A stretch of DNA of 64,000 nucleotides, taken from Candidatus Adlerbacteria bacterium. Its GTDB lineage: Bacteria; Patescibacteriota; Minisyncoccia; Phycocordibacterales; SBAW01. Made by a program: the position numbers and the translations under genes. This document shows, in pieces, positions 1-64,000 of this stretch. A model generated the notes under the pieces. The model ran no database searches, was not told where the DNA came from, and was given only the letters and a program-made list of their open reading frames with translations. Numbering within the stretch: position 1 is the first letter of the stretch; every line of letters begins with the position of its first letter. The stretch spans positions 13,621 to 77,620 of the forward strand of contig JARIGK010000004.1 of NCBI GenBank assembly GCA_029288895.1, written 5' to 3'.

Positions 1-250
1 CTTTGCGCTGGGCTTTGTATTTTTCAAACGCCAAGTGGCGGTGGGTTGGCTCGGGCAAGTCGTTGGCCGCGACAATATAGTCGGGCTTCAAGTCCGTAAT
101 GATTTTCAAAAGCATCGACACCAACCCATATAGCGCCCCGGTCGGCTCGCCTTTTTTTGACGTAAAGTCCGGCAACGCATGGTACCCGCGATGCAAAATC
201 GCGTGCGTATCCAAAATTACCAGCCGCTTGTTCTCCTCCGCCTTTGCCAT
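1..250 (-). CDS. polA: DNA polymerase I, N-terminal 5'-3' exonuclease domain (5'-partial ORF running off the window edge; ATG at 250..248)
   Basis: Reverse-complement of 1..250 translates as MAKAEENKRLVILDTHAILHRGYHALPDFTSKKGEPTGALYGLVSMLLKIITDLKPDYIVAANDLPEPTHRHLAFEKYKAQRK, the canonical PolI/FEN 5'-nuclease N-terminus. This ORF is not in the ORF track because it is truncated at the window edge. Confidence 0.7.
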   Translation of the reverse strand, partial: MAKAEENKRLVILDTHAILHRGYHALPDFTSKKGEPTGALYGLVSMLLKIITDLKPDYIVAANDLPEPTHRHLAFEKYKAQRK

Positions 251-341
251 GTGTGCCAATTGTAGCTTTTATTGACATGCAAATCCAAACATGAAACTCT
301 TTGATTGACAGGCTTTTCTGTCTATAGAAAAGGAGGCTGTT

Positions 342-788
342 ATGCCCTTTGATCAGCCGAGGGACGAAGATCTTCCAGACGTGGTGCTCAGGCTCGACCA
401 AATTGCCAGCCTACTCAAAGAGGACGGCTGGGTTCAGCACGGGTGGGACGACGAAGGGATGCGATGCTTGGGCCAGGCAGTTCTCGATGCCTATGGCATC
501 TGGCGCAATCCTGAGCAGAGACTGCCAACTGAACTCAACACTTTGCCGGTCGTTCGCCCCATCCGGCAAGCAATCCGCGAGATCACTGGCCGTAACTTTC
601 AGAACATCCCGCGGTTCAACGACCTGCCGTCGACGACCGTGGACATTATCTTTGCGGTCATACACAGAGCGCGCGAGAATTGTCTCGCCGCCCATCGTGC
701 GAATGCCCCTCAGGTCGAGGTAGTGCCGGCCCCTGCGCCAGCTCCGCGGATGCGGTTCGCCCGGCTCTTCGGTCTCGTTCCTGCCTAA
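342..788 (+). CDS. hypothetical protein (148 aa)
   Basis: ORF with a strong SD (aaaggagg) 6 nt upstream of the ATG and a hairpin terminator downstream. No recognisable family. Confidence 0.5.
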   Translation: MPFDQPRDEDLPDVVLRLDQIASLLKEDGWVQHGWDDEGMRCLGQAVLDAYGIWRNPEQRLPTELNTLPVVRPIRQAIREITGRNFQNIPRFNDLPSTTVDIIFAVIHRARENCLAAHRANAPQVEVVPAPAPAPRMRFARLFGLVPA

Positions 789-798
789 TCTTGGAAAC

Positions 799-830
799 AC
801 CCCGCCACGCACGTGGCGGGCTTTTATTTT
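799..830. terminator. bidirectional rho-independent terminator between convergent genes
   Basis: Perfect hairpin cccgccacg/cgtggcggg (801..820) followed by cttttatttt. Confidence 0.6.
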
Positions 831-1261
831 TCTATCGAAAGGTGGCGCTCGTCGTCGGAGTCGGTGTGTGAGAATTTTAAGATAACGTCGGGCGATGGAA
901 GCTGGCCTACGATACGCTCGGGCCACTCTATAACGACGAGGTTTTCAGGGTTGTTCAAAAATAGCTCAGGCTTGAGTGCTGCAAACTCCTCGGGTTTGTC
1001 CAAGCGGTACGCATCTATATGAACAAGCTTGGTAAAGCGGCCAAATGAAATGGGGTAGTCTTTCATCAAGACATACGTTGGGCTTTGTATTGCTTCCCGA
1101 ATACCAAGCTCCCCGGCAAGTGCTTGCGTAAAGGTCGTTTTGCCTGCGCCCAAGTCACCTTGCAACGCAACAACTGCTGCTCTCTCCCCTTCTGTAGGAA
1201 GTGATACGAGCACGTCGCGTGCAATGTTTTGCAATTCCTCTTTCTTCACCTTCATTGCCAC
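824..1261 (-). CDS. tsaE: tRNA threonylcarbamoyladenosine biosynthesis ATPase TsaE (YjeE)
   Basis: 145-aa ORF with the GDLGAGKTTFTQ P-loop and overall TsaE architecture. Confidence 0.8.
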   Translation of the reverse strand: MAMKVKKEELQNIARDVLVSLPTEGERAAVVALQGDLGAGKTTFTQALAGELGIREAIQSPTYVLMKDYPISFGRFTKLVHIDAYRLDKPEEFAALKPELFLNNPENLVVIEWPERIVGQLPSPDVILKFSHTDSDDERHLSIEK

Positions 1262-1293
1262 CAGTCTAACAAAAAAGCAGATACAATATAGAC

Positions 1294-2979
1294 ATGGTTG
1301 TTTTCCAGGACGCAGAGCAAGAAAAGCGCATCGACTTCCTCAAGCGCCGCGAAGAGGAGGAGCTGGCGCAGATGCTGTCGCAAAAATACGGTGTCGAATA
1401 CATCGACCTTTCGCTTGTCGCAGTTAACAGCGATGCCTTGCGCACCATTCCCGAGGCAGTTGCACGCGATGCTGAAATGGCCGCATTTGGCCAAGTAGGC
1501 AAACGCTTGAGCGTGGCCGTTCGTGCGCCCGAAAATCCAAAAGTTAAAGAGGAAATCCAGAAACTCACCGAGGGTGGCTATACCGTTGTTGTTTTTATGG
1601 CCTCGCAAGAAAGCTTGAAGCGTGCCTTTGAGCGCTATGCCGACCTTTCGTACGCCACGGAATCAAAAGCTGGCGTCTTTAACCTCTCCAACGAAGAGTT
1701 GGAAGAGATCCTCGCAAAAGTTAAAAGCCTCAGCGACATCGGCACACTCATAGACGAAGCCGTGAAGTCGATGAAGCACACCTATCGCATCACTCGCATC
1801 TTGGAAGTTATTTTGGCCGGCGCTCTTTCGACGAGCGCATCCGACATCCACATGGAACCTGAAGAAGGTGCCGTGCGTTTGCGCTACCGCTTGGACGGCG
1901 TGCTGGTCGACGTGCTCACCTTCGACTACGACACGTACCGCCTGTTGCTCTCGCGTATGAAGTTGCTCTCGGGCCTCAAACTCAATATCGTTGCCGACGC
2001 ACAAGACGGCCGCTTTAGTATCAAAATCAAAGGCGACGAAATCGAAATCCGCTCGTCGGTGCTGCCGGGCAACTACGCCGAGACGGTGGTGCTGCGTATC
2101 TTAAACCCAAAGTCTATCCAGGTGCCACTCGAAGAGCTTGGTATTGAGCCAAAACTGTTAGCGCGCATCGAGCGCGAAGTGGCAAAACCAAACGGCATGA
2201 TTTTGACCACAGGCCCGACAGGCTCGGGCAAAACGACGACGCTCTACGCTTTTTTGCGTAAGGTAAATAGCACCGAAACAAAGATCATCACCATCGAAGA
2301 CCCTGTTGAATATCACCTAAACGGTATCGTCCAAACACAGGTCGATAAAAAGAATTACACATTCGCCGCGGGCCTTCGCTCTGCACTTCGCCAGGACCCC
2401 GACATAATCATGGTCGGCGAAATCCGCGACGACGAAGTGGCTGAGGTGGCAATTAATGCCGCACTCACCGGCCACTTAGTATTTTCAACCTTGCACACCA
2501 ACGACGCAGCAGGCTCCTTCCCTCGCCTTATCGACTTAGGCGTGAGTGAAAAAGTTATCTCGTCTGCTGTGTCTGTCGCGATGGCGCAGCGTCTTGTGCG
2601 TAAATTGTGCGAGAAGTGCAAACAAACGCGCCCAGCAACTCCGGAGGAACAGACAATGCTCGACTTTTATGTAAACGGCTTGGTCGACAAATCACTCGTG
2701 CCACAAAACCGCTCGACGCTGTCAGTACCAAACACACAAGGGTGTGAACAGTGCCACGGCCGCGGATACAAAGGCCGCATCGGCATCTACGAAGCAATAT
2801 TTATGGACGCTGCCGTAGAAGAAATTTTGCGCAGCAAACCATCCGAGCGCGAAGTACTCCAGGCATCACGCCCGCAGGGCGTCCCGACGATGCAAGAAGA
2901 CGGCATCATCAAAGCACTCCGCGGCATCACCTCCTTGGAAGAACTCAAACGCGTGGTCGACCTCCAAATCGGCGCATAA
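1294..2979 (+). CDS. pilB: type IV pilus / type II secretion assembly ATPase (PilB/GspE family)
   Basis: 561 aa with Walker A GPTGSGKTTT, Asp box and His box, and a C-terminal tetracysteine (CEKC...CEQC) zinc motif typical of GspE/PilB. Confidence 0.85.
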   Translation: MVVFQDAEQEKRIDFLKRREEEELAQMLSQKYGVEYIDLSLVAVNSDALRTIPEAVARDAEMAAFGQVGKRLSVAVRAPENPKVKEEIQKLTEGGYTVVVFMASQESLKRAFERYADLSYATESKAGVFNLSNEELEEILAKVKSLSDIGTLIDEAVKSMKHTYRITRILEVILAGALSTSASDIHMEPEEGAVRLRYRLDGVLVDVLTFDYDTYRLLLSRMKLLSGLKLNIVADAQDGRFSIKIKGDEIEIRSSVLPGNYAETVVLRILNPKSIQVPLEELGIEPKLLARIEREVAKPNGMILTTGPTGSGKTTTLYAFLRKVNSTETKIITIEDPVEYHLNGIVQTQVDKKNYTFAAGLRSALRQDPDIIMVGEIRDDEVAEVAINAALTGHLVFSTLHTNDAAGSFPRLIDLGVSEKVISSAVSVAMAQRLVRKLCEKCKQTRPATPEEQTMLDFYVNGLVDKSLVPQNRSTLSVPNTQGCEQCHGRGYKGRIGIYEAIFMDAAVEEILRSKPSEREVLQASRPQGVPTMQEDGIIKALRGITSLEELKRVVDLQIGA

Positions 2980-3000
2980 GTACATTTTTAAAAGACACAA

Positions 3001-3030
3001 AAACCCGCACGGTCAACGTTGCGGGTTTTG
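3001..3030 (+). terminator. rho-independent terminator after pilB
   Basis: aaacccgca...tgcgggttt hairpin with a T tail. Confidence 0.55.
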
Positions 3031-3231
3031 AGGGGAGGAGTAGAGTTGTGACAGAGTTCGGGCCAAGAGATCTCTAAGCAACATTTCAATCAAGTCGAAA
3101 AGCGTGCCACACTTGAGGATAGTTCCCGCGTTTTTACTAAGTAAAAAGCCGGAGCGTCCTTAGAAAGGCGCCGAGTTTGCTTAGAGATCCCTGTAGCCCG
3201 AACTGACAACAGCCTAGCATACTTATTTTTT

Positions 3232-4254
3232 ATGTCAAGCTCTGCCGATACCCCCTCCTCTACCCCACGAAACGACACCTTTCTCGACCAAACCCTCCGC
3301 CCCGAGTCGTTTGACGACTACATCGGCCAAGAGTCCATCAAAAACAACCTCAAAATTTTGATTGGCGCCGCAAAGGAGCGCCAAAACCCGCCCGAGCACA
3401 TCCTCTTTTATGGCCCACCAGGCCTCGGCAAAACCACACTCGCGCACTTGATTGCAAAAGAGCTGGGCGGAAATTTGCGTGCAACATCGGGCCCTGCGAT
3501 TGAGCGTGTCGGCGACCTAGCCGCACTCCTTTCCAACCTCTCGCCCGGCGACATCCTTTTTATTGACGAAATCCATCGCCTCCCCCGCACCATTGAAGAA
3601 GTGCTCTACCCCGCAATGGAGTCCGGGGTCCTCAATATCATTATTGGCAAAGGCCCGTCGGCGCGCACGCTCGATTTGCCGCTGCCGCCATTTACTTTAA
3701 TTGCCGCAACCACGCGCGTCGCCGACCTCTCTGCACCGCTTCGCTCGCGCTTTTCGGGCGGCGTGTATCGCTTGGAGTTTTACTCAGAAGACAATATCGC
3801 CGATATCGTGCGCCGTTCGGCACAGATTTTAGGCGTCGATGCAGAGGAGAGCGGCATTCGGGAAATCGCAAAACGCGCCCGTTCAACCCCGCGTACGGCA
3901 AACTACCTATTGAAGCGTGCTCGCGACTACGCACAATTAAAACGCGCGCCGCTTTCAAAGCAGATGGTGGATGAGTCTTTGGGCATGCTTGAAATCGACG
4001 AGCTTGGCCTCACCCCGCTCGACCGCAAACTCCTGCTTGCACTTATCGAACGCTTTAATGGCGGCCCCGTTGGCGTGGGCGCCTTAGGTGCAGCACTTTC
4101 TGAAGAACCATCAACTATTGCCGAAGTGCATGAACCATTCCTTTTGCAGCTTGGCCTCATAGAGCGCACGCCGCGTGGCCGCGTTGCAACAGAAGCCGCA
4201 TACAAACATGTGGGCAAAACACCACCTGCCGATTTGCAGGAAAAATTAATGTAG
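3232..4254 (+). CDS. ruvB: Holliday junction branch-migration helicase RuvB
   Basis: AAA+ motifs [17 protein letters not shown] and DEIHRL, plus the RuvB C-terminal winged helix. Confidence 0.9.
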
Positions 4255-4272
4255 GAGTAGTATAGATTTTAT

Positions 4273-4797
4273 ATGGCAGGACACAGCAAATGGGCGAAGT
4301 TGAAACACACCAAGGGCAAGACCGACGCGCAAAAGGCGAAGTTATTTAGCAAACTCGTCAAAATTATCAGCGTCGAATTGAAGCAAGCAAAAGGCGACAA
4401 AACAGCGCCGGGCGTACGCGCCGCAGTTGAGAAAGCAAAAGCGGCAAACATGCCAAGCGACAACATCGAACGCGCGTTGAATAAAGCCGACGAAAAAGAG
4501 CTCGAACAGGTAGTCTATGAAGCGTACGGCCCGGGCGGCTGCGCACTTATCATCGAAGGGTTTACCGATTCGCGTAACCGCACCTCGCAAGAGTTGAAGC
4601 ATCTCCTTTCGCAGCACGGCGGCAGCATCGCAAACCCAGGCGCCGCAATGTGGGCGTTCCAGAAAAATGCAGAAGGCGTTCTGGAACCTATCTCCCCTAT
4701 CGAACTTTCGGACGAAGACTCGCAAAAAATGGCCGACCTTTCCGATGCGCTCGAAGAGCACGATGATGTCAACAACATCTACACCAACGCCGCGTAA
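4273..4797 (+). CDS. yebC: YebC/PmpR-family transcriptional regulator (compact 174-aa form)
   Basis: N-terminus MAGHSKWAKLKHTKGK and the YEAYGPGG...ALIIE motif are YebC hallmarks. It is about 70 aa shorter than E. coli YebC. Confidence 0.8.
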   Translation: MAGHSKWAKLKHTKGKTDAQKAKLFSKLVKIISVELKQAKGDKTAPGVRAAVEKAKAANMPSDNIERALNKADEKELEQVVYEAYGPGGCALIIEGFTDSRNRTSQELKHLLSQHGGSIANPGAAMWAFQKNAEGVLEPISPIELSDEDSQKMADLSDALEEHDDVNNIYTNAA

Positions 4798-4801
4798 TGG
4801 T

Positions 4802-5275
4802 ATGCGCGTTTTGGCATTCGACCCGGGCTTTGAGCGCTTGGGTGTTGCTGTTGTAGAAAAACAGAACGGCAAAGACGTGTTGCTGCATTCGGAATGCGTA
4901 CGCACCGCTGCATCGCTGCCCTTTGCGCAGCGTCTTTCAGAACTTGGCGTTGCAGTCGAAGCATTAGTTGAGATGTGGCAGCCGGGCGCCGTGGCACTTG
5001 AGAATGTGTTTTTTGAAAATAACGCAAAGACCGCGATGGATGTGGCGGCGGTGCGCGGTATGTTGCTCTACATTGCCGCACAAAATGGCCTGCCTTCATA
5101 CGAATTTACGCCACTCCAAGTTAAGGTCGCGGTTACTGGCTACGGTAAAAGCGATAAGGCCGCCGTGTCCATGATGGTGCAGCGCTTGGTGGCAATCCCT
5201 GCCAAAAAACGCCTCGACGACGAGCTCGATGCCATTGCTGTGGGCCTCACGTGCCTTGCATCCACACGCCTTTAA
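4802..5275 (+). CDS. ruvC: crossover junction endodeoxyribonuclease RuvC
   Basis: MRVLAFDPGFERLGVAVV... RNase-H-like fold with the catalytic D/E pattern. It is in frame within track ORF 4667..5275, and the ATG at 4802 follows the yebC stop. Confidence 0.85.
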   Translation: MRVLAFDPGFERLGVAVVEKQNGKDVLLHSECVRTAASLPFAQRLSELGVAVEALVEMWQPGAVALENVFFENNAKTAMDVAAVRGMLLYIAAQNGLPSYEFTPLQVKVAVTGYGKSDKAAVSMMVQRLVAIPAKKRLDDELDAIAVGLTCLASTRL

Positions 5276-5362
5276 GGTGCAGGAGTTGCAAAGAATTGCA
5301 GGTTTGATACAACAGTCATTGTTAATGTACTTACAAACAATTATTAGGTAGACCTATTCACT

Positions 5363-5524
5363 ATGATTGACGAGTTCGGTCCTGAATTTTTGCTCGACGA
5401 AGAAGAGGAAGAGGAAATAGAAACCCCAAGCAACGACGAAGAGCCTTCCGAGGATGAGTTGGGAGACGATGCAGATGATGAGGACGATACGTTCTCTACT
5501 GGCTTCGGCGAAGAAACAGAGTGA
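5363..5524 (+). CDS. small acidic protein (53 aa, Asp/Glu-rich)
   Basis: Plus-strand ORF MIDEFGPEFLLDEEEEEEIETPSNDEEPSEDELGDDADDEDDTFSTGFGEETE ending just before a strong terminator. No clear SD; the antisense ORF 5344..5541 is low-complexity poly-Ser. Confidence 0.3.
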   Translation: MIDEFGPEFLLDEEEEEEIETPSNDEEPSEDELGDDADDEDDTFSTGFGEETE

Positions 5525-5529
5525 TACGA

Positions 5530-5556
5530 AAAATCCCCCATCCGGGGGATTTTTTA
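5530..5556. terminator. bidirectional rho-independent terminator
   Basis: aaaatccccc-atcc-gggggatttt perfect hairpin with flanking A/T runs, shared by the small acidic ORF (+) and tyrS (-). Confidence 0.65.
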
Positions 5557-6750
5557 TTTGATCTTTATAAATCGGTGTTTACCGATTCTATAGGTCTTCC
5601 CCGAGATTGCCGGCGCATTACCATCAACAATTTTTATCTCATCTTGTGAACCCATCTGTTTTACAGCACCTGCTAAAATCAGGCGTGCAAATTCTGAGTT
5701 TGATGAAACTACCCCCGCTTTCACAACCGTGTCTCTTAGGGAACCCACGGATTGAAGTTCCTGAACATCTTCCGGGACCTCTTTCTTACTAAAAGTATTT
5801 ACCCAGTTTTCTTTTGCTTTCCCTGCAGCCGCGACGCCGTGGTACATAGTTACGATCGCAACCGCTAAACTATGTTTAGCTTCAAGCGGTGGGAATTTCA
5901 TTACAAGATCAATTGCCTCCTGTGTCGTATCTGTAAGACATTCAAAGTATGTGCGAATGAGTTCGTCTTTTACCGCCATCAATTTGCCGTACATATCGTT
6001 TGGCGCGTCATCGAGGTAAATGCAGTTATTAAACGACTTGCTCATCTTGCGGCCATCGATGCCTTCAATGAGGCGTGTTGTGAGCACAAACTTGTCGCGC
6101 TTACCGAGCGCTTGCTGCAAATGGCGCCCCGCCAACATGTTAAATTCCTGGTCGCTGCCACCCAGCTCACAGTCGACATCGAGCACCGCAGAGTCGTACC
6201 CCACCATTAATGGGTAGAGAAACTCGTGCAGCGAAATCGGCTTGTCTTCTTCGATGCGGCGCTGGAACATATCGCGCTTGAGCATCTGCCCGACAGTAAA
6301 ATTGCTTGCGAGCTTTACGATGTCGGCAAAATTGAGCGGAAAGAGCCAGTCGCCATTTTTGCGTACCTGTATTGTGCGGAAATCTAAAATTTTCTGCGCC
6401 TGGCGTTTGTAATCGCGGAAGTTCTCTTCCACTTGCTCTTTTGTGAGCGGTGCGCGCGCAGCGTCGCGGCCTGTTGGGTCGCCGATGGTTGCCGTAAAGC
6501 TACCGATAACCAAAATAGCTTCGTGTCCTAAGTCGGCAAACGCTTTTAATTTGCGAAGCGAGATGGTGTGGCCTAAATGGATTTGCGTGCCGGTTGGGTC
6601 GATACCCCAGTAGATGCGCAGACGTTCGCCCGAGCGCAATTTCTTTTCTGCCAACTCGCGCGGTATAACATTTTCGACGCCGCGGGTGAGCAGCTCATTG
6701 ATTTTTTGTTCGTCCGTGCTAACTTCTGTTTTGCGTGAAAAAATACCCAT
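5554..6750 (-). CDS. tyrS: tyrosine--tRNA ligase
   Basis: HIGH-type motif (IHLGHT), KMSKS motif (RKMSKSFNN) and a C-terminal S4-like domain. Confidence 0.9.
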   Translation of the reverse strand: MGIFSRKTEVSTDEQKINELLTRGVENVIPRELAEKKLRSGERLRIYWGIDPTGTQIHLGHTISLRKLKAFADLGHEAILVIGSFTATIGDPTGRDAARAPLTKEQVEENFRDYKRQAQKILDFRTIQVRKNGDWLFPLNFADIVKLASNFTVGQMLKRDMFQRRIEEDKPISLHEFLYPLMVGYDSAVLDVDCELGGSDQEFNMLAGRHLQQALGKRDKFVLTTRLIEGIDGRKMSKSFNNCIYLDDAPNDMYGKLMAVKDELIRTYFECLTDTTQEAIDLVMKFPPLEAKHSLAVAIVTMYHGVAAAGKAKENWVNTFSKKEVPEDVQELQSVGSLRDTVVKAGVVSSNSEFARLILAGAVKQMGSQDEIKIVDGNAPAISGKTYRIGKHRFIKIK

Positions 6751-6773
6751 ATATACCTGCTATACTAGCATTA

Positions 6774-8867
6774 ATGAAGAAACTCTGGCGCTTCGTGCAC
6801 AAGCACTGGAAAGCCATCATCGTGTGGGGTGCAGGGGCATGTTTTTTACTTGCCGGCCTTATCTTTTTGTGGGCCGCAAGCCTCCAGGTGCCCGACTTGG
6901 CATCTATCCAGAGCCGCAAGGTCGAACAAAGCACAAAAATCTACGACCGCACCGGTACCGTGCTGCTCTACAACTTAAATAGCAACACCAACCGCACCGT
7001 GGTGCCTCTGTCGCAAATTTCCCCCAATATCCAGAACGCGACAATAGCGATTGAAGACCCGAATTTCTACAGCCACCACGGTGTTGAAATACGCGCAATC
7101 CTCCGGGCCATCTTTGTCGACATCACGACCCTCTCCGCATCGCAGGGCGGCTCCACCATTACTCAGCAGGTGGTTAAAAACACCCTCCTTACCAACAACA
7201 AGAGCATTGCCCGCAAATTGGAAGAGTGGCCGTTGGCACTCAAATTGGAACGCGTACTCACGAAGCAGCAAATTTTGGAGCTGTACTTAAACCAATCGCC
7301 GTACGGCGGCAATGTGTACGGCGTCGAACAAGCGGCGGAAACATTCTTTGGCAAGCACGCGTCCGATGTCGATGTCGCAGAAGCTGCGTACTTGGCTGGC
7401 GTGCTCCCTGCCCCTTCGTACTATTCGCCCTATGGCAACCACAAAGCAGGCCTCGAAATCAGAAAGAATTTAGTTATCGACAAGATGCTGGAGTTCGGCT
7501 ATCTCACTGCAGATGAAGCTGCAGCAGCAAAGGCCGAAAAGGTCGCATTCCTTCCGCAGCGCACATCGTCAATCACGGCGCCGCACTTTGTCTTTTATGT
7601 GCAGCAATACTTGGAAGATAAGTACGGCCCAGATGCACTTGAACAAGGCGGGTGGAAGGTCACCACGTCGCTCGATGCCGACCTCCAGGTCAAAGCAGAA
7701 GAGATTGTCCAGGCACACGCTGCAAGCAACGAGGCCAACTTTAAAGCAACCAACACCGGCATGATCGCTATCGACCCAAGCAACGGGCAGATATTAGTGA
7801 TGGTTGGTTCGCGCAACTACTTCGACAACCAGATCGACGGCAACTTTAACGTTACATTGGCGGGCCGCCAGCCAGGTTCGACCTTTAAACCGTTCGTCTA
7901 CGCAAAAGCATTCGAAGATGGCTACACGCCAGACACTGTCGTCTTCGATGTCCCGACTCAGTTCTCTACCGCATGTTCAGCAAACGACCCGACCAACGAC
8001 ACGCCGCCGTGCTATTCGCCTGTTAACTACGATGGTAAATTCCGCGGGCCGATGACGCTCCGCGATGCGCTCGCACAGTCGATCAACGTGCCGGCAATTA
8101 AGGTGCTGTACTTGGCAGGCCTCAATGACAGTTTGGAATTGGCAAAATCGATGGGCATCTCAACGCTCGGCAAATCAAGCCAATACGGCCTTACGTTGGT
8201 GCTCGGCGGCGGCGAAGTCACATTGCTTGATATGACGAGTGCCTACGGTGCATTTGCACAAGACGGCATGCACTACCCTGCAACGGCGGTGCTCAAAATC
8301 GAAGATGCAAACGGCAACGTCATTGAAGACAATACGCAGGTAGGCGGCACGCAGGTGTTGCCTCCGCAAATTGCAGAAGAAATAAGCGATGTGCTGTCAG
8401 ACCCCGTGGCAAAAGCACCGCTTGGTGAAAACGATTTGCTTACCTTCCCTGGCCGCGATGTTGCAGTCAAAACCGGTACCACCAACGACTACAAAGACGC
8501 ATGGACCATTGGATACACACCAAACTTGGTCGTGGGTATTTGGGCGGGCAACAACGACAACACGCCAATGGTAAAGAAAGTCTCTGGCTTTATCGTGGGC
8601 CCAATGTGGCACGAGTTTATGGCGTATGCGCTCGGGAAGATCCCTGCACAATCCTTCACCCGTACCGATGTCGACGAAAGCGGCTTAAAGCCTGTGCTGC
8701 GCGGCCAGTGGAATGTACCGGGCAACGATGGCCAGGTGCACGAGATTCTCTACTGGGTTGATAAGAATAACCCTAACGGCCCTGCGCCGCTTGTCCCTGC
8801 CAGCGACCCTCAATACCTCTATTGGGACCTCCCCGTCCGCAACTGGCTCGCTACACACGGCATTTAA
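6774..8867 (+). CDS. mrcA: penicillin-binding protein 1A (bifunctional glycosyltransferase/transpeptidase)
   Basis: GT51 motifs (EDxxFxxHxG, TITQQ) followed by a transpeptidase domain (SxxK, SxN, KTG: STFKP, KTGTTND). Start chosen at MKKLWRF (6774) to avoid overlap with the tyrS start. Confidence 0.85.
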   Translation: MKKLWRFVHKHWKAIIVWGAGACFLLAGLIFLWAASLQVPDLASIQSRKVEQSTKIYDRTGTVLLYNLNSNTNRTVVPLSQISPNIQNATIAIEDPNFYSHHGVEIRAILRAIFVDITTLSASQGGSTITQQVVKNTLLTNNKSIARKLEEWPLALKLERVLTKQQILELYLNQSPYGGNVYGVEQAAETFFGKHASDVDVAEAAYLAGVLPAPSYYSPYGNHKAGLEIRKNLVIDKMLEFGYLTADEAAAAKAEKVAFLPQRTSSITAPHFVFYVQQYLEDKYGPDALEQGGWKVTTSLDADLQVKAEEIVQAHAASNEANFKATNTGMIAIDPSNGQILVMVGSRNYFDNQIDGNFNVTLAGRQPGSTFKPFVYAKAFEDGYTPDTVVFDVPTQFSTACSANDPTNDTPPCYSPVNYDGKFRGPMTLRDALAQSINVPAIKVLYLAGLNDSLELAKSMGISTLGKSSQYGLTLVLGGGEVTLLDMTSAYGAFAQDGMHYPATAVLKIEDANGNVIEDNTQVGGTQVLPPQIAEEISDVLSDPVAKAPLGENDLLTFPGRDVAVKTGTTNDYKDAWTIGYTPNLVVGIWAGNNDNTPMVKKVSGFIVGPMWHEFMAYALGKIPAQSFTRTDVDESGLKPVLRGQWNVPGNDGQVHEILYWVDKNNPNGPAPLVPASDPQYLYWDLPVRNWLATHGI

Positions 8868-8970
8868 GTGCAAATAATCTGAAGCTGTCTCTAACAAGTG
8901 CCATTTACGGATGGACATTTCCTAACGCTACGCTAGGATAGCGATGTTCGCTGTTATTTGGAGGAACTCC

Positions 8971-9135
8971 ATGCTGCACTGGGCTTTGGTCTTTCTGGTT
9001 GTGGCACTTGTTGCCGCCACATTCGGTTTCGGCCCTCTCGCGTCCTTTGGCATAGCGCAAATTATCTTCGTCGTTGCGCTGACCCTGTTTGTTGTCAGCG
9101 TCATCTTCGCTTTTCTTCAGCGAGGGCGTCACTGA
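8971..9135 (+). CDS. UPF0391/DUF1328 small membrane protein
   Basis: [24 protein letters not shown]... matches the UPF0391 pattern. GGAGG SD sits 6 nt upstream of the ATG at 8971. Confidence 0.6.
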
Positions 9136-9169
9136 CCAAAGCCGTTTGTCTTCTTGCGAGGACGAGCGG

Positions 9170-9703
9170 CTATTTTTCTAAATATGCTTTCAGTTTCTGT
9201 GCTGCTTCGGCACGCATACTTATTTTATTTTTCTCTTCGAAGCCAAGCTCGGAAAATGTTTTATCAAAGCCATCAGGAACAAAGATGGAATTCCAGCCGA
9301 ATGTTTCGTCGCCGCGAGGCTCAACGAGTGTCCCAGAAATGGCCCCTTCAAAAAATTCTACGCTTCCCTCTTCGCTCGAGTAGCCTATCAATGTTTTAGC
9401 AGTGGCTTTGCCGCCGTAGAATGACCCAAGTTTGGCGAGACCTTCCACACCAAGCGCTTCAAAAAATGATTTTATATACGGCCCAGGCAAACCGTTCATC
9501 CCGTCTATGTAGAGAGATGTATCTTCGACAATGAAGCTCCCTTGCGCGTATGTACGCGCTTCAGCGAGCTTTGCTGCGAGGACTTTGTGCGGGTCGAGCG
9601 CCTGGATTTCTGGCAGTTCAATTTCTAGCTGCTCAATAGTGGGAATGATTGCTTTAATTTCGGCAAGTTTGTGCGTGCTGCCGGTAACGAAATAGAGCGC
9701 CAT
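9170..9703 (-). CDS. rdgB: non-canonical purine NTP pyrophosphatase (dITP/XTP pyrophosphatase, RdgB/Ham1)
   Basis: FVTGSTHKLAE N-terminus and Ham1 family layout. TAATG overlap with the dnaN stop. Confidence 0.85.
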   Translation of the reverse strand: MALYFVTGSTHKLAEIKAIIPTIEQLEIELPEIQALDPHKVLAAKLAEARTYAQGSFIVEDTSLYIDGMNGLPGPYIKSFFEALGVEGLAKLGSFYGGKATAKTLIGYSSEEGSVEFFEGAISGTLVEPRGDETFGWNSIFVPDGFDKTFSELGFEEKNKISMRAEAAQKLKAYLEK

Positions 9704-10803
9704 TAGCGGTTCATTGGCATCGCGAGGTAGAAGAACGAGTCATCACCTGCATCTTTTATAAGAATGGCTTTGCCTGCGCCATTAAATTGCAATTTGATGC
9801 TATCGCCGCTTGTGGACTGGAGTGAGTCGGCCAAGTAGCGACCGTTAAACGACATCGACACGGCCTCGCCGGTGATAGTCGCGCGGAGTGTGGATACTTG
9901 CTCGCCGACGTCTGGGTTGCGTGAGGTAAGCGTAATGGTTTTTTCTTTGGGGTCCACGGCAAGCGTCACGTGCGATGATTTGTCGGCAAAGATAGAAAGG
10001 GACTTCAGCGCTGCCCCAAAATCCTCCCGCAACACCAACGCTTCTGTAAGGAAGGTCTTAGGGACAATTTGTTTATAGTTTGGAAACGCTGCATCGATGA
10101 TGCGGCTCGTGTAATAGATGTCGCCTACATGGGTTGAAAGCTGGTTCTCGTTAAAGTAGATCTCTGCTTCGCCACCCCCCGCATCCAAAATGCGCATCAA
10201 TTCTGCGGCGTTGCGCGCAGGCACCAAAAGCGATGCGGTACCTGTAGCGCTCCCACGAAGCGGTACGGTCTTTTCTGCCAAACGGAATGAGTCGGTAGCA
10301 ACAGCGGTGAGTTTACCCGCGTCGCCCACCAACAACACACTCTGCTGTTCTGGCTTTACAGCCGATAGAGATGCGCAATACGCAACACTGCGGATAGCGC
10401 GTGAGAGGTCTCCTGCCTTAGCGGTAAACGAGCGTTCTGCCGAGACGCGCGGCAATACTGGGAAGTCGTCGTGCGGCAAGGTTTTGATCGACGCAGACGC
10501 ACGCTCAGTCTCCAACTTGAGCACCTCGCCCGACACAGTGCCCGACACTACCTTACCGCGCGCATTACCCAAGAAACCGCTCAAAATGGCTGCAGGCACC
10601 GCCACAACACCCGCAGTAGCGACTTTAGCTGGGATTGTAATCTCTACGCCACACTCTAAATTGGTTGCGCGAAGGGTAAGTCGACTCCCTTCTGCTGAAA
10701 TGAGGATGCCTGCGAGCGCCGGCAAGTTTGCACGGCGTTCCACAAAACGTGCCGCGGTAGTCACAGCGTTGCGCAGTTCGTCAGTATTCGTATCAAATTT
10801 CAT
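9703..10803 (-). CDS. dnaN: DNA polymerase III beta sliding clamp
   Basis: 366 aa with the three-domain beta-clamp pattern. Located immediately downstream of dnaA. Confidence 0.9.
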   Translation of the reverse strand: MKFDTNTDELRNAVTTAARFVERRANLPALAGILISAEGSRLTLRATNLECGVEITIPAKVATAGVVAVPAAILSGFLGNARGKVVSGTVSGEVLKLETERASASIKTLPHDDFPVLPRVSAERSFTAKAGDLSRAIRSVAYCASLSAVKPEQQSVLLVGDAGKLTAVATDSFRLAEKTVPLRGSATGTASLLVPARNAAELMRILDAGGGEAEIYFNENQLSTHVGDIYYTSRIIDAAFPNYKQIVPKTFLTEALVLREDFGAALKSLSIFADKSSHVTLAVDPKEKTITLTSRNPDVGEQVSTLRATITGEAVSMSFNGRYLADSLQSTSGDSIKLQFNGAGKAILIKDAGDDSFFYLAMPMNR

Positions 10804-11003
10804 ATTTCTTTATATAAAAAGAATAGTACTACTATAGGGGTGGATAGGTCGAATAACTCCACTATTCCCTTTTGTAGCAACGGTATTTTGGCGCACAGAC
10901 GACGGGAGTATCTGTTGAAAGCTATCAACAACTCCTGTGGATAGAATTTTGGTGTACTGGTTCTTCATACGTTCTTCAGTGGCAATCCTATCCGTTATCC
11001 CCA
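10804..11003. promoter_or_regulatory. candidate oriC (dnaA-dnaN intergenic region with DnaA-box-like 9-mers and an AT-rich DUE)
   Basis: Contains TGTGGATAG, TTATCCCCA and GTGGATAGG (0-2 mismatches to TTATCCACA/TGTGGATAA) plus an AT-rich tract tttctttatataaaaagaatagtactactatag. Confidence 0.45.
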
Positions 11004-12344
11004 TCATTTCAACATAAGGCGGATCTGATTGAGCTCGCCTGAAAGTACACTGTCGTTGCGCAAATCATTCTTTATTTTCTCACACGAGTGGATCACTGTG
11101 GTGTGGTCGCGGCCGCCGAGTTTCTCGCCGATGGTGGGAAATGATATTTTAAAATCCTCGCGCAAAAGGAACATAATCACCTGGCGCGGGCGCACAACCT
11201 CTTTGCGACGCGTCTTTTCATAAATACTACTCTCTTCGACGCCGTAGAAGCCAGAAATTGTGCGCACCACTTCCTGCACTGACACGGCTTTTTTGGTAGC
11301 GCTTGAGGCACCACGAAGGAGCATCTTTGCATCATTAAGGGTGAGCGGCTCGCTGCGGAGTTCGAACTGGATAAGCAGCAAGTTAAGCGCGCCTTCCAAC
11401 TCGCGAACGTTGCCTTCAACAGCTGTCGCTAGATATTCGAGCACTTCGTCAGGCAAAATAACGTTATGTGCAGCCGCTTTTGTGCGAACAATGGCTAAAC
11501 GCGACTCGTGGTCGGGCGGCGTGACAGAAATGATCATGCCGGCGTTAAAGCGCGAGCGGAGGCGGTCTTCCAAGTTTTGGATGACATTCGGGTGTTGGTC
11601 GGACGAGAAGACAAGCTGCTTGTTGCCGTCGTGGAGATAGTTAAAGAGATGAAAGAATTCTTCTTTGGTCTTCTCCATCTTTGCCAAGAACTGGACATCG
11701 TCCATGATGAGCAAGTCATACTGGCGATACTTTTCTTTAAATGACTGCACTTTGCCCGCCTGCAGCGACGCAACGTAGTCCATCGAGAATTTTTCCGACG
11801 TAACGTACTGCACTTTACGCTCGGGCGCACTCATGCGGAAGTGGTTCCCTATCGCCTGGATAAGGTGTGTTTTGCCCAAACCTGTCGGGCCATAAATAAG
11901 GAGAGGGTTATAGGCGATGCCCGGTTTGCGGATCACCGCCTGCGCTGCTGCATGTGCAAGTTCGTTAAATGGGCCCACCACGAAAGAACTGAGGGTGAAG
12001 CGGGGGTTAAGGTTTGTCTTCGCGTGCACATTTTCAAGCGGGAGCTCGGAGGGCGGCGCCGGGACGGTGCGAGGCTCGTCGGTATGCTTCTTGGGGCCGC
12101 GGGAAATGATGTACTCCACGGTGCGGACGGTATCGGAGAGGCCGCGCAATGAGCGCAAAATATCCTTATGAAATTTGGTGGAAAGCCAGTCGCGGGCAAA
12201 TTGGCTCGGGACGCCAAGGAAGACAGTGCCGTCTTCTACCTTTACGACGTGGGTGTCTTTAAACCAGGTATTGAAATTAGGTTTGGAGATTGTAAGTTCG
12301 AGTTCGACCAGCGCGTTTTCCCATAGTTCTTTCGTGGTCGTCAT
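11004..12344 (-). CDS. dnaA: chromosomal replication initiator DnaA
   Basis: AAA+ Walker A GPTGLGKTHL, sensor motifs and a C-terminal DNA-binding domain. Confidence 0.95.
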   Translation of the reverse strand: MTTTKELWENALVELELTISKPNFNTWFKDTHVVKVEDGTVFLGVPSQFARDWLSTKFHKDILRSLRGLSDTVRTVEYIISRGPKKHTDEPRTVPAPPSELPLENVHAKTNLNPRFTLSSFVVGPFNELAHAAAQAVIRKPGIAYNPLLIYGPTGLGKTHLIQAIGNHFRMSAPERKVQYVTSEKFSMDYVASLQAGKVQSFKEKYRQYDLLIMDDVQFLAKMEKTKEEFFHLFNYLHDGNKQLVFSSDQHPNVIQNLEDRLRSRFNAGMIISVTPPDHESRLAIVRTKAAAHNVILPDEVLEYLATAVEGNVRELEGALNLLLIQFELRSEPLTLNDAKMLLRGASSATKKAVSVQEVVRTISGFYGVEESSIYEKTRRKEVVRPRQVIMFLLREDFKISFPTIGEKLGGRDHTTVIHSCEKIKNDLRNDSVLSGELNQIRLMLK

Positions 12345-12445
12345 ACAGAGGTTCGATTAAGAATACGCGTCTCGGGCGACAACGTCAAAATTAGGTGTTC
12401 TGTGCAAAAGTTGTGGAGAATATGGGGATGGTGTACAGTTGACAC

Positions 12446-12580
12446 ATGTCACAAACGTACCAGCCTAAAAAGCGCAAGCGTGCACGAAGCCACGGCTTTT
12501 TGAAGCGCAATGCGACCCCAGCAGGCAAAAAGACGATGGCACGCCGCCGCCGCAAGCAGCGCACACGCATCGCTCTCTAA
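12446..12580 (+). CDS. rpmH: 50S ribosomal protein L34
   Basis: [44 protein letters not shown]. Too short for the ORF track. Confidence 0.9.
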
Positions 12581-12593
12581 ATCCCCTACCCCT

Positions 12594-12905
12594 ATGCTGC
12601 CTAAACCGCGGCGGCTTACCGCAGAAGAAGTACAGAACGTCCTCACAGCAGGGCGTTCTGCGCGTTCTACCCTCCTTTCGGCAAAATACGTTGCAAATAC
12701 AGGGCCATTGCGTGTCTCGGCCGTGGTGTCAAAGAAGGTGGCGAAGCGCGCTGTAGAGCGGAATCGCCTGCGCCGGGCGCTCTATCGTGCCTTGGCAGAT
12801 GTGGATATGAAGGGTACTGCCGTCGTGTTTGTCCAGAAAGTACCCGAAGGTGCACTCACCCCTGCATTTCGCGAAGATTTGCTAGTATTAGCAGGTAAAC
12901 TCTAA
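12594..12905 (+). CDS. rnpA: ribonuclease P protein component
   Basis: Basic about-100-aa protein with the RNR motif (ERNRLRRAL) directly after rpmH. In frame inside track ORF 12510..12905. Confidence 0.85.
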   Translation: MLPKPRRLTAEEVQNVLTAGRSARSTLLSAKYVANTGPLRVSAVVSKKVAKRAVERNRLRRALYRALADVDMKGTAVVFVQKVPEGALTPAFREDLLVLAGKL

Positions 12906-12908
12906 TCT

Positions 12909-13631
12909 ATGTTCCATACAATTCTCATCAACCCGATCTATAACGCGTTCATCTTTCTTATTGGTGTGGTGCCGGGCGGCGACGTTGGTTTGGCCATCAT
13001 CGCGATGACCGTGGTAATTCGCCTTGTGTTCTACCCCCTCTTTGCATCGAGCATCCGCACGCAAATGGGTATGCAGGCAGCGCAAAGCGAGCTCGATGAG
13101 ATCAATACGAAGTACAAAGACAATGCCGAAGAGCGCGGCCGCCACACCATGGAGTTGTTCAAGAAATATAATGTGCGCCCCTTTAGCGCATTTTTGGCAT
13201 TGCTCGTACAGATCCCGGTGTTTATTGCGCTCTACTACGCCTTTTTCCGCGAAGGGCTGCCGCAGATCGCGACCAGTATCCTCTACCCCTTCGTCCACGC
13301 TCCTGCCGTGGTAAATACACAGTTCTTGGGCTTTTTAGACTTACTGCAACATCACAATATTGTCCTGGCCGTGATTGTGGCGGGGCTCCAGTACCTGGTT
13401 GTGCGCTTTTCGCTTTTCCGTACACAGAAAAAAGCGCCCGCTAAAAAAGATGATGCGGCACGCGCCCAGGCTTTGCAGCAACAATTGATGATGTACTTCC
13501 TCCCGGGGCTTATGGGGGTGGTGTCATACACCGTCCCTGCGGCTGTGGGTATCTATTTTGCAGCGGGCAGCGTTATTTCGCTCTTGCAGGAGTGGTTGAT
13601 CCAGCGCCAAATGGCGGCAAAAACCCTCTAG
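12909..13631 (+). CDS. yidC: membrane protein insertase YidC (short Gram-positive-like form)
   Basis: 240 aa with the conserved YidC/Oxa1 TM core. Canonical rpmH-rnpA-yidC-jag synteny. Confidence 0.85.
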   Translation: MFHTILINPIYNAFIFLIGVVPGGDVGLAIIAMTVVIRLVFYPLFASSIRTQMGMQAAQSELDEINTKYKDNAEERGRHTMELFKKYNVRPFSAFLALLVQIPVFIALYYAFFREGLPQIATSILYPFVHAPAVVNTQFLGFLDLLQHHNIVLAVIVAGLQYLVVRFSLFRTQKKAPAKKDDAARAQALQQQLMMYFLPGLMGVVSYTVPAAVGIYFAAGSVISLLQEWLIQRQMAAKTL

Positions 13632-13640
13632 ATCCCGGCC

Positions 13641-14147
13641 GTGATGGCCGGACAGGTTGGCAGGGTGTCGGGATTGGAGTATTGTGGCTCTATGAGCCAG
13701 GACGCACTTACACAGTTTGTACAAACGCTTTTTTCGTCCATGGGCATACAGCCCTCCTCCCTTGTCGTCTCGAGTGGCCACCGCACGGTGGTCGCGGTAG
13801 CGCTCGATGATGCGTCTGCTTTTTTGAATAACAATGGCGAAGCGCTTCGGGCATTAAACGCGCTTGCCCGCCGCATTGTTGAGAAAGCTCATGGCGAAGA
13901 GGCAGCAAACTTCCTTATCGATATAAACGGCCATCACGAACAGCAGATGGAAGCAGTGCGCGCGAATGCGCGCATGTTGGCGCAGCGCGCCCGCCTCTTT
14001 AAACACGAAGTCGAAATGGAGCCAATGAGCTCGTACGAGCGCTTGGTCGTCCATGAACTGTTTGCAGAAGACCCAGAGATAGAAACGCGATCAGAAGGCG
14101 AAGGAAAATTCCGCCACATTGTGTTGGCCTTTCGCGGCGCAAAGTAA
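13641..14147 (+). CDS. jag: Jag/KhpB R3H-domain RNA-binding protein
   Basis: Jag_N-like N-terminus and a C-terminal R3H motif (SYERLVVHE). Synteny after yidC. Confidence 0.75.
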   Translation: MMAGQVGRVSGLEYCGSMSQDALTQFVQTLFSSMGIQPSSLVVSSGHRTVVAVALDDASAFLNNNGEALRALNALARRIVEKAHGEEAANFLIDINGHHEQQMEAVRANARMLAQRARLFKHEVEMEPMSSYERLVVHELFAEDPEIETRSEGEGKFRHIVLAFRGAK

Positions 14148-14161
14148 CTTTGTTGCCGGGC

Positions 14162-15367
14162 CTACAAACGCACGCCCCACAGTGATTGGTCGCCGCGGGT
14201 AATAAACCAGAGATACTTGCCATCTTGTGACACGCCGAGTTGTTCTATTGGTGCATTTGCGCCACCTTCCCCAGGAAGGGTTAAAACAATACCATCACCA
14301 ATATTAGTTTTAAATAAAACTATACTGTCAGCGGTCTGTACAAGACCTTTATGCCATAAATCAACATAGCCTCCTGTTACATAATCAATTGGGAGGGCGC
14401 AGTAGAGGTCGGTACGAATAGTCGGGCTCCATACGCACTTCTCGGGCAGTGGGTCGTTTGCAAGCGGTGCGTCCTTCCCTGTGGCAATATCGTGCGAATA
14501 GGTTGTTGCAGTGTTGTCGGTATCTTGGGCAGTCTGATACACCACTTTAGAAAATACGCTGTTAGCTAATGCGACGAGCCCGTTTGCAAAGAGCAATGGC
14601 GTTTGTGTGCCTAATTTTGCATCTATCACGAAGGCGGCGCCTGGTACCCCAGCAGCAGACTTACTTTGCAACATAAGTGTTGATGTTGCTGGCCATGAAA
14701 TAAGCACTTGCGAAAGCGGTGATGAAAAGAGTTTCCTTGGATTTGTGCCATCGATATTTGCAGTGTAGCCGTCGCTGCCCGCATTGGTTGTGAGCATATA
14801 CACCACACTTCGTGCGTCGGGCGAGAGTGCGAGTGAGGAAATGTTATTTGGCAAAAACTGTACTCGCAATGGTGCGCCTGTGCTGCTGGTTGTGGCCAAC
14901 GCTAGGTACACGCTCTTGAGCGTGCCGCTGTCCATATACTGCAAGATAGTTGTTGTGCCTGCGTTGCCCCACAGCGCATCCACAACACTTGGGATGGTTG
15001 TATTTGAGACAGGTTTTGACGCAGCACCCGGTACATCAATTGCTTGGTCTAGAATGTGGCCATTGTCTGCCATCACATAGCGCGCAAGCGTTGTTGTTGG
15101 CGAGAATGTTTCTACAAACGTTGCACCCGCAACCGGGCCGTTTGCGATTTTAAATACCTTTCCTTGAGACGAGTTTGGGATTACTCCATTGCCGCCCGTG
15201 TCGTTCCCTGCTGGTGTAACTGATACATTTCCCCCTACCCCAAAGAAGTTTGTAACGGACGGCCCACTCTGCTGGCTTGTAGAGCGGAAAAAGAAGAATG
15301 TAAGTATTCCTGCGATAAAGAGGAACACAACACCCACGCATATGTAGTAGAAAATATTTTTATTCAT
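14162..15367 (-). CDS. hypothetical membrane-anchored protein (N-terminal TM, Ser/Thr/Gly-rich, beta-rich), last gene of the T4SS-like operon
   Basis: Likely start MNKNIFYY followed by one TM helix. ATGA overlap with the upstream gene. Confidence 0.45.
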   Translation of the reverse strand: MNKNIFYYICVGVVFLFIAGILTFFFFRSTSQQSGPSVTNFFGVGGNVSVTPAGNDTGGNGVIPNSSQGKVFKIANGPVAGATFVETFSPTTTLARYVMADNGHILDQAIDVPGAASKPVSNTTIPSVVDALWGNAGTTTILQYMDSGTLKSVYLALATTSSTGAPLRVQFLPNNISSLALSPDARSVVYMLTTNAGSDGYTANIDGTNPRKLFSSPLSQVLISWPATSTLMLQSKSAAGVPGAAFVIDAKLGTQTPLLFANGLVALANSVFSKVVYQTAQDTDNTATTYSHDIATGKDAPLANDPLPEKCVWSPTIRTDLYCALPIDYVTGGYVDLWHKGLVQTADSIVLFKTNIGDGIVLTLPGEGGANAPIEQLGVSQDGKYLWFITRGDQSLWGVRL

Positions 15368-16296
15368 TTGTCTGTGATGCAGCCTTGATTTGGCCCAATC
15401 ATATCGCAATTATACGTGCCAGGATCTTTCCCTTTATCTTGTTTTACGTACTCACTTGCGCATGCGTTCCCACCGTATTTAGTTCTTGATATTATGGTTA
15501 TAAGTGTGCCCCCCTTTGCTTCGCAAGCCGTTTGATTTTTTTGAATCTGTGCGCTTAGATCAATTTGTGCAGGCGGTGGTGAAACGCCAGCAGTAGTTGC
15601 GGATATGACACTGCACGCACCAACCAACTGTGGGTTGAGGGTATTTAAAATAATCCATGATGCGAGCAAAATAATAAGCCCCCATACGGCTGCTTTAATG
15701 CGATCACGTGCGGCAGAGCGCTTATCGACCACCTCTGACACCATATAGGTGACACCTGCGAGGACAAGAAAGAGCACGGCCAACATGGCACCCAAATAGA
15801 TGAAGAATTTGAAAATAAGGTCAATGATTTGGCAGAAATTTGAGCCGCCGGACGTTTGCCCAGGGAACGGTTCAAGCGGTGTGTATGTAAGGCTGTTGGA
15901 TACAATAACGCCCTGGCCCCCTTTTGCGTTAACAATGTGTTGTCCGCTCGCACAACCACTGAGAGGCACTGGTCCTACATATTCCGAGGGGGCTGCTGCA
16001 GAATCGTCTGTCCAACATCCCGCCTGTGTGTTGGGGTTACTTGAAGGAGTAATGTAATTTGTAGATGTGTTCTCAGGAGCGCACTCAGGCTCGCCTGCTT
16101 CTCGAATACACATGACGCCCTGCATATCAGAAGGGCAGCCCGTACCTTTTGAATCTTGAGCTTTGGGCCCAGGTGTCATCACGCCCTGTGCTACTGCAAG
16201 TGTTTTGCTGTAACAGTAGAACGCAGCGTGCGTATGGTGCGGTATCCCAAATACCACAAACATACCTGCCATAATTAGTAATTTTCTATACGTCAT
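15364..16296 (-). CDS. cysteine-rich secreted/membrane protein (signal peptide plus internal TM helix)
   Basis: 310 aa with signal peptide MTYRKLLIMAGMFVVFGIPHHTHA, about 20 Cys, and a central hydrophobic helix FKFFIYLGAMLAVLFLVLAGV. Translationally coupled to its neighbours. Confidence 0.5.
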   Translation of the reverse strand: MTYRKLLIMAGMFVVFGIPHHTHAAFYCYSKTLAVAQGVMTPGPKAQDSKGTGCPSDMQGVMCIREAGEPECAPENTSTNYITPSSNPNTQAGCWTDDSAAAPSEYVGPVPLSGCASGQHIVNAKGGQGVIVSNSLTYTPLEPFPGQTSGGSNFCQIIDLIFKFFIYLGAMLAVLFLVLAGVTYMVSEVVDKRSAARDRIKAAVWGLIILLASWIILNTLNPQLVGACSVISATTAGVSPPPAQIDLSAQIQKNQTACEAKGGTLITIISRTKYGGNACASEYVKQDKGKDPGTYNCDMIGPNQGCITDK

Positions 16297-17315
16297 AGGC
16301 CAAAGAAGTTAGAGAGTGCTGAGCCGGTTTGTTTGCCAAATGTAAGTTGTAAGCCTGCACTTGCGGCTTGGGCGAACGTGCTGCTCTGTGTGTTTTGCAC
16401 ATCCAAGGAGAGACTAGCAACTCCACTACCCTCACCCGTTTGACGCAATGTGAGGAGGCCTTGTGCGCTATTGGGCCCTGTAACGTCTTGATTATTTAAT
16501 ACCCAGGCATACGTGATGCGACCATTTCGTACACTTGTATTTGCAAAATAGTACGGCTCCGCTTTAAGGGTCACTTCTGTTTGTGTGAGTGACGCGTTGC
16601 CAGAAAGGCCCTGCCCTAACAATTCGCCGCGCAACGGGTCTTGCGGGTAAAAGATAATTTGAGGATCTGAAGTAGGAATGGTTATGCTCCCGCGCCCCAC
16701 CGACACGCTGCCAGAATACACGGTGACCGAAATATCCTCCTCTGTTTGAAGTTGGTCGCCGTTAAATGAGTAGACATTTTTCCCAAGCCCAGAAACGTCG
16801 GGTTGCAAATCGTCATTGCGGTACCACTGGAACGAGAGTTTGCTTGATGGGATGAGCGCGCCTCCTATAAGCACGGTTGGGTATGCAATTACTTTGAGCG
16901 GCGAACCGGCGCTGTAGAGCCCTTTACCTTTATAGAGTGGGGGTGTGTAGGTGTCTGCTTCCCACATCATATTTACGACTGATGGGTTAAAGACAAAGTC
17001 GTGTTGGATAATGCCTTGTGTAGGCGAATTGATACGCAAATGGATGCGGGTGCCCACACCAACCCCGCCCGTGGTAAACGAAAATGTCATCTGGTTGTGG
17101 GCCGAGTCGACCGTCGTGCCATTTTGCTGCCAGGTAATGTCCGAATTGCCCAAAAATTGCCCAACACCCTGCACCTGGATACTTACCGTTTGGTTTGGCC
17201 CTGGGTTTTCTGGGATTACCGTGTACTGCACTGGGTCTGGGGCAATAGATTGTGCGTGTGCAATTGATGCACACACCATAAGAGTAATTATCGCGTAAAT
17301 ATACTTATGCCGCAT
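16293..17315 (-). CDS. secreted hypothetical protein (signal peptide; beta-rich)
   Basis: Signal peptide MRHKYIYAIITLMVCASIAHAQS. No family assignable. Confidence 0.5.
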   Translation of the reverse strand: MRHKYIYAIITLMVCASIAHAQSIAPDPVQYTVIPENPGPNQTVSIQVQGVGQFLGNSDITWQQNGTTVDSAHNQMTFSFTTGGVGVGTRIHLRINSPTQGIIQHDFVFNPSVVNMMWEADTYTPPLYKGKGLYSAGSPLKVIAYPTVLIGGALIPSSKLSFQWYRNDDLQPDVSGLGKNVYSFNGDQLQTEEDISVTVYSGSVSVGRGSITIPTSDPQIIFYPQDPLRGELLGQGLSGNASLTQTEVTLKAEPYYFANTSVRNGRITYAWVLNNQDVTGPNSAQGLLTLRQTGEGSGVASLSLDVQNTQSSTFAQAASAGLQLTFGKQTGSALSNFFGL

Positions 17316-17880
17316 ATGATGCTGCTTGGGGTGGGCGAACTCCATCGATAGTTTTGAGCTCAGGAACAGTTCGGCCTCGCGGTTTTTGTTCCTCGGGCGC
17401 AGTGGCTAGTTGAACTGGTTGCTCCGGGCGTGAAGGTGCTTGAGAGACAACAGATGCGGCAGCCGATATAGCCCCAATGCCAGTAACACCCCCTGCCAGC
17501 TTAAGTGCAACTGTTCCAATACTGCCCAGGTTCCCCTTTTCACTTTCTTTGCGGATAATGCAAAGAATGGTCATGACTGTCCACGCAGGCAAAACATCAA
17601 TACCAGGCATCATTTCTGTAATAGCCCCACCTGTTATGTAATTGAAATAAAACATACCGTTGTAGGCCAAAAGCGATATGAGGCCGATGCCAAATGTAAG
17701 GCTTGAGGTTATATCAATTACAAAACTAAGACTTGACGCTGCAGGTAATGCGATAGGGCCTGCGGCTCCTAGTGTGCTAGCAGTTGCCCCAGCTGCTACA
17801 CCAAAGATACTTGCAGAAGCAAATGCCTGAAGGCCATCGGTAAACATGGCAATCATGAGGAGTATGCCGTAACGAAGCAT
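17305..17880 (-). CDS. polytopic small membrane protein (T4SS-locus component)
   Basis: 191 aa, mostly hydrophobic with 4-5 predicted TM segments. Confidence 0.5.
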   Translation of the reverse strand: MLRYGILLMIAMFTDGLQAFASASIFGVAAGATASTLGAAGPIALPAASSLSFVIDITSSLTFGIGLISLLAYNGMFYFNYITGGAITEMMPGIDVLPAWTVMTILCIIRKESEKGNLGSIGTVALKLAGGVTGIGAISAAASVVSQAPSRPEQPVQLATAPEEQKPRGRTVPELKTIDGVRPPQAASYAA

Positions 17881-17902
17881 ACCCGTATTGTACCCTCACT
17901 TT

Positions 17903-19771
17903 TTATTGCGCAGGAGTTGTTGCCGGGGCTTCTGCACGCCCTTCGGCCGCTTCTGCTTGCTGGCGGCGGATAGCCAAGACCTGTGATGGGTCCGAGGTGA
18001 TAATTTGGTCTTCCGTGTATGAGGCAATCACCTTAATGGCCACGTGTTTGAGGCCGGCAAAGAAGATACCCTCCCCTACATCAGACTCCAAGAGCAGATA
18101 TTTCTCTTCGTCTGAAAGGTTAAAGGTCTTTTGCAGGTTGTCGATGGTTGTTGGCGACTGTTTGAGCAATAGTTGGATAGAGGAGTTCGTAATCATCGGC
18201 AGCCCGTACGGCGACTTCAAAAAGTCGTCGACGTCTTGGGTAATGGTTGCAAGCCCAAGATAGTATTTGCGGCCGCGCTTTGCCATCGAGTAAAGGAAGG
18301 ATGCCGTGTCTTCCGACTTCATCATCCACCACGCTTCGTCGATAACGAGCAGGCGCTTCTTCAAATTTTTGCGTACTGCATTCCAGATGTAGTGCGTAAT
18401 GATGTACATCGCGACCGGCTTCAAATCGTCCTCCATGTCGCGCACAGAAAATACGACAAAGCGTTTGTTCAAGTCGACGTTGGTTGGCTGGTTGATAAAG
18501 CCTGCCCAGGTACCGTTTACATATTTCGAGAGGCGCTGCGAGAGCGACTCACTCCCCTCCATGCCGGCAAGTACTGTTGCAAAGTCGGACAACAGTGGCG
18601 GTTCGATCTCGGCAAAGTTCGACTCAATAGTGATGTCTTTGAGCGCATACGTTTCGGTAATCGCGCGGTCAATGATCGCATCTTCTTCAGGTGAGAGGCC
18701 GCCGAGCATGATGCGGAAGAGGCCAACAAGCGAAACGATGTTCGAGCGCAAGATGTCCGATGGGTTCTCATCTTCCCGCGGCATTGGCAAATCAAACGGG
18801 TTGATGTGGTGTTCGGATGAGAGTGAAATATTAAAGTAGCGCCCACCTACCGTCTGCGAGAGGAATTCGTATTCGCGTTCTGGGTCGATAACGATAACCT
18901 CTGTGTCGAACATGAGTGTGCGCAAGATTTCGAGCTTGGTTGCGTATGATTTGCCCGAACCTGATTTTGCAAAAATAACTGAGTTGTAGTTTTCGAGTGA
19001 GAAGCGATCAAAGAGCACAAGCGATGCGTTGTGGCGGTTTACTCCGTACAAGATACCCTTGTCGGATGTGAGGTCAAACGATACGAATGGGAAAATAGAT
19101 GAAAGCGGCGACGAATTGAGCTTTGAATTAACATTCAATTCGTCATTTGCCAGAGGTAGGGTGCTGCGGAAGCCTTGGACCTGCTGGAACAATGCTGGCT
19201 TTACATAAATGAGGCGGCTTTCAAGCATAGACTTGATCTCGCTCTCCGTTTTATCAAGCTCCTCAATGGTTTTTCCGTATACGGTGATATAGACGCCCAC
19301 GTCAAAGATGCGCTCTTCTGCTTGTTGAAGCTGGTCGCGCAAATCTTCCAAGTCGCGGTACGCGGTGTCCAAAATTGGGTCGCGCACCAAGCCTTTGTCT
19401 TCGCGCGACATAATTTGGCTCTGTACCTCGGCCACCTTCTTTTGGAACTTCTTCAAGATTTCGGCCGAATCGATTGGGTGCACAAAGATCGAGATGTCGA
19501 GCACGCGGTCGAGGTTGATGATTGGCGCAAACCACGAGTCGACAAGGGTGCGCGGGTACGACATCACAAAGAAGGTGCGTGCAATTTTGTCGCCCAAGTT
19601 CAATTCGCGCGGCGTAATTTTTAGAGCCGAGGGTGCAATAACATCTTGCAACTCCAAGACACCTTGCTTGTAAATCGCCTCGGGCATAATAGGTGCTACC
19701 GGGGCCGTTTGCGACGAGTCGTTTTTTGGTTTTAAGAAATTGAGGAGTGCCATAGATGTATTATCGCGCAA
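17903..19771 (-). CDS. virB4: VirB4/TrbE/CagE-family conjugative T4SS ATPase, C-terminal 622-aa portion (TTG start in track; ATG at 19753)
   Basis: Walker A AKSGSGKSYATK, Walker B RLLVIDEAWWMM and the VirB4 N-proximal motif IAPSALKITPRELNLGDKIARTFFV...YPR. Confidence 0.8.
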   Translation of the reverse strand: MRDNTSMALLNFLKPKNDSSQTAPVAPIMPEAIYKQGVLELQDVIAPSALKITPRELNLGDKIARTFFVMSYPRTLVDSWFAPIINLDRVLDISIFVHPIDSAEILKKFQKKVAEVQSQIMSREDKGLVRDPILDTAYRDLEDLRDQLQQAEERIFDVGVYITVYGKTIEELDKTESEIKSMLESRLIYVKPALFQQVQGFRSTLPLANDELNVNSKLNSSPLSSIFPFVSFDLTSDKGILYGVNRHNASLVLFDRFSLENYNSVIFAKSGSGKSYATKLEILRTLMFDTEVIVIDPEREYEFLSQTVGGRYFNISLSSEHHINPFDLPMPREDENPSDILRSNIVSLVGLFRIMLGGLSPEEDAIIDRAITETYALKDITIESNFAEIEPPLLSDFATVLAGMEGSESLSQRLSKYVNGTWAGFINQPTNVDLNKRFVVFSVRDMEDDLKPVAMYIITHYIWNAVRKNLKKRLLVIDEAWWMMKSEDTASFLYSMAKRGRKYYLGLATITQDVDDFLKSPYGLPMITNSSIQLLLKQSPTTIDNLQKTFNLSDEEKYLLLESDVGEGIFFAGLKHVAIKVIASYTEDQIITSDPSQVLAIRRQQAEAAEGRAEAPATTPAQ

Positions 19772-20429
19772 CTTGGGTCACCTGCAGCGGTTTTTCCAGC
19801 TCGCCTGGGTTAAAGAGTTTGTAGAACAACTCAATAATTTCTTCTGTACCAAGCGAAACGATACGCACGCCGGTGCGCACCAAGCCCTGTTCAATCACAG
19901 ACATGCGTTGCTCAAGCTGCGTTCGGTATTCTTCGAACTGTTCATCCGTGAGTGCCGAGTTATTACTTGCGTTCTTTGATGGGATAAATGTTGAGAGTGC
20001 ACCGGCGACCCCCTTTCCTCGCCCGATAAGCGCTGGGTCATATGGTACGACGATAAAGAAATTTTTTGTCATGATGTTCGAACGTGCAGTAAAGTCTTTG
20101 ATGAAGGCGATATACTCGCGGATTTGGATTTTCATCAAGTCGTCGAGTTCGGCAGCGTAACGCTCTTCGAGCAATGCAATGTAGGGGCGGATATCCAAAT
20201 CGCGGCTTTCGATAAAAAACTGCACCGAAAACTCGAGTGAGTTGAGAAAGTTCTGGAACTGGCCAATGATGGCGCTTTGTTCGTCTTGTGACTTCAATGC
20301 CAAGTTAATCGACGATGCCATCATAAGCGAGCGCAAAGAACCATCCTTTAAAATAACAACGCCGCCGCGTACTTCTTGGATGGGTACAAACTCCTGTGTT
20401 GCTTGTGCTTTTGCGCTTTCGTTAGCCAT
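19761..20429 (-). CDS. VirB4-family N-terminal fragment (222 aa) in a different frame, overlapping the ATPase ORF by 11 nt
   Basis: VPIQEVRGGVVILKDGSLRSLMMASSINLALKSQDEQSAIIGQFQNFLNSL resembles the extreme N-terminus of Gram-positive VirB4 homologues (Tn916 Orf16 / PrgJ type). Confidence 0.6.
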   Translation of the reverse strand: MANESAKAQATQEFVPIQEVRGGVVILKDGSLRSLMMASSINLALKSQDEQSAIIGQFQNFLNSLEFSVQFFIESRDLDIRPYIALLEERYAAELDDLMKIQIREYIAFIKDFTARSNIMTKNFFIVVPYDPALIGRGKGVAGALSTFIPSKNASNNSALTDEQFEEYRTQLEQRMSVIEQGLVRTGVRIVSLGTEEIIELFYKLFNPGELEKPLQVTQVAR

Positions 20430-20433
20430 ACAT

Positions 20434-20856
20434 CTAGATAGAACTCTTTTCCTTTATATTGAGCGACCAGGCCAAGTCTTTGAGCCTACTGTCAGAAAGT
20501 TTGGGCACCCCAACCATTGGGCCAGACTGGCTAGACATAGATTGAGTGGGGATGGTGGGCATGGCAGGCGCAGAGGGGGTTTTTTGCTTCCATAGATAGA
20601 GTTTGCTGCCTACATAGTAGCCAAATGCATGTTCGACCGCGTTGATAAACGGGCGGCCGTTTACTTCGTAGAATGCGAGCGCGAGCGAGAACCCGACAAC
20701 GGGCACACCTAAGAGTATAGTCAGATAGATAGGTAAAAAGGTGAAGAAGACGAGGCACAACCCACCTGCGCCTGCCAAATAGATAAATTGCTTGAGCGTC
20801 AACGGCCCAAATATTTTATCTTCAACTTCGATAAATTGAGGAACCTGATACCGCAT
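20434..20856 (-). CDS. PrgI-like (VirB3-analogous) small T4SS membrane protein
   Basis: MRYQVPQFIEVEDKIFGPLTLKQFIYLAGAGG... followed by two TM helices, the PrgI-family signature. Sits immediately upstream of VirB4, as in Gram-positive conjugation loci. Confidence 0.55.
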   Translation of the reverse strand: MRYQVPQFIEVEDKIFGPLTLKQFIYLAGAGGLCLVFFTFLPIYLTILLGVPVVGFSLALAFYEVNGRPFINAVEHAFGYYVGSKLYLWKQKTPSAPAMPTIPTQSMSSQSGPMVGVPKLSDSRLKDLAWSLNIKEKSSI

Positions 20857-20878
20857 TCCTCTTTAGTATATAGCACTT

Positions 20879-21565
20879 CTACTCTACCGGTTCGCGATAC
20901 GGGTCGCTTTTGTAGATTGGTTTTGGTGCGCCAGGTGCTTGCCCTGCGGGTGCAGGCGGCGGTACGGCAACAGTAGGCTGCGTAAGAGCCGTTTCAACTG
21001 CTGGCATACTTGGTGCTTTTGGTGCGACGGGTGCTGCCGGCATAGGTGTTGGCGGAATTGTCGTTGGCGTTACGGAAATCGGTGCTGGGGCAACAGGTTT
21101 TGGAGCAGGAGTTGGTGCAGTAGCCGGGACTGTAGGTGCAGCAATAGGCGTTTGAGGTATAACCCGAACAGGAATTTTATTCACTGCTGGAGTTGAAGCG
21201 GCCACTGATGCTGGGGTGGCAATAGGTGCCGCAGTAGGTGGCGGCGTAGATCCAACCTTCTTGAGCGATTCACGAATCTTAATAAAAAGTTCGTTATTAA
21301 TATCTTGTGCTATTGCCTCAGCCTTTGGTTGTTCCACGGACAAAGCGTCAACGAGTTCTTGTACAAATTCACTCGGTTCGGTTAGACCAATCATAACCGC
21401 CGCTGTCTCAGATTCGAGCGCACCGATTTGGTCCACATGCAGCTGATATTTTTGCCCAATAGAGTGTATAACTGCGCCCATATCAGCACTGTATACAAGT
21501 GCTTTAATGTCTGCAGGGAGCGCGTCCATTCGCTTTTGTATTTCGTCTGTATAGTAGTCACTCAT
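20879..21565 (-). CDS. hypothetical protein with Pro/Ala/Thr-rich C-terminal half
   Basis: 228 aa with a structured N-terminus and a PT/PA-rich linker-like C-terminus. Confidence 0.45.
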   Translation of the reverse strand: MSDYYTDEIQKRMDALPADIKALVYSADMGAVIHSIGQKYQLHVDQIGALESETAAVMIGLTEPSEFVQELVDALSVEQPKAEAIAQDINNELFIKIRESLKKVGSTPPPTAAPIATPASVAASTPAVNKIPVRVIPQTPIAAPTVPATAPTPAPKPVAPAPISVTPTTIPPTPMPAAPVAPKAPSMPAVETALTQPTVAVPPPAPAGQAPGAPKPIYKSDPYREPVE

Positions 21566-21574
21566 ACATGTATT

Positions 21575-23794
21575 CTAACTCGGCCTTTTAATAGTAGTCT
21601 TAAATGCTGCCGGGGCTTCAACCCCACCCACTTTTTCAGGGACGTTCTTCATCTTTTCTATGAGCTTCTCAAGCTCAGATGTTGCTTTATTCAACTGTTT
21701 TGCTTGTTCGCCGGCCTTTGTTCTTTCAGCCTTGCCGCCAGGTCTGTCATCTCTTGTGCGATCATCGCGGATTTCTTCCAATTCTTCTTTCTTAGAGTCA
21801 ATCTGTTTCTTCATGCTTTCTGCTTCCTGAAGTGTAATAGTCACCGTTGCCCCTTCAGGTTGAGAGAACTTGTGCATCATAGGAAGCTGGGTTGCAATGT
21901 CACCCATACCTTTCTTGTCTTTGAGTACGTCATAAAGTTTACCAATATTTGCAAGGTGTTTATCAGATTCGTTCTTCGGTGATTTGCTGTTTTCTTCTTG
22001 CCATTTGCGGGTGATATTTTCCATTGCCTGCTTTGTCTGCAAACCACTTTCCTTGATAGCTTTGAGCTGACCCTCAGACACCTGTTTAATGATGTTTTCA
22101 ATATCCTTTTGGTTGAATGTAGCAAGAACCTTGCCGTCAATCTCAGAGGTACGTTTTGCAAGTATGGCATGTTCGGTTTTGAGGTCGGCCATTGTTTTGC
22201 CTTCCTCACGAACAACAGAGGCCATCTTTTCTCGAAGTGCATCGCGCTCTCGTTCTTCGTCTGCAGTAAGGGGACGATCAGTAATACTCTCAATGCCCTG
22301 AAGTTTCTTTTCGCTGCCGATGTAATTCTCAAGTACACCGAGGCGTTTGGTATTTTTCTTAGCAGCAATTTTCTTGAGGTTACCGTCACGCTCATCAAAG
22401 TTCTCCTTACGAACTTTTTCGATCTCTTTATATTGTTTGCCGCCGAATACTGAAGATTTTGCTGCTGCACCAATTGTATTTCTGCGTGCGGCAGCGCCGA
22501 GATACGTGTTGAGCAAAGGCACACTCTTTGCTTTATCGTTGAGTTTGTTAACACCATACCCTACCGTGCGGTTACGAGTCCATGATGCTGCGCCCCCCAC
22601 TTTGCCACCAGCCCAACTTACAGCGCTATGTGCGAGGCCGCTCCCCATTTCGCTGAAAGCGTCCGATTTTTTTACGGCATAGTACAAAAGCACTACCACC
22701 AAGCCAACGCGGATACCAACGTTTGCTATCAATGAGAAAACATCCATCGTACTGCCGTTCTTCTGCGCTTGATTGAAAATGCTTGGAAGTAGACCATTTG
22801 CGCCTGCGCTGAACCCCTTCAAGAACAGTGTCATGATGTAGAACAAGAAGAGGAAGACGGCCGGGTAGAATGCTGACGCTATAAGATTGTCTTGCCACTG
22901 AGCATAGTATGCACGGTATTTTTTGCCGCTATGCGTCTCTGGTATTGCGTATGCAATAAAAGCTAGTGGCGAAGCAATTATCGTTATCCATAACACGACG
23001 ACACGTATGAGGAGTCGTACTCCGACAATAAGGAATGAGAATGCGAGTAGTGCAAGGAAGATACCAACTGCGAGATATATAGCGACTTGCCCTCCAAGGC
23101 GCTGGAAAAAACTACTTTTGTCGCGCCAATCTTTGAATGAGTCAGTACCCATAAGAGTTTGGATGCCGACTGAATCCATTAAGCCGCTTGTTAGATCCTT
23201 GACGTAGGTAGGCGATTTCCCATTTAGTGGTGATGCGACCGTGGCTGATATGGGCAACGCGTTGTAGAACTGCACCGCTAAAATATTACCCGCGTCTATC
23301 ACGACACGCGTAAAGAAGAAACTGAAGTTTATCAGCAACGCCATAACAACAACACCCGCAAGCATGCGCATCGTGCCCGCGGTCTCGGCCTCCATGATGA
23401 TGGTGTAGGCGATATATATAAGGATGAATATGAACCCAAGGTTTGCTATGTCGCGCACAACGGCCCACCCTTGGCTTAAGAAGTCGAGTGCATACGAAGC
23501 GCTATTAAGGCCAAGTTGTAAAGCAAAGTTAAGTAAGTACCCAGCCGCATTTGCTATGACAGTGGGGATATACACCGCAAAAAGGTAGACAATGTTACTA
23601 ATGCATAGGTCAAAGTTGCTCGTAAGGCCGCATCCCAAGTCTTCTGCGTGTGCAACCGCAGCTTGCCCGGTAGTGAGTTGGACTGGTGCGAAGGCGACGC
23701 CAAAAAGCACAAGCGCCAACGCAACCCCCGCAACTATTTTTTTCTTACTAGTGGACAGCATGGCATTGTGTGAGCGACGCGGACGTTTGCGCAT
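21575..23794 (-). CDS. VirB6/TrbL-like polytopic membrane protein with a long C-terminal coiled-coil/charged domain
   Basis: About 7 TM helices in the first about 400 aa and a Lys/Glu-rich coiled-coil tail. Size and position are consistent with VirB6 analogues. The start may be at MLSTSKK (23761). Confidence 0.5.
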   Translation of the reverse strand: MRKRPRRSHNAMLSTSKKKIVAGVALALVLFGVAFAPVQLTTGQAAVAHAEDLGCGLTSNFDLCISNIVYLFAVYIPTVIANAAGYLLNFALQLGLNSASYALDFLSQGWAVVRDIANLGFIFILIYIAYTIIMEAETAGTMRMLAGVVVMALLINFSFFFTRVVIDAGNILAVQFYNALPISATVASPLNGKSPTYVKDLTSGLMDSVGIQTLMGTDSFKDWRDKSSFFQRLGGQVAIYLAVGIFLALLAFSFLIVGVRLLIRVVVLWITIIASPLAFIAYAIPETHSGKKYRAYYAQWQDNLIASAFYPAVFLFLFYIMTLFLKGFSAGANGLLPSIFNQAQKNGSTMDVFSLIANVGIRVGLVVVLLYYAVKKSDAFSEMGSGLAHSAVSWAGGKVGGAASWTRNRTVGYGVNKLNDKAKSVPLLNTYLGAAARRNTIGAAAKSSVFGGKQYKEIEKVRKENFDERDGNLKKIAAKKNTKRLGVLENYIGSEKKLQGIESITDRPLTADEERERDALREKMASVVREEGKTMADLKTEHAILAKRTSEIDGKVLATFNQKDIENIIKQVSEGQLKAIKESGLQTKQAMENITRKWQEENSKSPKNESDKHLANIGKLYDVLKDKKGMGDIATQLPMMHKFSQPEGATVTITLQEAESMKKQIDSKKEELEEIRDDRTRDDRPGGKAERTKAGEQAKQLNKATSELEKLIEKMKNVPEKVGGVEAPAAFKTTIKRPS

Positions 23795-25841
23795 TAAGTG
23801 ACGACATCTGGGCCTGGAGTGTAGTGCGATTTTGCTGGGCGTTTACTACATCGGTTTGCGAAACTAGTTTTCCTGACACTTTTGCTGAATTGTAATCGCT
23901 CTGCACAGCACTCACATCCGAAGCAGAGCCAACAGAGAGTGCACGGTTTTGTAGAGATTCGAGCAAGACGATTGCGTTATTTGCGAGCGTGATGCGGTTA
24001 TTGTATGAATCGACCAACATATTGAGCGAGGCAATGGTGCTTGATGCCTGTCCGGCGCTTGATGCAGCGGTGCCAGCCGATGATGAGCTCGACGCAACCC
24101 CGCTCCAGCAGTTGAAGAGGTCGTTAAGTTGGCTTTGTGTGCTTTGGATGTCCTGGATACTCCCCTGCTGTATTGTTGCGTACGAAACAGCATTGTTCGT
24201 GTCTTGCTGCATTTGTGTCACAAGGCCTTGTCCTTGTTCTTGCGACTGTAATTGGTCGGTGCTGTAGAAGTTGCTTGCATAACCATCAGCACCGCTCAAG
24301 GTTGAGAGGCCGCTTTGGAGTGTGCGCGTCATAAGCTGGTTAATGAGCGCGCTGATAATTTCGTCAAAGCTCTTTGCAAGCCCAATTTGGTCGAGTGTGC
24401 TTTTTTCTGTTGCGCCGAGCGAATCTGCAATAACGCGGCCAGGGGTTGTCGTCACCCAATCACATACAGTGTAGGTACCGTTGCCATTGTCTTTTGAGGA
24501 TTTATTTGGAGACGTGTTTGCAGCTGTAGCATTCGGGTTGCAGTTTTGCTTTTTCTGGAAGGAGAGGAAGCCAGAGCCTTGCAACAAGTCGGTCTGGACT
24601 TGATTCTGAGCTTTTGTTGCAGCAGTTTGGAGGCCAATAGAGCCATAGACGAACGCGCCGTACGGGTTATTTGTTGGAACGGTCGTAAATTGGATAAAGG
24701 CTGGCCATCCACCCGCGGTACTAAACGTTCCGCGCATGAAGTTGTTGATATTTTTTGTGACTTGCGTCAGGGTACAAGAATTGGCATTTCGTTGCGCATA
24801 ACTTTGCGCGATAGCAATACGGATTTGCAATTGGAATGGGCTGCAGAGGAAGGAGAGAGCGCTGCTTTGGATGTAATTGCCTGCGACCACATCGGCAGTT
24901 TGCTGAATGAATTTTGATGGGTTTTGCACGAACGAAGGTGAGCCATTAAAACCAGAGTTGATCCAGTTGACGACGCTTGCGGTTATTTGCTGCAACATAA
25001 TCTTTGCGATGTTGCGCGCCATACAGCCAAGGAACTGGTCAATCGTCTGCTGGCCTGTTTGATTGCCATTGGCGCGTGCGATTTCTCCCGACAACAAGCT
25101 TGTGCCGATTTGGAAACGGATATTTTCAGTCAAATCAACAGTTGATACGCTTCTCACGACTTCTTCTGCCAGCAATGTATCGGCTGCTTTTTGTGCGGCA
25201 ACTTGTTTTGCAGTGCCTTCAGTAAAGCCCAATGCTTGTGCTGCGAGTTGGATGGCTGGCACAATGGCGCACGTTACGACGCCAACACCGGCAGCGGCCC
25301 CTATAGAGCCAAGCGCCGAACCGCCTCCCCCACCTGTTTGTTGTCCAAAATTGTTTACACCGATATTGGGTACTCCGTCTGGTCCACCGTTACCTGATGG
25401 GTTTGACTGTGCAATTTGATTGATTGCCGTTGGGTTAAAAACGGTGCCGGGCCCACTTGTACTTCCACCTGTAGTGCCGCCTGGTGTGCCCGAAAGCCAA
25501 ATAACGCCAGGCACGCCAACTTCGCCCTGTGGCTCCGTTATAGCCGGGACGCCTCCAACAGCAAGAGTTCCTTGTCCATTTGTATTCCCTACCGTGCCCA
25601 AGTCGACATTGGTTTGCGCGCTTGCGGTTTGGTCTTGGCCAGGCAATTGTGTTGCGCCATTGGTTTGGTCGTTCGTGCCTCCAGTGTCCCCTTGAGTTTG
25701 GCCAGCGTTCTGGGCCGTACCAAATGTCCCCGTTGTTTGTTTGACCGCACTCTCGCGTTGCAAGAACCACCACCACAACAGCACAAAGAGCAGTACAACT
25801 GCGAGTGCTATGAGGATCATGTAGAGTACCTTTCTGTTCAT
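23748..25841 (-). CDS. large secreted/TM-anchored low-complexity protein (697 aa; Gly/Thr/Gln/Ser/Asn-rich)
   Basis: N-terminal TM anchor MNRKVLYMILIALAVVLLFVLLWWWF and long G/T/Q-rich tracts. Candidate surface or adhesin component of the T4SS-like locus. Confidence 0.5.
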   Translation of the reverse strand: MNRKVLYMILIALAVVLLFVLLWWWFLQRESAVKQTTGTFGTAQNAGQTQGDTGGTNDQTNGATQLPGQDQTASAQTNVDLGTVGNTNGQGTLAVGGVPAITEPQGEVGVPGVIWLSGTPGGTTGGSTSGPGTVFNPTAINQIAQSNPSGNGGPDGVPNIGVNNFGQQTGGGGGSALGSIGAAAGVGVVTCAIVPAIQLAAQALGFTEGTAKQVAAQKAADTLLAEEVVRSVSTVDLTENIRFQIGTSLLSGEIARANGNQTGQQTIDQFLGCMARNIAKIMLQQITASVVNWINSGFNGSPSFVQNPSKFIQQTADVVAGNYIQSSALSFLCSPFQLQIRIAIAQSYAQRNANSCTLTQVTKNINNFMRGTFSTAGGWPAFIQFTTVPTNNPYGAFVYGSIGLQTAATKAQNQVQTDLLQGSGFLSFQKKQNCNPNATAANTSPNKSSKDNGNGTYTVCDWVTTTPGRVIADSLGATEKSTLDQIGLAKSFDEIISALINQLMTRTLQSGLSTLSGADGYASNFYSTDQLQSQEQGQGLVTQMQQDTNNAVSYATIQQGSIQDIQSTQSQLNDLFNCWSGVASSSSSAGTAASSAGQASSTIASLNMLVDSYNNRITLANNAIVLLESLQNRALSVGSASDVSAVQSDYNSAKVSGKLVSQTDVVNAQQNRTTLQAQMSSLNAQTSASLTQCHAVH

Positions 25842-26734
25842 TATTGTTGTGCTTGCAACAGCAAACTCCAGGTATTACCTGGTTCGTCCGTTGTAAAAAG
25901 TATATCGTTTTTATTGAGTGCCTGAGCGATATTTATAAACATCTGCCCCGCATCTTGTGAGATGGTGCGATATTGCTGCAGGGCTGCAAAGGCGCCAAGC
26001 GGGTCACCTGCAATATTTTCCATCCCGTCATAGGTTGCAGCCATCTTTGCGTAATCATTGATAAGTTCAAGATGGAACGGTTCCAGTGTTTTAGGTACTG
26101 GAGTAGCTGCAAGTTTTGTCGCCAATAACACATACTTTTTTTGTATCGTTCCGAGTAGCGGGAGTTTGTCTGAACCTGTGCCATCCGTTGCGGCGTTCAT
26201 GATGAGCAATGTTTTTGCAAATTCTTGGTCAGAATTTTTTATAAAAATATCCATGGTTGCATTGCCGTACGCATGTAAATTGGCAGAACTATTGTCCGCA
26301 AGGGTGAGATCTGCCACGGTGTACGTTTTTTCTGGTGCAACAGCATCAACTTGCGAAACAGCAGTCCTCACAAGCTTTTCTTGTGTTGGGATATCATCGC
26401 CCAACCCTTGGCTTTTCATGGTTATAAGGTTTGCCAAGAGGCCGCGGGATACGGCATCAGTTAAGTTGCCACTTTTCGCAGCTTGAATAAGCCCATCAAG
26501 ATTGCTTTGGTCGTTCGACGCGTCAGTTGTTGATGCGTCCGAAGTGCCCTGTACAGCAGTAAGCGACGCTTCCCAATTAGTGGCGCTTACAGATGTGTTT
26601 GTATCAACCCCAACTTGGGCAATGGGGTGAGGTTTTGTGGTGTAGTCGGCGAGGAAGACAAGCCCGATCGATAGTACGAGTGAAGCTGCGATGAGGATAA
26701 ATTGCCTGCTTGGCAGGTAGGTGCGAGCGTCCAT
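25841..26734 (-). CDS. TM-anchored hypothetical protein, first gene of the T4SS-like operon
   Basis: 297 aa with an N-terminal TM. Its stop overlaps the start of the next gene. Confidence 0.5.
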   Translation of the reverse strand: MDARTYLPSRQFILIAASLVLSIGLVFLADYTTKPHPIAQVGVDTNTSVSATNWEASLTAVQGTSDASTTDASNDQSNLDGLIQAAKSGNLTDAVSRGLLANLITMKSQGLGDDIPTQEKLVRTAVSQVDAVAPEKTYTVADLTLADNSSANLHAYGNATMDIFIKNSDQEFAKTLLIMNAATDGTGSDKLPLLGTIQKKYVLLATKLAATPVPKTLEPFHLELINDYAKMAATYDGMENIAGDPLGAFAALQQYRTISQDAGQMFINIAQALNKNDILFTTDEPGNTWSLLLQAQQ

Positions 26735-26779
26735 TACCCCAAGTATACCGTCGTTTCGAAGGTGTACTATTGTATATAT

Positions 26780-27332
26780 GAAGTATCGAGGTATCTTCCT
26801 TCTGTGTTTGATGGTAGTTGGTACATGGAGCGTGCCTGGGGCAGCTTCCGCGAGCGTTTTTCTTTCCGCTGGTGGGTATGTTGTTGGCCCGGTTGGTGCG
26901 TGTCTCCAGCTTGATGGCGGCGTTGGGCTCCTATTCCACCTTATACCCGATGGTCGCGTTGTTCCTCTTGTCCCGCCTGACTATATATGGAGTCCCACAA
27001 CCATAACGGTTCCTATACCTGAACGCCCTCCGGTCATCGGACAGCAGGTACTGGGCCTTGTATACCCTAACTTTTTGCAGGGTATATGTATTAAAAGCAC
27101 GTTTCCATTCGTAGCTGTTGGAGGCTGGAAGTTCGTATATATGGGAGAAAGTCTTGTACCAGCCCCGCCTGGCGCTGGGTTGGCGGCAGCTTCAGCAGCA
27201 ATAGGCGCTTCTGCAGGTGTGACTGCTGGGGCTACTGCAGCCTCGAGTGCAAGCACTGCCGCTATTACAGCTGCAACTGCGGCAATAGGGGCGGCCCTTA
27301 TTATAGGTGCAGCCTCAATCGGCAAAAAATAA
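26780..27332 (+). CDS. secreted protein with Ala/Thr-rich hydrophobic C-terminal tail (184 aa)
   Basis: Signal peptide MKYRGIFLLCLMVVGTWSVPGAASA and C-terminus AAITAATAAIGAALIIGAASIGKK. Divergent from the T4SS operon. In frame within track ORF 26721..27332. Confidence 0.45.
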
Positions 27333-28109
27333 TTAACCTGCAAGTCCCAACCACTTCTCGAGCGGTACATCTTCGGCACGGGCGGTGTCAGAGATATCCA
27401 CATCTCTGAAGCGTTCAGCAACGTCTTTGCCGAGCACGGGCTCCAAATTTCGCTTCAGTAATTTTCGTTTTTGGCCAAAGCCGGCTTTTACAACCTCAAA
27501 GAATTTTTCTTCGTGTGCGGCATTTTTAAAATTCTTTTTCGACACATTCGCCACGAGCAAAATTGCCGAGTCGACATTGGGTGCAGGGGCAAATGCGCCA
27601 CGCGGCACGGTCTTTACATACTTCACATCGCCGTACGCTTTTACCGACAGCGAGAGGATGCTTTCTTTTTTTTCGCGTGCGATGCGTTCAGCAACTTCTT
27701 TTTGCATCAAGAACACGAGTGTCTGCGGCTGGCGTTCTTCCGACAAAAACTTTTTCAGTAAGGCCCCCGTGATGTAGTACGGAATGTTTGCGACAAGTTT
27801 GTATGGCTTCTTCCCTACCACTGCCTCAGTGTCTACTTCGAGCGCGTCGGCTTCCAAGACAGTAAGGCGTTTCTCTCGAATCTCTTTTGTAAACGTTACT
27901 TCAAGTATTGGAATGAGACGATGATCTTTTTCGACTGCGACAACATATGCGCCGCGTGCGAGTAATTCTTCGGTGAGTGCGCCTTCGCCCGGGCCAATTT
28001 CAAGTACTACGTCCCCTTCCTTCACATCCGCAGCGTCAGCGATGGCGCGCAAATATGCGGTGCTCTTTAAAAAGTTTTGGCCCAGGGATTTCTTTTTTTG
28101 CAGCGCCAT
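27333..28109 (-). CDS. rsmA: 16S rRNA (adenine1518/1519-N6)-dimethyltransferase RsmA/KsgA
   Basis: SLGQNFL motif, SAM-binding EIGPGxGALT and NIPY motif. Start at MALQKKK (28109), adjacent to the pcrA stop. Confidence 0.85.
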   Translation of the reverse strand: MALQKKKSLGQNFLKSTAYLRAIADAADVKEGDVVLEIGPGEGALTEELLARGAYVVAVEKDHRLIPILEVTFTKEIREKRLTVLEADALEVDTEAVVGKKPYKLVANIPYYITGALLKKFLSEERQPQTLVFLMQKEVAERIAREKKESILSLSVKAYGDVKYVKTVPRGAFAPAPNVDSAILLVANVSKKNFKNAAHEEKFFEVVKAGFGQKRKLLKRNLEPVLGKDVAERFRDVDISDTARAEDVPLEKWLGLAG

Positions 28110-28110
28110 A

Positions 28111-30000
28111 TTAGTCCAAATATATCGTACGGCCGATGCGCTCGGGCGCTTCCCACGCAAGCAGTGCGTCAGAAATATCAGAGAGGAATTGTGACGGCGC
28201 CGTCGAATTTTTTGAACCAAAAATGGTGCGATATGACGCAAACGTCAAAAATACTTTTTTCTGCGCGCGTGTAATGGCCACATAGCACAAACGACGCTCT
28301 TCTTCTTTATCGTTGGAATCACCGTCCATGCGCTCGTACGGGAACAACCCTTCTTCGAGCCCAGTGATAAAAACATGAGGAAATTCAAGGCCTTTTGAGG
28401 CATGGATGGTCATCAAGCGTACCGCGTTATTGTCTGTTTTCAATTCGTCTTGGTCGCTTTGGAGTGCTGCGTTTTCGAGGAATGCATGTAGCCCCTCGTT
28501 TGGGCCCATCGCATCGTAGCGAGAAGCGAGCGAGACCAATTCGCGCAAGTTTTCCAAACGCTCAGCACCTTCGAGTTTGTCTTCGCGGAGTTCTCGTTCA
28601 AGCCCCGATTCAACAACCGCAAACTTTACCGCTTCGGATGGGATTTTTTCTTCTGCGGCCATGCGGATCTTGCCGAGCAATAGGTACAGTGATTTTACTT
28701 TTTCGCGAACGGCGCCCGTGAGCTGTTCTTCCTGCCCGTTCAGTATTTTTAGAAGTGTGACTTTGCCGATGCCGCGCGGAGGGACGTTCGCGATGCGCGA
28801 CAAATCTGCGGGAGTATTAAACACCGCGGCGCGTACAAACGAAAGTACATCCTTCACTTCTTTGCGCTCGAAGAAGCGCGTGCCCAACACTTGGTAGTCT
28901 ACGCCGCTGTGGAGCAACTGTTCTTCAATTGCGCGCGACTGGAAGTTGGCGCGATACAAAATGCAGAAGTCGCGCGGCTGCATGCCATCGCGTATCCCCT
29001 CTTTTATTTTGCGTGCGATAAACCCAGCCTCATCCGTTTCGTCAAACGCTTGATAGAGCCCGATCTGTTCGCCGTCGGCATTGTTGGTGTAGAGATTTTT
29101 TTCGCGGCGGAAGACGTTCTTCGCGATCACTTCGTTTGCTGCGGCCAAGATAGTTTTGGTCGAGCGGTAGTTCTCTTCGAGCAAAATTATTTTTGCACCA
29201 GGGAATGTTTTTTCGAATGACAAAATGTTTGCGATTTCGGCGCCGCGCCACCCATAGATAGTTTGGTCGACATCGCCGACGGCGCAGATATTTTTCTCAG
29301 GGCCAACCAAAAGCTCCGCCATTTCTGCTTGGATGCCGTTGGTGTCCTGATATTCGTCTATATGTATGTAGCGCCAGCGCTGCTGGTACTTTTCACGCAC
29401 CTCTTTGTTGGTGCGAAGGAGGCGGGTTGGCGTCACAAGCAAATCGTCGAAGTCGACGGCGCCATCTTTCTTTAATGCCTTGTCATACATGGCCCAGACT
29501 TGGGCGACAATGCGGTCGCGGGGTATTTCTGCGCCTTGCGCGTAGGTTTCGGGGTCCATCCCCTGCCCTTTTTGCTTTGAAATAGTGCCCAAGGCCGAGC
29601 GTGGCTCGACATCCTCGACGCCCAAACTCTTCAATGCTGCCTTTACCTCACGAAGGGAGTCGCTTCTATCATAAATCGCTGGGGTACGCTTAAACCCAAG
29701 CAGTTTGTGGTGCTCTTTCAATATATAGAGGCCAAGCGAGTGGAAGGTGGACACAAACGGAACGGCGGTGCCTCCCCCAAGGAGCCCATTCACGCGTTCG
29801 CGCATTTCGGAGGCGGCTTTGTTGGTGAATGTTATAGCCAAAACAGCCTCTGGCGGCACCCCTTTGTTCACAATTTCGAGGATCCGGTGGGCAATAACCC
29901 TTGTTTTACCGGCCCCGGCGCCTGCAATAACCAACACAGGCCCCTCCGTTGTGTGGACCGCCTCTGCCTGTGCCGCATTAAGCCCTGCATTCGATGACAT
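28111..30000 (-). CDS. pcrA: ATP-dependent DNA helicase PcrA/UvrD family
   Basis: SF1 helicase motifs I (AGAGAGKTRV), II (DEYQDTN) and onwards. 629 aa. Confidence 0.85.
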   Translation of the reverse strand: MSSNAGLNAAQAEAVHTTEGPVLVIAGAGAGKTRVIAHRILEIVNKGVPPEAVLAITFTNKAASEMRERVNGLLGGGTAVPFVSTFHSLGLYILKEHHKLLGFKRTPAIYDRSDSLREVKAALKSLGVEDVEPRSALGTISKQKGQGMDPETYAQGAEIPRDRIVAQVWAMYDKALKKDGAVDFDDLLVTPTRLLRTNKEVREKYQQRWRYIHIDEYQDTNGIQAEMAELLVGPEKNICAVGDVDQTIYGWRGAEIANILSFEKTFPGAKIILLEENYRSTKTILAAANEVIAKNVFRREKNLYTNNADGEQIGLYQAFDETDEAGFIARKIKEGIRDGMQPRDFCILYRANFQSRAIEEQLLHSGVDYQVLGTRFFERKEVKDVLSFVRAAVFNTPADLSRIANVPPRGIGKVTLLKILNGQEEQLTGAVREKVKSLYLLLGKIRMAAEEKIPSEAVKFAVVESGLERELREDKLEGAERLENLRELVSLASRYDAMGPNEGLHAFLENAALQSDQDELKTDNNAVRLMTIHASKGLEFPHVFITGLEEGLFPYERMDGDSNDKEEERRLCYVAITRAQKKVFLTFASYRTIFGSKNSTAPSQFLSDISDALLAWEAPERIGRTIYLD

Positions 30001-30327
30001 CCATACACGATACCCCGAAGGTGCCCAAAACCCCTAGAAAAAACAGCAGAAAACAGGTTTTTGCTTTTGTACAGGGTTTTTCTTCATCTAAAATACCCTT
30101 ACCTCTAAGGGTATTTTAGGCCTCCCCGCACCATTATCCACAGGCGCCAAACCGTCAAGTTGACCCTACCCCCTCCTTTTATATAGTTAGATAGTACCTT
30201 CTGAAGTTCAGATGAAGTGGCTCAATAGAGCCACAAAGCAGACAGAAATGGCAGAGCGAGGCTCTAACTTAGGCTTATAGGTTCTCACTATACAGACCCT
30301 TCTCCGGCGGGTGACCCGTTATTCTCG

Positions 30328-31428
30328 GTGAAGGCAAAAAAGATGGTCGTCGTTTCCCTCACGCTTATTGGCGGCCTTTTCTCGTTTTGTATTCCACTGC
30401 TTGCGTCGGCAAGCATTTTTACGTCTCTCCTTGGTGCAACCGCGGGTGTAAGCGGTGCGTCGGGCTCGTCGTCCAACTCTCAGACCATGACGCTCCCCTC
30501 GCCTGCAACCAATATCGACCCCAACCCTGCTGTGGGTGGCGGCGACATCAGCCTCGTCGGTGGCTCAGCCCTCTTGGCGCAAGAAGGTCCGTCGGGTACC
30601 GCGGCTGATATCGAAAGTGAGCCAACAAACCAGCAGGTCAGCGTCTACACCGTCCGCGATGGCGACACTCTGTCGGGCATTGCGAAGATGTTCAACGTGA
30701 CGGCTAACACCATCTTGGGCGCCAACGATATTAAAGGTGGCGTCGTGCACCCAGGCCAGACACTCATCATCTTCCCTATCCCAGGTCTCCAGCACACCGT
30801 AGCGAAAGGCGAAACATTGGCATCATTGGCAAAGAAATATAATTCCGACGCGCACGACATCGCCGCATACAACGGCTTGGCTGACAACGACACGCTCAAC
30901 GTTGGCGACAGCATCTTTATCCCAGGTGCAGAAACATCAGTAGCCGCACCCACACCAACGAAGCCGTCTGGTTCGAAGGGTGGCAAACCATCGTCATCGC
31001 ACGCACGCGCAATCGCAAATATCGCGAGCGGTAAAACAACCGAGCCGTACTTGGGTGGCTCGGGCCCTGCACTTGATGGATTCTTTGCATGGCCAGTTGC
31101 GGGCGGCATCATCACTCAAGGTTTGCATGGATGGAATGCCGTCGACATTGGTGCAGCAAAAGGCACATCTATTTTTGCAGCAGCCGGAGGCACTGTCGTT
31201 GTCGCAAACGGAAGCGGCGCATGGAACGGTGGCTACGGCAGCTATGTTGTTATCCAGCATGCAAATGGTACACAAACGTTGTATGCGCACATGAGCAAAG
31301 TACTTGTCTCGGCGGGCAGCCATGTCGACCAGGGCGACACCATCGGCCGCGTCGGTGCAACCGGCGAAGCAACTGGTGCGCACCTCCACTTCGAAGTCCG
31401 CGGAGCTCAAAACCCATTCGCAAACTAA
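30328..31428 (+). CDS. LysM-domain M23 family peptidoglycan endopeptidase (secreted)
   Basis: Signal peptide, two LysM repeats (YTVRDGDTLSGIAKMF..., HTVAKGETLASLAKKY...) and an M23 catalytic domain with HxxxD and HLHFE motifs. Confidence 0.85.
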   Translation: MKAKKMVVVSLTLIGGLFSFCIPLLASASIFTSLLGATAGVSGASGSSSNSQTMTLPSPATNIDPNPAVGGGDISLVGGSALLAQEGPSGTAADIESEPTNQQVSVYTVRDGDTLSGIAKMFNVTANTILGANDIKGGVVHPGQTLIIFPIPGLQHTVAKGETLASLAKKYNSDAHDIAAYNGLADNDTLNVGDSIFIPGAETSVAAPTPTKPSGSKGGKPSSSHARAIANIASGKTTEPYLGGSGPALDGFFAWPVAGGIITQGLHGWNAVDIGAAKGTSIFAAAGGTVVVANGSGAWNGGYGSYVVIQHANGTQTLYAHMSKVLVSAGSHVDQGDTIGRVGATGEATGAHLHFEVRGAQNPFAN

Positions 31429-31467
31429 ATCCTCTTTCTATAAATTTCCAAAAGAAAAACGCGGCCA

Positions 31468-32049
31468 TCATTTGGTCGCGTTTAATTTTTTCAGAAAGGC
31501 ACGAATGCCACCCTGCTTAGGCTGGTACATCCATGTCATCCAGCTCTCGACGAGTTGTTCCAACACTGTCGTGCGGTAGGTCTGGAATGTTTCGAGCGAG
31601 GTTTTCTTGCCCCAGGGCTTCGTGTAGTCCATCGGTAAGCGGATAAGATTGTCGAGTCGTTTGAGCCCGCGCTCGCCTTGCGTACTACTTACGAGAACAC
31701 CAAGCGCGTACGGTTGTTCTGGGGGAACGACTCCAACCGAACGATGGCCCCACTCCAACACAAGAGCTGCGTGCGCACTTGGAGTTTGAACCATGAGATA
31801 GAGCGCATGCAGCTCCGCGCGTATGTACGGCTCCTTGAGGAGCCCAGGTAACCGCGAGAGCGTTCTAAAGCTAGGACGCTCCTCGTTCGACGCAACTACT
31901 TGGAAACTTTTTCGGCCAGATGTCCGCTTGAGGATTGTGTCCGTTTGGTTAGCCAACGGGTCTTCGCCAGCTACCACTACCGTGATCTTTTTGTATTTCA
32001 CGAAGGTCTCCGTGCGTGTGTGAAACAGAACTTCTATACCTGCCGCCAC
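31468..32049 (-). CDS. hypothetical protein (193 aa)
   Basis: Clean ORF with no recognisable motifs. Confidence 0.4.
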   Translation of the reverse strand: MAAGIEVLFHTRTETFVKYKKITVVVAGEDPLANQTDTILKRTSGRKSFQVVASNEERPSFRTLSRLPGLLKEPYIRAELHALYLMVQTPSAHAALVLEWGHRSVGVVPPEQPYALGVLVSSTQGERGLKRLDNLIRLPMDYTKPWGKKTSLETFQTYRTTVLEQLVESWMTWMYQPKQGGIRAFLKKLNATK

Positions 32050-32078
32050 CCTACCAAAGAAACTTGTGGAACGCTATT

Positions 32079-33617
32079 TTACTGTTTGCGCTGCCTATAT
32101 TGGAGTGCTTCTAAGATATGTGATTCGCCTACGTCGGGCGAAGAGTCCAAGTCGGCGATAGTGCGTGCAACTTTGATAACACGATGGAATGCACGCGGAG
32201 AAAGCGAAAGACGTGTGCCGGCTTTTTCTAATGTCGTGCGTGCGGTGTCAGTGAGTGCCACAAATTCTTCCAACTCGCGCGGCGAAAGGTCGCTATTTGT
32301 TTTCTGTGTGCCGTAGCGTGCCGCCTGCATCGCACGTGCGTCGGCAACTTTGTTGCGTGCAGCCGTGGTCTCTGTACCTTGCCGTACTTTTTTGCCAAGC
32401 TCGGGCAAGTCGACAGGACCCATAGTCATCCACAAATCGATGCGGTCTGCTATGGGCCCCGACACTTTGCGGCGGTAGCGCTCGAGTGTGTGCGGGCTAC
32501 ACACGCACTGCACCGTAGGGTGCCCATAGTTGCCGCACGGGCACGGGTTCATCGCAGCGACTAATGTAAACCGCGCCGGGAAGAGTGCTGTGCCTTTTGC
32601 ACGTGCCACGGCAATGACTCTGTCTTCAAGTGGTTGGCGCAATGCTTCGATCACACGTCTCTCAAACTCGGGGAATTCGTCCAGAAATAAAACGCCTCGG
32701 TGTGCGAGCGTTGCCTCGCCCGGCCGCGGGCTCGCACCACCGCCGACGATCGAGACATAACTCGATGTATGGTGCGGCGCACGAAATGGCGGCATCGTCA
32801 GCAAGCCGCCCTGCAACACGCCGGCGACAGAGTGGATGCCGTTTACTTCGAGTACTTCGTCAAACGACAGCGGCGGCAAGATCGACGCCAATGCGCGCGC
32901 CAACATCGTTTTGCCCGTGCCCGGCGGGCCAGACAACCCCAGGTTGTGCCCGCCTGCCGCAGCAATGATCGCTGCGCGTTTCGCACTTTCTTGGCCGCGG
33001 ATATCTTCAAATGCAAACTGTGTGTCGGCGAGCGCGGGCACGAGTTCCGTTTGCGGTGTCGGGTGGAGTGGAATTTGCTGGCGCTTCCCTCCCTCTTTCT
33101 TTTCGTTCAAATGGTCTATCACCTCGCCTAAATTTTTTGCTGCATAAATTTCTATACCTGCAACAAGCGCCGCCTCTTGCGCATTGCGCGCCGGCACAAA
33201 CACACCGCGCTTGCCCGCGCGTTTTGCTTCTGCAACCAACGGCAGCACGCCGCGTACGGGTTGCACATTTCCGTCGAGCGAAAGTTCGCCAATAAACAAA
33301 TATGGGTCGGGGTCAAAACGGATGTCGTCGGCTGCAAGCAAATACGACAGTGCGATAGGCAGGTCAAACATCGGCCCTTCTTTTTTTAAATCCGCGGGTG
33401 CGAGTGAAATGACAATTTTTTGGTTGCGTGTTTTGGGCGAATCAAAGCCCGAATGTTTTATCGCGGCAGCGACACGGTCGCGGCTTTCTTCTACTGCTTT
33501 GTCAGGCAACCCAACGATAGTAAACGCGTGTAACCCGCGCGAGAGGTCTGTCTCCACGGAAACTATGTGGGGCGAAAGGAGCGAGGTCTGTGCCCCATAC
33601 ACGCGTGCATATTGCAT
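32079..33617 (-). CDS. comM: Mg-chelatase-like AAA+ ATPase YifB/ComM
   Basis: N-terminal Lon-like ChlI domain and AAA+ Walker A GPPGTGKTMLA. 512 aa. Confidence 0.85.
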   Translation of the reverse strand: MQYARVYGAQTSLLSPHIVSVETDLSRGLHAFTIVGLPDKAVEESRDRVAAAIKHSGFDSPKTRNQKIVISLAPADLKKEGPMFDLPIALSYLLAADDIRFDPDPYLFIGELSLDGNVQPVRGVLPLVAEAKRAGKRGVFVPARNAQEAALVAGIEIYAAKNLGEVIDHLNEKKEGGKRQQIPLHPTPQTELVPALADTQFAFEDIRGQESAKRAAIIAAAGGHNLGLSGPPGTGKTMLARALASILPPLSFDEVLEVNGIHSVAGVLQGGLLTMPPFRAPHHTSSYVSIVGGGASPRPGEATLAHRGVLFLDEFPEFERRVIEALRQPLEDRVIAVARAKGTALFPARFTLVAAMNPCPCGNYGHPTVQCVCSPHTLERYRRKVSGPIADRIDLWMTMGPVDLPELGKKVRQGTETTAARNKVADARAMQAARYGTQKTNSDLSPRELEEFVALTDTARTTLEKAGTRLSLSPRAFHRVIKVARTIADLDSSPDVGESHILEALQYRQRKQ

Positions 33618-33688
33618 ACCCCGCAGTGTAGCGATCTACAACTGCGGGGCTGCTAAAACAAAAGTATGAGGTTTCTAAAATGTTGGGA

Positions 33689-34066
33689 CTACGCACCCAA
33701 TTCTGCCTCTTCGTCCATGTGCGCTTTGCACGTACGCGCTGAAGGGATGGCGTCCAAACGATCTTCTTCGATTTCTTCGCCGCCAATTTCGCACACGCCG
33801 TAGGTACCAGCATCTATTTTTTCGAGGGCACGCTGCACATTTTTGAGCTGAATTTTAAATGCGTCAGTCTCTGCGGTGTTTTCTTCGAGCTCTTCTATGT
33901 TGTCGGCAATTTCGTCCTCTTCTGTTGCTGTCTCATCGATGTCGCCTGCGTCGGCTTCCCAAACATCGACTTCGGTTTCTGTTGCGGTGTCTTTTAATTC
34001 GCTCTCCAATGTTGAGAGTTCTTCTTCAAGGCGATGCTTGAGTTTATCGATGGTGTGTTGGTCCAT
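33689..34066 (-). CDS. DksA/TraR-family C4-type zinc-finger protein
   Basis: Coiled-coil N-terminus and C-terminal CxxC...CxxC (GVCEIGGEEI...ARTCKAHM). Confidence 0.6.
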   Translation of the reverse strand: MDQHTIDKLKHRLEEELSTLESELKDTATETEVDVWEADAGDIDETATEEDEIADNIEELEENTAETDAFKIQLKNVQRALEKIDAGTYGVCEIGGEEIEEDRLDAIPSARTCKAHMDEEAELGA

Positions 34067-34081
34067 GCGGACATTTTACCA

Positions 34082-35263
34082 TTACTGGCTATTTGGCAAG
34101 GATGTCAGCGGGGCTTGTGTGAGTCGCGCGATTACCTCGTGTAACGTACCTTCGTTGGTTGTAATAACAAGCGTCCCCCGGTCGAGGAAGGTCCAGAGCA
34201 AATAGATTTGATTATCAGGTGTGAGCAAAACGCGCGCGTCATGGTTGTCGACGATTTGGTCAGTGAAACCAGTTTGTACAAATGCAGCAGGTGCTGCTGG
34301 AGTTGTCGAAGCGGTTGAGGATGCCATCTGCGCAGGCTCGGTTGGTGCCTGAATTTTCGGCGCAGGTGTGTACGCAAAGAGCGGGTACAGATCTTGCTTC
34401 ATCGTCGGCTCCCACGAAAGCATGCCTGCGTAGCCCTGTTCGTACGAATCAATTTTCAAAATTAAAAATGGCTGGTTGATGCCGTAGGAATGTACGCCAA
34501 GCAAATACACTGGTTCGATATCGCGCATGAGAGTTTCCGGCATGTCGGGCGCGATTATGCCAAACAATGTCTGCGCGTCTGCATACGTTGCTTGCGAGTT
34601 GCTGCTTGTTGCCGCGCTTTGCACATAGAGTTGTGCAACGAGCCCGAGCGAGAGAGAAATATTTTTCTTTGCTGCGACGAGTGCGTTCATGGCTGTAGTT
34701 GCGCTTGCATCCCCTGGCAGTGTTGCGACTGCCGTACCGTCGATCGAGATGTATGGCGCTACACCCTGTTGCTGCTGCGGCAGCGGTGCGTTGTGGAGGA
34801 GTGCGTAGCCGAGGCCGCCGAGTGCACTCACGATCAGTACGATGCCGAGCGCAACAAACACAACAGTGCGAAGTGTCGATGACGCACTCCTCTGTTTTGA
34901 TTCGTCGAGCGAGTCGGCCAAGGGTGCTGAGCCGCGGCGTGTTGCTTCTGCTGCAGCGATCGAAACAACCGACACGTTGTTGTCTTTGACGACGCGCGCA
35001 ATGTCACCTTGGAATGTTTGCAGCGGTGCAATGGATGCAGGTTGGTTTGATACCTGCGCAGAACTTTCCGATCGGCTTCCTGTCGGAACCGCGGAGAAGT
35101 TCTGCTCCGGTGTTACAGCGGGTGTAGGTTCTGGCTTTGGAAGTGTGGCTGACTGCTCTTGCGAATACAACGCGCCCGCATCGACTCGCTGTGCGGAGTC
35201 GAGCGAAGGCGCATCTTTTTTTGGGAGTAGGAAACTCTTAGGGTCTAGGGGCTCTTGGTCCAT
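34082..35263 (-). CDS. hypothetical membrane-anchored protein (393 aa)
   Basis: Central TM helix VVFVALGIVLIVSALGGLGYALL. Low-complexity N-terminus. Confidence 0.45.
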   Translation of the reverse strand: MDQEPLDPKSFLLPKKDAPSLDSAQRVDAGALYSQEQSATLPKPEPTPAVTPEQNFSAVPTGSRSESSAQVSNQPASIAPLQTFQGDIARVVKDNNVSVVSIAAAEATRRGSAPLADSLDESKQRSASSTLRTVVFVALGIVLIVSALGGLGYALLHNAPLPQQQQGVAPYISIDGTAVATLPGDASATTAMNALVAAKKNISLSLGLVAQLYVQSAATSSNSQATYADAQTLFGIIAPDMPETLMRDIEPVYLLGVHSYGINQPFLILKIDSYEQGYAGMLSWEPTMKQDLYPLFAYTPAPKIQAPTEPAQMASSTASTTPAAPAAFVQTGFTDQIVDNHDARVLLTPDNQIYLLWTFLDRGTLVITTNEGTLHEVIARLTQAPLTSLPNSQ

Positions 35264-37412
35264 TTGGCTGGACAGACGGTGTGAGGCCTTTTCGTGCTGC
35301 GAACTCTGGGTCTGCTGCTTTGATCGAGAGGTTGATTCGGCCCTTGTCGTCTATCTCTTTAATCATAACCTGCACTTTGTCGCCCACGGCAACCGCAGAT
35401 GAAATCTTCTCGATGCGGAACGGTGCAACTTCAGAAACATGCACCAAGCCCTCTGCGTCTTTGCCCGGGCCGATGCGGACGAACGCGCCGAAGTCCATCA
35501 GGCGTGTAACCTCGCCTTCGTACATCTCGCCCGGTTTATATTCCTTTACGAGTGCGGCAATCATCTCCTGTGCCTTTTGCGCTGTACCGTTTTTGCCGGT
35601 GATAAAGATCGAACCGTCATCTTCGATGGTGATGTCTGCAACTCCTGAAACATCTTTGATGCCGTTAATCGTCTTGCCTCCCCCGCCAATCACGAGGCCA
35701 ATTTGGTCTGGGCGAACGTTCATGGTGATGATTTCTGGTGCGCGCGGCGATATATGTGGGCGTGAAACTGCAATTTCTTTTTCGATCACATCCAAGATGT
35801 GCATGCGCGCAGCCTTCGCGCCCGCGAGTGCTTCCACCAAAATCGGTACCGGCACGCCGTCCAATTTGATGTCCATCTGGATTGCAGTGATGCCCGCACG
35901 AGTGCCCGCGACTTTAAAGTCCATGTCGCCGAATTCGTCTTCGGGGCCCTGGATGTCGGTGAGTACTTTGTAACGGCCGTCGCCATTCATCGAAAGCATG
36001 AGCCCCATCGCGATGCCGGCAACTGGTGCCTTCAGCGGCACGCCGCCATCCATCAATGCAAGCGTTGATGCGCACACCGAACCCATCGAGGTCGAACCAT
36101 TCGACGCCAAACATTCCGACACCAAGCGAATGGTGTATGGGAATTGTTCAACCGGTGGGATCACTGCTGCGAGCGCTTTTTCTGCAAGCGCGCCGTGGCC
36201 GATCATGCGGCGGTTCAACCCACCGACACGGCCCGTCTCCCCTGCCGAGTACGGCGGGAAGTTGTAGTGATGCATGAAGCGCTTTTTAACATCGTGCTCT
36301 TCCATTGAATCGATAACCTGTGAGTCGCCGGGGCCGCCGAGCGTCAATGTCGAAAAGACGTGCGTGCCGCCGCGATAGAAAATACCCGAGCCGTGCAAGA
36401 TGTCCGAGACGCCGCCTGCCTTTGCAAACAAGGGGCGCACTTCATCAAAGCGGCGATTGTCTGCGCGCTTATTTTCTTCGACTGCGCCACGGTGGATTTC
36501 TTCGTCGACTTTATCTTCGAGGAAGCGCTTCGCCATCCCGGGATTGATGTCTGCGTACGCTTCTTCTTTCAATTTTTCTTTCCACGCATCCTGCACCTCG
36601 TGGATAGCATCTTTGCTTGGTTTGCCGCAGAAGACCGCTGCAGAAAGTTTCGCTCTAAATTCTGATTCAAATAATTCTGACAATGCAGCAGGGATTTCTG
36701 GTTTTGCCGCATCGCGTTTTGTTTTACCGATTTCTGCCACAATCGATTTCTGCCATGCAACAATTTTGTCGTGCTCTGCGGTTGCTTGTACAAATGCAGC
36801 GGCGGTGTCATCTTCCGAAATTTCGTGCGCACCAACTTCGATCATGTTGATCATGCTGTCTTTGCCGCAGGCAAGAAGGTCGAGCACCATCTCTTTGTCG
36901 GCGCGTTCTGCAAACGTTGGGTTGACGATAAAATCACCGCCCATTTTTTTGCCGATGCGTACTGCAGCAACCGGGCCGTTCCACGGGATGTCTGATGTTG
37001 CGAGTGCAAGCGATGCTGCGTTAACGGCGACTGCTGCTGGGTCCTCTTCGTCGAGTGCCAACATGGTGATGATCACCTGCACTTCGTTGCGGATGTGTTG
37101 CGGAAAGAGTGGGCGGATCGTCCGGTCGACAACGCGGCCAGACAAAATTGCTGCTTCCGAGGGCCTACCTTCGCGGCGCACAAAGCGCGAGCCGCCGATA
37201 GTGCCCGCGGCATAAAAGCGCTCTTCGTATTCGACCGACAGAGGGAAGTAGTCGATGTCATCGCGCGTGCGGCTAGAGATCACTGCCGTGGCCAACACCG
37301 CAGTGTTGCCGTAGCGCACAATGACCGACCCGTTTGCCTGTTCGGCCAAGTCAGTAAATTCGGCGGACAATGTCTTGCCGCCAATCTGTGTTTCGAACTT
37401 CTTTGATTGCAT
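35238..37412 (-). CDS. pnp: polyribonucleotide nucleotidyltransferase (PNPase)
   Basis: Two RNase PH domains plus KH and S1 domains. 724 aa. Confidence 0.95.
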   Translation of the reverse strand: MQSKKFETQIGGKTLSAEFTDLAEQANGSVIVRYGNTAVLATAVISSRTRDDIDYFPLSVEYEERFYAAGTIGGSRFVRREGRPSEAAILSGRVVDRTIRPLFPQHIRNEVQVIITMLALDEEDPAAVAVNAASLALATSDIPWNGPVAAVRIGKKMGGDFIVNPTFAERADKEMVLDLLACGKDSMINMIEVGAHEISEDDTAAAFVQATAEHDKIVAWQKSIVAEIGKTKRDAAKPEIPAALSELFESEFRAKLSAAVFCGKPSKDAIHEVQDAWKEKLKEEAYADINPGMAKRFLEDKVDEEIHRGAVEENKRADNRRFDEVRPLFAKAGGVSDILHGSGIFYRGGTHVFSTLTLGGPGDSQVIDSMEEHDVKKRFMHHYNFPPYSAGETGRVGGLNRRMIGHGALAEKALAAVIPPVEQFPYTIRLVSECLASNGSTSMGSVCASTLALMDGGVPLKAPVAGIAMGLMLSMNGDGRYKVLTDIQGPEDEFGDMDFKVAGTRAGITAIQMDIKLDGVPVPILVEALAGAKAARMHILDVIEKEIAVSRPHISPRAPEIITMNVRPDQIGLVIGGGGKTINGIKDVSGVADITIEDDGSIFITGKNGTAQKAQEMIAALVKEYKPGEMYEGEVTRLMDFGAFVRIGPGKDAEGLVHVSEVAPFRIEKISSAVAVGDKVQVMIKEIDDKGRINLSIKAADPEFAARKGLTPSVQPNGPRAPRP

Positions 37413-37586
37413 ACCTTATATATGCGAAGTTCTCGAATGTTAGGTCTCCTTCGAAGAAGGCCTACGTATCCGGGAACTTCGCCAATTACTTATATATAGA
37501 CACTCTAGGCTAAAAATTGATCAAACGCCACGTTTGACAGGTATATTGTTCCAACGTACTTTTATTTCGGATACGGGAGAATTGCT

Positions 37587-37784
37587 ATGTCAAACGCGTT
37601 TTTCGAGAAAGGCAAAGCCCTCTTTTTGTTCAGCGTAGGCGGCATCATGCTCAGCTGGGTCCTCAATGCCTGTTTTAAGCGCTCGATGCGCCTATACAGG
37701 ATGCGGAATACTCCGCAGCCCACGAGTGCCCTGCCCAACTACGACCATTCTTCCGATGCAGGAGATGGCCAACCGTGGCACTGA
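37587..37784 (+). CDS. small hypothetical protein (65 aa)
   Basis: ORF with a weak SD. Ends at a terminator and may be spurious. Confidence 0.25.
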   Translation: MSNAFFEKGKALFLFSVGGIMLSWVLNACFKRSMRLYRMRNTPQPTSALPNYDHSSDAGDGQPWH

Positions 37785-37791
37785 GCCAAAC

Positions 37792-37826
37792 AAAACCGCC
37801 GACCTTTTTGGGCCGGCGTTTTATTT
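37792..37826. terminator. bidirectional rho-independent terminator (copy A of a repeated terminator)
   Basis: aaaaccgccgacc-tttttg-ggccggcgtttt. Near-identical to the element at 39192..39226. Confidence 0.6.
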
Positions 37827-38567
37827 TTATAGAGTCTTCCAGATAAAGCTGTGCATACTTTTGAATAGCTCGGCGATATCCTTATTTTCTATCACTATTG
37901 CGGAAAGGTCGCGCAGGCTCATCAGGGCAACTTTGTCTCCATAAATAAGCACATCAACGTTTGATTTAAACGACTCGGGCAGAGTTTTTGAAAGTTTGCC
38001 GTTGCCCCCGTTCTTCTCGCGGATTTCTTTTATACGCTTTACGTACTTACTTTTTACGAACAGGTCGTAGCTTTTAAATGAATGTTCCCCCATCGTTTTG
38101 TCGAATGCGTCATACTCCGCTTCGCTAAAACTTTCAAAAAACCTATCAGCCGGGAAGATAGAATATCCATCCCCCACCGTCTTAAACAGGTCATCATAGA
38201 TGCGCGCCATCTCTCGCTTCCCTTCGTAAAATACAACATTTGGTTTGTTGGTTGCCTGCCCGCGCAATGTCGACATGGCCTCTACGTTTTTTTCGAACTC
38301 CCCAGTGCGTTTTTTGAAATCGTTCAATATTTCTTTTGGGTCATTTGCCGAATAGAATGTTCTCTTCCCTATCGGGACGCGGATAATAAAATTTTTTACA
38401 AGCAATGCTTCTAAGTGTTCATAACACGTGGCGCGTTTTATTCCTGTAGCGCGGGCGATGTCTGCCACGTCCATACGGCTGTGCCCTAGAAGGCATACAT
38501 ATATAGAAGCGGCCTTCTGCGGCAGCCCCACCCCCTCCAAAACCTCTATAAGTTGAGATTGTTCCAT
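37827..38567 (-). CDS. TrmB-family transcriptional regulator (paralog 1)
   Basis: N-terminal wHTH (ASIYVCLLGHSRMDVADIARATGIKRATCYEHLEAL) and a TrmB-like C-terminal domain. Confidence 0.7.
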   Translation of the reverse strand: MEQSQLIEVLEGVGLPQKAASIYVCLLGHSRMDVADIARATGIKRATCYEHLEALLVKNFIIRVPIGKRTFYSANDPKEILNDFKKRTGEFEKNVEAMSTLRGQATNKPNVVFYEGKREMARIYDDLFKTVGDGYSIFPADRFFESFSEAEYDAFDKTMGEHSFKSYDLFVKSKYVKRIKEIREKNGGNGKLSKTLPESFKSNVDVLIYGDKVALMSLRDLSAIVIENKDIAELFKSMHSFIWKTL

Positions 38568-38747
38568 ACGACCATTCTATAGGTTTTATAAAAAATGTCA
38601 ATAAAAGCGACATATTTTATCTTATTAAAATTAAAATACGTTGCTAAATAAGAGTATTTTAGCTACAAAAATATAATTTTTATACCTAAATCTTCATTTT
38701 GTTAGATACTTAATGCAGTTAGAACATTCAAATATAGGAGAGGTCCC

Positions 38748-39188
38748 ATGATCGAGTATCTCGCTTTCCACCCAGTGCTGGCAGCAATTTTTATCGAAAG
38801 TCTGATAGCGCTTTTCTGTCTAGCTATTACATCCGTATATGCCAAAGAAGGCTTTAAGTCCTGGCTTGGCAATGCGCTTGGGTTTGCAATAATCCCTGGT
38901 ATAGTTCTCCAACTTTTCCTTGTTCTTTGGTTTGGTCCGAATGGCCCAGCTGCTGATATAGAGCGTGCACGGCAACGGGCACAAACACATGGCAAAGTGC
39001 TTTGGGAGCTTGTGTATGAGCAAAAATATAGCTCATGTCTGGATGTTGCTTTGAGCTTCGAGAGCCCAGGAAAGGTATATTGGCACTCGCCTTTCCCTGA
39101 AGCAGAGCGGTGGAAAATATTGGTAATGTCGGACGAGCAAGCAGATGCTACGTTCAAGTGCCTAAAGCCTTTTTTCGAAAAGAAATAA
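38748..39188 (+). CDS. hypothetical membrane protein (146 aa)
   Basis: SD aggagagg. Three hydrophobic helices in the N-terminal half. Confidence 0.55.
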   Translation: MIEYLAFHPVLAAIFIESLIALFCLAITSVYAKEGFKSWLGNALGFAIIPGIVLQLFLVLWFGPNGPAADIERARQRAQTHGKVLWELVYEQKYSSCLDVALSFESPGKVYWHSPFPEAERWKILVMSDEQADATFKCLKPFFEKK

Positions 39189-39191
39189 ATC

Positions 39192-39226
39192 AAAACCGCC
39201 GACCTTTTGGGGCCGGCGGTTTTTTC
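39192..39226. terminator. bidirectional rho-independent terminator (copy B of a repeated terminator)
   Basis: aaaaccgccgacc-ttttg-gggccggcggtttttt. Hairpin shared by convergent genes. Confidence 0.6.
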
Positions 39227-39232
39227 TTTATC

Positions 39233-39886
39233 TTAGGCTTCGTCTTCAACTTCAGAATCGGAGTCGTCGTAGACCTCTTGGCCGACGTCGATGCCTTCGT
39301 CGTCAGCGGATGATTGCTGCGGATGTTGCCCGCCGCGGAGGTTCTGCAAGAAGCCTCCCTTTCCCCCATTGCCGCCACGGTAGTTAATAAGGAAGTTGCG
39401 TGGGTTGTCGCACATATCGACGAAGTCGTCAGCTGCTTCTTTCAGTGCACCTGAGGTCGATTTGCCAAAGGCGATAACCTCAACCTGGCAACCGTAGGTA
39501 TACTTCAAATACTCAACAAGCGGGATAAAGTCGCCATCGCCTGCTGCGATAATAACGGTGTCGAGCTTGGGTGCCATCGCAATAGCGTCGATTGCCAAAC
39601 CAATGTCCCAGTCGGCCTTTTTTGCGCCGCCGGCAAAGATACGTATATCTTTAACCTTGGTTTCGATACCAATTTTATTGAGCGCTTCAAAGAAGCCTTT
39701 TTCTTCTTCGCTTTCGGTGCGGATAACGTACGCGAGCGCGCGCACAAGTACACGCCCTGCAAGCGCTTCTTTTACAACATTGCCGAAGTTAACCTTTGAT
39801 TTGTAGAGGTTTTTTGCGGAATGGTAGAGATTTTGCGTGTCTATAAAAATGCCGACACGCTGGCTTTTCTGCTTAATGATTGCCAT
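39233..39886 (-). CDS. NYN-domain (LabA-like) protein with acidic C-terminal tail
   Basis: VGIFIDTQNLYHS...AGDGDF motifs of PF01936. Start at MAIIKQ. Confidence 0.7.
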   Translation of the reverse strand: MAIIKQKSQRVGIFIDTQNLYHSAKNLYKSKVNFGNVVKEALAGRVLVRALAYVIRTESEEEKGFFEALNKIGIETKVKDIRIFAGGAKKADWDIGLAIDAIAMAPKLDTVIIAAGDGDFIPLVEYLKYTYGCQVEVIAFGKSTSGALKEAADDFVDMCDNPRNFLINYRGGNGGKGGFLQNLRGGQHPQQSSADDEGIDVGQEVYDDSDSEVEDEA

Positions 39887-39990
39887 AAAAATAAAAACGA
39901 ACAATTACGAACAAAATAAAAACGCGAACAACATGCACTACCTATAGTGTATACGAACAAAAATGAAGAATCGGTGCGTATGCACCGAGT

Positions 39991-40260
39991 TTACTTCTTG
40001 AGGTTGAGTTTTTTAACAATAGCGGCGTAGCGCTTCTTGTGATTTGACTCCAAGTACTTCAAATGGGTGCGGCGGTCTGCGACCATCTGCAAAAGGCCGC
40101 GGCGCGAGTGCTTGTCCTTCAAATGTTTCTTCAAATGAGAGGTGAGTTCATCGATGCGCTTTGAAAGCACAGCAATCTGGACCTCGGCAGAGCCGGTGTC
40201 TGTATCATGAATTGCTGATTCTTTGATGACTTTCGCCTTTTTCTTCGCGGTAAGCATGTA
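39991..40260 (-). CDS. rpsO: 30S ribosomal protein S15
   Basis: MLTAKKKAKVIKE...LLQMVADRRTHLKYL... 89 aa. Start inside track ORF 39991..40275. Confidence 0.9.
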   Translation of the reverse strand, partial: YMLTAKKKAKVIKESAIHDTDTGSAEVQIAVLSKRIDELTSHLKKHLKDKHSRRGLLQMVADRRTHLKYLESNHKKRYAAIVKKLNLKK

Positions 40261-40401
40261 TCGATATACTAGCACGCCCTTTCTATTTACGCAAGCCCCC
40301 TCCCGTGTCCTTATATAAACAAAGACCCCGGTTTCTCTTTCGAGAAACCGGGGGTTGCCACCCTAGGCGAGGGTGGACTTGGCCCATAGGAGAGGCCTGA
40401 A

Positions 40402-40740
40402 CTAAGTAATTATACGATAGTTTTTGCGGATTACTGGCTGCCAGCTGCTTTGGCGATTCGCCCAGAGTCCATGGGGGTCTCTGGGAAGAATGATTGCGCC
40501 ATTGTTCTTCTTTTTCTTCTCGCGCATCACCCATTCGGCGAAATAGTAGCAGCCGAGAAACGCCAGCATAAGTCCACCTACCAGGAGTCCTCCCCACAGG
40601 AAGTACTCCGTGAAATCCGCAACCGCCCTATCCCACCAGGGACCAGGAGCTTTCTTCGCGTAGTGATGGGCGAGCCCTGCGTCTGCCAGAAGCAGAGCGA
40701 GAGCCACCCAGCACAGGCTTTCTTTGAGCGTCTTCGGCAT
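40402..40740 (-). CDS. hypothetical small membrane protein (112 aa)
   Basis: Two TM helices. A terminator hairpin (ccccggtttctc...gagaaaccgggg) lies downstream at about 40322-40352. Confidence 0.4.
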   Translation of the reverse strand: MPKTLKESLCWVALALLLADAGLAHHYAKKAPGPWWDRAVADFTEYFLWGGLLVGGLMLAFLGCYYFAEWVMREKKKKNNGAIILPRDPHGLWANRQSSWQPVIRKNYRIIT

Positions 40741-40848
40741 GACCGAATCTCCATTTACTGTTGAAGGGCTTACCTTTGAAATATACCTTAAAGCTCAGTT
40801 ACTGTCAAGTGCCCATAGGTCGCACAATTTCGGGGGTAAAATGGGGCT

Positions 40849-41757
40849 ATGGCAGAGAATCTAGCCCTCCTCAAGACGCAGTTTTTGGAGTATTTGGAGA
40901 TCGAAAAGGGTCGGAGCGTAAAAACGGTCGAAAATTACGACCGCTACCTCACCCGCTACCTGGCGTTTAGCAAAGTCACCTCCCCCACCAAACTGACAGA
41001 GCAAAGTGTGCGCGAGTTCCGTATCCACTTAAACCGCCAGCCAGGCACGAGTGGCTCGATGAAGCACAAAACGCAAAACTACTACATGATTAGTTTGCGT
41101 GCGTTTTTAAAGTTCTTGCGCAAGCGCGGGATCGAATCACTCAACCCCGAACGCATCGAGTTGGCAAAAGTGGGCGCGCGCGATTTGGATTTAATTACGT
41201 CAGACGAATTGAGTAGATTGATGAACGGCCCTAAAGGCGCTTCCCTCTCTGACTTGCGCGATCGCGCCATTCTCGAATTGTTTTTCTCAACCGGTTTGCG
41301 TGTCTCAGAGTTGTGCTCATTAAATAGAGACATCGATTTAAGCCGCGATGAGTTTTCTGTTCGCGGCAAAGGCGAAAAAGTGCGCGTCGTCTTCCTCTCT
41401 CCAGAAGCAAAAAAAGCTATTAAAGACTATTTAGATAAACGCGGCGATATCGAAGACGCGTTGTTTATCCAGATGGGCAAAAACGCCAAGAACGCGAAAG
41501 AGTTCCGCCTCACCCCGCGCTCCGTGGAGCGCCTCGTCAAAAAATATGCAACCAAAGCGGGCATTACGCGCAAAGTGACGCCGCACGTTATCCGCCACTC
41601 CTTCGCGACCGATCTTCTTCAAAATGGCGCCGACCTGCGTTCCGTCCAAGCCCTGCTTGGCCATTCCAACATCACGACAACGCAGGTCTACACCCACGTC
41701 ACCGACAAACACTTAGCCGAAGTCCACAAAAAATTCCACGGCCAAAGGAGGAAATAA
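40849..41757 (+). CDS. xerC: tyrosine site-specific recombinase XerC/XerD family
   Basis: N-terminal SAM-like domain. Catalytic R...HxxR...Y (HVIRHSFATDLL...LGHSNITTTQVYTHV). Confidence 0.85.
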   Translation: MAENLALLKTQFLEYLEIEKGRSVKTVENYDRYLTRYLAFSKVTSPTKLTEQSVREFRIHLNRQPGTSGSMKHKTQNYYMISLRAFLKFLRKRGIESLNPERIELAKVGARDLDLITSDELSRLMNGPKGASLSDLRDRAILELFFSTGLRVSELCSLNRDIDLSRDEFSVRGKGEKVRVVFLSPEAKKAIKDYLDKRGDIEDALFIQMGKNAKNAKEFRLTPRSVERLVKKYATKAGITRKVTPHVIRHSFATDLLQNGADLRSVQALLGHSNITTTQVYTHVTDKHLAEVHKKFHGQRRK

Positions 41758-41785
41758 AAAGAAAATCGGAGCACTAGGCTCCGAT

Positions 41786-42256
41786 TCAGGTTTCTGTTTC
41801 TTCGCGAAACAAAAGGTATTCACCAATATTCTGCACCCACACCGAACCGCTTGTTCGCAACAGGTGCCGCTCTTCGTCTTTAGTGATCTCATACCTCGCG
41901 ATTGCTTTGTACGCGATTTTTCTATCGACTGAATTGCCCCATTCCGCAATACTTACCCAATCGATTAAGGAGTTCGCTGTCGCCATTACCTGTTTCCATG
42001 CATGGACCTGCAATGTATAGGCGGTGTTTTGGAAACCTGTATGCACCCAGGTTGCAAATGGATATCCATACGAATATCCAGTCCGAACTCGTTTGTCTTT
42101 GCAACGCCCTGATATATACAACCACTCGTGGCACTTCATTTCAGGTAGCGTGCTCAGAAGGGCTACCCGCTCTTTCCGTGGCGTTTTCGAGAATTTCTCC
42201 ACAAGCTCGTCGAGTTCATTTTGACGCTCCACGCTAAACAATTCGGAATCGGTCAT
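41786..42256 (-). CDS. hypothetical protein (about 157 aa)
   Basis: ORF with no family assigned. Start at MTDSELF. Confidence 0.4.
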   Translation of the reverse strand: MTDSELFSVERQNELDELVEKFSKTPRKERVALLSTLPEMKCHEWLYISGRCKDKRVRTGYSYGYPFATWVHTGFQNTAYTLQVHAWKQVMATANSLIDWVSIAEWGNSVDRKIAYKAIARYEITKDEERHLLRTSGSVWVQNIGEYLLFREETET

Positions 42257-42382
42257 CGTCCTCTCCTGTACAAGAATATGTCTCAATCAATAATGCTGGC
42301 TAAGCTTGACATTGTCAATTAAATATATTACAAATATTAATAACAAAAAGCTTGATTTTTCAATAAAATTTGCTATTTTGTA

Positions 42383-43168
42383 ATGAATAAAATGACAAAC
42401 AAAAAAGAGAGACTAGGAGATGTAAGTTGGAAGTTGCAGCAACTTGGAATCCACGAGCATGATGCAGAGGTGTACATGCTTCTGCTCCAGCGCGGCGCAG
42501 AGATGAGTGGGGCTAAAATTGCCATTGCCCTATCGATGCACCGGCAGTATGTCTACCAAGGGCTGAAACGATTGCAGAAACTCGGGCTTGTAGAAGAAAT
42601 TCCAAATGGTGCACGAACGAAATATCGAGCTCTGCCACCGCAGCAACTTTCGCATGTTGCAAAAAAGAAACTGGAATACGCTGACTCTGCAGCGCGCGAG
42701 CTTGAGCTTATTTCTGCAATAGGTAGCGATCAGGATTTTGATATCTATCGCGGGACACAGCAAGTAATGCAATTTGAGGAGCAATTTCTCGATAGTCTTT
42801 CTGACGACGATGTGCAGTACATCATAGGTGGCAGCACACGCGCCTTCTTCCGTGTCTTTGGCGAACAGTACGAAGAGCTTTCTACTACTGCGCGTTCGCG
42901 CAATCTCAAAAGCTACTACTTGGCGTCACCAGATGATGTTGAGTTTTTGGAGCGTGTTAAAAAGGCGCAGCCCATGTACGAATTTCGTATCCTGAAAAAA
43001 CTTCCAGCAACGATTACGTCGACTGTGATCCGCAACAATAACGAAGTTAGTTTCTACAGTATGGGGAACCCGCCGCTTGTATATGTCATCAAATCTGAAA
43101 AAGTCGCAGCAGACTACAAAAAACTGTTCGACATTCTTTGGTCCATTGCCGAGCCGTATAAGGAATAA
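42383..43168 (+). CDS. TrmB-family transcriptional regulator (paralog 2)
   Basis: wHTH (AEVYMLLLQRGAEMSGAKIAIALSMHRQYVYQGLKRLQKLGLV) and TrmB-like C-terminal domain. Confidence 0.7.
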   Translation: MNKMTNKKERLGDVSWKLQQLGIHEHDAEVYMLLLQRGAEMSGAKIAIALSMHRQYVYQGLKRLQKLGLVEEIPNGARTKYRALPPQQLSHVAKKKLEYADSAARELELISAIGSDQDFDIYRGTQQVMQFEEQFLDSLSDDDVQYIIGGSTRAFFRVFGEQYEELSTTARSRNLKSYYLASPDDVEFLERVKKAQPMYEFRILKKLPATITSTVIRNNNEVSFYSMGNPPLVYVIKSEKVAADYKKLFDILWSIAEPYKE

Positions 43169-43234
43169 AAACTTTTTACTACGCTACAAAGGAAAATAAA
43201 AGAAAAACTCCGCACCAAGGTGGTGCGGAGAAGA

Positions 43235-43897
43235 TTATCGCCCAATGAGTTCAGTAAACTCAGGCAGATGATCGAACACGTGTGCGGCGCCCATGTCCAT
43301 GAGCGCTTCGCGCGATTCGTGGCCACGGGTAATGCCAAGCGGGATAGCCTTTGCCTCGATGGCGGAGTGCATGTCGGCGCCCCAATCCCCGATATAGCAG
43401 GCGTGTGTCGTATCTGTGCCAAGTGCATCACACGCTTCGCGCACAGCGTCGGCTTTGTCAGTACGGCTTCCAGAGATATGGCCGACGTACTTGTTCAGCC
43501 CGTGTGTCTCGAGCCACATTGCGACGGCGTCGTGATTGTGGCTACTGACAACAAAGATGGGCATCTCCCACAGGTGAAGCAATTGGAATGTGGGAAGCAC
43601 ATCAAGAAATGGCTCCGTCGAATCATGATGGCCGTCGGAGTAGCGGCGGTACACCTGAAGATAGTCTGCGGTCGTGCATATGACGCCATACTTTGCGCAG
43701 AATTCTTCCAAGTCGTGTGAGTAGTCTCGCACAAACTTGGAGAATGTAGGCGTGCTATGCGCCTTAAGTTCCCGAAGCGAATGGCACAAGAATTGGTACG
43801 CGGGGTAGCCCGTGTCGCGGAGGACGCCATCAACGTCGAACCCGGCTGCCTTCAATGTAAACGACCCGTTCGGGAGGCGAAGATAGAGCGTATTCAT
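43235..43897 (-). CDS. HAD-superfamily hydrolase (phosphatase)
   Basis: Motif I FDVDGVL and motif IV GDxxxD (YIGDWGADM). Confidence 0.75.
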   Translation of the reverse strand: MNTLYLRLPNGSFTLKAAGFDVDGVLRDTGYPAYQFLCHSLRELKAHSTPTFSKFVRDYSHDLEEFCAKYGVICTTADYLQVYRRYSDGHHDSTEPFLDVLPTFQLLHLWEMPIFVVSSHNHDAVAMWLETHGLNKYVGHISGSRTDKADAVREACDALGTDTTHACYIGDWGADMHSAIEAKAIPLGITRGHESREALMDMGAAHVFDHLPEFTELIGR

Positions 43898-43963
43898 CAG
43901 TATTCCCCTGCTGGAGTGATCTTCTCCCCTTTATGTACAGTGCCTGGAGAAAACAGTCAATTT

Positions 43964-44446
43964 CTAAAACTCCACTTCTTTGTATTCAAAACTGCCGACC
44001 GGAAATGGTTTTTCAGAACCTGTGAAAACACATTCTGCTTCTATTGTTTTACCTTCGGTGAGTACAAGCGGCATCCAATACGGGTCCGATGGCCACATAT
44101 GGTCGAGCGGGAGTTTTGCACATTCGTGCCACTCAAATGGGCCCATCTCGTCTGATTCAGTTGGGTGGCCAGCATAGGTGTTGGTTACAAATACGTGCAC
44201 ATCGTGGTCGTACTCGGGTTTGTGTTCGAAGCGGAACATGATGTGCGCGACTTGCCTTAGATCTTCTACATGCACATCCAAACCACACTCTTCTTTTGTT
44301 TCGCGGCACGCACTTTGTTCTATCGTTTCCCCTTCCTCAACGCCTCCGCCAAACCCGTTCCAATACCCCGCACCAAATTTCTTTTTCTTTTTTGCGAGCA
44401 ACACTTTCTCTCCGTCGACTATAAAAAGGAGTGATACGAGCCGCAT
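43964..44446 (-). CDS. NUDIX hydrolase
   Basis: Nudix box GGGVEEGETIEQSACRETKEECGL. Start at MRLVSLLF. Confidence 0.8.
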   Translation of the reverse strand: MRLVSLLFIVDGEKVLLAKKKKKFGAGYWNGFGGGVEEGETIEQSACRETKEECGLDVHVEDLRQVAHIMFRFEHKPEYDHDVHVFVTNTYAGHPTESDEMGPFEWHECAKLPLDHMWPSDPYWMPLVLTEGKTIEAECVFTGSEKPFPVGSFEYKEVEF

Positions 44447-44482
44447 ATATAGAAGTCTACTCCTTTTTGGTACACTGACTAT

Positions 44483-45283
44483 ATGAAGCTGATTTCCTGG
44501 AACGTAAACGGCATCCGCGCAGTGCACAACAAAAAACTCTTTGTGCCGTTTTTGGAAGAGTACAAGCCCGACATTTTATGTTTGCAGGAGACAAAAGCAC
44601 ACCAACATCAAAGCGAAGTCGATTTGCCCGACTACGAAGAGTACTGGAATAGTGCCGAAAAAAAGGGATACAGCGGCACAGCGATTTTTACAAAAACAAA
44701 ACCGCTCTCTGTCATACTTGGCATCCCAGAGGACATCGCAAAAAAATATAAGTTGAACGACGACGGCTACGGCGACCCAACAAAAGAGGGCCGCGTTATC
44801 GCGGCAGAATTTAAAAAGTTCTACGTGGTTACGGTGTATACGCCCAACTCCAAAGACGATCTCTCGCGCCTCACACTTCGCCACAAACAGTGGGACCCAG
44901 CGTTTTTGGCATACATGGAGCGTTTGCAAGAATCAAAGCCTGTCTTATTTTGCGGCGACTTAAACGTGGCGCACACCGCCATCGACTTAGCCAACCCCAA
45001 AGCAAACGTCGGCGAACATGGCTTTACCGACGAAGAACGCGAAGGCATCGACAAAATTTTGAAGGCTGGTTTCATCGACACATTCCGCCACCTGCACCCC
45101 GAAACACTTGGCGCCTATACGTGGTGGACGCACTGGGCAAATGCTCGCGCACGCAACGTCGGTTGGCGCATCGACTACTGGTTCGCTTCAAAAAAACTCG
45201 CGAAACATATAACAAGGGCAGAAATCTTGCCCGAAGTGATGGGCTCCGACCACTGCCCCGTACTCCTTGAGCTAGACCTCTAA
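44483..45283 (+). CDS. xth: exodeoxyribonuclease III (AP endonuclease)
   Basis: MKLISWNVNGIRA..., catalytic DLNVAH and SDHCPV motifs. Confidence 0.9.
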   Translation: MKLISWNVNGIRAVHNKKLFVPFLEEYKPDILCLQETKAHQHQSEVDLPDYEEYWNSAEKKGYSGTAIFTKTKPLSVILGIPEDIAKKYKLNDDGYGDPTKEGRVIAAEFKKFYVVTVYTPNSKDDLSRLTLRHKQWDPAFLAYMERLQESKPVLFCGDLNVAHTAIDLANPKANVGEHGFTDEEREGIDKILKAGFIDTFRHLHPETLGAYTWWTHWANARARNVGWRIDYWFASKKLAKHITRAEILPEVMGSDHCPVLLELDL

Positions 45284-46210
45284 CAAAGGGTCGATAAACT
45301 TCCACTGCGCACGGATATATTCTATCGATGGGAAGAGCGTGTGGTCGCCGGCCATTGCAGCCCTAAGTAACAGTTCGTATTCCGGAATTTTATTTGAATG
45401 CTCGCTGAATATTTTTATTGAGCCGTCTTTGAATATAAGTTCGACTTCTTTTTTATTTTCTGGCATCCGCTTCCCTGCTTCGAGAATAATTTTTATATCC
45501 CCTGCTCTCGTTTCAATTTTGAAATACGTTTCAGTCTCTGAATCTGCCGCAACACCTTTGGTGTCTTTGTAGCCGTCGTACTGCGTGCGTTCAATTGTTG
45601 TAGGCGCATCGGGCGTTGGCAGCGGCACAAGCTGCTTCAAAATCTGCAGCATGTGGTTTTGGCCGACATCGCGCAGCGTGCCGAGTTTGTCGTATGTGCT
45701 CCCCCGCTTCTCTACCCCAGCAGTTTCGAGCAGGCGGATGTGAATTTCTGCAATCGCTTCCCTCTCAGTATGTAACTCCCCTAACTCGCGCACCCAGTCT
45801 TTGGCCGCGTAGTGGTCGTTGATAAAAATATTTTGCTCGTCGGTGATGTCTTTGAGTAACGCATACAATTCCTCGGCCTCTTCCCCACTTCGGCCAAATG
45901 GCTTCTCGAGCATGATTTTTACATCCCGGCTAAAGCCTGCCGCTTTCATATTCAGGAGCGCTTCTTTATAGAGCGCCGGTGCGATGCAGAAATAAAACAG
46001 CGCCTCCTCCCCTGCCAGCTTTTCTTTTATATCCAAAAACGTCTGTAGCTCGCTTGTGTCGCCCTGCACAAAATCAAACTGTGATGGGATGTTCACTTCG
46101 TTCCGCGGCTTGCGCGAGACTCCAATAACGTCCAACTGCAGCTTCTCTAACGCTGGGATAACCTTCGCCCTCATCAAATCCCCCGTTACCCCGAATGCGA
46201 CGAATTTCAT
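45272..46210 (-). CDS. glucose-6-phosphate dehydrogenase-like protein, truncated (312 aa versus about 490 expected)
   Basis: G6PD N-terminal NAD(P) fold (GVTGDLMRAKVIPAL), EKPFG motif, DHY(A)AK and RDVGQNHMLQ motifs. Lacks most of the C-terminal domain. 12-nt convergent overlap with xth. Confidence 0.5.
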   Translation of the reverse strand: MKFVAFGVTGDLMRAKVIPALEKLQLDVIGVSRKPRNEVNIPSQFDFVQGDTSELQTFLDIKEKLAGEEALFYFCIAPALYKEALLNMKAAGFSRDVKIMLEKPFGRSGEEAEELYALLKDITDEQNIFINDHYAAKDWVRELGELHTEREAIAEIHIRLLETAGVEKRGSTYDKLGTLRDVGQNHMLQILKQLVPLPTPDAPTTIERTQYDGYKDTKGVAADSETETYFKIETRAGDIKIILEAGKRMPENKKEVELIFKDGSIKIFSEHSNKIPEYELLLRAAMAGDHTLFPSIEYIRAQWKFIDPLLEV

Positions 46211-46272
46211 ACTCTAACTATACGCCTCCCAAAAGAAAAAGCCGTCCCGATGAGCGGAACGGTTTTTGTGTC

Positions 46273-46539
46273 CTAGAACACACTCAGGACGTGGCCCCAC
46301 CATTCTTGCTGGAGCAGCCGCGGGTCGATTGTGGAGAGTGTACAGTGATGCCGGAGCATAAACCCACTGCCGCCAGAAAAAAGTATGCAGCCAAGATCCG
46401 CAATGAGGAAAATGGGCATCAACAACGGGAAAGGCCTTTGTCTGAGAAGCCCATTTCCGTAGTCCGAACAAAAGAAGAGCGTACAAGGCACTGCAGGAAA
46501 ACAGAGTGCCCACAGCAGAACAGTATCTTGAGTACACAT
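46273..46539 (-). CDS. small hydrophobic Cys-containing protein (88 aa) preceded by repeat-leader copy 1
   Basis: MCTQDTVLLWALCFPAVPCTLFFC... with SD aaggga. In frame inside track ORF 46273..46617. Confidence 0.35.
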   Translation of the reverse strand: MCTQDTVLLWALCFPAVPCTLFFCSDYGNGLLRQRPFPLLMPIFLIADLGCILFSGGSGFMLRHHCTLSTIDPRLLQQEWWGHVLSVF

Positions 46540-46555
46540 GCGAGTTTCCCTTGAG

Positions 46556-46632
46556 TATGAAAGTACTTCTATTCGAACGTTTTGCTCTATGAATCCACGA
46601 ACCATTCGCAGACTCAATTGAGAGAAGAAGAT
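46556..46632 (-). repeat. leader repeat copy 1 (divergent): core GAAAGTACTTCTATTCGAACGTTTTGCTCTATGAATCCA ... CAATTGAGAGAAG
   Basis: About 35/39 core identity to copies 2 and 3. Lies in the 5' region of the small gene 46273..46539. Confidence 0.55.
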
Positions 46633-46654
46633 AAAGCTTCTTCACATACACTAA

Positions 46655-47347
46655 CTACCCTTCCTTAGTTTTAAGAACAAAGGCAATAAAATCCGGATGT
46701 GCTTGGGTATCGAGTACCTCGCTTTCCGCAATGTCCAGAATCTGGAGTCCGTGCTTCTTAAATAGCTGTATGTAGTACGACAGCGGGCGGTGGTAGTCAG
46801 TAAATTCGATGCCGTTTTCATGCACAATCTTTTTATACTTGAATTCTTTGTCGTACTTTGGGTTCCACACATGTGAACGGATGCGTTTTGTTACAATGCC
46901 AACAGTTAAATAGTCGCTGCATGGGTTGCAAAGACTCACAATAATGGGCGCGCCATCTTTTGCGAGAATTTTTAAATTCTCAAGCATCACATCCTGGTCT
47001 TTTTTCTTGAGTATGCAGAGTACAAGGTTAGATGTTACAAGATCGAACTTTCCGGCAAGGGTCGGAAGCTTTTTTACAAATTCTGTGTTGGTATAAAACC
47101 TAGGTTTTGTATATTGAGATTTTGCTTGTGCCACCATTCCATCGGCTTCGTCGAAGGCCTCAGTCGCATATCCTTTCTGTGATACTGCGTCTGCAAACTC
47201 TCCCCATCCGCAGCCATAGTCGAATGCTGTTCCAGACTTTGGGGCGTATTTTTTAATAAGCGAAAATAGTTTTTCATTCAAAACGCGGTTTTTTGCGTCT
47301 TGGATTTTCGGTGCCTTTTTAGATAATGTATTCCATTCGTTTGCCAT
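46655..47347 (-). CDS. class I SAM-dependent methyltransferase (standalone paralog of the C-terminal domain of the upstream fusion protein)
   Basis: Motif I FDYGCGWGEF. About 50% identity to residues about 570-800 of the 804-aa neighbour. Confidence 0.75.
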   Translation of the reverse strand: MANEWNTLSKKAPKIQDAKNRVLNEKLFSLIKKYAPKSGTAFDYGCGWGEFADAVSQKGYATEAFDEADGMVAQAKSQYTKPRFYTNTEFVKKLPTLAGKFDLVTSNLVLCILKKKDQDVMLENLKILAKDGAPIIVSLCNPCSDYLTVGIVTKRIRSHVWNPKYDKEFKYKKIVHENGIEFTDYHRPLSYYIQLFKKHGLQILDIAESEVLDTQAHPDFIAFVLKTKEG

Positions 47348-47351
47348 ATAG

Positions 47352-49766
47352 TTATTTTTTGCGGAGCACAAAGTAGATAAAGTCAGGGAAGAGTTGTGTG
47401 CCCAAGGTGTCGCTTTCAGCAATGTCTACAATCTCGAGACCATGTTTCTTGAAGAGTTCGACATAATATTCAAGCGGGCGATGATAGTCTGTAAACTCAA
47501 GGCCGTTTTCATGCACAATTTTAGTATGCTGGAATTCTTTTTCGTACGATGCGTTCGCCGGAAGTATACGATGCGTTACGATGCTGTCGCGCATGTCGTC
47601 AAAGGCCGGGTGGCAAAAACTTAGTAGCAGCGTGCCATTATCATTGAGCAAGCGCTTCATATTTTCTATCAACACCCCGTGCTCTTCTTTTTTGGTAATA
47701 CAGAGCCAAAGGTTCGAGTAGACCATGTCGAACTTATGCTCAAGTAACGGAAGTGTTTTGTAGAATTCTTCTTTTGTAAGGAAAGTCGGCTTTGTAAATT
47801 TCTTTTTTGCAGAAGCAAGCAGACGCTCTGATTCGTTAATTGCAGTCACAGCGTAGCCTTTGTCTGCAAGGATGTTTGCATGTTCGCCCCACTCGCAGTA
47901 GTAATCGAATATTTTCCCGCCTTTAGAAACATATGTGCGCACGAGTTTTGTAAATATTCCATCGAATACAAGGCCTTTTGCCTTTTGAATTTTCTTTGTC
48001 TGTGCCGCAATTGTTGACCACTCATTGGCGATAGCTTCCATGCGCGCCTCACGACTTGTCATATGTGTTGGTTTTTCAACGCGGAAGCACCCAACGTATA
48101 GCACGTCGATACCAGTACGCAGGAAGGTGTTTAGTGCGTCGCGCGGAGTCTCTGGCACCGATTCGTTGTCATTAAGTGATGTGTTTAACACAATTGGAAC
48201 ACCAGTTTCTTTAAAGAAAGCTGAGATAAGTGCGTGATAGCGCCCGTTATCTTCTTTGCGTACTGTTTGGATGCGCGCACTACCATCAAAATGTGTCCCT
48301 GAAGGCATTTTATCTGGATGCAACACGTCAGCATTCAGTATCATGTACGGTGCAGGCACTGAAATGTCGAACCACTTTGATGCTTCTTCCGCGAGGACGC
48401 TTGGCGCAAATGGGCGGAAATGTTCGCGATGTTTAACTTTGTGATTCAGGATGTCTTTCATCTCCGGATTGCGCGGGTCTGCAACAATGCTGCGATTGCC
48501 CAATGCGCGCGGGCCCATTTCGCTACGGCCCTGAAACCATCCAACTACTTTGCCCTCTGCAATATCATGGGCCGCTGCCGTTGTCAGTGTTGAGAGATCA
48601 AGTTTTTTATGTGTGATCATGGGTTCATTCGAAAGCGCATCGAGTATTTCCGCTTCGCTATACTCCTTGCCTTGGTAGACGGACATCTCTTTACGGACTG
48701 CATGGGCGCTATCGAATACGTTCAGTGCCCAGAATGCATCGCCCAAACATTGACCGCTGTCCCCCGCTGCCGGCTGGATGTAAATGTTTTCAATGCCAGC
48801 GTGGTCGAGCAATGCACGGTTAGACACTGCGTTGAGTCCTACGCCGCCCGCGATGCAGAGATTTTTTATGCCAGTTTTCTCTACGAGGTGTTTTACTTTG
48901 TGTATGAGCGCGCGGTCTAATTCACGTTGTATGAGCCACGCTACATCTTCTATGTCCTCATTTATTTCTTCAGTTGGTTTGCGCGCAGATATATTTATGC
49001 CGTGTTCAGCAAGCCACCGCTCAATAACTTTAGGAGAACCTTCGCGTGTGCGGTCGCTGTCGGGCACTAAACATGTAACTTTACCTTCTGGCAAAAGCTC
49101 AAACACCCGCACGTCTTTAAAACGATTGCGTTTTGAGCCATATGCAGAAAGGCCCATCAACTTACCTGCATATTTGTAGCCTGGAAATCCGCAGAAATAT
49201 GTAAAGTAGCGATACACGCCACCAAATCCGTTTTCCTGCGGACCTATTTCCTCACGTTCAAGCAGATCTAATTCTTTTCCATTGCCTAAAAAGTAACTGC
49301 TGTGCTCGAACTGATTTTCCCAATAGCGGTTTTGATTTTTTGTTCCTGACTTAAAACTATTTCCAAGCATATTGCCATCGCCGTCGAGAACCATAACAAT
49401 CGCTTTTTCAAATGGTGATGGCCAAAATGCGCTATATGCATGCGAAAGATGGTGCCCGCACACTCGTATTTTTGAAAGCGGCACGCTAAACCCGCGTTTC
49501 TCGAGTTGTTTTTGAACATCCTGTTCGCGTGCTTTGATATCGAGACATGAGCTTGCGACAAAGAGATCTATGTCATCTATAGAAAGATTGTTGTTTTCAA
49601 GTATGTAATTGATGCTCTGCACAAAGCCGGCATCGTATTGCTTACGAGTAAGACGCTCTTCATTGATAAGCATCTTTACTTCCCCATCTACTACCAAACA
49701 CGCGCCGCCGTTGTCGAGCGGAAGCCCGTATGAGTTATGTTCTAGATTAAATCCCAGTATTTTCAT
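47352..49766 (-). CDS. NodU/CmcH-family carbamoyltransferase fused to a C-terminal class I SAM methyltransferase domain (804 aa)
   Basis: Carbam_trans N/C domains with CGHHLSHAYSAF and the Kae1/YrdC-like fold. C-terminal FDYYCEWGEH methyltransferase domain. Confidence 0.8.
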   Translation of the reverse strand: MKILGFNLEHNSYGLPLDNGGACLVVDGEVKMLINEERLTRKQYDAGFVQSINYILENNNLSIDDIDLFVASSCLDIKAREQDVQKQLEKRGFSVPLSKIRVCGHHLSHAYSAFWPSPFEKAIVMVLDGDGNMLGNSFKSGTKNQNRYWENQFEHSSYFLGNGKELDLLEREEIGPQENGFGGVYRYFTYFCGFPGYKYAGKLMGLSAYGSKRNRFKDVRVFELLPEGKVTCLVPDSDRTREGSPKVIERWLAEHGINISARKPTEEINEDIEDVAWLIQRELDRALIHKVKHLVEKTGIKNLCIAGGVGLNAVSNRALLDHAGIENIYIQPAAGDSGQCLGDAFWALNVFDSAHAVRKEMSVYQGKEYSEAEILDALSNEPMITHKKLDLSTLTTAAAHDIAEGKVVGWFQGRSEMGPRALGNRSIVADPRNPEMKDILNHKVKHREHFRPFAPSVLAEEASKWFDISVPAPYMILNADVLHPDKMPSGTHFDGSARIQTVRKEDNGRYHALISAFFKETGVPIVLNTSLNDNESVPETPRDALNTFLRTGIDVLYVGCFRVEKPTHMTSREARMEAIANEWSTIAAQTKKIQKAKGLVFDGIFTKLVRTYVSKGGKIFDYYCEWGEHANILADKGYAVTAINESERLLASAKKKFTKPTFLTKEEFYKTLPLLEHKFDMVYSNLWLCITKKEEHGVLIENMKRLLNDNGTLLLSFCHPAFDDMRDSIVTHRILPANASYEKEFQHTKIVHENGLEFTDYHRPLEYYVELFKKHGLEIVDIAESDTLGTQLFPDFIYFVLRKK

Positions 49767-49808
49767 AGTTTTTCTTTATGAGTCTGCGAATTTAGTTCGC
49801 AGACTCAA

Positions 49809-50033
49809 TCAAGGGGAGAAATTACTTTCTCCCAGTTCATAGGTGAGAGCATGGCGCGTACCACTTTCGCAGTAGCGCTCCAGAAGCATTTCTGCTTCCT
49901 CGACCCTTCCCTGGCGGGTAAGGTACATGCACATCGCCTGAACGGTCTCGTCGTTCAAACGATGCTGCACCCAGCAGCGTTCGTCTCCCAAAATAGAGGA
50001 GACAATAACGCCGACGTAGACTTTATGAGCCAT
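49809..50033 (-). CDS. small hypothetical protein (75 aa) preceded by repeat-leader copy 2
   Basis: SD aaaggaggg then ATG (MAHKVYVGVIV...). The track ORF 49809..50114 extends into the repeat. Confidence 0.4.
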   Translation of the reverse strand: MAHKVYVGVIVSSILGDERCWVQHRLNDETVQAMCMYLTRQGRVEEAEMLLERYCESGTRHALTYELGESNFSP

Positions 50034-50073
50034 AGGCCCTCCTTTCTTGCCGCGGGATTGCAGCCATGTTGTG

Positions 50074-50150
50074 TGGAAAGTACTTCTATTTGAACGTTTT
50101 GCTCTATAAGCCATCGATTTCTACAATCAAAGGCTTAATTGAGAGGAGAA
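50074..50150 (-). repeat. leader repeat copy 2: TGTGTGGAAAGTACTTCTATTTGAACGTTTTGCTCTATAAGCCATC ... AAAGGCTTAATTGAGAGGAGAAGG
   Basis: 45/46 identical to copy 3 over the core. Lies in the 5' UTR of gene 49809..50033. Confidence 0.6.
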
Positions 50151-50246
50151 GGTGTCAGTTTCTCCTTGATAGTTTTGGCCTTACTGCCCCGATTTCTCGG
50201 GTACTCAGACCTTCTGTTGCCAACCCGGATATCAGCCGGGTCCGGA

Positions 50247-50642
50247 CTAGAGGCGACACACAATCTCATCTTCTGGTTCCCACGGGAGGCCTTTAGGGCC
50301 CCGTAAGTCCCACTTGTGAGACCATGTACCATCGACTTTTAGGTCGATAGTACATACGTTTCCACAAAGCATGAGAAGGTGAAGTTTTCTAGATTGTTTT
50401 TGCCCCTTTAAGGCATCCACAATCGTAAAAATGTCGGCTAGATCACACCTTGCACGGCCAGCTTTTTCGACAAGTTTCCATACTTTAGAAACAGGCGAAG
50501 TCTCTGTGAGATAGAGACTACGAGCTGGCAACTTAACCAAGCGAACCAACTTGATCTCCTGGCGAGTATCCATGACCGTAAGGTCATAGTAGAGTTCGGC
50601 GAAGATAGGGAAGTTGATAGCGGCGGCATCGATACGGGCCAT
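50247..50642 (-). CDS. hypothetical protein (131 aa) preceded by repeat-leader copy 3
   Basis: SD gaggaaa. No family assigned. Confidence 0.45.
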   Translation of the reverse strand: MARIDAAAINFPIFAELYYDLTVMDTRQEIKLVRLVKLPARSLYLTETSPVSKVWKLVEKAGRARCDLADIFTIVDALKGQKQSRKLHLLMLCGNVCTIDLKVDGTWSHKWDLRGPKGLPWEPEDEIVCRL

Positions 50643-50681
50643 TTGTATTTCCTCTGCCCTATTTGGGCGTTGCTTGTATGT

Positions 50682-50777
50682 GTGAAAGTACTTCTATTTG
50701 AACGTTTTGCTCTATAAGCCATCAATTTGGTTGGAATTAAAGGCTTAATTGAGGGGAGGTCGATTGCTCGACCTCCC
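50682..50777 (-). repeat. leader repeat copy 3 plus adjacent perfect 10-bp hairpin (gggaggtcga-ttgc-tcgacctccc)
   Basis: Core identical to copy 2. The hairpin at 50754..50777 may terminate the upstream small gene. Confidence 0.6.
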
Positions 50778-50780
50778 GAA

Positions 50781-50927
50781 CTAGTTCTTCTGCCCTCGTG
50801 TGGCGATGAGGCCCCATACCAGTGCCACAACAACGACGGCAGCGATAAGGCAGATGATCACTACGGCGCCCTGGCCATCCGACTGAGACGCGGCATTGGA
50901 TACGGCGTATGCTTGGTAACCCTTCAT
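50781..50927 (-). CDS. small membrane protein (48 aa)
   Basis: MKGYQAYAVSNAASQSDGQGAVVIICLIAAVVVVALVWGLIATRGQKN. SD gaggagag. The motif CGCCCAATAGGGCAGAGGA upstream is shared with gene 50247..50642. Confidence 0.3.
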   Translation of the reverse strand: MKGYQAYAVSNAASQSDGQGAVVIICLIAAVVVVALVWGLIATRGQKN

Positions 50928-51072
50928 GACTCTCTCCTCTGCCCTATTGGGCGGTTTTTCGATGTACTGAGTGAACTGATATAAGAATAGCACGGTAAAA
51001 CAGTAATGTCAATAAATATTGATGATAAAAAATTGACAGAAAAGCATTGATAATGCTAGAGTTTTAGAGAAG

Positions 51073-51837
51073 ATGTCAAAAAATATTGATGATAATCCAA
51101 ATAAGGAGTTGCTGGCAAAGCTCGCGGAATTAGGCCTCTCCGATAAGGAGGCTCGGGTCTATATGGCCCTCCTGCCCCGACAGGATACGGGTACTTCTAA
51201 CCTTATTCGGGCCACCGGCCTCCATGGGCAGTTTGTATACACCGCTTTGGAGCGGCTCGAAGAGATGGGCCTGGCCAAACACGTGGTCCAAAACGGCCGG
51301 AAGAAGTTTAGTGCCGGCAGCCCCGAACGCATTCTGGCCTTGGTTGAGGAAAAGAAGCTCGCCGCCCAGCAGGTGGTCCGCCAGCTTGCACAGCAGTTTG
51401 CCGGCAAGCACGAACAGAGCTTCGAGGTCTTCCAGGGCGATACATCCTTTATTGCCCATGAGTTTGCCCTGCTTGAGGCCTGCCCGGATGGCAGCTCTAT
51501 AGACATCATTGCCGGCAGTGGCGACAAATATGTGGACATTTTTGGGGTGGAACTGAACGAATATGAGCGTATCCGTATAGAAAAGAAGGTCGCCTTGCGC
51601 TATATAAGCACCTCTGGCAACCAGAATTACTTGAAAATAATGGCTCAAACTAGGCCTTTTTTCGAATATCGGGTCCTCCCCCAGTCGGCGCCCCAGGTAG
51701 ACACAGATATATATGAGGACAAGATCAATTTTATGATATACGGCCAGCCCGTGGTCTCGTTTACGTTTACAAATAAGGAGGTGGCGAAGGGATACAAAGG
51801 CTTTTTTGATGTTTTGTGGAATTTATCCACTCAATAA
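51073..51837 (+). CDS. TrmB-family transcriptional regulator (paralog 3)
   Basis: wHTH (ARVYMALLPRQDTGTSNLIRATGLHGQFVYTALERLEEMGLA) and TrmB C-terminal domain. Confidence 0.7.
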   Translation: MSKNIDDNPNKELLAKLAELGLSDKEARVYMALLPRQDTGTSNLIRATGLHGQFVYTALERLEEMGLAKHVVQNGRKKFSAGSPERILALVEEKKLAAQQVVRQLAQQFAGKHEQSFEVFQGDTSFIAHEFALLEACPDGSSIDIIAGSGDKYVDIFGVELNEYERIRIEKKVALRYISTSGNQNYLKIMAQTRPFFEYRVLPQSAPQVDTDIYEDKINFMIYGQPVVSFTFTNKEVAKGYKGFFDVLWNLSTQ

Positions 51838-52237
51838 AGGGGTTTTTGGGTACAACAAAGGCCCAACGCGATATCAAACCTCCAGGAGAAATATGTTAGG
51901 AAGTTTTAAGACACTGCTTTGGGCCTGGTTACCTCGCTTCTCGAACAACTTTGAAGGAACTACGCACATTGATCTTAGATACGATATCTCTGTTCCAAAA
52001 ATTTGAAGAATGGGTGCAGATTCGTATATGAATCAACTTTTTCGAACGAAAGTTGGTCCGGAAATGAGAGCAACACGATGCGTGTGCGCTACACTCTGTG
52101 GGAAGAACTGTTTTGCAAGGACTCCTTAATCCAGGGCAGGAAATTAATTTGTCTTATTGCTTGTATGGTCCGCTGTTAATACTACGGTTATAAAGGACAC
52201 TGTAAAGGACATATAAGAGACAAACTGGGGATAAGCC

Positions 52238-53713
52238 TTATGAGACAAAGTATTTCTTCTCTATGTCTTTTATATCCTCTGCCTCTGCAGCATCTTTTTT
52301 CTCTTTCCCTGCCTCACCCAGCTTTATAAGCTCAGCGTCAGAAAGTGTATGTAAATCAAGGAGTTTTTGCGAAAGATACTCTTTTGTATTGCGTGCCGGG
52401 TCGTCCAAGACCTCTTCCAATAGCGCATGGAGCATCCAGCCCAAACGCGGGCCGGCCTTCTCCCCTGTTATGTCCATGACATCTTTGCCATTTACGGCCA
52501 ACATTGCCACCGAAATTGGGTCGCGCAGCGCTTGTTCGATCATTGCCTGATATTTGCGTAGACGGAAGGGCTGTTCTTTAGGCCTACCGGTCCCTATACG
52601 GTCGCATATGCGTAGTTTCACTAGGTTTTCGATATGATCCCTACCTACGTTGGTTATGATGCGCCTGACGGCAGATAACGTGATTTTGTCGGGGTCAGAA
52701 AAGAACATGTGCCAACGCACCAGGGTTGAGACCGTATCTATGGTTTCACGTGTAAACTTGAGGTTCTCAAGCGTCTTTTTAGCTATTTTGGCCCCTACCA
52801 CCTCGTGGCCATGGAAGGTCCAGTCATGTTTCTCATCACTCCAGCGGCGGCTGGCAGGCTTGCCGATGTCGTGTAACAAGGCGGCCAAACGTACTTCAAA
52901 GCCCCAGCCCTTGTCTGCGGCATGCTGCAGCGAACGTAGGTTGTGCTCAAAGACATCGAAGCTATGAGCCTGGTTTTGCTCGATATCAATTCCCTTCTGT
53001 AACTCTGGCACGATATATCCCAAAATACCTATATTTTGAGCCAAAATAACCGCATCCATCGGCTTTTGGGAGTTCACGATCCGGATAAATTCGTCGCGGA
53101 TGCGCTCTTTCGAGATCCTGGCCAGCTGCCCCGCACACTGTTTCATGGCCTCTTTGGTGTGTTCTTCGATAGAAAAGCCAAGTTCTGCCGATATACGGAT
53201 GGCGCGCATAATGCGCAGCGCATCTTCGGCAAAGCGCTCTTCTGGTTCCCCTACTGCCCGCAAAATGCCCGCCGAAGTGTCCTTAATGCCCCCGTAGAGG
53301 TCCAAGAGCTGCTGTGTCGCTGGGTTGTAGGCAAGCGCGTTAATCGTAAAATCACGGCGTTTCAGGTCGTCTTCGATGTGCTGGCTAAACTGTACCGAGT
53401 CTGGGCGGCGAGCATCGCTGTACTTCCCTTCTGTGCGGTACGGCGTGGCTTCGACTATCCGTACCGATTCATCCTCCGCACCCTCGTTCACGATGCCGAC
53501 GGTGCCAAAATCGTTGGTATAAAAGGTGTTTTCGAATAACCCCTGGATCTGCTCGGGCGTGGCATTGGTGGTGATATCCCAGTCTTTGGGACGGCGGCCA
53601 AGGAGCATGTCGCGCACGCACCCCCCTACTATCCAGGCCTCAAAGCCCGCCTTTGTAAGGGTCTCTGTTATTCGTGAAACTTCCGCAGGGATTTGGTTTC
53701 GTAAGAGCTCCAT
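52238..53713 (-). CDS. cca: CCA-adding tRNA nucleotidyltransferase with HD domain
   Basis: PolyA_pol head (GGCVRDMLLGRRPKDWDITT) and an HD phosphohydrolase motif in the C-terminal half. Confidence 0.85.
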   Translation of the reverse strand: MELLRNQIPAEVSRITETLTKAGFEAWIVGGCVRDMLLGRRPKDWDITTNATPEQIQGLFENTFYTNDFGTVGIVNEGAEDESVRIVEATPYRTEGKYSDARRPDSVQFSQHIEDDLKRRDFTINALAYNPATQQLLDLYGGIKDTSAGILRAVGEPEERFAEDALRIMRAIRISAELGFSIEEHTKEAMKQCAGQLARISKERIRDEFIRIVNSQKPMDAVILAQNIGILGYIVPELQKGIDIEQNQAHSFDVFEHNLRSLQHAADKGWGFEVRLAALLHDIGKPASRRWSDEKHDWTFHGHEVVGAKIAKKTLENLKFTRETIDTVSTLVRWHMFFSDPDKITLSAVRRIITNVGRDHIENLVKLRICDRIGTGRPKEQPFRLRKYQAMIEQALRDPISVAMLAVNGKDVMDITGEKAGPRLGWMLHALLEEVLDDPARNTKEYLSQKLLDLHTLSDAELIKLGEAGKEKKDAAEAEDIKDIEKKYFVS

Positions 53714-53740
53714 GGCACAATTTTACCACGGGCAATATAT

Positions 53741-53812
53741 GCTCCTGTGGTGAAATGGATATCACGGCTGGCTTCGAACCAGCTGTTCCAGGTTCGAGTC
53801 CTGGCGGGAGCA
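53741..53812 (+). tRNA. tRNA-Arg (anticodon TCG)
   Basis: Manual cloverleaf: acceptor GCTCCTG/CGGGAGC (one G-U), D arm GTGA-AATGGATA-TCAC, anticodon stem GCTGG/CCAGC with loop CTTCGAA, T arm CCAGG-TTCGAGT-CCTGG. Confidence 0.85.
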
Positions 53813-53876
53813 CACGTTCGACCAGTTTTGCTCGCTCAGTGTGTAGAGCTGTGCTATAGTCTTCATTGTTCAGAAC

Positions 53877-53947
53877 GCGGATATGGTTTAGTGGTAGAAC
53901 ACCTCCTTGCCAAGGAGGAGACGGGAGTTCGATTCTCCCTATCCGCA
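53877..53947 (+). tRNA. tRNA-Gly (anticodon GCC)
   Basis: Acceptor GCGGATA/TATCCGC, anticodon stem CCTCC/GGAGG with loop TTGCCAA, T arm GGGAG-TTCGATT-CTCCC. Confidence 0.85.
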
Positions 53948-54089
53948 CCGAGGTTTCTCAAAGCCCCCTTATAAGACACATTTGTGGATAAAAGTGGGGA
54001 GAAGTGTATAAAAGACGTCTTTTAAGGCTTTTGTACGTTTCATATGTAACGTTTCCCTCACAAAGGTTCACGTGTAACACCTGTGGGGT

Positions 54090-54473
54090 ATGGAAAAGAC
54101 TAAAAAGCGTAGAATAGGTGACATTGGCGAAGAGGTAGCTTCGAAATATCTAGTAAAGAAGGGCTATTCTATAGTCGGGAGGAACTATCTCAAACCTTGG
54201 GGTGAGTTGGATATCATAGCCACGAAGGGTGGGAAACTACACTTTGTAGAGGTAAAGACAGTTTCACGTGAATCGGGTAGGGGGCAAAAAGGCCGCCCCG
54301 AGGACAATATGCATGAATATAAGTTGAAGAGGCTGCACCGAGCTATCCAGACCTACCTGCTCGAGAAGAAGATGGGGAGTGGGGTAGAGTGGCAGCTCGA
54401 TCTGGCTTGTGTTTATTTGGATTTTTCGACTAAGCGCGCTACAGTTGAGCTCTTGGAGAATATTATCCTCTGA
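54090..54473 (+). CDS. yraN: YraN-family (UPF0102) endonuclease
   Basis: IGDIGEEVASKYL...GELDIIA...EVKT motif pattern of the YraN family. Confidence 0.75.
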   Translation: MEKTKKRRIGDIGEEVASKYLVKKGYSIVGRNYLKPWGELDIIATKGGKLHFVEVKTVSRESGRGQKGRPEDNMHEYKLKRLHRAIQTYLLEKKMGSGVEWQLDLACVYLDFSTKRATVELLENIIL

Positions 54474-54498
54474 GATGTCGTAAAGGACATAAAAGACA

Positions 54499-54572
54499 CG
54501 GGACGTAGTATAGTGGTAGTACACTTGCTTTGGGAGCATGTAGTCCGAGTTCGATTCTCGGCGTCCCGACCA
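54499..54572 (+). tRNA. tRNA-Pro (anticodon TGG), CCA encoded
   Basis: Acceptor CGGGACG/CGTCCCG, anticodon loop TTTGGGA (U33, G37), T arm CCGAG-TTCGATT-CTCGG. One T-T mismatch in the anticodon stem. Confidence 0.75.
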
Positions 54573-54585
54573 AAAACAATAGGAT

Positions 54586-55455
54586 ATGCAACGTATAACG
54601 CTTACGACACAGCCAGCAGCAGGGTATGAACTGCTCGATTCTGGAAGGGAAGAGAAGCTCGAGCGTTTTGGAGACGTTGTATTGCGCCGCCCCGACCCGC
54701 AAGCGTTGTGGGAAAAGCACTTGGGCGAAGGGGAGTGGAATGCTGCAAACGGCACCTACGTGCGCGAAAGTGGGGAAGCGGGGAAATGGACAGGCACTAT
54801 CCCCAAAGAATGGCAGATCGAATTTGGCGGCCTCAATTTTTTACTAAAACCAACAAGTTTTAAACACACCGGTTTGTTTCCCGAGCAGGAGCAGAATTGG
54901 CACTGGAGCGCAGAACAAATTAAAGGGGCGGAAAGGGAAGTGAACGTACTCAACCTGTTTGGCTATACCGGCGGGGCGACGCTTGCGGCAGCAAAAGCTG
55001 GTGCGAAAGTCACTCACGTTGATGCGTCGAAGACTGCAGTAGCCTGGGCGCGCCACAATGCCGAGCTTTCGGGTTTACAAGATGCGCCGGTGCGCTGGAT
55101 CGTCGAAGACGTGCTTACATTTGTCGAGCGTGAGATAAAGCGCGGCACGAAGTACGATGCCATGGTGATGGACCCACCAGCCTTTGGCCACGGGCCAGCA
55201 GGGGAATTGTGGAAAATCGAAGAGAGCTTCTTGCAATTGATGAAGCTACTGCCCGAGCTTCTTACAGAAAAGCCATTGTTTGTTTTGATAAACGGCTATG
55301 CAGCAGGATATTCGCCATTGGCATTTGCATATAACTTAGAGCCGCTCAAGCAGAAGTTTGGCGGCGATATCGAATACGGTGATATAGAAATTGCCGAAAA
55401 AGACGGCCGCGTGTTGCCGTGCGGTATCTTTGCACGGTGGAAAACTCAGGCTTGA
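54586..55455 (+). CDS. class I SAM-dependent methyltransferase (RlmI/RlmK-like rRNA methyltransferase family)
   Basis: GYTGGATLAAAKAGA SAM motif and DPPAF motif IV. Confidence 0.6.
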   Translation: MQRITLTTQPAAGYELLDSGREEKLERFGDVVLRRPDPQALWEKHLGEGEWNAANGTYVRESGEAGKWTGTIPKEWQIEFGGLNFLLKPTSFKHTGLFPEQEQNWHWSAEQIKGAEREVNVLNLFGYTGGATLAAAKAGAKVTHVDASKTAVAWARHNAELSGLQDAPVRWIVEDVLTFVEREIKRGTKYDAMVMDPPAFGHGPAGELWKIEESFLQLMKLLPELLTEKPLFVLINGYAAGYSPLAFAYNLEPLKQKFGGDIEYGDIEIAEKDGRVLPCGIFARWKTQA

Positions 55456-55656
55456 CCGTACAGCAGAGCGGGCGTACGGTAGAGATATGGAACGCGCAGC
55501 AAGCACAAATTACTTTTTTAAGTGGTTTACCTCGTCCCTCGAGGGTTTTGTGCTGCGGTAGTTCATACGAATACCGAAACAACCACAAGACTCTCGAAAG
55601 GGGGTCTTGTTTCGTTTTGGATGGTTCTGGTTCTTTTTGAAAGAGGAGGAGAGAAA

Positions 55657-55944
55657 ATGAAGCACTTTCTGTGGCCTGATGTAGATGGACATCCGGCATT
55701 TAGGGAAAAGGACCCTGAGCTCAAACACATGAGTGTTGCTCTCCAGTATGGTATCGCTACCGTACAGTCGAGAGACGCGACCTTGGAAGACCTGCAGGCC
55801 ATCAAGGCCAATATCGAAAAGCTCTACGAAGGTAAGCCTACAAGCGGCTATACCCAAAGCGTTATCAATGCGCTTGAGCAAAGGCTCATTCCACCGGGGC
55901 CTAAGGAGATGCAAGGTTTCGAGCACCAAGCTCTCACCGATTAA
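55657..55944 (+). CDS. hypothetical protein (95 aa)
   Basis: Strong SD gaggaggagag. Terminator downstream. Confidence 0.45.
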   Translation: MKHFLWPDVDGHPAFREKDPELKHMSVALQYGIATVQSRDATLEDLQAIKANIEKLYEGKPTSGYTQSVINALEQRLIPPGPKEMQGFEHQALTD

Positions 55945-55951
55945 GTGCGAA

Positions 55952-55980
55952 GCCGAGTAGCAATGCTCGGCTTTTTCTTT
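55952..55980. terminator. bidirectional rho-independent terminator
   Basis: gccgag-tagcaatg-ctcggc followed by tttttcttt. Confidence 0.6.
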
Positions 55981-57168
55981 TTATTTTTTAAGGGCTTTGA
56001 AGAGTGTTTGGGTTTCGCTTGCGCCTGTTGTTGCGGCAAAGTCCGCAGCTTTTTGTTTGAGGTCGCCTTTAAGCAGGGGTATAAGCCCACCCAACCCCGC
56101 TTCGTTTAAACTTCTATTGATATAGGCGAGGGTAATGCCATGCAGTTCGCGAGTAGCAGTGCTGTCGCCCGCGCTTGCGGTTGCAACAATGGCCTGCAGC
56201 GCGCCATCTTGCATGCGCACAATACCGCCACCCGATGAACCCGCTTGCGAAACAACGGTGCCGCCCACAGACACAACATCAGGGTAGCCACGGTCGTCGA
56301 ACGCGTAGATTTGCTCGACGGTCGAAATAGCCGTGCTGATGTAGAGACTCATTTCAATGGTGATGCCTTGCAAATAGCCCGCCGGGTAGCTTGCGATCAT
56401 CATAGGCAGGCCTTGCACGGGCTCGTCCAAAGTTAATGGGAGGTAGGGGAAGTGTGCGGGCAATGTGCCATTTGGGTCGGTTGTCGAGGTGATAAGCAAA
56501 AAGGCGTAGTCATTTTCGCCCGTACCCAGTTCGGTATCTGAGGTAATCTGCGATGCGTTTGCATCGACCCATGCGGGCGGCAAGTAGAGGAGTTGTGCAT
56601 GATATTTCGGTGTTGCGGGGCTGCCGGTGCGCACGACGCAGTCGACATTGCCGGGCACCAGGTAGTCGCGCAACAACAAGTATTGCCCAACATGCGCATT
56701 TGTCAGTACAACGCCCGCGCCCGAAATCAGCACGCCGCTGCCAGAGATTGGGTTTAAGTATCCGCCGCCGCGGGTGGTGCACAAAATATTAACTGCTGCC
56801 GCACGCGCCATGTCGTTGACTTGTGATTGGGGCAGGGCAAGGGGGATAACCACAGATGTCGCTAATGCCGAAGTAGAACTTTGTCCCGGTTCGCCAGAAG
56901 CCGCGGATATGTTCTGCGCAGGTTTGGTTGTCTTCGGCGTGCTAGTTGCAATAAGGTTCGCCGTTTTCTTATTTTTAACAATAGGGAAAGAATGAGTGAC
57001 AGGTGTCGTTGAGGTTGCAGTCGACACGACCGTAACAGCAGGGTGGGGGACAAAGCCAGCAAACACGCCGTGCGCTGTCAGGAAGAGCGAAAGGAGAGCG
57101 TGTTTGAGAAATGCCAACGCAGCTTGCATAGGCTCAGTATACAATTTAGTCTGTAGAAGTTCGCGCAA
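55981..57168 (-). CDS. secreted trypsin-like (S1 family) serine protease
   Basis: Signal-peptide-like N-terminus. His motif TNAHV and Ser motif GSSGGG. True start possibly MQAALAF at 57129. Confidence 0.7.
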   Translation of the reverse strand: MRELLQTKLYTEPMQAALAFLKHALLSLFLTAHGVFAGFVPHPAVTVVSTATSTTPVTHSFPIVKNKKTANLIATSTPKTTKPAQNISAASGEPGQSSTSALATSVVIPLALPQSQVNDMARAAAVNILCTTRGGGYLNPISGSGVLISGAGVVLTNAHVGQYLLLRDYLVPGNVDCVVRTGSPATPKYHAQLLYLPPAWVDANASQITSDTELGTGENDYAFLLITSTTDPNGTLPAHFPYLPLTLDEPVQGLPMMIASYPAGYLQGITIEMSLYISTAISTVEQIYAFDDRGYPDVVSVGGTVVSQAGSSGGGIVRMQDGALQAIVATASAGDSTATRELHGITLAYINRSLNEAGLGGLIPLLKGDLKQKAADFAATTGASETQTLFKALKK

Positions 57169-57174
57169 TAAAAA

Positions 57175-57245
57175 GCGGGATTAGTTTAGTGGTAGAACAT
57201 CAGTTTTCCAAACTGAGAGTGCCGGTCCGATTCCGGCATCCCGCA
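57175..57245 (+). tRNA. tRNA-Gly (anticodon TCC)
   Basis: Acceptor GCGGGAT/ATCCCGC, anticodon stem TCAGT/ACTGA with loop TTTCCAA, T arm GCCGG-TCCGATT-CCGGC. The low-GC island begins immediately downstream. Confidence 0.85.
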
Positions 57246-57250
57246 CTTAT

Positions 57251-58087
57251 ATGACATCTGTCCCCGAAGAAATAAAAAAAGTGGTGGGGAACACAGAAGG
57301 GCCTGTCAGCATGATTTTGGCAGGCGTACACGGTGACGAATTGTGCGGCGTCTCTGCCCTGCAAGAGATTTTTAACTCTCTGGAGATAGAGCGGGGGACG
57401 GTGTTATATGGGTTTGGCAACCCCCGAGCCATTGCCACGGGGAAGCGCTTCGTCGAAAAAAATCTTAATAGGATGTTTAAACCCGATGCAGATCTAACTG
57501 ATGAAGAAAAACAAAGTTATGATTATGACCGTGCACAGTATCTAAAAAAATATTTCGATACAGCGGAGGCACTGCTCGATATTCATTCGAACCCCTGGCG
57601 CGAAGAGAAAACATTCGTCATATGTGAAAAGAATGGATTTGAACTAGCAGGATCTTTGCCGACAGACATTGTTGTATCGGGTTTTGATGCGGCGGAGCCG
57701 GGCGGCACTGACTACTATATGAATAGAGGGGGGAAGATTGGTATTTGTTTTGAAGCGGGCTATTTGGATGACGCGTTTTCGAGAGCCACAGCAAAAGTTG
57801 CAATAGAAAATTTTTTAGAAGCACGGGGGCATACCACACGCGCGATTTTGCCTCGTGCACAGAAAAAACTGAACGTATTTAAAAAAGGCCTCTCGCGCAG
57901 CGATGCGTTTGTTCTTACTCGACCATTTGCCAATTTTGAGGCGCTTAAAGAGGGGGAATTGATCGGAACTGATGGAGCTGAAGAAGTGCGAGCGCCGAGA
58001 GCGTGCCACATCCTATTTGCCCGCAATGGAAAGTTCAAAGGGGATGAAATTTTCCTCCTGTGCGATGAGACGAAGCCTGAGTGGTAG
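57251..58087 (+). CDS. succinylglutamate desuccinylase/aspartoacylase (AstE/AspA) family zinc deacylase
   Basis: ILAGVHGDE zinc-binding motif and overall AstE_AspA layout. Confidence 0.7.
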   Translation: MTSVPEEIKKVVGNTEGPVSMILAGVHGDELCGVSALQEIFNSLEIERGTVLYGFGNPRAIATGKRFVEKNLNRMFKPDADLTDEEKQSYDYDRAQYLKKYFDTAEALLDIHSNPWREEKTFVICEKNGFELAGSLPTDIVVSGFDAAEPGGTDYYMNRGGKIGICFEAGYLDDAFSRATAKVAIENFLEARGHTTRAILPRAQKKLNVFKKGLSRSDAFVLTRPFANFEALKEGELIGTDGAEEVRAPRACHILFARNGKFKGDEIFLLCDETKPEW

Positions 58088-58097
58088 TATTCCTAGT

Positions 58098-58865
58098 ATG
58101 GGGACCGAATCGAAATTTCTCACGAATCTAAAGAAGCTGGCGCTCTCTACCAAAGAGAGTATTGATTTAAGCGATTTTACTAACTATACAGAGAAAAATA
58201 TACATATAACAAAAGAACCGTTTCCTCATTTTATTGCAGAAAATTTCTTTAAACCGGAGATCTATGATGCCTTGTGTAAAGAATTTAATGCCGTTATGGA
58301 GCGCGGCTTATCCAATTCCAAAGGAGGAGATTTTAATAAATTCCACGCGTTTGATATTGACTATGATGGGTATCTCTATGTGCCTGCCCCGACGTTAGCG
58401 CGCGACAACCCGCTTCGGCTGTTTTACAGCCTCGAATGGAATATGTTTTTTTCAAAATTATTCCGACAATTTACATCGTTCGAGACATCGTTTGTGCTTC
58501 ACCATCACCCGCCAGGCGACAGAACGGGTTTTGTTCATCACGACTTTTCGGACAAACGATTCCACGAACGCTCGGTCCTTCTTAATGGAGTAATTGCGCC
58601 CGAAATAAAAACTGGCGCTGCAGCGCGCAGACGAGTAATTTCACTCCTTATATATATTAATAATCCTGTGTGGCAGGAAGGTGACGGAGGAGAGACGGCT
58701 ATCTATGCTGCAGATAAAACTATAGTGATAAAGAAAATACCTCCAATCAATAATACGCTGTTTGCGTTTCAGACATCGCCTGTATCTTTCCATGCCTTTC
58801 AGGCGAACAAAAAGGACCGCAACTGTCTTGTGCAATGGTTCCATATGCCGCCAGAATTACTCTAA
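58098..58865 (+). CDS. hypothetical protein, possibly 2OG-Fe(II) oxygenase/cupin-like
   Basis: VHHD (HxD) followed by a distal His. Weak assignment. Start at MGTESKF inside track ORF 57972..58865. Confidence 0.35.
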   Translation: MGTESKFLTNLKKLALSTKESIDLSDFTNYTEKNIHITKEPFPHFIAENFFKPEIYDALCKEFNAVMERGLSNSKGGDFNKFHAFDIDYDGYLYVPAPTLARDNPLRLFYSLEWNMFFSKLFRQFTSFETSFVLHHHPPGDRTGFVHHDFSDKRFHERSVLLNGVIAPEIKTGAAARRRVISLLIYINNPVWQEGDGGETAIYAADKTIVIKKIPPINNTLFAFQTSPVSFHAFQANKKDRNCLVQWFHMPPELL

Positions 58866-58869
58866 ACAT

Positions 58870-59466
58870 ATGCCGAAGAAAAAACTTTTATTTGTTGGAG
58901 CAGGCGGAGAGCTGGCATCAAAAGTTCTACCGCTATTGTCGAAGTCATATGACATCGTTGGTATTGCAGGTAGGCGGGATGATCTGCGCCCATATTGTGT
59001 TGAAATGTATAAAGGTAATTTACTTACCGGCTACCAACAGCTTTTTGAAACAGCATTTCGCGCACATCAATTCGATATAATTATTTGGAACCCTGTGCGT
59101 TATTTTTTTACTTCTTTGATGCAGAGTACGCGCGAAAGTTTACATACAGAATTTGATATTGCAGTTGCGCTCGCTGTCGAGTGTCTAAAAACAGCTCGCA
59201 AAGAGCAAAATTTTTCTGGCACATTTGTATTAGTTTCGAGCCTGTCCGCATTTGGGTACAGAAAAGATCTTGCCACGTATTCGATTGTAAAAAATGCTCA
59301 AGTTAGATTCGCCAAAGTGCTGGCCGAGGAATTGAAAGGTGCTGTAGTGGTAAAAATAGTTGCCCCTGGTTCTGTGCGGGCAATACCTACGGAAAGTCTG
59401 GGGAAAGCCTTTATTTCAAGCCTAGAAAATGAATATCCAGAGCGGGTCTTGTATACCGTTCAATAG
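58870..59466 (+). CDS. short-chain dehydrogenase/reductase (SDR)-like NAD(P)-binding protein
   Basis: Rossmann GAGGELASK near the N-terminus. Start inside track ORF 58762..59466. Confidence 0.55.
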   Translation: MPKKKLLFVGAGGELASKVLPLLSKSYDIVGIAGRRDDLRPYCVEMYKGNLLTGYQQLFETAFRAHQFDIIIWNPVRYFFTSLMQSTRESLHTEFDIAVALAVECLKTARKEQNFSGTFVLVSSLSAFGYRKDLATYSIVKNAQVRFAKVLAEELKGAVVVKIVAPGSVRAIPTESLGKAFISSLENEYPERVLYTVQ

Positions 59467-59557
59467 ACTTGCTTTTTCTTATAAAAATGTTATTATAAAT
59501 TACCCTAGAAATCTCTAGGATATCTCATCAACAGACAGAGAAGAGGGAGTTCTTTCC

Positions 59558-60016
59558 ATGCGTACCATTATTCTCGCTGGCTCCGCCGCCGTCGCGATGT
59601 CCCTGAGCGTATCCACCGCGTTTGCGGCAAGCCCCAACCAGGCGATCATCGACAAGAGCTGCTGGGGTTTTTACGATGCTGCGCTGGGTGGCAACGGAGT
59701 CAAGCTGGAACGGCCCGAAGCGGCGTTCAAGTTCTCGGTCAAGGCGGACGGCTCGTTCGTCTTCACTGCGAAGGCTGGTGCTGCCGCGCGCAAGAACTGG
59801 AATGGCGCCTCGGGCAACGACTACCTCACCCAGAAGGAGGCGCAGTACCAGCCGCTTCCTGACGGCGGCCTGCAATTTGCCAATCAGTCGGCGCATTCCT
59901 ACTACACGCTGACTCCTGCGGCTTCCCAGTCCGGCGACGCTCCTGGTTCGGTGCGTTTCTCGGTGCTGTACAAGCACAACCAGGGTACAGCCAACGGTGA
60001 AGCGTTCTGTAAGTAA
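59558..60016 (+). CDS. secreted hypothetical protein (152 aa), GC-rich relative to flanking DNA
   Basis: Signal peptide MRTIILAGSAAVAMSLSVSTAFAA. SD agaagaggga. Terminator hairpin gggcccg...cgggcc at about 60040-60075. Confidence 0.55.
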   Translation: MRTIILAGSAAVAMSLSVSTAFAASPNQAIIDKSCWGFYDAALGGNGVKLERPEAAFKFSVKADGSFVFTAKAGAAARKNWNGASGNDYLTQKEAQYQPLPDGGLQFANQSAHSYYTLTPAASQSGDAPGSVRFSVLYKHNQGTANGEAFCK

Positions 60017-60120
60017 CAGGTAGCGATGCCAGGGCGAGTGTTTGGGCCCGTATAGCGATATGCGGGCCTTTTCTTTTGGGAAAGCACTTTGTGCTTGTAT
60101 GATTACGGGGCTAACTTCAT

Positions 60121-61662
60121 ATGGAACCCGTTACACAATTTTCTCAAACTTTCAGAAAGGATAGATTTGGTTTTGAGAAAAATTACACTCTTTCTGAAGC
60201 TGTTGAGCTTTTCATAAAACCATGTGGTCGTTTTAAATCACCCCTCTCTTGGAAAGATAAGCTGGAAATATTCATAGCGAAATTCGTGAGCCGTTCGCGA
60301 ATTTTTAATACTATAGTGGCTCTCCCTGTGTACGATATTTCCCCTAACTGGCAAATACTTTTAAATTATCTCGCCAAAGAAGGTGTTATTGTAAGACCAA
60401 CATTCCATCCATTTTTGCAGCATAATGACTACCCTCCGTCCCATACGGTATATCTTGTGTCGCATCTTGATCAGAAGGTAACTGATGGGAAATTGGAGCG
60501 CGATCAAATCACTGCTTTTGGTAATGGCCCAAGATTTGAAGATGCGTATGGGAAAGCGGTTGGTGAAATGCTCGAGCGCTATACGCTCGCGCTCTTTCGA
60601 ATAAAAGATTTATTGTTTTGTTCGCGTGTGGAACTTGTACAAAAGGGGGAACTAGTCCTCGATATTAGTGCTAAGCCACAATTTCTGCCCTGGCAGAAAG
60701 AGCATTTTAAAGAGCTGGGCGCAACAGATCGCACGACGTTGTCGTGGGTTGAGGGCAGAGAACTTATTTCTAATAGGCGCGCCTACGTTCCGGCGCAGCT
60801 TATATTCTGGAGTCGAACTGTATTGGGTGCGAAGTCGGATATGGTTGTTCTGCAGCAACCTACAAGTAATGGGCAAGCAGGTGGGTTTACTTTCGAAGAG
60901 AGTGTTCTTTCAGCGATATATGAAAATGTGGAGAGAGACGCATTCCTCATATATTGGCTCAACACCCTTTCTCCGAAACGTATTGCGCTTGATAGTATTC
61001 AAAATCCCGATGTTGTTTCTGTAATTGCCTCGGCACAGCGGTATGGTCTGGATTTGTATTTTCTTGATACAACGAGTGATATCGAGATACCAGCTTGTAT
61101 ATGTGTTGTCATGGACAGGCGAGGCCCAGAACCACGGTTGGCGATGGGGGGCGGTGCCGGATTTGATATTCAAAAAAATCTCCTATCGAGCGCAAATGAA
61201 GCAATTAGCGTGGCGCAAAACAATTATGCGTTTGATGTGCCTAAGAACTACAAACCATTTTTAGATACAACAATTACAAAAAAAGAGCGTATGGGCTTAT
61301 GGCGCGGCTCTACAATGATTGAGCATTTTAATTTTTTCATTGGAGGGGAAGAGGTACCTCTTGAAGAAAGCCGTTTTGCAAACCTGGCGCGCACGTTTCC
61401 TTCAAAAAAAGAAGAATATTCATTTACACGTGAACTTTTTAAACACTTAGGAGAAGGGTACGAATTATATTGCTATCAAGCAAAACATGCAGTGCTTTCC
61501 AAATTGGGGTATGTGGTGACAAAAGTTGTCATACCTAAACTTGTACCTCTGTATTTGGCAGAGTATATGGCGACACTTGATGCGGAACGTTTGTATGAAG
61601 TCCCAAAAAAACTTGGGTTTGAAAACACCAAGCTCAATCCATGGCCCCATCCATTTCCATAG
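60121..61662 (+). CDS. YcaO-domain cyclodehydratase (TOMM/azoline-forming family)
   Basis: YcaO ATP-binding signatures: AVGEMLERY and PTSNGQAGGFTFEESVLSAIYENVERDAF (SNGxAxGxTxEEA...E..ERD). 513 aa with a roughly 140-aa N-terminal extension. Confidence 0.85.
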   Translation: MEPVTQFSQTFRKDRFGFEKNYTLSEAVELFIKPCGRFKSPLSWKDKLEIFIAKFVSRSRIFNTIVALPVYDISPNWQILLNYLAKEGVIVRPTFHPFLQHNDYPPSHTVYLVSHLDQKVTDGKLERDQITAFGNGPRFEDAYGKAVGEMLERYTLALFRIKDLLFCSRVELVQKGELVLDISAKPQFLPWQKEHFKELGATDRTTLSWVEGRELISNRRAYVPAQLIFWSRTVLGAKSDMVVLQQPTSNGQAGGFTFEESVLSAIYENVERDAFLIYWLNTLSPKRIALDSIQNPDVVSVIASAQRYGLDLYFLDTTSDIEIPACICVVMDRRGPEPRLAMGGGAGFDIQKNLLSSANEAISVAQNNYAFDVPKNYKPFLDTTITKKERMGLWRGSTMIEHFNFFIGGEEVPLEESRFANLARTFPSKKEEYSFTRELFKHLGEGYELYCYQAKHAVLSKLGYVVTKVVIPKLVPLYLAEYMATLDAERLYEVPKKLGFENTKLNPWPHPFP

Positions 61663-61665
61663 ACT

Positions 61666-62400
61666 ATGTACATAGATTTTTCAAAGCTCTTCCATAGAGC
61701 ATCAAAAGATAGCCGAGATGGTGGTAGGGTGCATATACCAAGAGATTCCGCCCAGTGGCCCGATGCCTGGAAGACAACTTTCTATAAAGCATATAAGTCG
61801 CTTCCATCTATTATTCTCTCTCATTCGGACTTGCGAGCAGATCTTTTCTCTACTATCGTTTCTCGAACCTCAAGGAGAGGGCCATACAGCGAGACGCTCT
61901 CCAAAGACGAGCTTGCAACAATCTTGCTTTATTCATGCGGAAAGAAAAAAAATAACGATGGAACGAATCGTGCGCAACCGTCAGGTGGAGGTCGATACCC
62001 AATAGAAGCGTATGTGTTGATGTTTCGTTCATTGCCAGACGTTCCTGCAGGCATCTATCACTACAATGTAGAGAATCATACACTTGAGCGTTTAGCAGCT
62101 AAAGAATTTACGAAAGAAGATATTGCAAGATTATTTTCATACGAGTGGATACAGGATAGTTCTGCGGCAATTGTTTTAACCTCTGCTTTTGAGCGCACAA
62201 AAATGAAATACGGCCAGCGCGGCTATCGGTATGCAATGCTTGAAGCGGGGCATATCGGCCAAAATATTTGCCTTATTTCTCAGGCTTTGAATGTTCAGTG
62301 TTGTCCAATGGGCGGAAGCTTTGATGAAGGGCTAGAAAACATACTTGGTATAGACGGCGAGGATGAAAGTCTCGTCTACACACTTGTTTTGGGGAAATAA
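61666..62400 (+). CDS. SagB-type FMN-dependent dehydrogenase (nitroreductase superfamily; azoline oxidase)
   Basis: PSGGGRYPIE (compare PSAGGLYP) and C-terminal EAGHIGQNICL...CCPMGGSFDE. ATG 3 nt after the YcaO stop. Confidence 0.8.
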   Translation: MYIDFSKLFHRASKDSRDGGRVHIPRDSAQWPDAWKTTFYKAYKSLPSIILSHSDLRADLFSTIVSRTSRRGPYSETLSKDELATILLYSCGKKKNNDGTNRAQPSGGGRYPIEAYVLMFRSLPDVPAGIYHYNVENHTLERLAAKEFTKEDIARLFSYEWIQDSSAAIVLTSAFERTKMKYGQRGYRYAMLEAGHIGQNICLISQALNVQCCPMGGSFDEGLENILGIDGEDESLVYTLVLGK

Positions 62401-62437
62401 TATAGCTCCAACATAAACTCCTGGTATACTTGGAGGT

Positions 62438-62779
62438 ATGAGGAAAGTCCTCCGAACTGTCATACGCACTGCGGCACTCATTGCGTTCGCAGTATTTGTA
62501 TTTTCTACAGGATTGGTAAATAAACTTGGGGGGTCAGCTGTAGAAAATCAAAAAAATAAACAAAAAGATCAGGATGATTTGCTCGCTTCCTTTACTGGTC
62601 CAGAGAAAGCATATGCGGATGCGCCCGCGGCTTGCAGTGGAAGTGATGCTTGTGGTGGGCAACCTCCGGATGCGTGCGGAGATGCCTGCGGCGCCGGCGC
62701 TTCGTCTTCCGGTGCGTCTGATGCTGGGGGCGGTCCTGGCCCAGGCCCCGACCCAGGCCCCGACCCAGGCCCTCATTGA
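62438..62779 (+). CDS. small ORF with Cys/Ser/Gly/Pro-rich C-terminus, candidate RiPP precursor (or secreted low-complexity protein)
   Basis: 113 aa with N-terminal hydrophobic segment and C-terminal AACSGSDACGGQPPDACGDACGAGASSSGASDAGGGPGPGPDPGPDPGPH (6 Cys, many Ser). Directly downstream of YcaO-SagB. Own terminator at 62812..62841. Confidence 0.4.
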   Translation: MRKVLRTVIRTAALIAFAVFVFSTGLVNKLGGSAVENQKNKQKDQDDLLASFTGPEKAYADAPAACSGSDACGGQPPDACGDACGAGASSSGASDAGGGPGPGPDPGPDPGPH

Positions 62780-62811
62780 GTAGAAAATAGTATAGAAAGA
62801 AAAACGCCCCG

Positions 62812-62841
62812 TTGTATTGACGGGGCGTTTCGCACTCGAAT
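62812..62841. terminator. bidirectional rho-independent terminator
   Basis: aaaacgccccgt-tgtattg-acggggcgttt. Confidence 0.6.
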
Positions 62842-62858
62842 CTTCAGGGGTAGAGAAT

Positions 62859-63314
62859 TTAAACCCCGCCCGTGCAGATGAACGTGACAGCGACAGGTTC
62901 ATCGACGGTGTACTTGCCTCGCACCTCCCAGATTGGCTGGGGACGCGTGGCAGCCTTTAGATTGTAGCCGACGTTGTTCCACGACAGGATGTCGAAGTGG
63001 AACATGCCGTCCTTCTGCTGCTGCAGGGTAATGAAACCCCACTTCCTCGCCGTCGATTCGCCGTTCATCCGGCCCAGCACTTTGGCCGAATTGTCGGTGT
63101 CGAAGAGTAGCTTGAGCTGGATCTTTGGGAGCCAGCTGGCATATCCCTTAGGCTCACCGAGGCAAGTGCGCACCAAGCCTGTTTCCTTGCTGGGAAAGTC
63201 GGTGATGGCGGCGTTTGCTTGCAGCAACGACTTGCTTTGCCCAAACGCGGTCTGAGCGCCGAACGACAGTAGTGTGAGGGCCAAAAACGCCCCCAAGTTT
63301 GCGAAGAACTTCAT
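62859..63314 (-). CDS. secreted hypothetical protein (signal peptide), GC-rich
   Basis: MKFFANLGAFLALTLLSFGAQTAFGQ with SD aaggaggg. In frame within track ORF 62859..63374. Confidence 0.5.
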   Translation of the reverse strand: MKFFANLGAFLALTLLSFGAQTAFGQSKSLLQANAAITDFPSKETGLVRTCLGEPKGYASWLPKIQLKLLFDTDNSAKVLGRMNGESTARKWGFITLQQQKDGMFHFDILSWNNVGYNLKAATRPQPIWEVRGKYTVDEPVAVTFICTGGV

Positions 63315-63464
63315 CTGACCCTCCTTGTTGCTTGGAGAAATGCCTCCAAAATGCGTTCGTATCAATTGTACCACTATTTGAACAGTTTTGTCAAGTCATC
63401 CAGATTCGGCCTGTGGAAAGAGAGTTGGGGTAAAAAGAAGGGTGGTATTATTGAGCAAGAATAA

Positions 63465-64000
63465 TATGAAAATTCGTACTACACTCCTTTTTATTTGCGT
63501 ATTGTTGTTGTGTTGTGTGGCTGGCGCTGGCGGATATTATTACTTCAAAATATATCTGCCCGCGCGAGAACACACATTAGTTATGAATTCGATACAAGAA
63601 TCTCACCCCGCACGCAACGCGCTTTATGCCGGTGACAATGCCACCGCGATCAGCACTTTGCGCAGTTTAATTGCTAAAGCTCCTACAAAAGAGGAGCGGG
63701 CACGTCTTCAACATCTCTTAATTCTAGGTCTTTTCAATATAGACAACGAAGCAGACACTTCAGAAGCTGTTTCACTTTCATACACGCTTATAAACGACTA
63801 TTCAGTGCCTGCATGGATACGCGCATTGACTCTCAACCACCTCGCACTCTTTATGCATGGCGGCGGCGTAAATTTTTATAAGAAATATTTTACACAACCT
63901 CCACTTGATGCATTTATAAATACTTCCGGTAATGATTCGACAAGGGCGTGGACCGCATACTACAAAATCCTTGCACTTTCCGACGAGACGTACCCGACGT
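63465..64000 (+). CDS. membrane-anchored hypothetical protein (3'-truncated by window end)
   Basis: MKIRTTLLFICVLLLCCVAGAGGYYYF... with an N-terminal TM. Runs to the window edge. Confidence 0.4.

Follow-up and report, generated by a model that had tools for sequence, protein, structure and literature searches.

A probable YcaO–SagB RiPP locus with a putative membrane-anchored precursor in a Candidatus Adlerbacteria-like genome

The LAP/TOMM clusters with which the present locus was compared are those of microcin B17 (McbBCD), streptolysin S (SagBCD) and phazolicin. The window, by which we mean the whole 64,000-nucleotide stretch analysed, belongs to a CPR genome, that of a Candidatus Adlerbacteria-like member of the Parcubacteria, and shares with these clusters a YcaO protein with a PxPxP motif, a SagB/McbC-type FMN dehydrogenase and an adjacent candidate precursor with a Gly/Ser/Cys-rich core which recalls McbA. 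It differs from them in possessing no E1-like C protein or RRE and no dedicated protease or ABC exporter; in a leader which is basic and carries a transmembrane (TM) signal-anchor, theirs being soluble; in a core which is strongly anionic and partly Pro-rich; and in its steady partners, a prolyl-hydroxylase-like 2OG oxygenase alongside TPR proteins anchored in the membrane. The stand-alone azoline-forming YcaO of the bottromycin type works without an RRE partner, E1-like or Ocin-ThiF-like, a likeness to the window which is one of description only. In the bottromycin system the precursor carries a follower peptide, and a SagB-type oxidase partner of the window's kind is not known.

Sharrar et al. 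(2020, mBio; PMC7298704) reported LAP clusters (YcaO plus nitroreductase) in 93 CPR genomes, 51 of them Parcubacteria. These clusters, found in Parcubacteria and Microgenomates, have a small precursor adjacent, and one Microgenomates example with a peptidase resembles our locus L060. The window has the same YcaO beside a nitroreductase and the same small adjacent precursor, and its cluster very probably belongs to this population. With LAP clusters in 93 CPR genomes, the view that such a find is unusual in a reduced genome was overstated. The text consulted gives no account of a signal-anchor leader, an A-x-A-D motif, TPR partners, a 2OG/SDR link or an N-terminal YcaO domain.

The bufferins, whose precursors bear Sec signal peptides, offer a precedent among RiPPs (PMC11626156). 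In common with the window they have an N-terminal export signal on the precursor and no dedicated exporter, and in common with the model proposed below their Cys heterocycles are made in the cytoplasm and the general pathway carries out the export afterwards, export in the window being predicted only. Their enzymes are MNIO and DUF2063 proteins, whereas those of the window are YcaO and SagB; and their signal peptides are canonical, whereas the putative cleavage site in the window lies 13–37 residues past the hydrophobic segment.

Genes and enzymes of the locus

The region begins with tRNA-Gly(TCC) (57175–57246, plus strand; ARAGORN, Rfam 70.4 bits), and the first gene starts at 57251, adjacent to the tRNA as initially annotated, at a measured distance of 4–5 rather than 6 nt. 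Three plus-strand genes follow at 57251–59466 and are of the kinds first named. The first (57251..58087) encodes a 278-aa AstE/AspA-family zinc deacylase-like protein (Pfam PF24827, 1e-21) which falls far under the cutoffs of all NCBIfam equivalogs. The second specifies a 255-aa 2OG-Fe(II) oxygenase (58098..58865, the start being that of the identical database protein P0064; Pfam PF13640, 40.9 bits, gathering score 27). The third, 4 nt beyond it, encodes a short SDR-like oxidoreductase of 198 aa (58870..59466) whose matches to Pfam adh_short and adh_short_C2 are barely over the gathering scores. All three had been regarded as candidate tailoring enzymes. This is supported for 2OG and SDR, which accompany the same peptide family elsewhere in Parcubacteria, often without YcaO; in at least 10 other loci an SDR gene lies directly 3' of the 2OG one, and the 2OG gene adjoins the peptide and the ~370-aa gene discussed below in many. 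The AstE-like gene is unlinked to the system beyond the closest Adlerbacteria loci, the only ones with homologs, and probably stands outside the conserved peptide system.

Residues H147, D149, H232 and R241 of the 2OG enzyme are invariant. The family profile matched no PDB entries other than protein prolyl hydroxylases (OGFOD1, P4H and PHD2), OGFOD1 being the best. The enzyme has in common with them the 2OG-FeII_Oxy_3 signature, the HxD...H triad and the Arg, but its sequence resembles theirs only over the domain's C-terminal half, and the proposed substrate is a small Pro/Gly/Asp-rich peptide. The enzyme is prolyl-hydroxylase-like and likely tailors the Pro-rich part of the peptide.

In the window 2OG–SDR and YcaO–SagB–peptide form separate transcription units. 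The foreign-looking gene between them (59558..60016, plus strand) codes for a small secreted protein with a signal peptide and no family match; it has a homolog at the matching position in L001 and L006, and is a GC-rich interloper separating the two operons. A terminator-like hairpin (60044–60069) after this gene and a weak promoter-like site (60076..60103, plus strand; 9/12 matches in a consensus scan in which the regional number of sites was not above shuffled expectation) precede YcaO. A second hairpin terminator (62801..62831, no strand assigned; its 12-bp stem includes 7 GC pairs, and the minus strand carries a T-run) closes the operon 3' of the peptide gene. It faces a convergent minus-strand gene for a GC-rich small secreted protein (62859..63374; no family match), which has a promoter-like site (11/12) at 63394–63365 and is an insertion separating the peptide from its usual ~370-aa neighbour.

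The YcaO gene (60121–61662, plus strand) comprises an N-terminal extension of ~133 aa (60121..60519) and an ATP-dependent cyclodehydratase domain (60520..61662) ending in ...NPWPHPFP. Pfam PF02624 matches residues 134–474 at 153.4 bits (gathering score 25.7), and TIGR03604 matches residues 134–513 at 191.5 bits over model positions 1–377 of 377. The latter score is under the trusted cutoff of this SagD-family model (219.25), which is still by far the best HMM and aligns end to end; a McrA-thioamidation YcaO model gave a weaker match (60 bits). Residues E149, E152, R153, E268, R272 and D273 are invariant. The nearest solved sequences are MusD, TruD and LynD, and the best Foldseek matches MusD, LynD, MJ1094 and McbD. 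The terminal PHPFP is a PxPxP motif, which is associated with azoline-forming YcaOs (PMC12338566). Three nucleotides past YcaO starts the gene for a 244-aa SagB-type FMN-dependent azoline dehydrogenase (61666..62400, plus strand; TIGR03605, 127.9 bits, cutoff 78.4), whose PDB relatives are 3eo7, the BmdC oxidase, CyaGox and McbC, its KYGQRGYRY aligning with KYGAAGYFY in BmdC. From the HMM matches, the solved-structure relatives and an AF2 model, the first product is identified as an azoline-forming-type cyclodehydratase and the second as a SagB-type FMN dehydrogenase. The initial annotation of both genes, of the 3-nt gap and of an azol(in)e-forming pair is upheld.

Neither neighbourhood clustering nor the E1-domain searches revealed an E1-like protein, an RRE partner, a dedicated protease or an exporter in any locus. 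The ABC exporter and E1-like gene had been noted as absent from the window region, correctly; the suggestion that they lie past the 64-kb edge is contradicted by relatives with 10-kb flanks, which also lack them. Nor was an RRE-like fold found in the YcaO N-terminal extension, which had been thought a possible replacement for these partners; this clade-specific helical domain may bind the leader. A distant short-YcaO clade has the classical layout instead: its 63-aa precursor is soluble and is accompanied by an M16 peptidase and an EamA transporter.

The candidate precursor and its partners

An ORF of 113 aa (62438–62779, plus strand) begins 37 nt after SagB; this is the small Cys/Ser-rich downstream ORF of the initial annotation, and is also rich in Gly and Pro. 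Comparison within its family assigns residues 1–60 (62438..62617) to a leader with four K/R, a TM helix at about residues 11–27, a linker and an ...EKAYA end; its GC3 (39.5%) is like that of YcaO and SagB. The core (62618..62779; 53 aa plus stop, DAPAACSGSDACGGQPPDACGDACGAGASSSGASDAGGGPGPGPDPGPDPGPH) contains 4 Cys, 6 Ser, 14 Gly, 10 Pro and 7 Asp, and no Lys or Arg. A basic N-terminus, TM helix, linker, invariant [A/V]-x-A-D motif and anionic hypervariable core characterize the whole family, which lies beside YcaO/SagB in 16 of the 24 Parcubacteria loci, in varied orientations, and the architecture extends to the more distant locus L059. The motif falls exactly where the conserved part meets the variable part. 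This boundary is sharp in locus L001, where two peptide copies are 100% identical over 257 nt as far as the end of the leader, the similarity breaking off abruptly beyond it. A family with conserved leader and hypervariable core recurring beside these enzymes makes the ORF a credible precursor peptide on sequence grounds.

Core composition varies with the enzymes present. The Cys+Ser+Thr fraction is 0.30 with YcaO and 0.20 without (p=0.013), and the Pro fraction 0.19 with 2OG and 0.036 without (p=1e-5), values which take no account of phylogenetic relatedness and depend on short flanks. A few YcaO-adjacent peptides (L013, L026) have Cys-free cores. In L027 the same leader and core are fused to a larger Hint-like domain.

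The steadiest partner is a membrane-anchored TPR-like protein of ~370 aa (63466..64000, plus strand; the 5' part, continuing past the window). It begins MKIRTTLLF..., is 47–50% identical to the product of L001 12602–13720 and matches the family HMM at 1e-33; the TPR signal of the family covers profile positions 45–101. This family adjoins the peptide in 14/24 reference-genome loci, and in relatives a second membrane-anchored TPR family (~275 aa) co-occurs with the peptide. The peptide and ~370-aa pair often stands without YcaO in the available flanks (L030, L031, L038, L040, L046–L049), and azole formation would therefore be an optional addition to a wider system.

Proposed pathway and alternatives

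We consider it fairly probable, and the best explanation, that this is a vertically inherited RiPP locus operating as follows. In the cytoplasm YcaO would use ATP to cyclodehydrate Cys/Ser of the anionic Gly/Ser/Cys/Pro-rich core, and SagB would oxidise the azolines to azoles. The 2OG oxygenase and its SDR partner would modify this peptide in its Pro-rich tail. Substrate recognition would proceed without E1-like protein or RRE, the clade-specific YcaO N-terminal domain being the best candidate. With its basic N-terminus and TM helix, the leader could double as a signal-anchor, the general secretion machinery carrying the modified C-terminal part across the membrane. The peptide would then probably be cleaved at the invariant [A/V]-x-A|D, which matches the –3/–1 rule of signal peptidase I, and be bound or handled by the ~370-aa TPR-like protein and, in relatives, the ~275-aa one. 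Signal-anchor export and such a cut would explain why neither a dedicated protease nor an ABC exporter is present.

Signal peptidase I is an uncertain candidate for the cut, because the A-x-A|D lies much further past the TM helix (13–37 residues) than a normal signal-peptide c-region would place it. It is conceivable, if unlikely, that the chemistry is the same and the peptide is never released, remaining TM-anchored and displaying its modified anionic tail on the surface with the TPR proteins, e.g. for host attachment. Such display would suit this atypical distance, the co-occurrence of two membrane-anchored TPR families and the larger Hint-like domain joined to leader and core in L027. Release is favoured by the small-residue –3/–1 pattern, which is strict across about 30 peptides and resembles a cleavage site, and by the position of the motif at the conserved/variable boundary.

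It is rather improbable that the target of YcaO and SagB, and perhaps of the OGFOD1-like 2OG enzyme, is a housekeeping protein, e.g. ribosomal protein uS12, the peptide being an unrelated secreted or surface neighbour. Conservation and vertical inheritance in reduced genomes, the lack of an RRE, the loci in which the peptide and ~370-aa pair lacks YcaO, and the best PDB match of the 2OG profile, OGFOD1 being a uS12 prolyl hydroxylase, would all accord with it. Against it are the 16/24 loci with the peptide adjoining YcaO/SagB in varied orientations, the RiPP-typical leader and core, a core composition that follows which enzyme is present, and the SagB-type partner and PxPxP, which suggest azole chemistry on Cys/Ser-rich peptides. 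Non-azoline chemistry on the peptide, e.g. thioamide or amidine formation, is scarcely credible: the sub-cutoff SagD-family score, the weak McrA-thioamidation match and a rhodanese gene in some related loci are outweighed by the lack of TfuA, the PxPxP terminus, the end-to-end SagD-family match and a SagB-type gene tightly coupled (3-nt gap) in 21/24 loci.

Inheritance of the locus

The cluster had been read as a horizontally acquired, AT-rich island integrated at tRNA-Gly(TCC). The G+C contents of YcaO (42.5%), SagB (43.5%), 2OG (41.8%), SDR (42.0%) and AstE (47.2%) do show a dip, cluster genes lying ~8 points, or ~1.9 SD, under the mean of the 49 large ORFs of the window (50.7 ± 4.3%; GC3 54 ± 9%). 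The dip is modest. Several genes elsewhere in the window are comparably low, and the stretch is broken by the two strongly GC-rich genes at 59558–60016 (61%, GC3 75%) and 62859–63374 (56%, GC3 73%).

Gene order shared with relatives was among the grounds named in advance for rejecting the island. A Candidatus Adlerbacteria relative with a 55% identical YcaO has an identical gene order, both flanks and all four tRNAs included: tRNA-Arg, tRNA-Gly, tRNA-Pro, methyltransferase, trypsin-like protease and tRNA-Gly(TCC), followed by AstE, 2OG, SDR, the secreted protein, YcaO, SagB, the peptide and the ~370-aa protein. Flanking genes (methyltransferase 73%, trypsin-like protease 52% identity) are about as diverged as those of the cluster (AstE 56%, 2OG 65%, SagB 60%), and in the relative cluster GC equals backbone GC. 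In Adlerbacteria locus L001 the same tRNA lies 1 nt 5' of the AstE homolog. The attR repeat of the tRNA 3' end, proposed as a check, was not found downstream, nor was an integrase among the ORFs examined. All 24 reference-genome matches to the YcaO clade which bear a taxon name are Patescibacteria/CPR. A recent island bringing in a foreign TOMM cluster, suggested by the GC dip and by a first gene so close to the tRNA, is contradicted by the shared synteny with its similarly diverged flanks, the missing attR and integrase, the relative's uniform GC and the confinement of the clade to Patescibacteria; the tRNA is a landmark only, and is rejected as an integration site.

Because of the full Adlerbacteria synteny and the exclusively Patescibacteria/CPR membership of the YcaO clade, comparison of the genomes indicates that this is a vertically inherited, lineage-typical RiPP locus and not a recent import. 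In its membrane-anchored precursor and its partner proteins it seems to represent a variant not described before, whose product might serve in antagonism, in contact with a host or in metal binding.

Gene content and genomic setting

The locus opens with tRNA-Gly(TCC) (57175-57246, forward strand), which lies ahead of a gene for an AstE/AspA-like protein (57251-58087). This is followed on the same strand by genes for a 2OG-Fe(II) oxygenase (58098-58865, the start being taken from an identical database protein), a short SDR-like protein (58870-59466), a small secreted protein with a signal peptide and without a family match (59558-60016), a YcaO protein of 513 amino acids (60121-61662; PF02624, TIGR03604) and, beginning 3 nt past the YcaO stop codon, a SagB-type protein of 244 amino acids (61666-62400; TIGR03605). 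A 113-amino acid ORF, the candidate precursor (62438-62779), comes next on the forward strand. Beyond it are a GC-rich gene on the reverse strand (62859-63374) for a second small secreted protein, again with a signal peptide and without a family match, and the 5' part of a gene for a TPR-like protein of ~370 amino acids, which starts at 63466 on the forward strand and runs off the end of the window. The coordinates and gene calls of the initial annotation were borne out. At the start of the peptide gene (62432-62440) the sequence GGAGG stands 1 nt ahead of the ATG, a spacing unusually short for a Shine-Dalgarno sequence; the start seems right because the equivalent codon is the start in the homologs. 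An Rfam scan of the whole window returned four tRNAs and nothing else. About 3 kb upstream lies a block (53741-54572) of tRNA-Arg(TCG), tRNA-Gly(GCC), a YraN-like gene and tRNA-Pro(TGG), the order of which is kept in a Candidatus Adlerbacteria relative.

The cluster had been described initially as a low-GC island integrated at tRNA-Gly, an interpretation which did not hold. Among named relatives, the one closest to the YcaO protein (55% identity) is from Candidatus Adlerbacteria, and its contig has the same gene order as the window: tRNA-Arg, tRNA-Gly(GCC), a small gene, tRNA-Pro, a SAM methyltransferase, a small gene and a trypsin-like protease (reverse strand), and then tRNA-Gly(TCC), AstE, 2OG, SDR, the secreted protein, YcaO, SagB, the peptide and the ~370-amino acid membrane protein. 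The cluster occupies the same site in the Candidatus Adlerbacteria loci L001-L003 and L005, and divergence between the window and the relative is about equal for flank and cluster proteins (52-73%). No integrase was found among the ORFs between 57251 and 64000, and the search for an attR copy of the tRNA 3' end gave, as the sole repeat touching the tRNA end, 17 nt within the SDR gene that match at 82%, which is at chance level. The initial annotation had itself held that a gene order conserved in relatives would speak against an island, and since this is what we find, that part of its claim is refuted.

The observation of low G+C content stands in part. The YcaO, SagB, 2OG and SDR genes have 42-43.5% GC and a GC3 of 35-42%, with AstE at 47% GC, against means of 50.7 ± 4.3% GC and 54 ± 9% GC3 for the window's 49 large ORFs. 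The cluster genes are thus roughly 1.9 SD low; values of this order occur in further genes of the window, and the dip is seen in the genome of the window but not in the relative, where the GC content of the cluster equals that of the backbone. Nor is the dip at 58-62 kb unique in the window, because other 1-kb stretches (38001-39000 and 47001-48000, both 42% GC) are as AT-rich as the YcaO region. The peptide gene (GC3 39.5%) is in line with the adjoining enzyme genes. Two GC-rich outliers, the secreted-protein genes at 59558-60016 (forward strand, 61% GC) and 62859-63374 (reverse strand, 56% GC), are embedded in the cluster and have a GC3 of 73-75% against the mean of 54%; in a Candidatus Adlerbacteria genome of 46% GC the homolog of the first has 57% GC and a GC3 of 69%. 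These two small genes look compositionally more foreign than the YcaO genes.

The putative azoline-forming enzymes

The product of 60121-61662 is a YcaO protein, as had been proposed: it matches Pfam PF02624 over residues 134-474 with 153.4 bits (gathering threshold 25.7). Against the SagD-family model TIGR03604 the alignment runs end to end (residues 134-513 on model positions 1-377 of 377) with 191.5 bits, which falls short of the curated cutoff of 219.25. Other HMMs were far weaker (thioamidation model, 60 bits; generic YcaO model, 54 bits). The C-terminus reads NPWPHPFP, that is PxPxP, a terminus associated with azoline-forming YcaOs (PMC12338566); across 31 homologs P509 and H510 never vary, and N506, P507, P511, F512 and P513 hardly do. 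E149, E152, R153, E268, R272 and D273 do not vary within the clade, and all six fall in the stretch matched by the Pfam ATP/Mg-binding domain. The closest solved sequences are the cyanobactin/muscoride heterocyclases MusD, TruD and LynD, and a confident AF2 model (pLDDT 90) retrieved YcaO structures exclusively as its top Foldseek matches, down to E=5e-22. The clade carries an N-terminal domain of its own. A scan with one genome per species gave 24 loci with this YcaO clade, and those with a named taxon are Patescibacteria without exception, mostly of Parcubacteria/Paceibacterota lineages. A Kaiserbacteria contig, L025, has two divergent YcaO-SagB pairs (13018-15227, reverse strand, and 10001-12215, forward strand) flanking one very Cys/Ser-rich peptide and its ~370-amino acid partner.

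The SagB-type protein (61666-62400) scores 127.9 bits against TIGR03605 (curated cutoff 78.4), so that the SagB-clade signature recognized earlier is confirmed. Its relatives of solved structure are azoline oxidases (3eo7, BmdC, CyaGox and McbC), and in the alignment with BmdC the KY dipeptides of the two proteins coincide. It accompanies this YcaO in 21 of the 24 loci.

Neither the window nor neighbourhood clustering of the 24 loci revealed an E1-like C protein or an Ocin-ThiF-like RRE partner, and phmmer and jackhmmer searches of all loci, in which the E1-like portions of three C-D fusion proteins served as queries, gave no match; the sensitivity of these searches is limited. In this feature the locus differs from the classical BCD-type LAP/TOMM clusters. 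Functionally, its gene content marks it as a putative LAP/TOMM-like cluster. Such a cluster had been thought unusual for a reduced-genome bacterium; a 2020 publication already describes YcaO plus nitroreductase LAP clusters in CPR (candidate phyla radiation) genomes, including 51 Parcubacteria (PMC7298704), and on that account the locus is not unprecedented. Its value therefore lies in its variant features rather than in the presence of the cluster.

The candidate precursor peptides and their partners

The Cys/Ser-rich small ORF noticed downstream of SagB (62438-62779) is present and belongs to a family, the membership of which was established from the ORFs of relatives' loci; a homology search with the peptide itself returned nothing, its own sequence included. 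Its 113 residues comprise four K/R, a hydrophobic helix (approximately residues 11-27), a charged linker, the sequence EKAYA followed by DAP, and a 53-residue core with 4 Cys, 6 Ser, 14 Gly, 10 Pro, 7 Asp and no Lys or Arg. Of the 24 reference loci, 16 have a peptide of the same plan adjoining YcaO/SagB, whether upstream or downstream of the enzyme genes and irrespective of strand; VCCPCRFVVEGCDCCSAEGC... and ...CGGCGGGCASGGGSGGSGC are among the core sequences. The motif [A/V]-x-A-D stands directly ahead of the variable part in all family peptides and in about ten later finds. No curated families covering these peptides were found. A conserved leader followed by a variable core bearing Cys, Ser and Thr identifies the ORF as a candidate RiPP-type precursor adjacent to the enzyme genes. 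Two copies in an Adlerbacteria genome are identical over 257 nt (75 nt of upstream sequence and the leader as far as AYADT) and then diverge abruptly, a leader/core modularity of the kind that RiPP precursors typically show.

In L001, a Candidatus Adlerbacteria locus syntenic with the window, these 257 nt of intergenic and leader-coding sequence form a perfect direct repeat (12250-12506 and 15918-16174) bracketing a 3.7-kb segment, which holds core A, a ~370-amino acid protein gene, a DUF6817/metallo-beta-lactamase gene and a secreted protein. The segment is missing from the sibling contig L004, and the difference looks like the gain or loss of a cassette through recombination at the leader. 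In another relative, L027 (5484-6293), an ORF of 269 amino acids joins the same leader, a VRADIP motif and a Gly/Ser/Cys core in-frame to a domain of ~170 amino acids, which begins CFRGRTLVAV... and resembles a Hint/intein-type N-terminus.

Among the upstream genes proposed initially as tailoring candidates the 2OG and SDR genes recur with the peptide elsewhere. AstE was rejected as a conserved component, whether tailoring enzyme or leader peptidase, because it is confined to the nearest relatives. The oxygenase (58098-58865) matches PF13640 (2OG-FeII_Oxy_3) with 40.9 bits against a threshold of 27; its iron triad HxD...H and Arg (H147, D149, H232, R241) are invariant in 35 homologs, and in the PDB the family profile matched protein prolyl hydroxylases alone (OGFOD1, P4H, PHD2). 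It thus has the features of the protein prolyl hydroxylase type, and the peptide is its putative substrate. Assignment to the YhhC cyclophane maturases (NCBIfam) was ruled out by a score of 31.9 bits, the cutoff being 150, and PADLOC defence models gave a generic 2OG match and nothing more on the locus. In searches that took the 2OG oxygenase as their starting point, a metagenome scan with its family among them, homologs on other Parcubacteria contigs were seen to adjoin the peptide and ~370-amino acid protein pair, usually with the SDR directly downstream, and at most such loci YcaO/SagB were absent from the available flank. The median Pro fraction of the core is 0.19 with the 2OG gene and 0.036 without it (Mann-Whitney p=1e-5), and the Cys+Ser+Thr fraction 0.30 with YcaO and 0.20 without (p=0.013), kinship and short flanks being ignored in both comparisons. 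The core encoded in the window combines both kinds of sequence, Pro-rich and Cys/Ser/Thr-rich.

Neighbour clustering of the 24 loci gave as the steadiest partner the ~370-amino acid protein (14/24), which combines a TM helix at its N-terminus with a helical domain of TPR-like character; in the window the GC-rich opposite-strand gene separates it from the peptide. Further recurrent neighbours are a TM+TPR protein of ~275 amino acids, a phosphoribosyltransferase-like plus PQQ-type beta-propeller fusion (~550 amino acids) and an AMMECR1 fusion (~645 amino acids). Among the relatives' loci with such accessory genes (L007, L009-L011, L013, L017, L023, L024, L031 and L059) there are also rhodanese, thioredoxin-like and DUF6817/MBL genes and, in L059, Asp/Arg-hydroxylase genes. 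Neither of these two fusions nor any of these latter genes occurs within the window.

Proposed export, and the possible place of the family in CPR biology

An M16 or C39 protease or an ABC exporter was not found in any locus of this YcaO clade and peptide system. The classical layout is seen instead in a clade further removed, whose YcaO is shorter (448 amino acids): there the precursor is soluble (63 amino acids) and is accompanied by an M16 peptidase and an EamA transporter. In some 30 of the peptides an n-region with 1-5 K/R is followed by a hydrophobic segment of at least 17 residues and by [A/V]-x-A, and A-x-A-D persists regardless of which tailoring enzyme accompanies the peptide. Because of this persistence, and of the contrast with the classical layout, we suggest that the motif, like the signal-anchor leader, probably has its function in the shared steps (export, cleavage or partner binding) and that housekeeping secretion and signal peptidase may stand in for a dedicated protease and exporter. 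The bufferins, which are Sec-dependent RiPPs, resemble the peptide in this proposed reliance (PMC11626156). A live alternative is that the product stays anchored at the surface, and the distance of 13-37 residues between the hydrophobic segment and [A/V]-x-A-D, atypical for signal peptidase I, argues in its favour.

In the literature searched we found no description of a signal-anchor leader with an A-x-A-D boundary, of TPR membrane partners of the peptide, of a link between the peptide system and a prolyl-hydroxylase-like 2OG/SDR pair, or of the clade-specific N-terminal domain of YcaO. A possible, if rather doubtful, reading is that a modular family of exported RiPPs extends across the Parcubacteria lineage, with signal-anchor leaders that end in an invariant cleavage site between A-x-A and D and anionic cores decorated with azoles and hydroxyprolines. 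The azoles would be installed by SagB and a YcaO that lacks an RRE and has a new recognition domain at its N-terminus, and the hydroxyprolines by the P4H-like 2OG enzyme and the SDR, in combinatorial fashion, and dedicated membrane-anchored TPR proteins would handle or display the decorated peptides. For RiPP enzymology the oddities are a YcaO of the azoline-forming type with a clade-specific N-terminal domain and no RRE or E1 partner, a leader that looks like a signal-anchor for the membrane and bears a signal-peptidase-like site, which would place export and leader removal on housekeeping machinery, and the apparent mix-and-match tailoring, by azoles and prolyl hydroxylation, of one peptide family.

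CPR bacteria have tiny genomes with few recognizable secondary-metabolite genes, and a conserved, vertically inherited locus of this kind is therefore likely to matter for host-associated life. If the reading as exported RiPPs is true, the products would be surface or secreted factors that episymbionts use to attach to a host, in antagonism or to capture metals.

What the first reader, a model, noticed from the sequence alone, without database searches (positions are those of the whole stretch)
62438..62779. Candidate precursor peptide: small ORF with six-Cys, Ser/Gly/Pro-rich C-terminal core immediately after YcaO-SagB
The 113-aa product ends in AACSGSDACGGQPPDACGDACGAGASSSGASDAGGGPGPGPDPGPDPGPH. 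Cys/Ser-rich cores are the substrates of YcaO cyclodehydratases. It is bounded by its own strong terminator. Two atypical features keep this uncertain. First, there is an N-terminal hydrophobic segment (MRKVLRTVIRTAALIAFAVFVFSTGL) resembling a signal anchor rather than a classical leader. Second, the GGAGG sequence is only about 1 nt from the ATG, so the true start may differ. The (GPDP)n tail is also unusual.
Basis: inference. Interest (0 to 1): 0.6.

Follow-up and report, generated by a model that had tools for sequence, protein, structure and literature searches.

The report
Membrane-anchored azole-peptide precursor in Patescibacteria
The small gene after the YcaO and SagB enzymes is real, unannotated, and most likely their substrate peptide; it belongs to an undescribed family from ultra-small (CPR) bacteria whose "leader" looks like a membrane-export signal rather than a classical leader.

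Summary
The ORF at 62438-62779 exists as described, with two corrections. It has four Cys, not six. The hairpin after it has its T-run on the opposite strand.

The ORF is a real gene that the source annotation missed. Relatives lie beside YcaO/SagB in 21 of 25 Patescibacteria loci, in several gene arrangements. The four exceptions all have contigs that end next to the enzymes.

About 43 family members share one architecture:
- a basic N-terminus followed by a transmembrane helix;
- a 10-30 aa linker;
- a near-invariant junction motif, P-x-[A/V]-[H/Y]-A-D-[A/V]-P;
- a hypervariable acidic Gly/Ser/Cys/Pro tail with almost no Lys/Arg.

No Pfam or NCBIfam model matches it. A membrane-anchored TPR protein of about 370 aa follows it almost everywhere.

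The YcaO keeps the PxPxP C-terminus and the SagB keeps the Lys-Tyr motif. No E1-like/ThiF partner and no recognisable RRE was found.

Best reading (0.68): a linear azole-peptide (TOMM/LAP) precursor whose leader doubles as a Sec-type export signal.

Three caveats:
- 11 of 43 cores lack Cys.
- The TPR partner is linked more tightly than YcaO.
- One 10.5-kb contig carries the pair without YcaO/SagB.

YcaO-nitroreductase clusters in CPR were already reported in 2020, so this is a new variant of a known kind.

The parts
60121..61662 (+). YcaO cyclodehydratase, 513 aa. It has a family-specific N-terminal domain of about 135 aa, and its C-terminus ends ...NPWPHPFP (PxPxP).
   Evidence: Pfam PF02624, E 1.2e-44. 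TIGR03604 SagD family scores 191.5 bits, below the cut-off of 219. P509 and H510 are invariant in 28 homologues. The closest solved chains are MusD, TruD and LynD, matching the YcaO domain only. The N-terminal domain model (pLDDT 76.5) has no PDB fold match.
61666..62400 (+). SagB-type FMN dehydrogenase (azoline to azole), 244 aa.
   Evidence: TIGR03605 scores 127.9 bits, above the cut-off of 78.4. PF00881. The Lys-Tyr motif (K181-Y182, KYGQRGYRY) is invariant in 13 of 13 family SagBs.
62422..62430 (+). Extended -10 promoter-like box, TGgTATACT, ending 7 nt before the ATG. This would give a leaderless or near-leaderless transcript for the precursor gene.
   Evidence: The same box (TGnTATACT or TGnTACAAT, 6-8 nt before the ATG) is conserved in L001, L005 and L014, although the rest of the spacer differs. 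Across the whole family it is not significantly enriched over control genes (8/20 vs 30/142, p=0.09). This part is inference.
62438..62779 (+). Precursor-like gene, 113 aa, not called in the source annotation.
   Evidence: The exact sequence is absent from the 15-billion-protein collection, although YcaO, SagB and the 151-aa neighbour from the same contig are present.
62438..62518 (+). Basic N-terminus (MRKVLRTVIR) plus hydrophobic helix (residues about 11-27): a signal-anchor or signal-peptide-like segment, predicted N-in/C-out.
   Evidence: Kyte-Doolittle maximum is 2.0 for this ORF. All 41 family members have a 17-residue Kyte-Doolittle hydropathy maximum of at least 1.6, with N-flank charge +4.1 against C-flank +0.6. 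Conserved N-terminal pattern: hydrophobic-K-K-hydrophobic-hydrophobic-K/R-hydrophobic-x-x-Y.
62600..62626 (+). Junction motif, residues 55-63: P-E-K-A-Y-A-D-A-P. Family consensus is P-x-[A/V]-[H/Y]-A-D-[A/V]-P. It marks the leader/core boundary and is a candidate cleavage site (A60|D61).
   Evidence: A(-1) in 40/40, D/E(+1) in 40/40, A/V(-3) in 40/40, H/Y(-2) in 36/40, P(+3) in 28/40 (alignment).
62618..62776 (+). Core: 53 aa, acidic, Gly/Pro/Ser/Cys-rich, no Lys or Arg. Contains four Cys (three in D-A-C context) and six Ser (no Thr).
   Evidence: Pooled family core composition: G 31%, S+T 23.5%, D+E 17.6%, C 4.9%, K+R 0.4%.
62669..62691 (+). 12-nt tandem repeat, 1.9 copies (GATGCCTGCGGA = D-A-C-G), inside the core.
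62740..62772 (+). Perfect 12-nt tandem repeat, 2.8 copies (CCCAGGCCCCGA = P-G-P-D). This is the origin of the (GPDP)n tail.
62801..62831 (.). 12-bp GC-rich hairpin between convergent genes. The T-run is on the minus strand.
62862..63314 (-). 151-aa secreted protein of unknown function. It is a lineage-specific insertion that splits the precursor from its usual partner gene.
   Evidence: No Pfam or NCBIfam hit. No homologue in the related loci. In relatives the partner follows the precursor within 6-33 nt. The gene is called in the collection.
63466..64000 (+). Start of the membrane-anchored TPR partner gene, which runs off the window.
   Evidence: Homologous to L001:10602-11720. The family profile matches consensus TPR chains at positions 49-117. 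It follows the small ORF in nearly every locus.

Best explanation
ORF 62438-62779 encodes the precursor (substrate) peptide of a Patescibacteria-specific linear azol(in)e-peptide (TOMM/LAP-type) system.

Proposed pathway:
1. The gene is transcribed from its own extended -10 promoter directly after sagB (inferred).
2. The product has a basic N-terminus and one hydrophobic helix that act as a Sec/YidC-type export signal or membrane anchor. Then come a linker and a conserved P-x-A-[H/Y]-A-D-[A/V]-P junction, followed by a hypervariable acidic Gly/Ser/Cys/Pro core that diversifies by short tandem duplications. The architecture is shown; the export function is inferred.
3. In the cytoplasm, before the tail is translocated, the YcaO uses ATP to cyclodehydrate core Cys (and probably Ser) to azolines. 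The SagB flavoprotein then oxidises them to azoles. This is inferred from the enzyme families, conserved motifs and gene linkage.
4. Leader recognition is not through a classical E1-like/ThiF/RRE partner. It presumably uses the YcaO's own family-specific N-terminal domain, together with the conserved N-terminal or junction motif of the peptide (inferred; this is the weakest step).
5. The modified acidic tail is exported. It either stays tethered or is released by cleavage at the A-x-A|D junction. It works together with the co-encoded membrane-anchored TPR protein, which binds or presents it (inferred). The biological role outside the cell is not known; host interaction, antagonism or metal binding are possibilities.
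For: Enzymes:
- YcaO hits PF02624 at 1e-44, with a PxPxP C-terminus that is invariant in 28 homologues.
- SagB scores above the TIGR03605 cut-off, and its Lys-Tyr motif is present in 13 of 13 family SagBs.

Linkage:
- A family member is present in 21 of 25 YcaO-anchored loci from Adlerbacteria, Kaiserbacteria, Liptonbacteria, Sungiibacteriota and Paceibacterota.
- It lies within 100 nt of YcaO or SagB in 16 loci, in at least three arrangements: after SagB, after YcaO, and divergent from YcaO.
- In the reverse direction, 4 of 5 informative contigs found through the peptide alone carry YcaO and/or SagB within 3.5 kb.
- No other conserved small ORF exists in these loci.

Precursor-like anatomy:
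- The leader is conserved and under purifying selection (synonymous 18-27 vs nonsynonymous 4-11 codon differences).
- The junction motif is near-invariant and the cores are hypervariable.
- Some cores look like textbook TOMM substrates: L017 ...CGGCGGGCASGGGSGGSGC, L024 ...CTSCTSCSSCS..., L015 CCPC..GCDCC.
- L001 and L012 each have two precursor-partner cassettes per enzyme pair.
- In L001 the two copies are 100% identical in DNA from -85 (including a remnant of the sagB 3' end) to codon 61 at the junction. Beyond that, the cores and partner genes are only 65-80% identical.

Export:
- 41 of 41 members have a hydrophobic helix, and 40 of 41 have a more positive N flank.
- Cores contain 0.4% K+R.
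- No dedicated ABC transporter or leader protease is conserved nearby.
- Precedent: bufferins are RiPPs with Sec signal peptides that are modified in the cytoplasm and then exported (PMC11626156).
- YcaO-nitroreductase LAP clusters were already noted in 93 CPR genomes (PMC7298704).
Against: - No chemical evidence was available.
- 11 of 43 family cores have no Cys, so Ser/Thr would have to be the substrates there.
- The TPR partner is linked more tightly to the small ORF than YcaO/SagB are.
- One 10.5-kb contig (L047) has the small ORF (Cys-free core) plus partner but no YcaO or SagB within 2.4 kb upstream and 7.9 kb downstream.
- The predicted topology puts the tail outside the cell, whereas YcaO and SagB need cytoplasmic ATP and FMN. 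Modification must therefore precede translocation.
- No E1-like, Ocin-ThiF or recognisable RRE domain was found. The N-terminal YcaO domain has no Pfam match and no PDB fold match.
- The YcaO scores below the TIGR03604 trusted cut-off.
- The A-x-A junction lies 10-31 residues from the helix, farther than a normal signal-peptidase I site.
Confidence: 0.68

Rival explanations
1. The small protein is an unmodified, exported or membrane-tethered acidic low-complexity protein. It functions only with its TPR partner as a cell-envelope module. YcaO and SagB are frequent neighbours but act on something else, or the linkage reflects shared regulation or location rather than an enzyme-substrate relation.
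For: - The partner follows the small ORF in essentially every locus with downstream sequence, a tighter link than with YcaO.
- L047 has the pair without YcaO or SagB in 10.5 kb.
- 26% of cores lack Cys.
- The predicted N-in/C-out topology and the K/R-free tail fit an exported disordered segment.
- No RRE or E1-like recognition module was found.
Against: - 21 of 25 YcaO loci carry the ORF, often within 100 nt of the enzymes, and the link survives rearrangements across about 30-55% YcaO identity.
- No alternative conserved small ORF is available as a substrate.
- Many cores are Cys/Ser/Gly strings typical of azole-peptide substrates.
- The L001 gene-conversion tract starts inside the sagB 3' end and stops exactly at the leader/core junction.
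- A YcaO-SagB pair has no known role other than peptide azole formation (established knowledge of the family).
Confidence: 0.22
2. The peptide is modified by YcaO and SagB, but it is not exported. The hydrophobic N-terminus is simply a hydrophobic or amphipathic leader that the enzymes recognise in the cytoplasm or at the inner membrane face. The A-H-A-D motif is then a site for a dedicated, unidentified leader protease, as in classical TOMMs.
For: - The N-terminal pattern (hydrophobic-K-K-hydrophobic-hydrophobic-K/R-hydrophobic-x-x-Y) and H/Y at -2, D at +1 and P at +3 of the junction are more conserved than a generic signal peptide or signal-peptidase I site requires.
- The junction is 10-31 residues from the helix, which is atypical for signal peptidase I.
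Against: - The hydrophobic stretch has transmembrane-grade hydropathy in 41 of 41 members and follows the positive-inside charge asymmetry.
- The tails are almost free of K and R.
- No transporter or protease is conserved in the neighbourhood.
- The partner is itself membrane-anchored, with a predicted external TPR domain.
Confidence: 0.08
3. The ORF is a chance open frame and not a gene.
For: - It is not called in the source annotation.
- It has a low-complexity, repeat-rich 3' half.
- It lacks a properly spaced Shine-Dalgarno sequence.
Against: - Homologues with the same architecture occur across the phylum.
- Synonymous codon differences exceed nonsynonymous ones in this frame.
- Its position next to the same genes is conserved.
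Confidence: 0.01

Closest known systems
LAP (YcaO + nitroreductase) clusters reported in CPR genomes (Sharrar et al. 2020, mBio, PMC7298704)
   Same: Same phylum-level group and the same enzyme pair. That paper reports 110 clusters in 93 CPR genomes (51 of them Parcubacteria), 89 with a nitroreductase next to YcaO, and one putative 84-aa precursor next to a YcaO.
   Different: That report is an antiSMASH-level census. It shows one Microgenomates precursor in a cluster that also has a peptidase. The passages I read (a term search, not the whole paper) do not mention the signal-anchor leader, the A-H-A-D junction motif, the TPR partner, or the absence of an E1-like partner. The ORF in this window is not annotated at all.
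Microcin B17 (McbA with McbBCD) and streptolysin S-type TOMMs (SagA with SagBCD)
   Same: A YcaO cyclodehydratase plus a SagB/McbC-type FMN dehydrogenase acting on a Gly/Ser/Cys-rich core downstream of a leader. The PxPxP and Lys-Tyr motifs are present.
   Different: No E1-like McbB/SagC partner. The leader is a transmembrane-grade hydrophobic segment. The core is strongly acidic and free of K and R. No ABC exporter or immunity gene is present. McbD is only a weak match (E 6.6e-6). No precursor family model matches.
Bufferins (MNIO-modified RiPPs with Sec signal peptides; PMC11626156)
   Same: The logic is the same: a RiPP precursor whose N-terminus is a general-secretion signal, which is modified on Cys to a five-membered heterocycle in the cytoplasm and then exported without a dedicated transporter.
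   Different: The enzymes are entirely different: MNIO/DUF692 plus DUF2063 making 5-thiooxazoles, against YcaO plus SagB here. Bufferin cores fold into small proteins, whereas these tails are low-complexity. Here the junction is far from the hydrophobic helix.
Cyanobactin heterocyclases MusD, TruD and LynD
   Same: These are the closest solved YcaO domains (E 1.8e-30 to 7e-26).
   Different: They are enzymes of about 780 aa with a fused E1-like/RRE N-terminal half. Here the N-terminal 135 aa is unrelated and has no PDB fold match.

Membership tests
TOMM/LAP (linear azol(in)e-containing peptide) biosynthetic system | YcaO-domain ATP-dependent cyclodehydratase | tested here: met
   PF02624 at E 1.2e-44. 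Invariant Glu and Arg residues across 28 homologues. However, TIGR03604 (SagD family) scores 191.5 bits, below its cut-off of 219.25.
TOMM/LAP (linear azol(in)e-containing peptide) biosynthetic system | Pro-rich C-terminal PxPxP motif of azoline-forming YcaOs | tested here: met
   The protein ends ...NPWPHPFP. P509 and H510 are invariant, and P511 is at least 90% conserved, in 28 homologues. That this motif marks azoline-forming YcaOs is from my own knowledge of the family.
TOMM/LAP (linear azol(in)e-containing peptide) biosynthetic system | E1-like (C protein) or Ocin-ThiF-like (F protein) partner or fusion carrying the leader-binding RRE | tested here: not met
   No ThiF/E1 domain in the YcaO or in any conserved neighbour. 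The PDB profile match covers only the YcaO domain. The 135-aa N-terminal domain has no Pfam hit, and its model (pLDDT 76.5) has no Foldseek PDB match. Whether that domain binds the leader is untested.
TOMM/LAP (linear azol(in)e-containing peptide) biosynthetic system | SagB-type FMN dehydrogenase with the Lys-Tyr motif | tested here: met
   TIGR03605 scores 127.9 bits against a cut-off of 78.4. K-Y is invariant in 13 of 13.
TOMM/LAP (linear azol(in)e-containing peptide) biosynthetic system | Adjacent small precursor gene with a conserved leader and a variable Cys/Ser/Thr-rich core | tested here: met
   The window ORF has 4 Cys and 6 Ser in a 53-aa core. The family shows a conserved leader and junction with hypervariable cores. 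Caveat: 11 of 43 cores have no Cys.
TOMM/LAP (linear azol(in)e-containing peptide) biosynthetic system | Azoline or azole heterocycles actually installed on the core (-18 / -20 Da per ring) | not testable with these tools
   This needs expression and mass spectrometry.
Sec-signal-bearing RiPP precursors (bufferin-like logic) | N-terminal signal-peptide-like n-region and h-region | tested here: met
   The 17-residue Kyte-Doolittle hydropathy maximum is at least 1.6 in 41 of 41 members. N-flank charge is +4.1 against +0.6 for the C flank.
Sec-signal-bearing RiPP precursors (bufferin-like logic) | Signal-peptidase I type A-x-A cleavage site just after the h-region | tested here: inconclusive
   The [A/V]-x-A|D pattern is present in 40 of 40, but it lies 10-31 residues beyond the helix. 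Cleavage was not tested.
Sec-signal-bearing RiPP precursors (bufferin-like logic) | MNIO (DUF692) modifying enzyme | tested here: not met
   No such gene in the window cluster or in the conserved neighbours. This is not a bufferin.
Known TOMM precursor families (heterocycloanthracin/sonorensin, NHLP, Nif11, SLS-like and others in NCBIfam/Pfam) | Match to a curated precursor model | tested here: not met
   None of 18 family members matches any NCBIfam or Pfam model at E<=0.1, apart from scattered single chance hits.
Bacterial lipoprotein | Lipobox with an invariant Cys at the end of the signal peptide | tested here: not met
   There is no Cys in residues 1-65. The first Cys is C66, downstream of the junction.

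The most novel reading that the evidence does not exclude
These are the first YcaO/azole-type RiPPs that use a general-secretion signal anchor as their leader. The peptide is heterocyclised in the cytoplasm by a YcaO that lacks any classical RRE or E1-like partner. It is then threaded across the membrane and displayed, or released at the A-H-A|D junction, on the surface of an ultra-small episymbiotic bacterium, in complex with a dedicated membrane-anchored TPR receptor. That would make it a surface-displayed, azole-stiffened acidic peptide module used for host contact or metal capture, rather than a conventional secreted antibiotic.
Probability: 0.3. Interest if true: 0.78.

Novelty: new variant of a known kind. 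Interest (0 to 1): 0.6.

Why it matters
Patescibacteria (CPR) have tiny genomes and almost no secondary metabolism. Even so, this YcaO-SagB-peptide-TPR module is retained across several candidate phyla of the group, sometimes with two peptide cassettes per enzyme pair. That suggests it matters for their biology.

Defining the substrate family turns anonymous 'LAP clusters' into something testable. The family has a clear architecture, a sharp junction motif and a partner protein. Short genes could be synthesised and co-expressed with the two enzymes.

If the leader really is an export signal, and the YcaO recognises its substrate without an RRE or E1-like partner, two consequences follow. The bufferin-type 'modify, then Sec-export' logic would extend to the YcaO world. 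And there would be a new mode of substrate recognition for azoline-forming YcaOs.

There is also a practical point. The gene is missed by annotation in its own genome, and the family has no Pfam or NCBIfam model, so precursor-finding tools would currently overlook it.

Tried and rejected
1. Direct homologue search with the 113-aa protein found nothing. The tool needs shared 5-mers and the family is too divergent.
2. A first genome scan with the single YcaO protein found nothing. The alignment-based scan worked.
3. The third homologous-protein search, with 17 leaders, returned only seeds or their near relatives.
It returned a single locus, and that locus was from the same organism as L001.
5. 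P0001 could not be located by the look-up of encoding contigs, so the source record and organism name remain unknown. By YcaO similarity it is a relative of Candidatus Adlerbacteria.
6. Leaderless-promoter hypothesis for the whole family: a -10 box 5-9 nt before the ATG occurs in 8 of 20 precursors against 30 of 142 control genes (p=0.09). I keep it only as an inference for the window's own clade.
8. Search for an E1-like, protease or transporter gene among conserved neighbours: none found. The neighbours were a PRTase-PQQ beta-propeller fusion, a TM-TPR protein, an AMMECR1-domain protein and proteins with no Pfam match.
9. Search for a rival conserved small ORF: none found.
10. Lipoprotein reading rejected, because there is no lipobox.
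11. The partner's fold could not be predicted. Only its first 178 aa lie in the window, and sequences from outside the window were not eligible for structure prediction.
Full report
**What is in the window.**
- It begins 37 nt after the stop of a 244-aa SagB-type dehydrogenase (61666-62400). SagB scores 127.9 bits on TIGR03605, above the cut-off of 78.4.
- SagB in turn follows a 513-aa YcaO (60121-61662; PF02624 at E 1.2e-44; TIGR03604 at 191.5 bits, below its cut-off).
- A terminator-like hairpin at 60044-60069 and a promoter-like site at 60076-60103 precede the YcaO. YcaO, SagB and the ORF therefore look like a unit separate from the upstream genes: an AstE/AspA-like hydrolase, a 2OG-Fe(II) oxygenase, an SDR-like protein and a 152-aa secreted protein.

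Two details of the observation are wrong.
- The protein has four Cys (C66, C72, C80, C84), not six.
- The strong hairpin at 62801-62831 (dG -22.5, z -3.2) has its T-run on the minus strand. It lies just downstream of a convergent gene at 62862-63314, so it is a shared terminator at best.

The (GPDP)n tail is a perfect 12-nt tandem repeat (2.8 copies) at 62740-62772. A second 12-nt repeat at 62669-62691 encodes D-A-C-G.

**Is it a gene?** ORF length alone is not evidence here. The exact protein is also absent from a 15-billion-protein collection that does hold the YcaO, the SagB and the 151-aa neighbour from the same 298-kb contig, so the source annotation did not call it. Comparative data settle the question.
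- The YcaO's relatives are all Patescibacteria; the best non-self hit is 55% identical, from Candidatus Adlerbacteria.
- In that syntenic contig, an 89-aa ORF sits 29 nt after SagB. It has the same N-terminus, the same '...DDLFASFT..PSAYADTP' segment, and a different Cys/Gly/Asp/Pro tail.
- Between three close relatives, codons that differ only synonymously outnumber those that change the amino acid in the leader (18-27 vs 4-11 over 62 codons).
- No in-frame start exists upstream of the ATG, because there is a TAA at 62414-62416. All relatives start at the equivalent Met.

**The family.** An alignment-based scan of one genome per species returned 24 YcaO loci, all Patescibacteria. HMM and pattern scans of their ORFs found a related small ORF in 21 of 25 loci (24 scan loci minus L004, plus L001 and the window).
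- The four without one (L011, L013, L020, L021) all have a contig end within about 700 nt of YcaO or SagB.
- Two of the 21 (L015, L027) are divergent variants, and one (L026) is a fusion.

A profile built from eight leaders, run against 1.84 billion representative proteins, gave 29 hits at whole-library E<=1e-3. All are 66-138 aa with the same layout.

Across 43 members the architecture is as follows.
- A basic N-terminus with the pattern hydrophobic-K-K-hydrophobic-hydrophobic-K/R-hydrophobic-x-x-Y.
- A hydrophobic helix: the 17-residue Kyte-Doolittle hydropathy maximum is at least 1.6 in 41 of 41, and the N flank averages +4.1 against +0.6 for the C flank.
- A 10-31 residue linker.
- A junction motif of P, x, A/V (40/40), H/Y (36/40), A (40/40), D/E (40/40), A/V/T/I, P (28/40).
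- A tail of about 39 aa with G 31%, S+T 23.5%, D+E 17.6%, C 4.9% and K+R 0.4%.

No Pfam or NCBIfam model matches any of the 18 members tested.

**Linkage to the enzymes.** The small ORF lies within 100 nt of YcaO or SagB in 16 loci, in three arrangements:
- after SagB (window, L001, L005, L006, L007, L012, L014, L015);
- after YcaO (L017, L018, L019, L026);
- divergent from YcaO (L010, L016, L024, L045).

For the reverse test I looked up contigs of family members found through the peptide profile alone.

| Member | Result |
|---|---|
| P0070 | SagB fragment 1.8 kb upstream |
| P0073 | SagB and YcaO 3.5 kb away |
| P0090 | YcaO 16 nt away, divergent |
| P0077 | YcaO 1.1 kb away |
| P0082 | no YcaO or SagB in a 10.5-kb contig (L047) |
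| P0087, P0079, P0069, P0091 | contigs too short to say |

Clustering all intergenic small ORFs from the loci found no other conserved small ORF.

**Leader behaviour.** L001 and L012 each carry two peptide cassettes per enzyme pair. In L001 the two cassettes are 100% identical in DNA from -85 to +181. The tract starts in a duplicated remnant of the sagB 3' end. It includes the promoter-like box and the whole leader, and it stops at codon 61 in the A-Y-A-D-T junction. Beyond it, the cores and the downstream partner genes are only 65-80% identical. A conversion tract that homogenises the leader and stops at the junction is what one expects if both peptides must be read by one enzyme set.

**The start-site puzzle.** The GGAGG sequence 1 nt before the ATG is probably not a Shine-Dalgarno site. 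In the window and its three closest relatives, an extended -10 box (TGnTATACT or TGnTACAAT) ends 6-8 nt before the ATG, in otherwise diverged spacers. That suggests a dedicated promoter and a leaderless or near-leaderless mRNA. Across the whole family this is not distinguishable from background (8/20 vs 30/142 control genes, p=0.09), so I keep it as an inference for this clade only.

**The partner.** In almost every locus a 360-410 aa protein follows the small ORF within 6-33 nt. It has an N-terminal membrane helix. Two TPR repeats follow at profile positions 49-117, which match consensus TPR chains at E down to 3e-27. The rest is helical and uncharacterised. In the window its gene starts at 63466 and runs off the end. 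It is separated from the ORF by a lineage-specific insertion: the 151-aa secreted-protein gene on the opposite strand, plus the hairpin. The partner is linked to the small ORF more tightly than YcaO is.

**The enzymes.**
- The YcaO ends in NPWPHPFP. P509 and H510 are invariant in 28 homologues.
- The SagB Lys-Tyr motif is present in 13 of 13.
- The nearest solved YcaOs are the cyanobactin heterocyclases MusD, TruD and LynD, but only the YcaO domain matches.
- The conserved 135-aa N-terminal domain has no Pfam hit. A fairly confident model (pLDDT 76.5) has no Foldseek match in the PDB.
- No E1-like or ThiF gene, protease or ABC transporter is conserved in the neighbourhood. The conserved neighbours are a PRTase-PQQ-propeller fusion, a TM-TPR protein and a few unknowns.

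The 'atypical' N-terminus is the defining trait of the family. Several features fit a peptide that is heterocyclised in the cytoplasm and then exported by the general machinery:
- the positive-inside charge asymmetry;
- the tail's near-total lack of K and R;
- the A-x-A-type junction;
- the absence of a dedicated exporter.

Bufferins establish this logic for a different enzyme class (PMC11626156).

The main rival is that the peptide and the TPR partner form an envelope module that does not need YcaO. Three results keep it alive: the tighter partner linkage, the 26% of Cys-free cores, and contig L047. I give it about 0.2.

**Novelty.** YcaO-nitroreductase 'LAP' clusters in CPR genomes were reported in 2020: 110 clusters in 93 genomes, 51 of them Parcubacteria, with one 84-aa putative precursor (PMC7298704). 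The system type is therefore known. Other CPR surveys mention YcaO clusters only in passing. I found no description of the following in the searchable literature or in the family libraries:
- the precursor family itself;
- its signal-anchor leader and junction motif;
- the TPR partner;
- the lack of a classical leader-binding partner.

I classify this as a new variant of a known kind.

Noticed in passing
L001:10240-10506 and L001:13908-14174: Two precursor cassettes share a 267-nt tract of 100% DNA identity. The tract begins in a duplicated remnant of the sagB 3' end and stops at the leader/core junction. The flanking cores and partner genes are only 65-80% identical. This looks like gene conversion that homogenises the promoter and leader.
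   Followed up: yes
L026:5484-6293: One family member is a 269-aa fusion. The usual helix, V-R-A-D-I-P junction and Gly/Ser/Glu/Cys tail ending in ...SSSCC are followed directly by a domain of about 170 aa that begins CFRGRTLV and contains ...THPF. This resembles a Hint/intein autoprocessing domain (Pfam Intein_splicing only E 0.033). It could define the C-terminus of the core by self-cleavage.
   Followed up: partly
L027:3581-5248: A 555-aa protein has a membrane helix, an L-C-A-D-A motif, and about 80 aa of Cys/Ser/Gly repeats (CSCSSGSSCSSCGSGSSCG...), then a large unknown C-terminal domain. It lies upstream of a divergent YcaO-SagB pair and may be a protein-sized relative of the precursor.
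   Followed up: no
window 62862-63314 (-) with promoter-like site 63394-63365: A 151-aa secreted protein gene has a near-consensus promoter (TTGACA-18-TACAAT with TG) and a well-spaced AAGGAGG. It is inserted between the precursor and its usual partner gene. It has no family match and no homologue in the related loci.
   Followed up: partly
window 57251-60016 (+): Upstream block: AstE/AspA-like hydrolase, 2OG-Fe(II) oxygenase (weak similarity to the cyclophane-peptide oxygenase YhhC, E 9e-8, below cut-off), SDR-like protein and a 152-aa secreted protein. The block is syntenic only in the closest relatives (L001, L005). L001 has a second 2OG oxygenase. These may be clade-specific tailoring enzymes.
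   Followed up: partly
L012:8522-9757; also L021, L022:8348-9619, L023:7538-8830: A membrane-anchored protein of about 410-430 aa with repeated Cys/His motifs (C-H-x-I-G-H-I...) and no Pfam match sits next to YcaO in four loci.
   Followed up: no
L022:6656-8305 and 10 other loci: A phosphoribosyltransferase domain fused to a PQQ-like beta-propeller (about 550-580 aa) is conserved next to the YcaO/peptide module in 11 loci. A 273-aa TM-TPR protein is also conserved in 11 loci.
   Followed up: partly
P0062, P0069, P0071, P0072, P0088 (family members): A subgroup of Cys-free cores consists of (D-S-G)/(D-S-A) repeats and always ends in a single Met (...DTTM, ...GDGDM, ...DSTM, ...SASDM). This conserved C-terminal residue is unexplained.
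   Followed up: no
L047:1697-1942 and L048:1244-1576: The one contig with the peptide and partner but no YcaO or SagB has a degraded partner-like fragment upstream. In a second contig carrying the same peptide (L048), an open frame upstream of it looks to me like a transposase remnant (by eye; not searched against any family library), which hints at rearrangement or loss of the enzyme genes.
   Followed up: partly
window 57972-58087: The longest-ORF start of the 2OG oxygenase overlaps the AstE-like gene by 116 nt. The L001 orthologue is 256 aa against 297 aa here, so the true start is probably further downstream.
   Followed up: no
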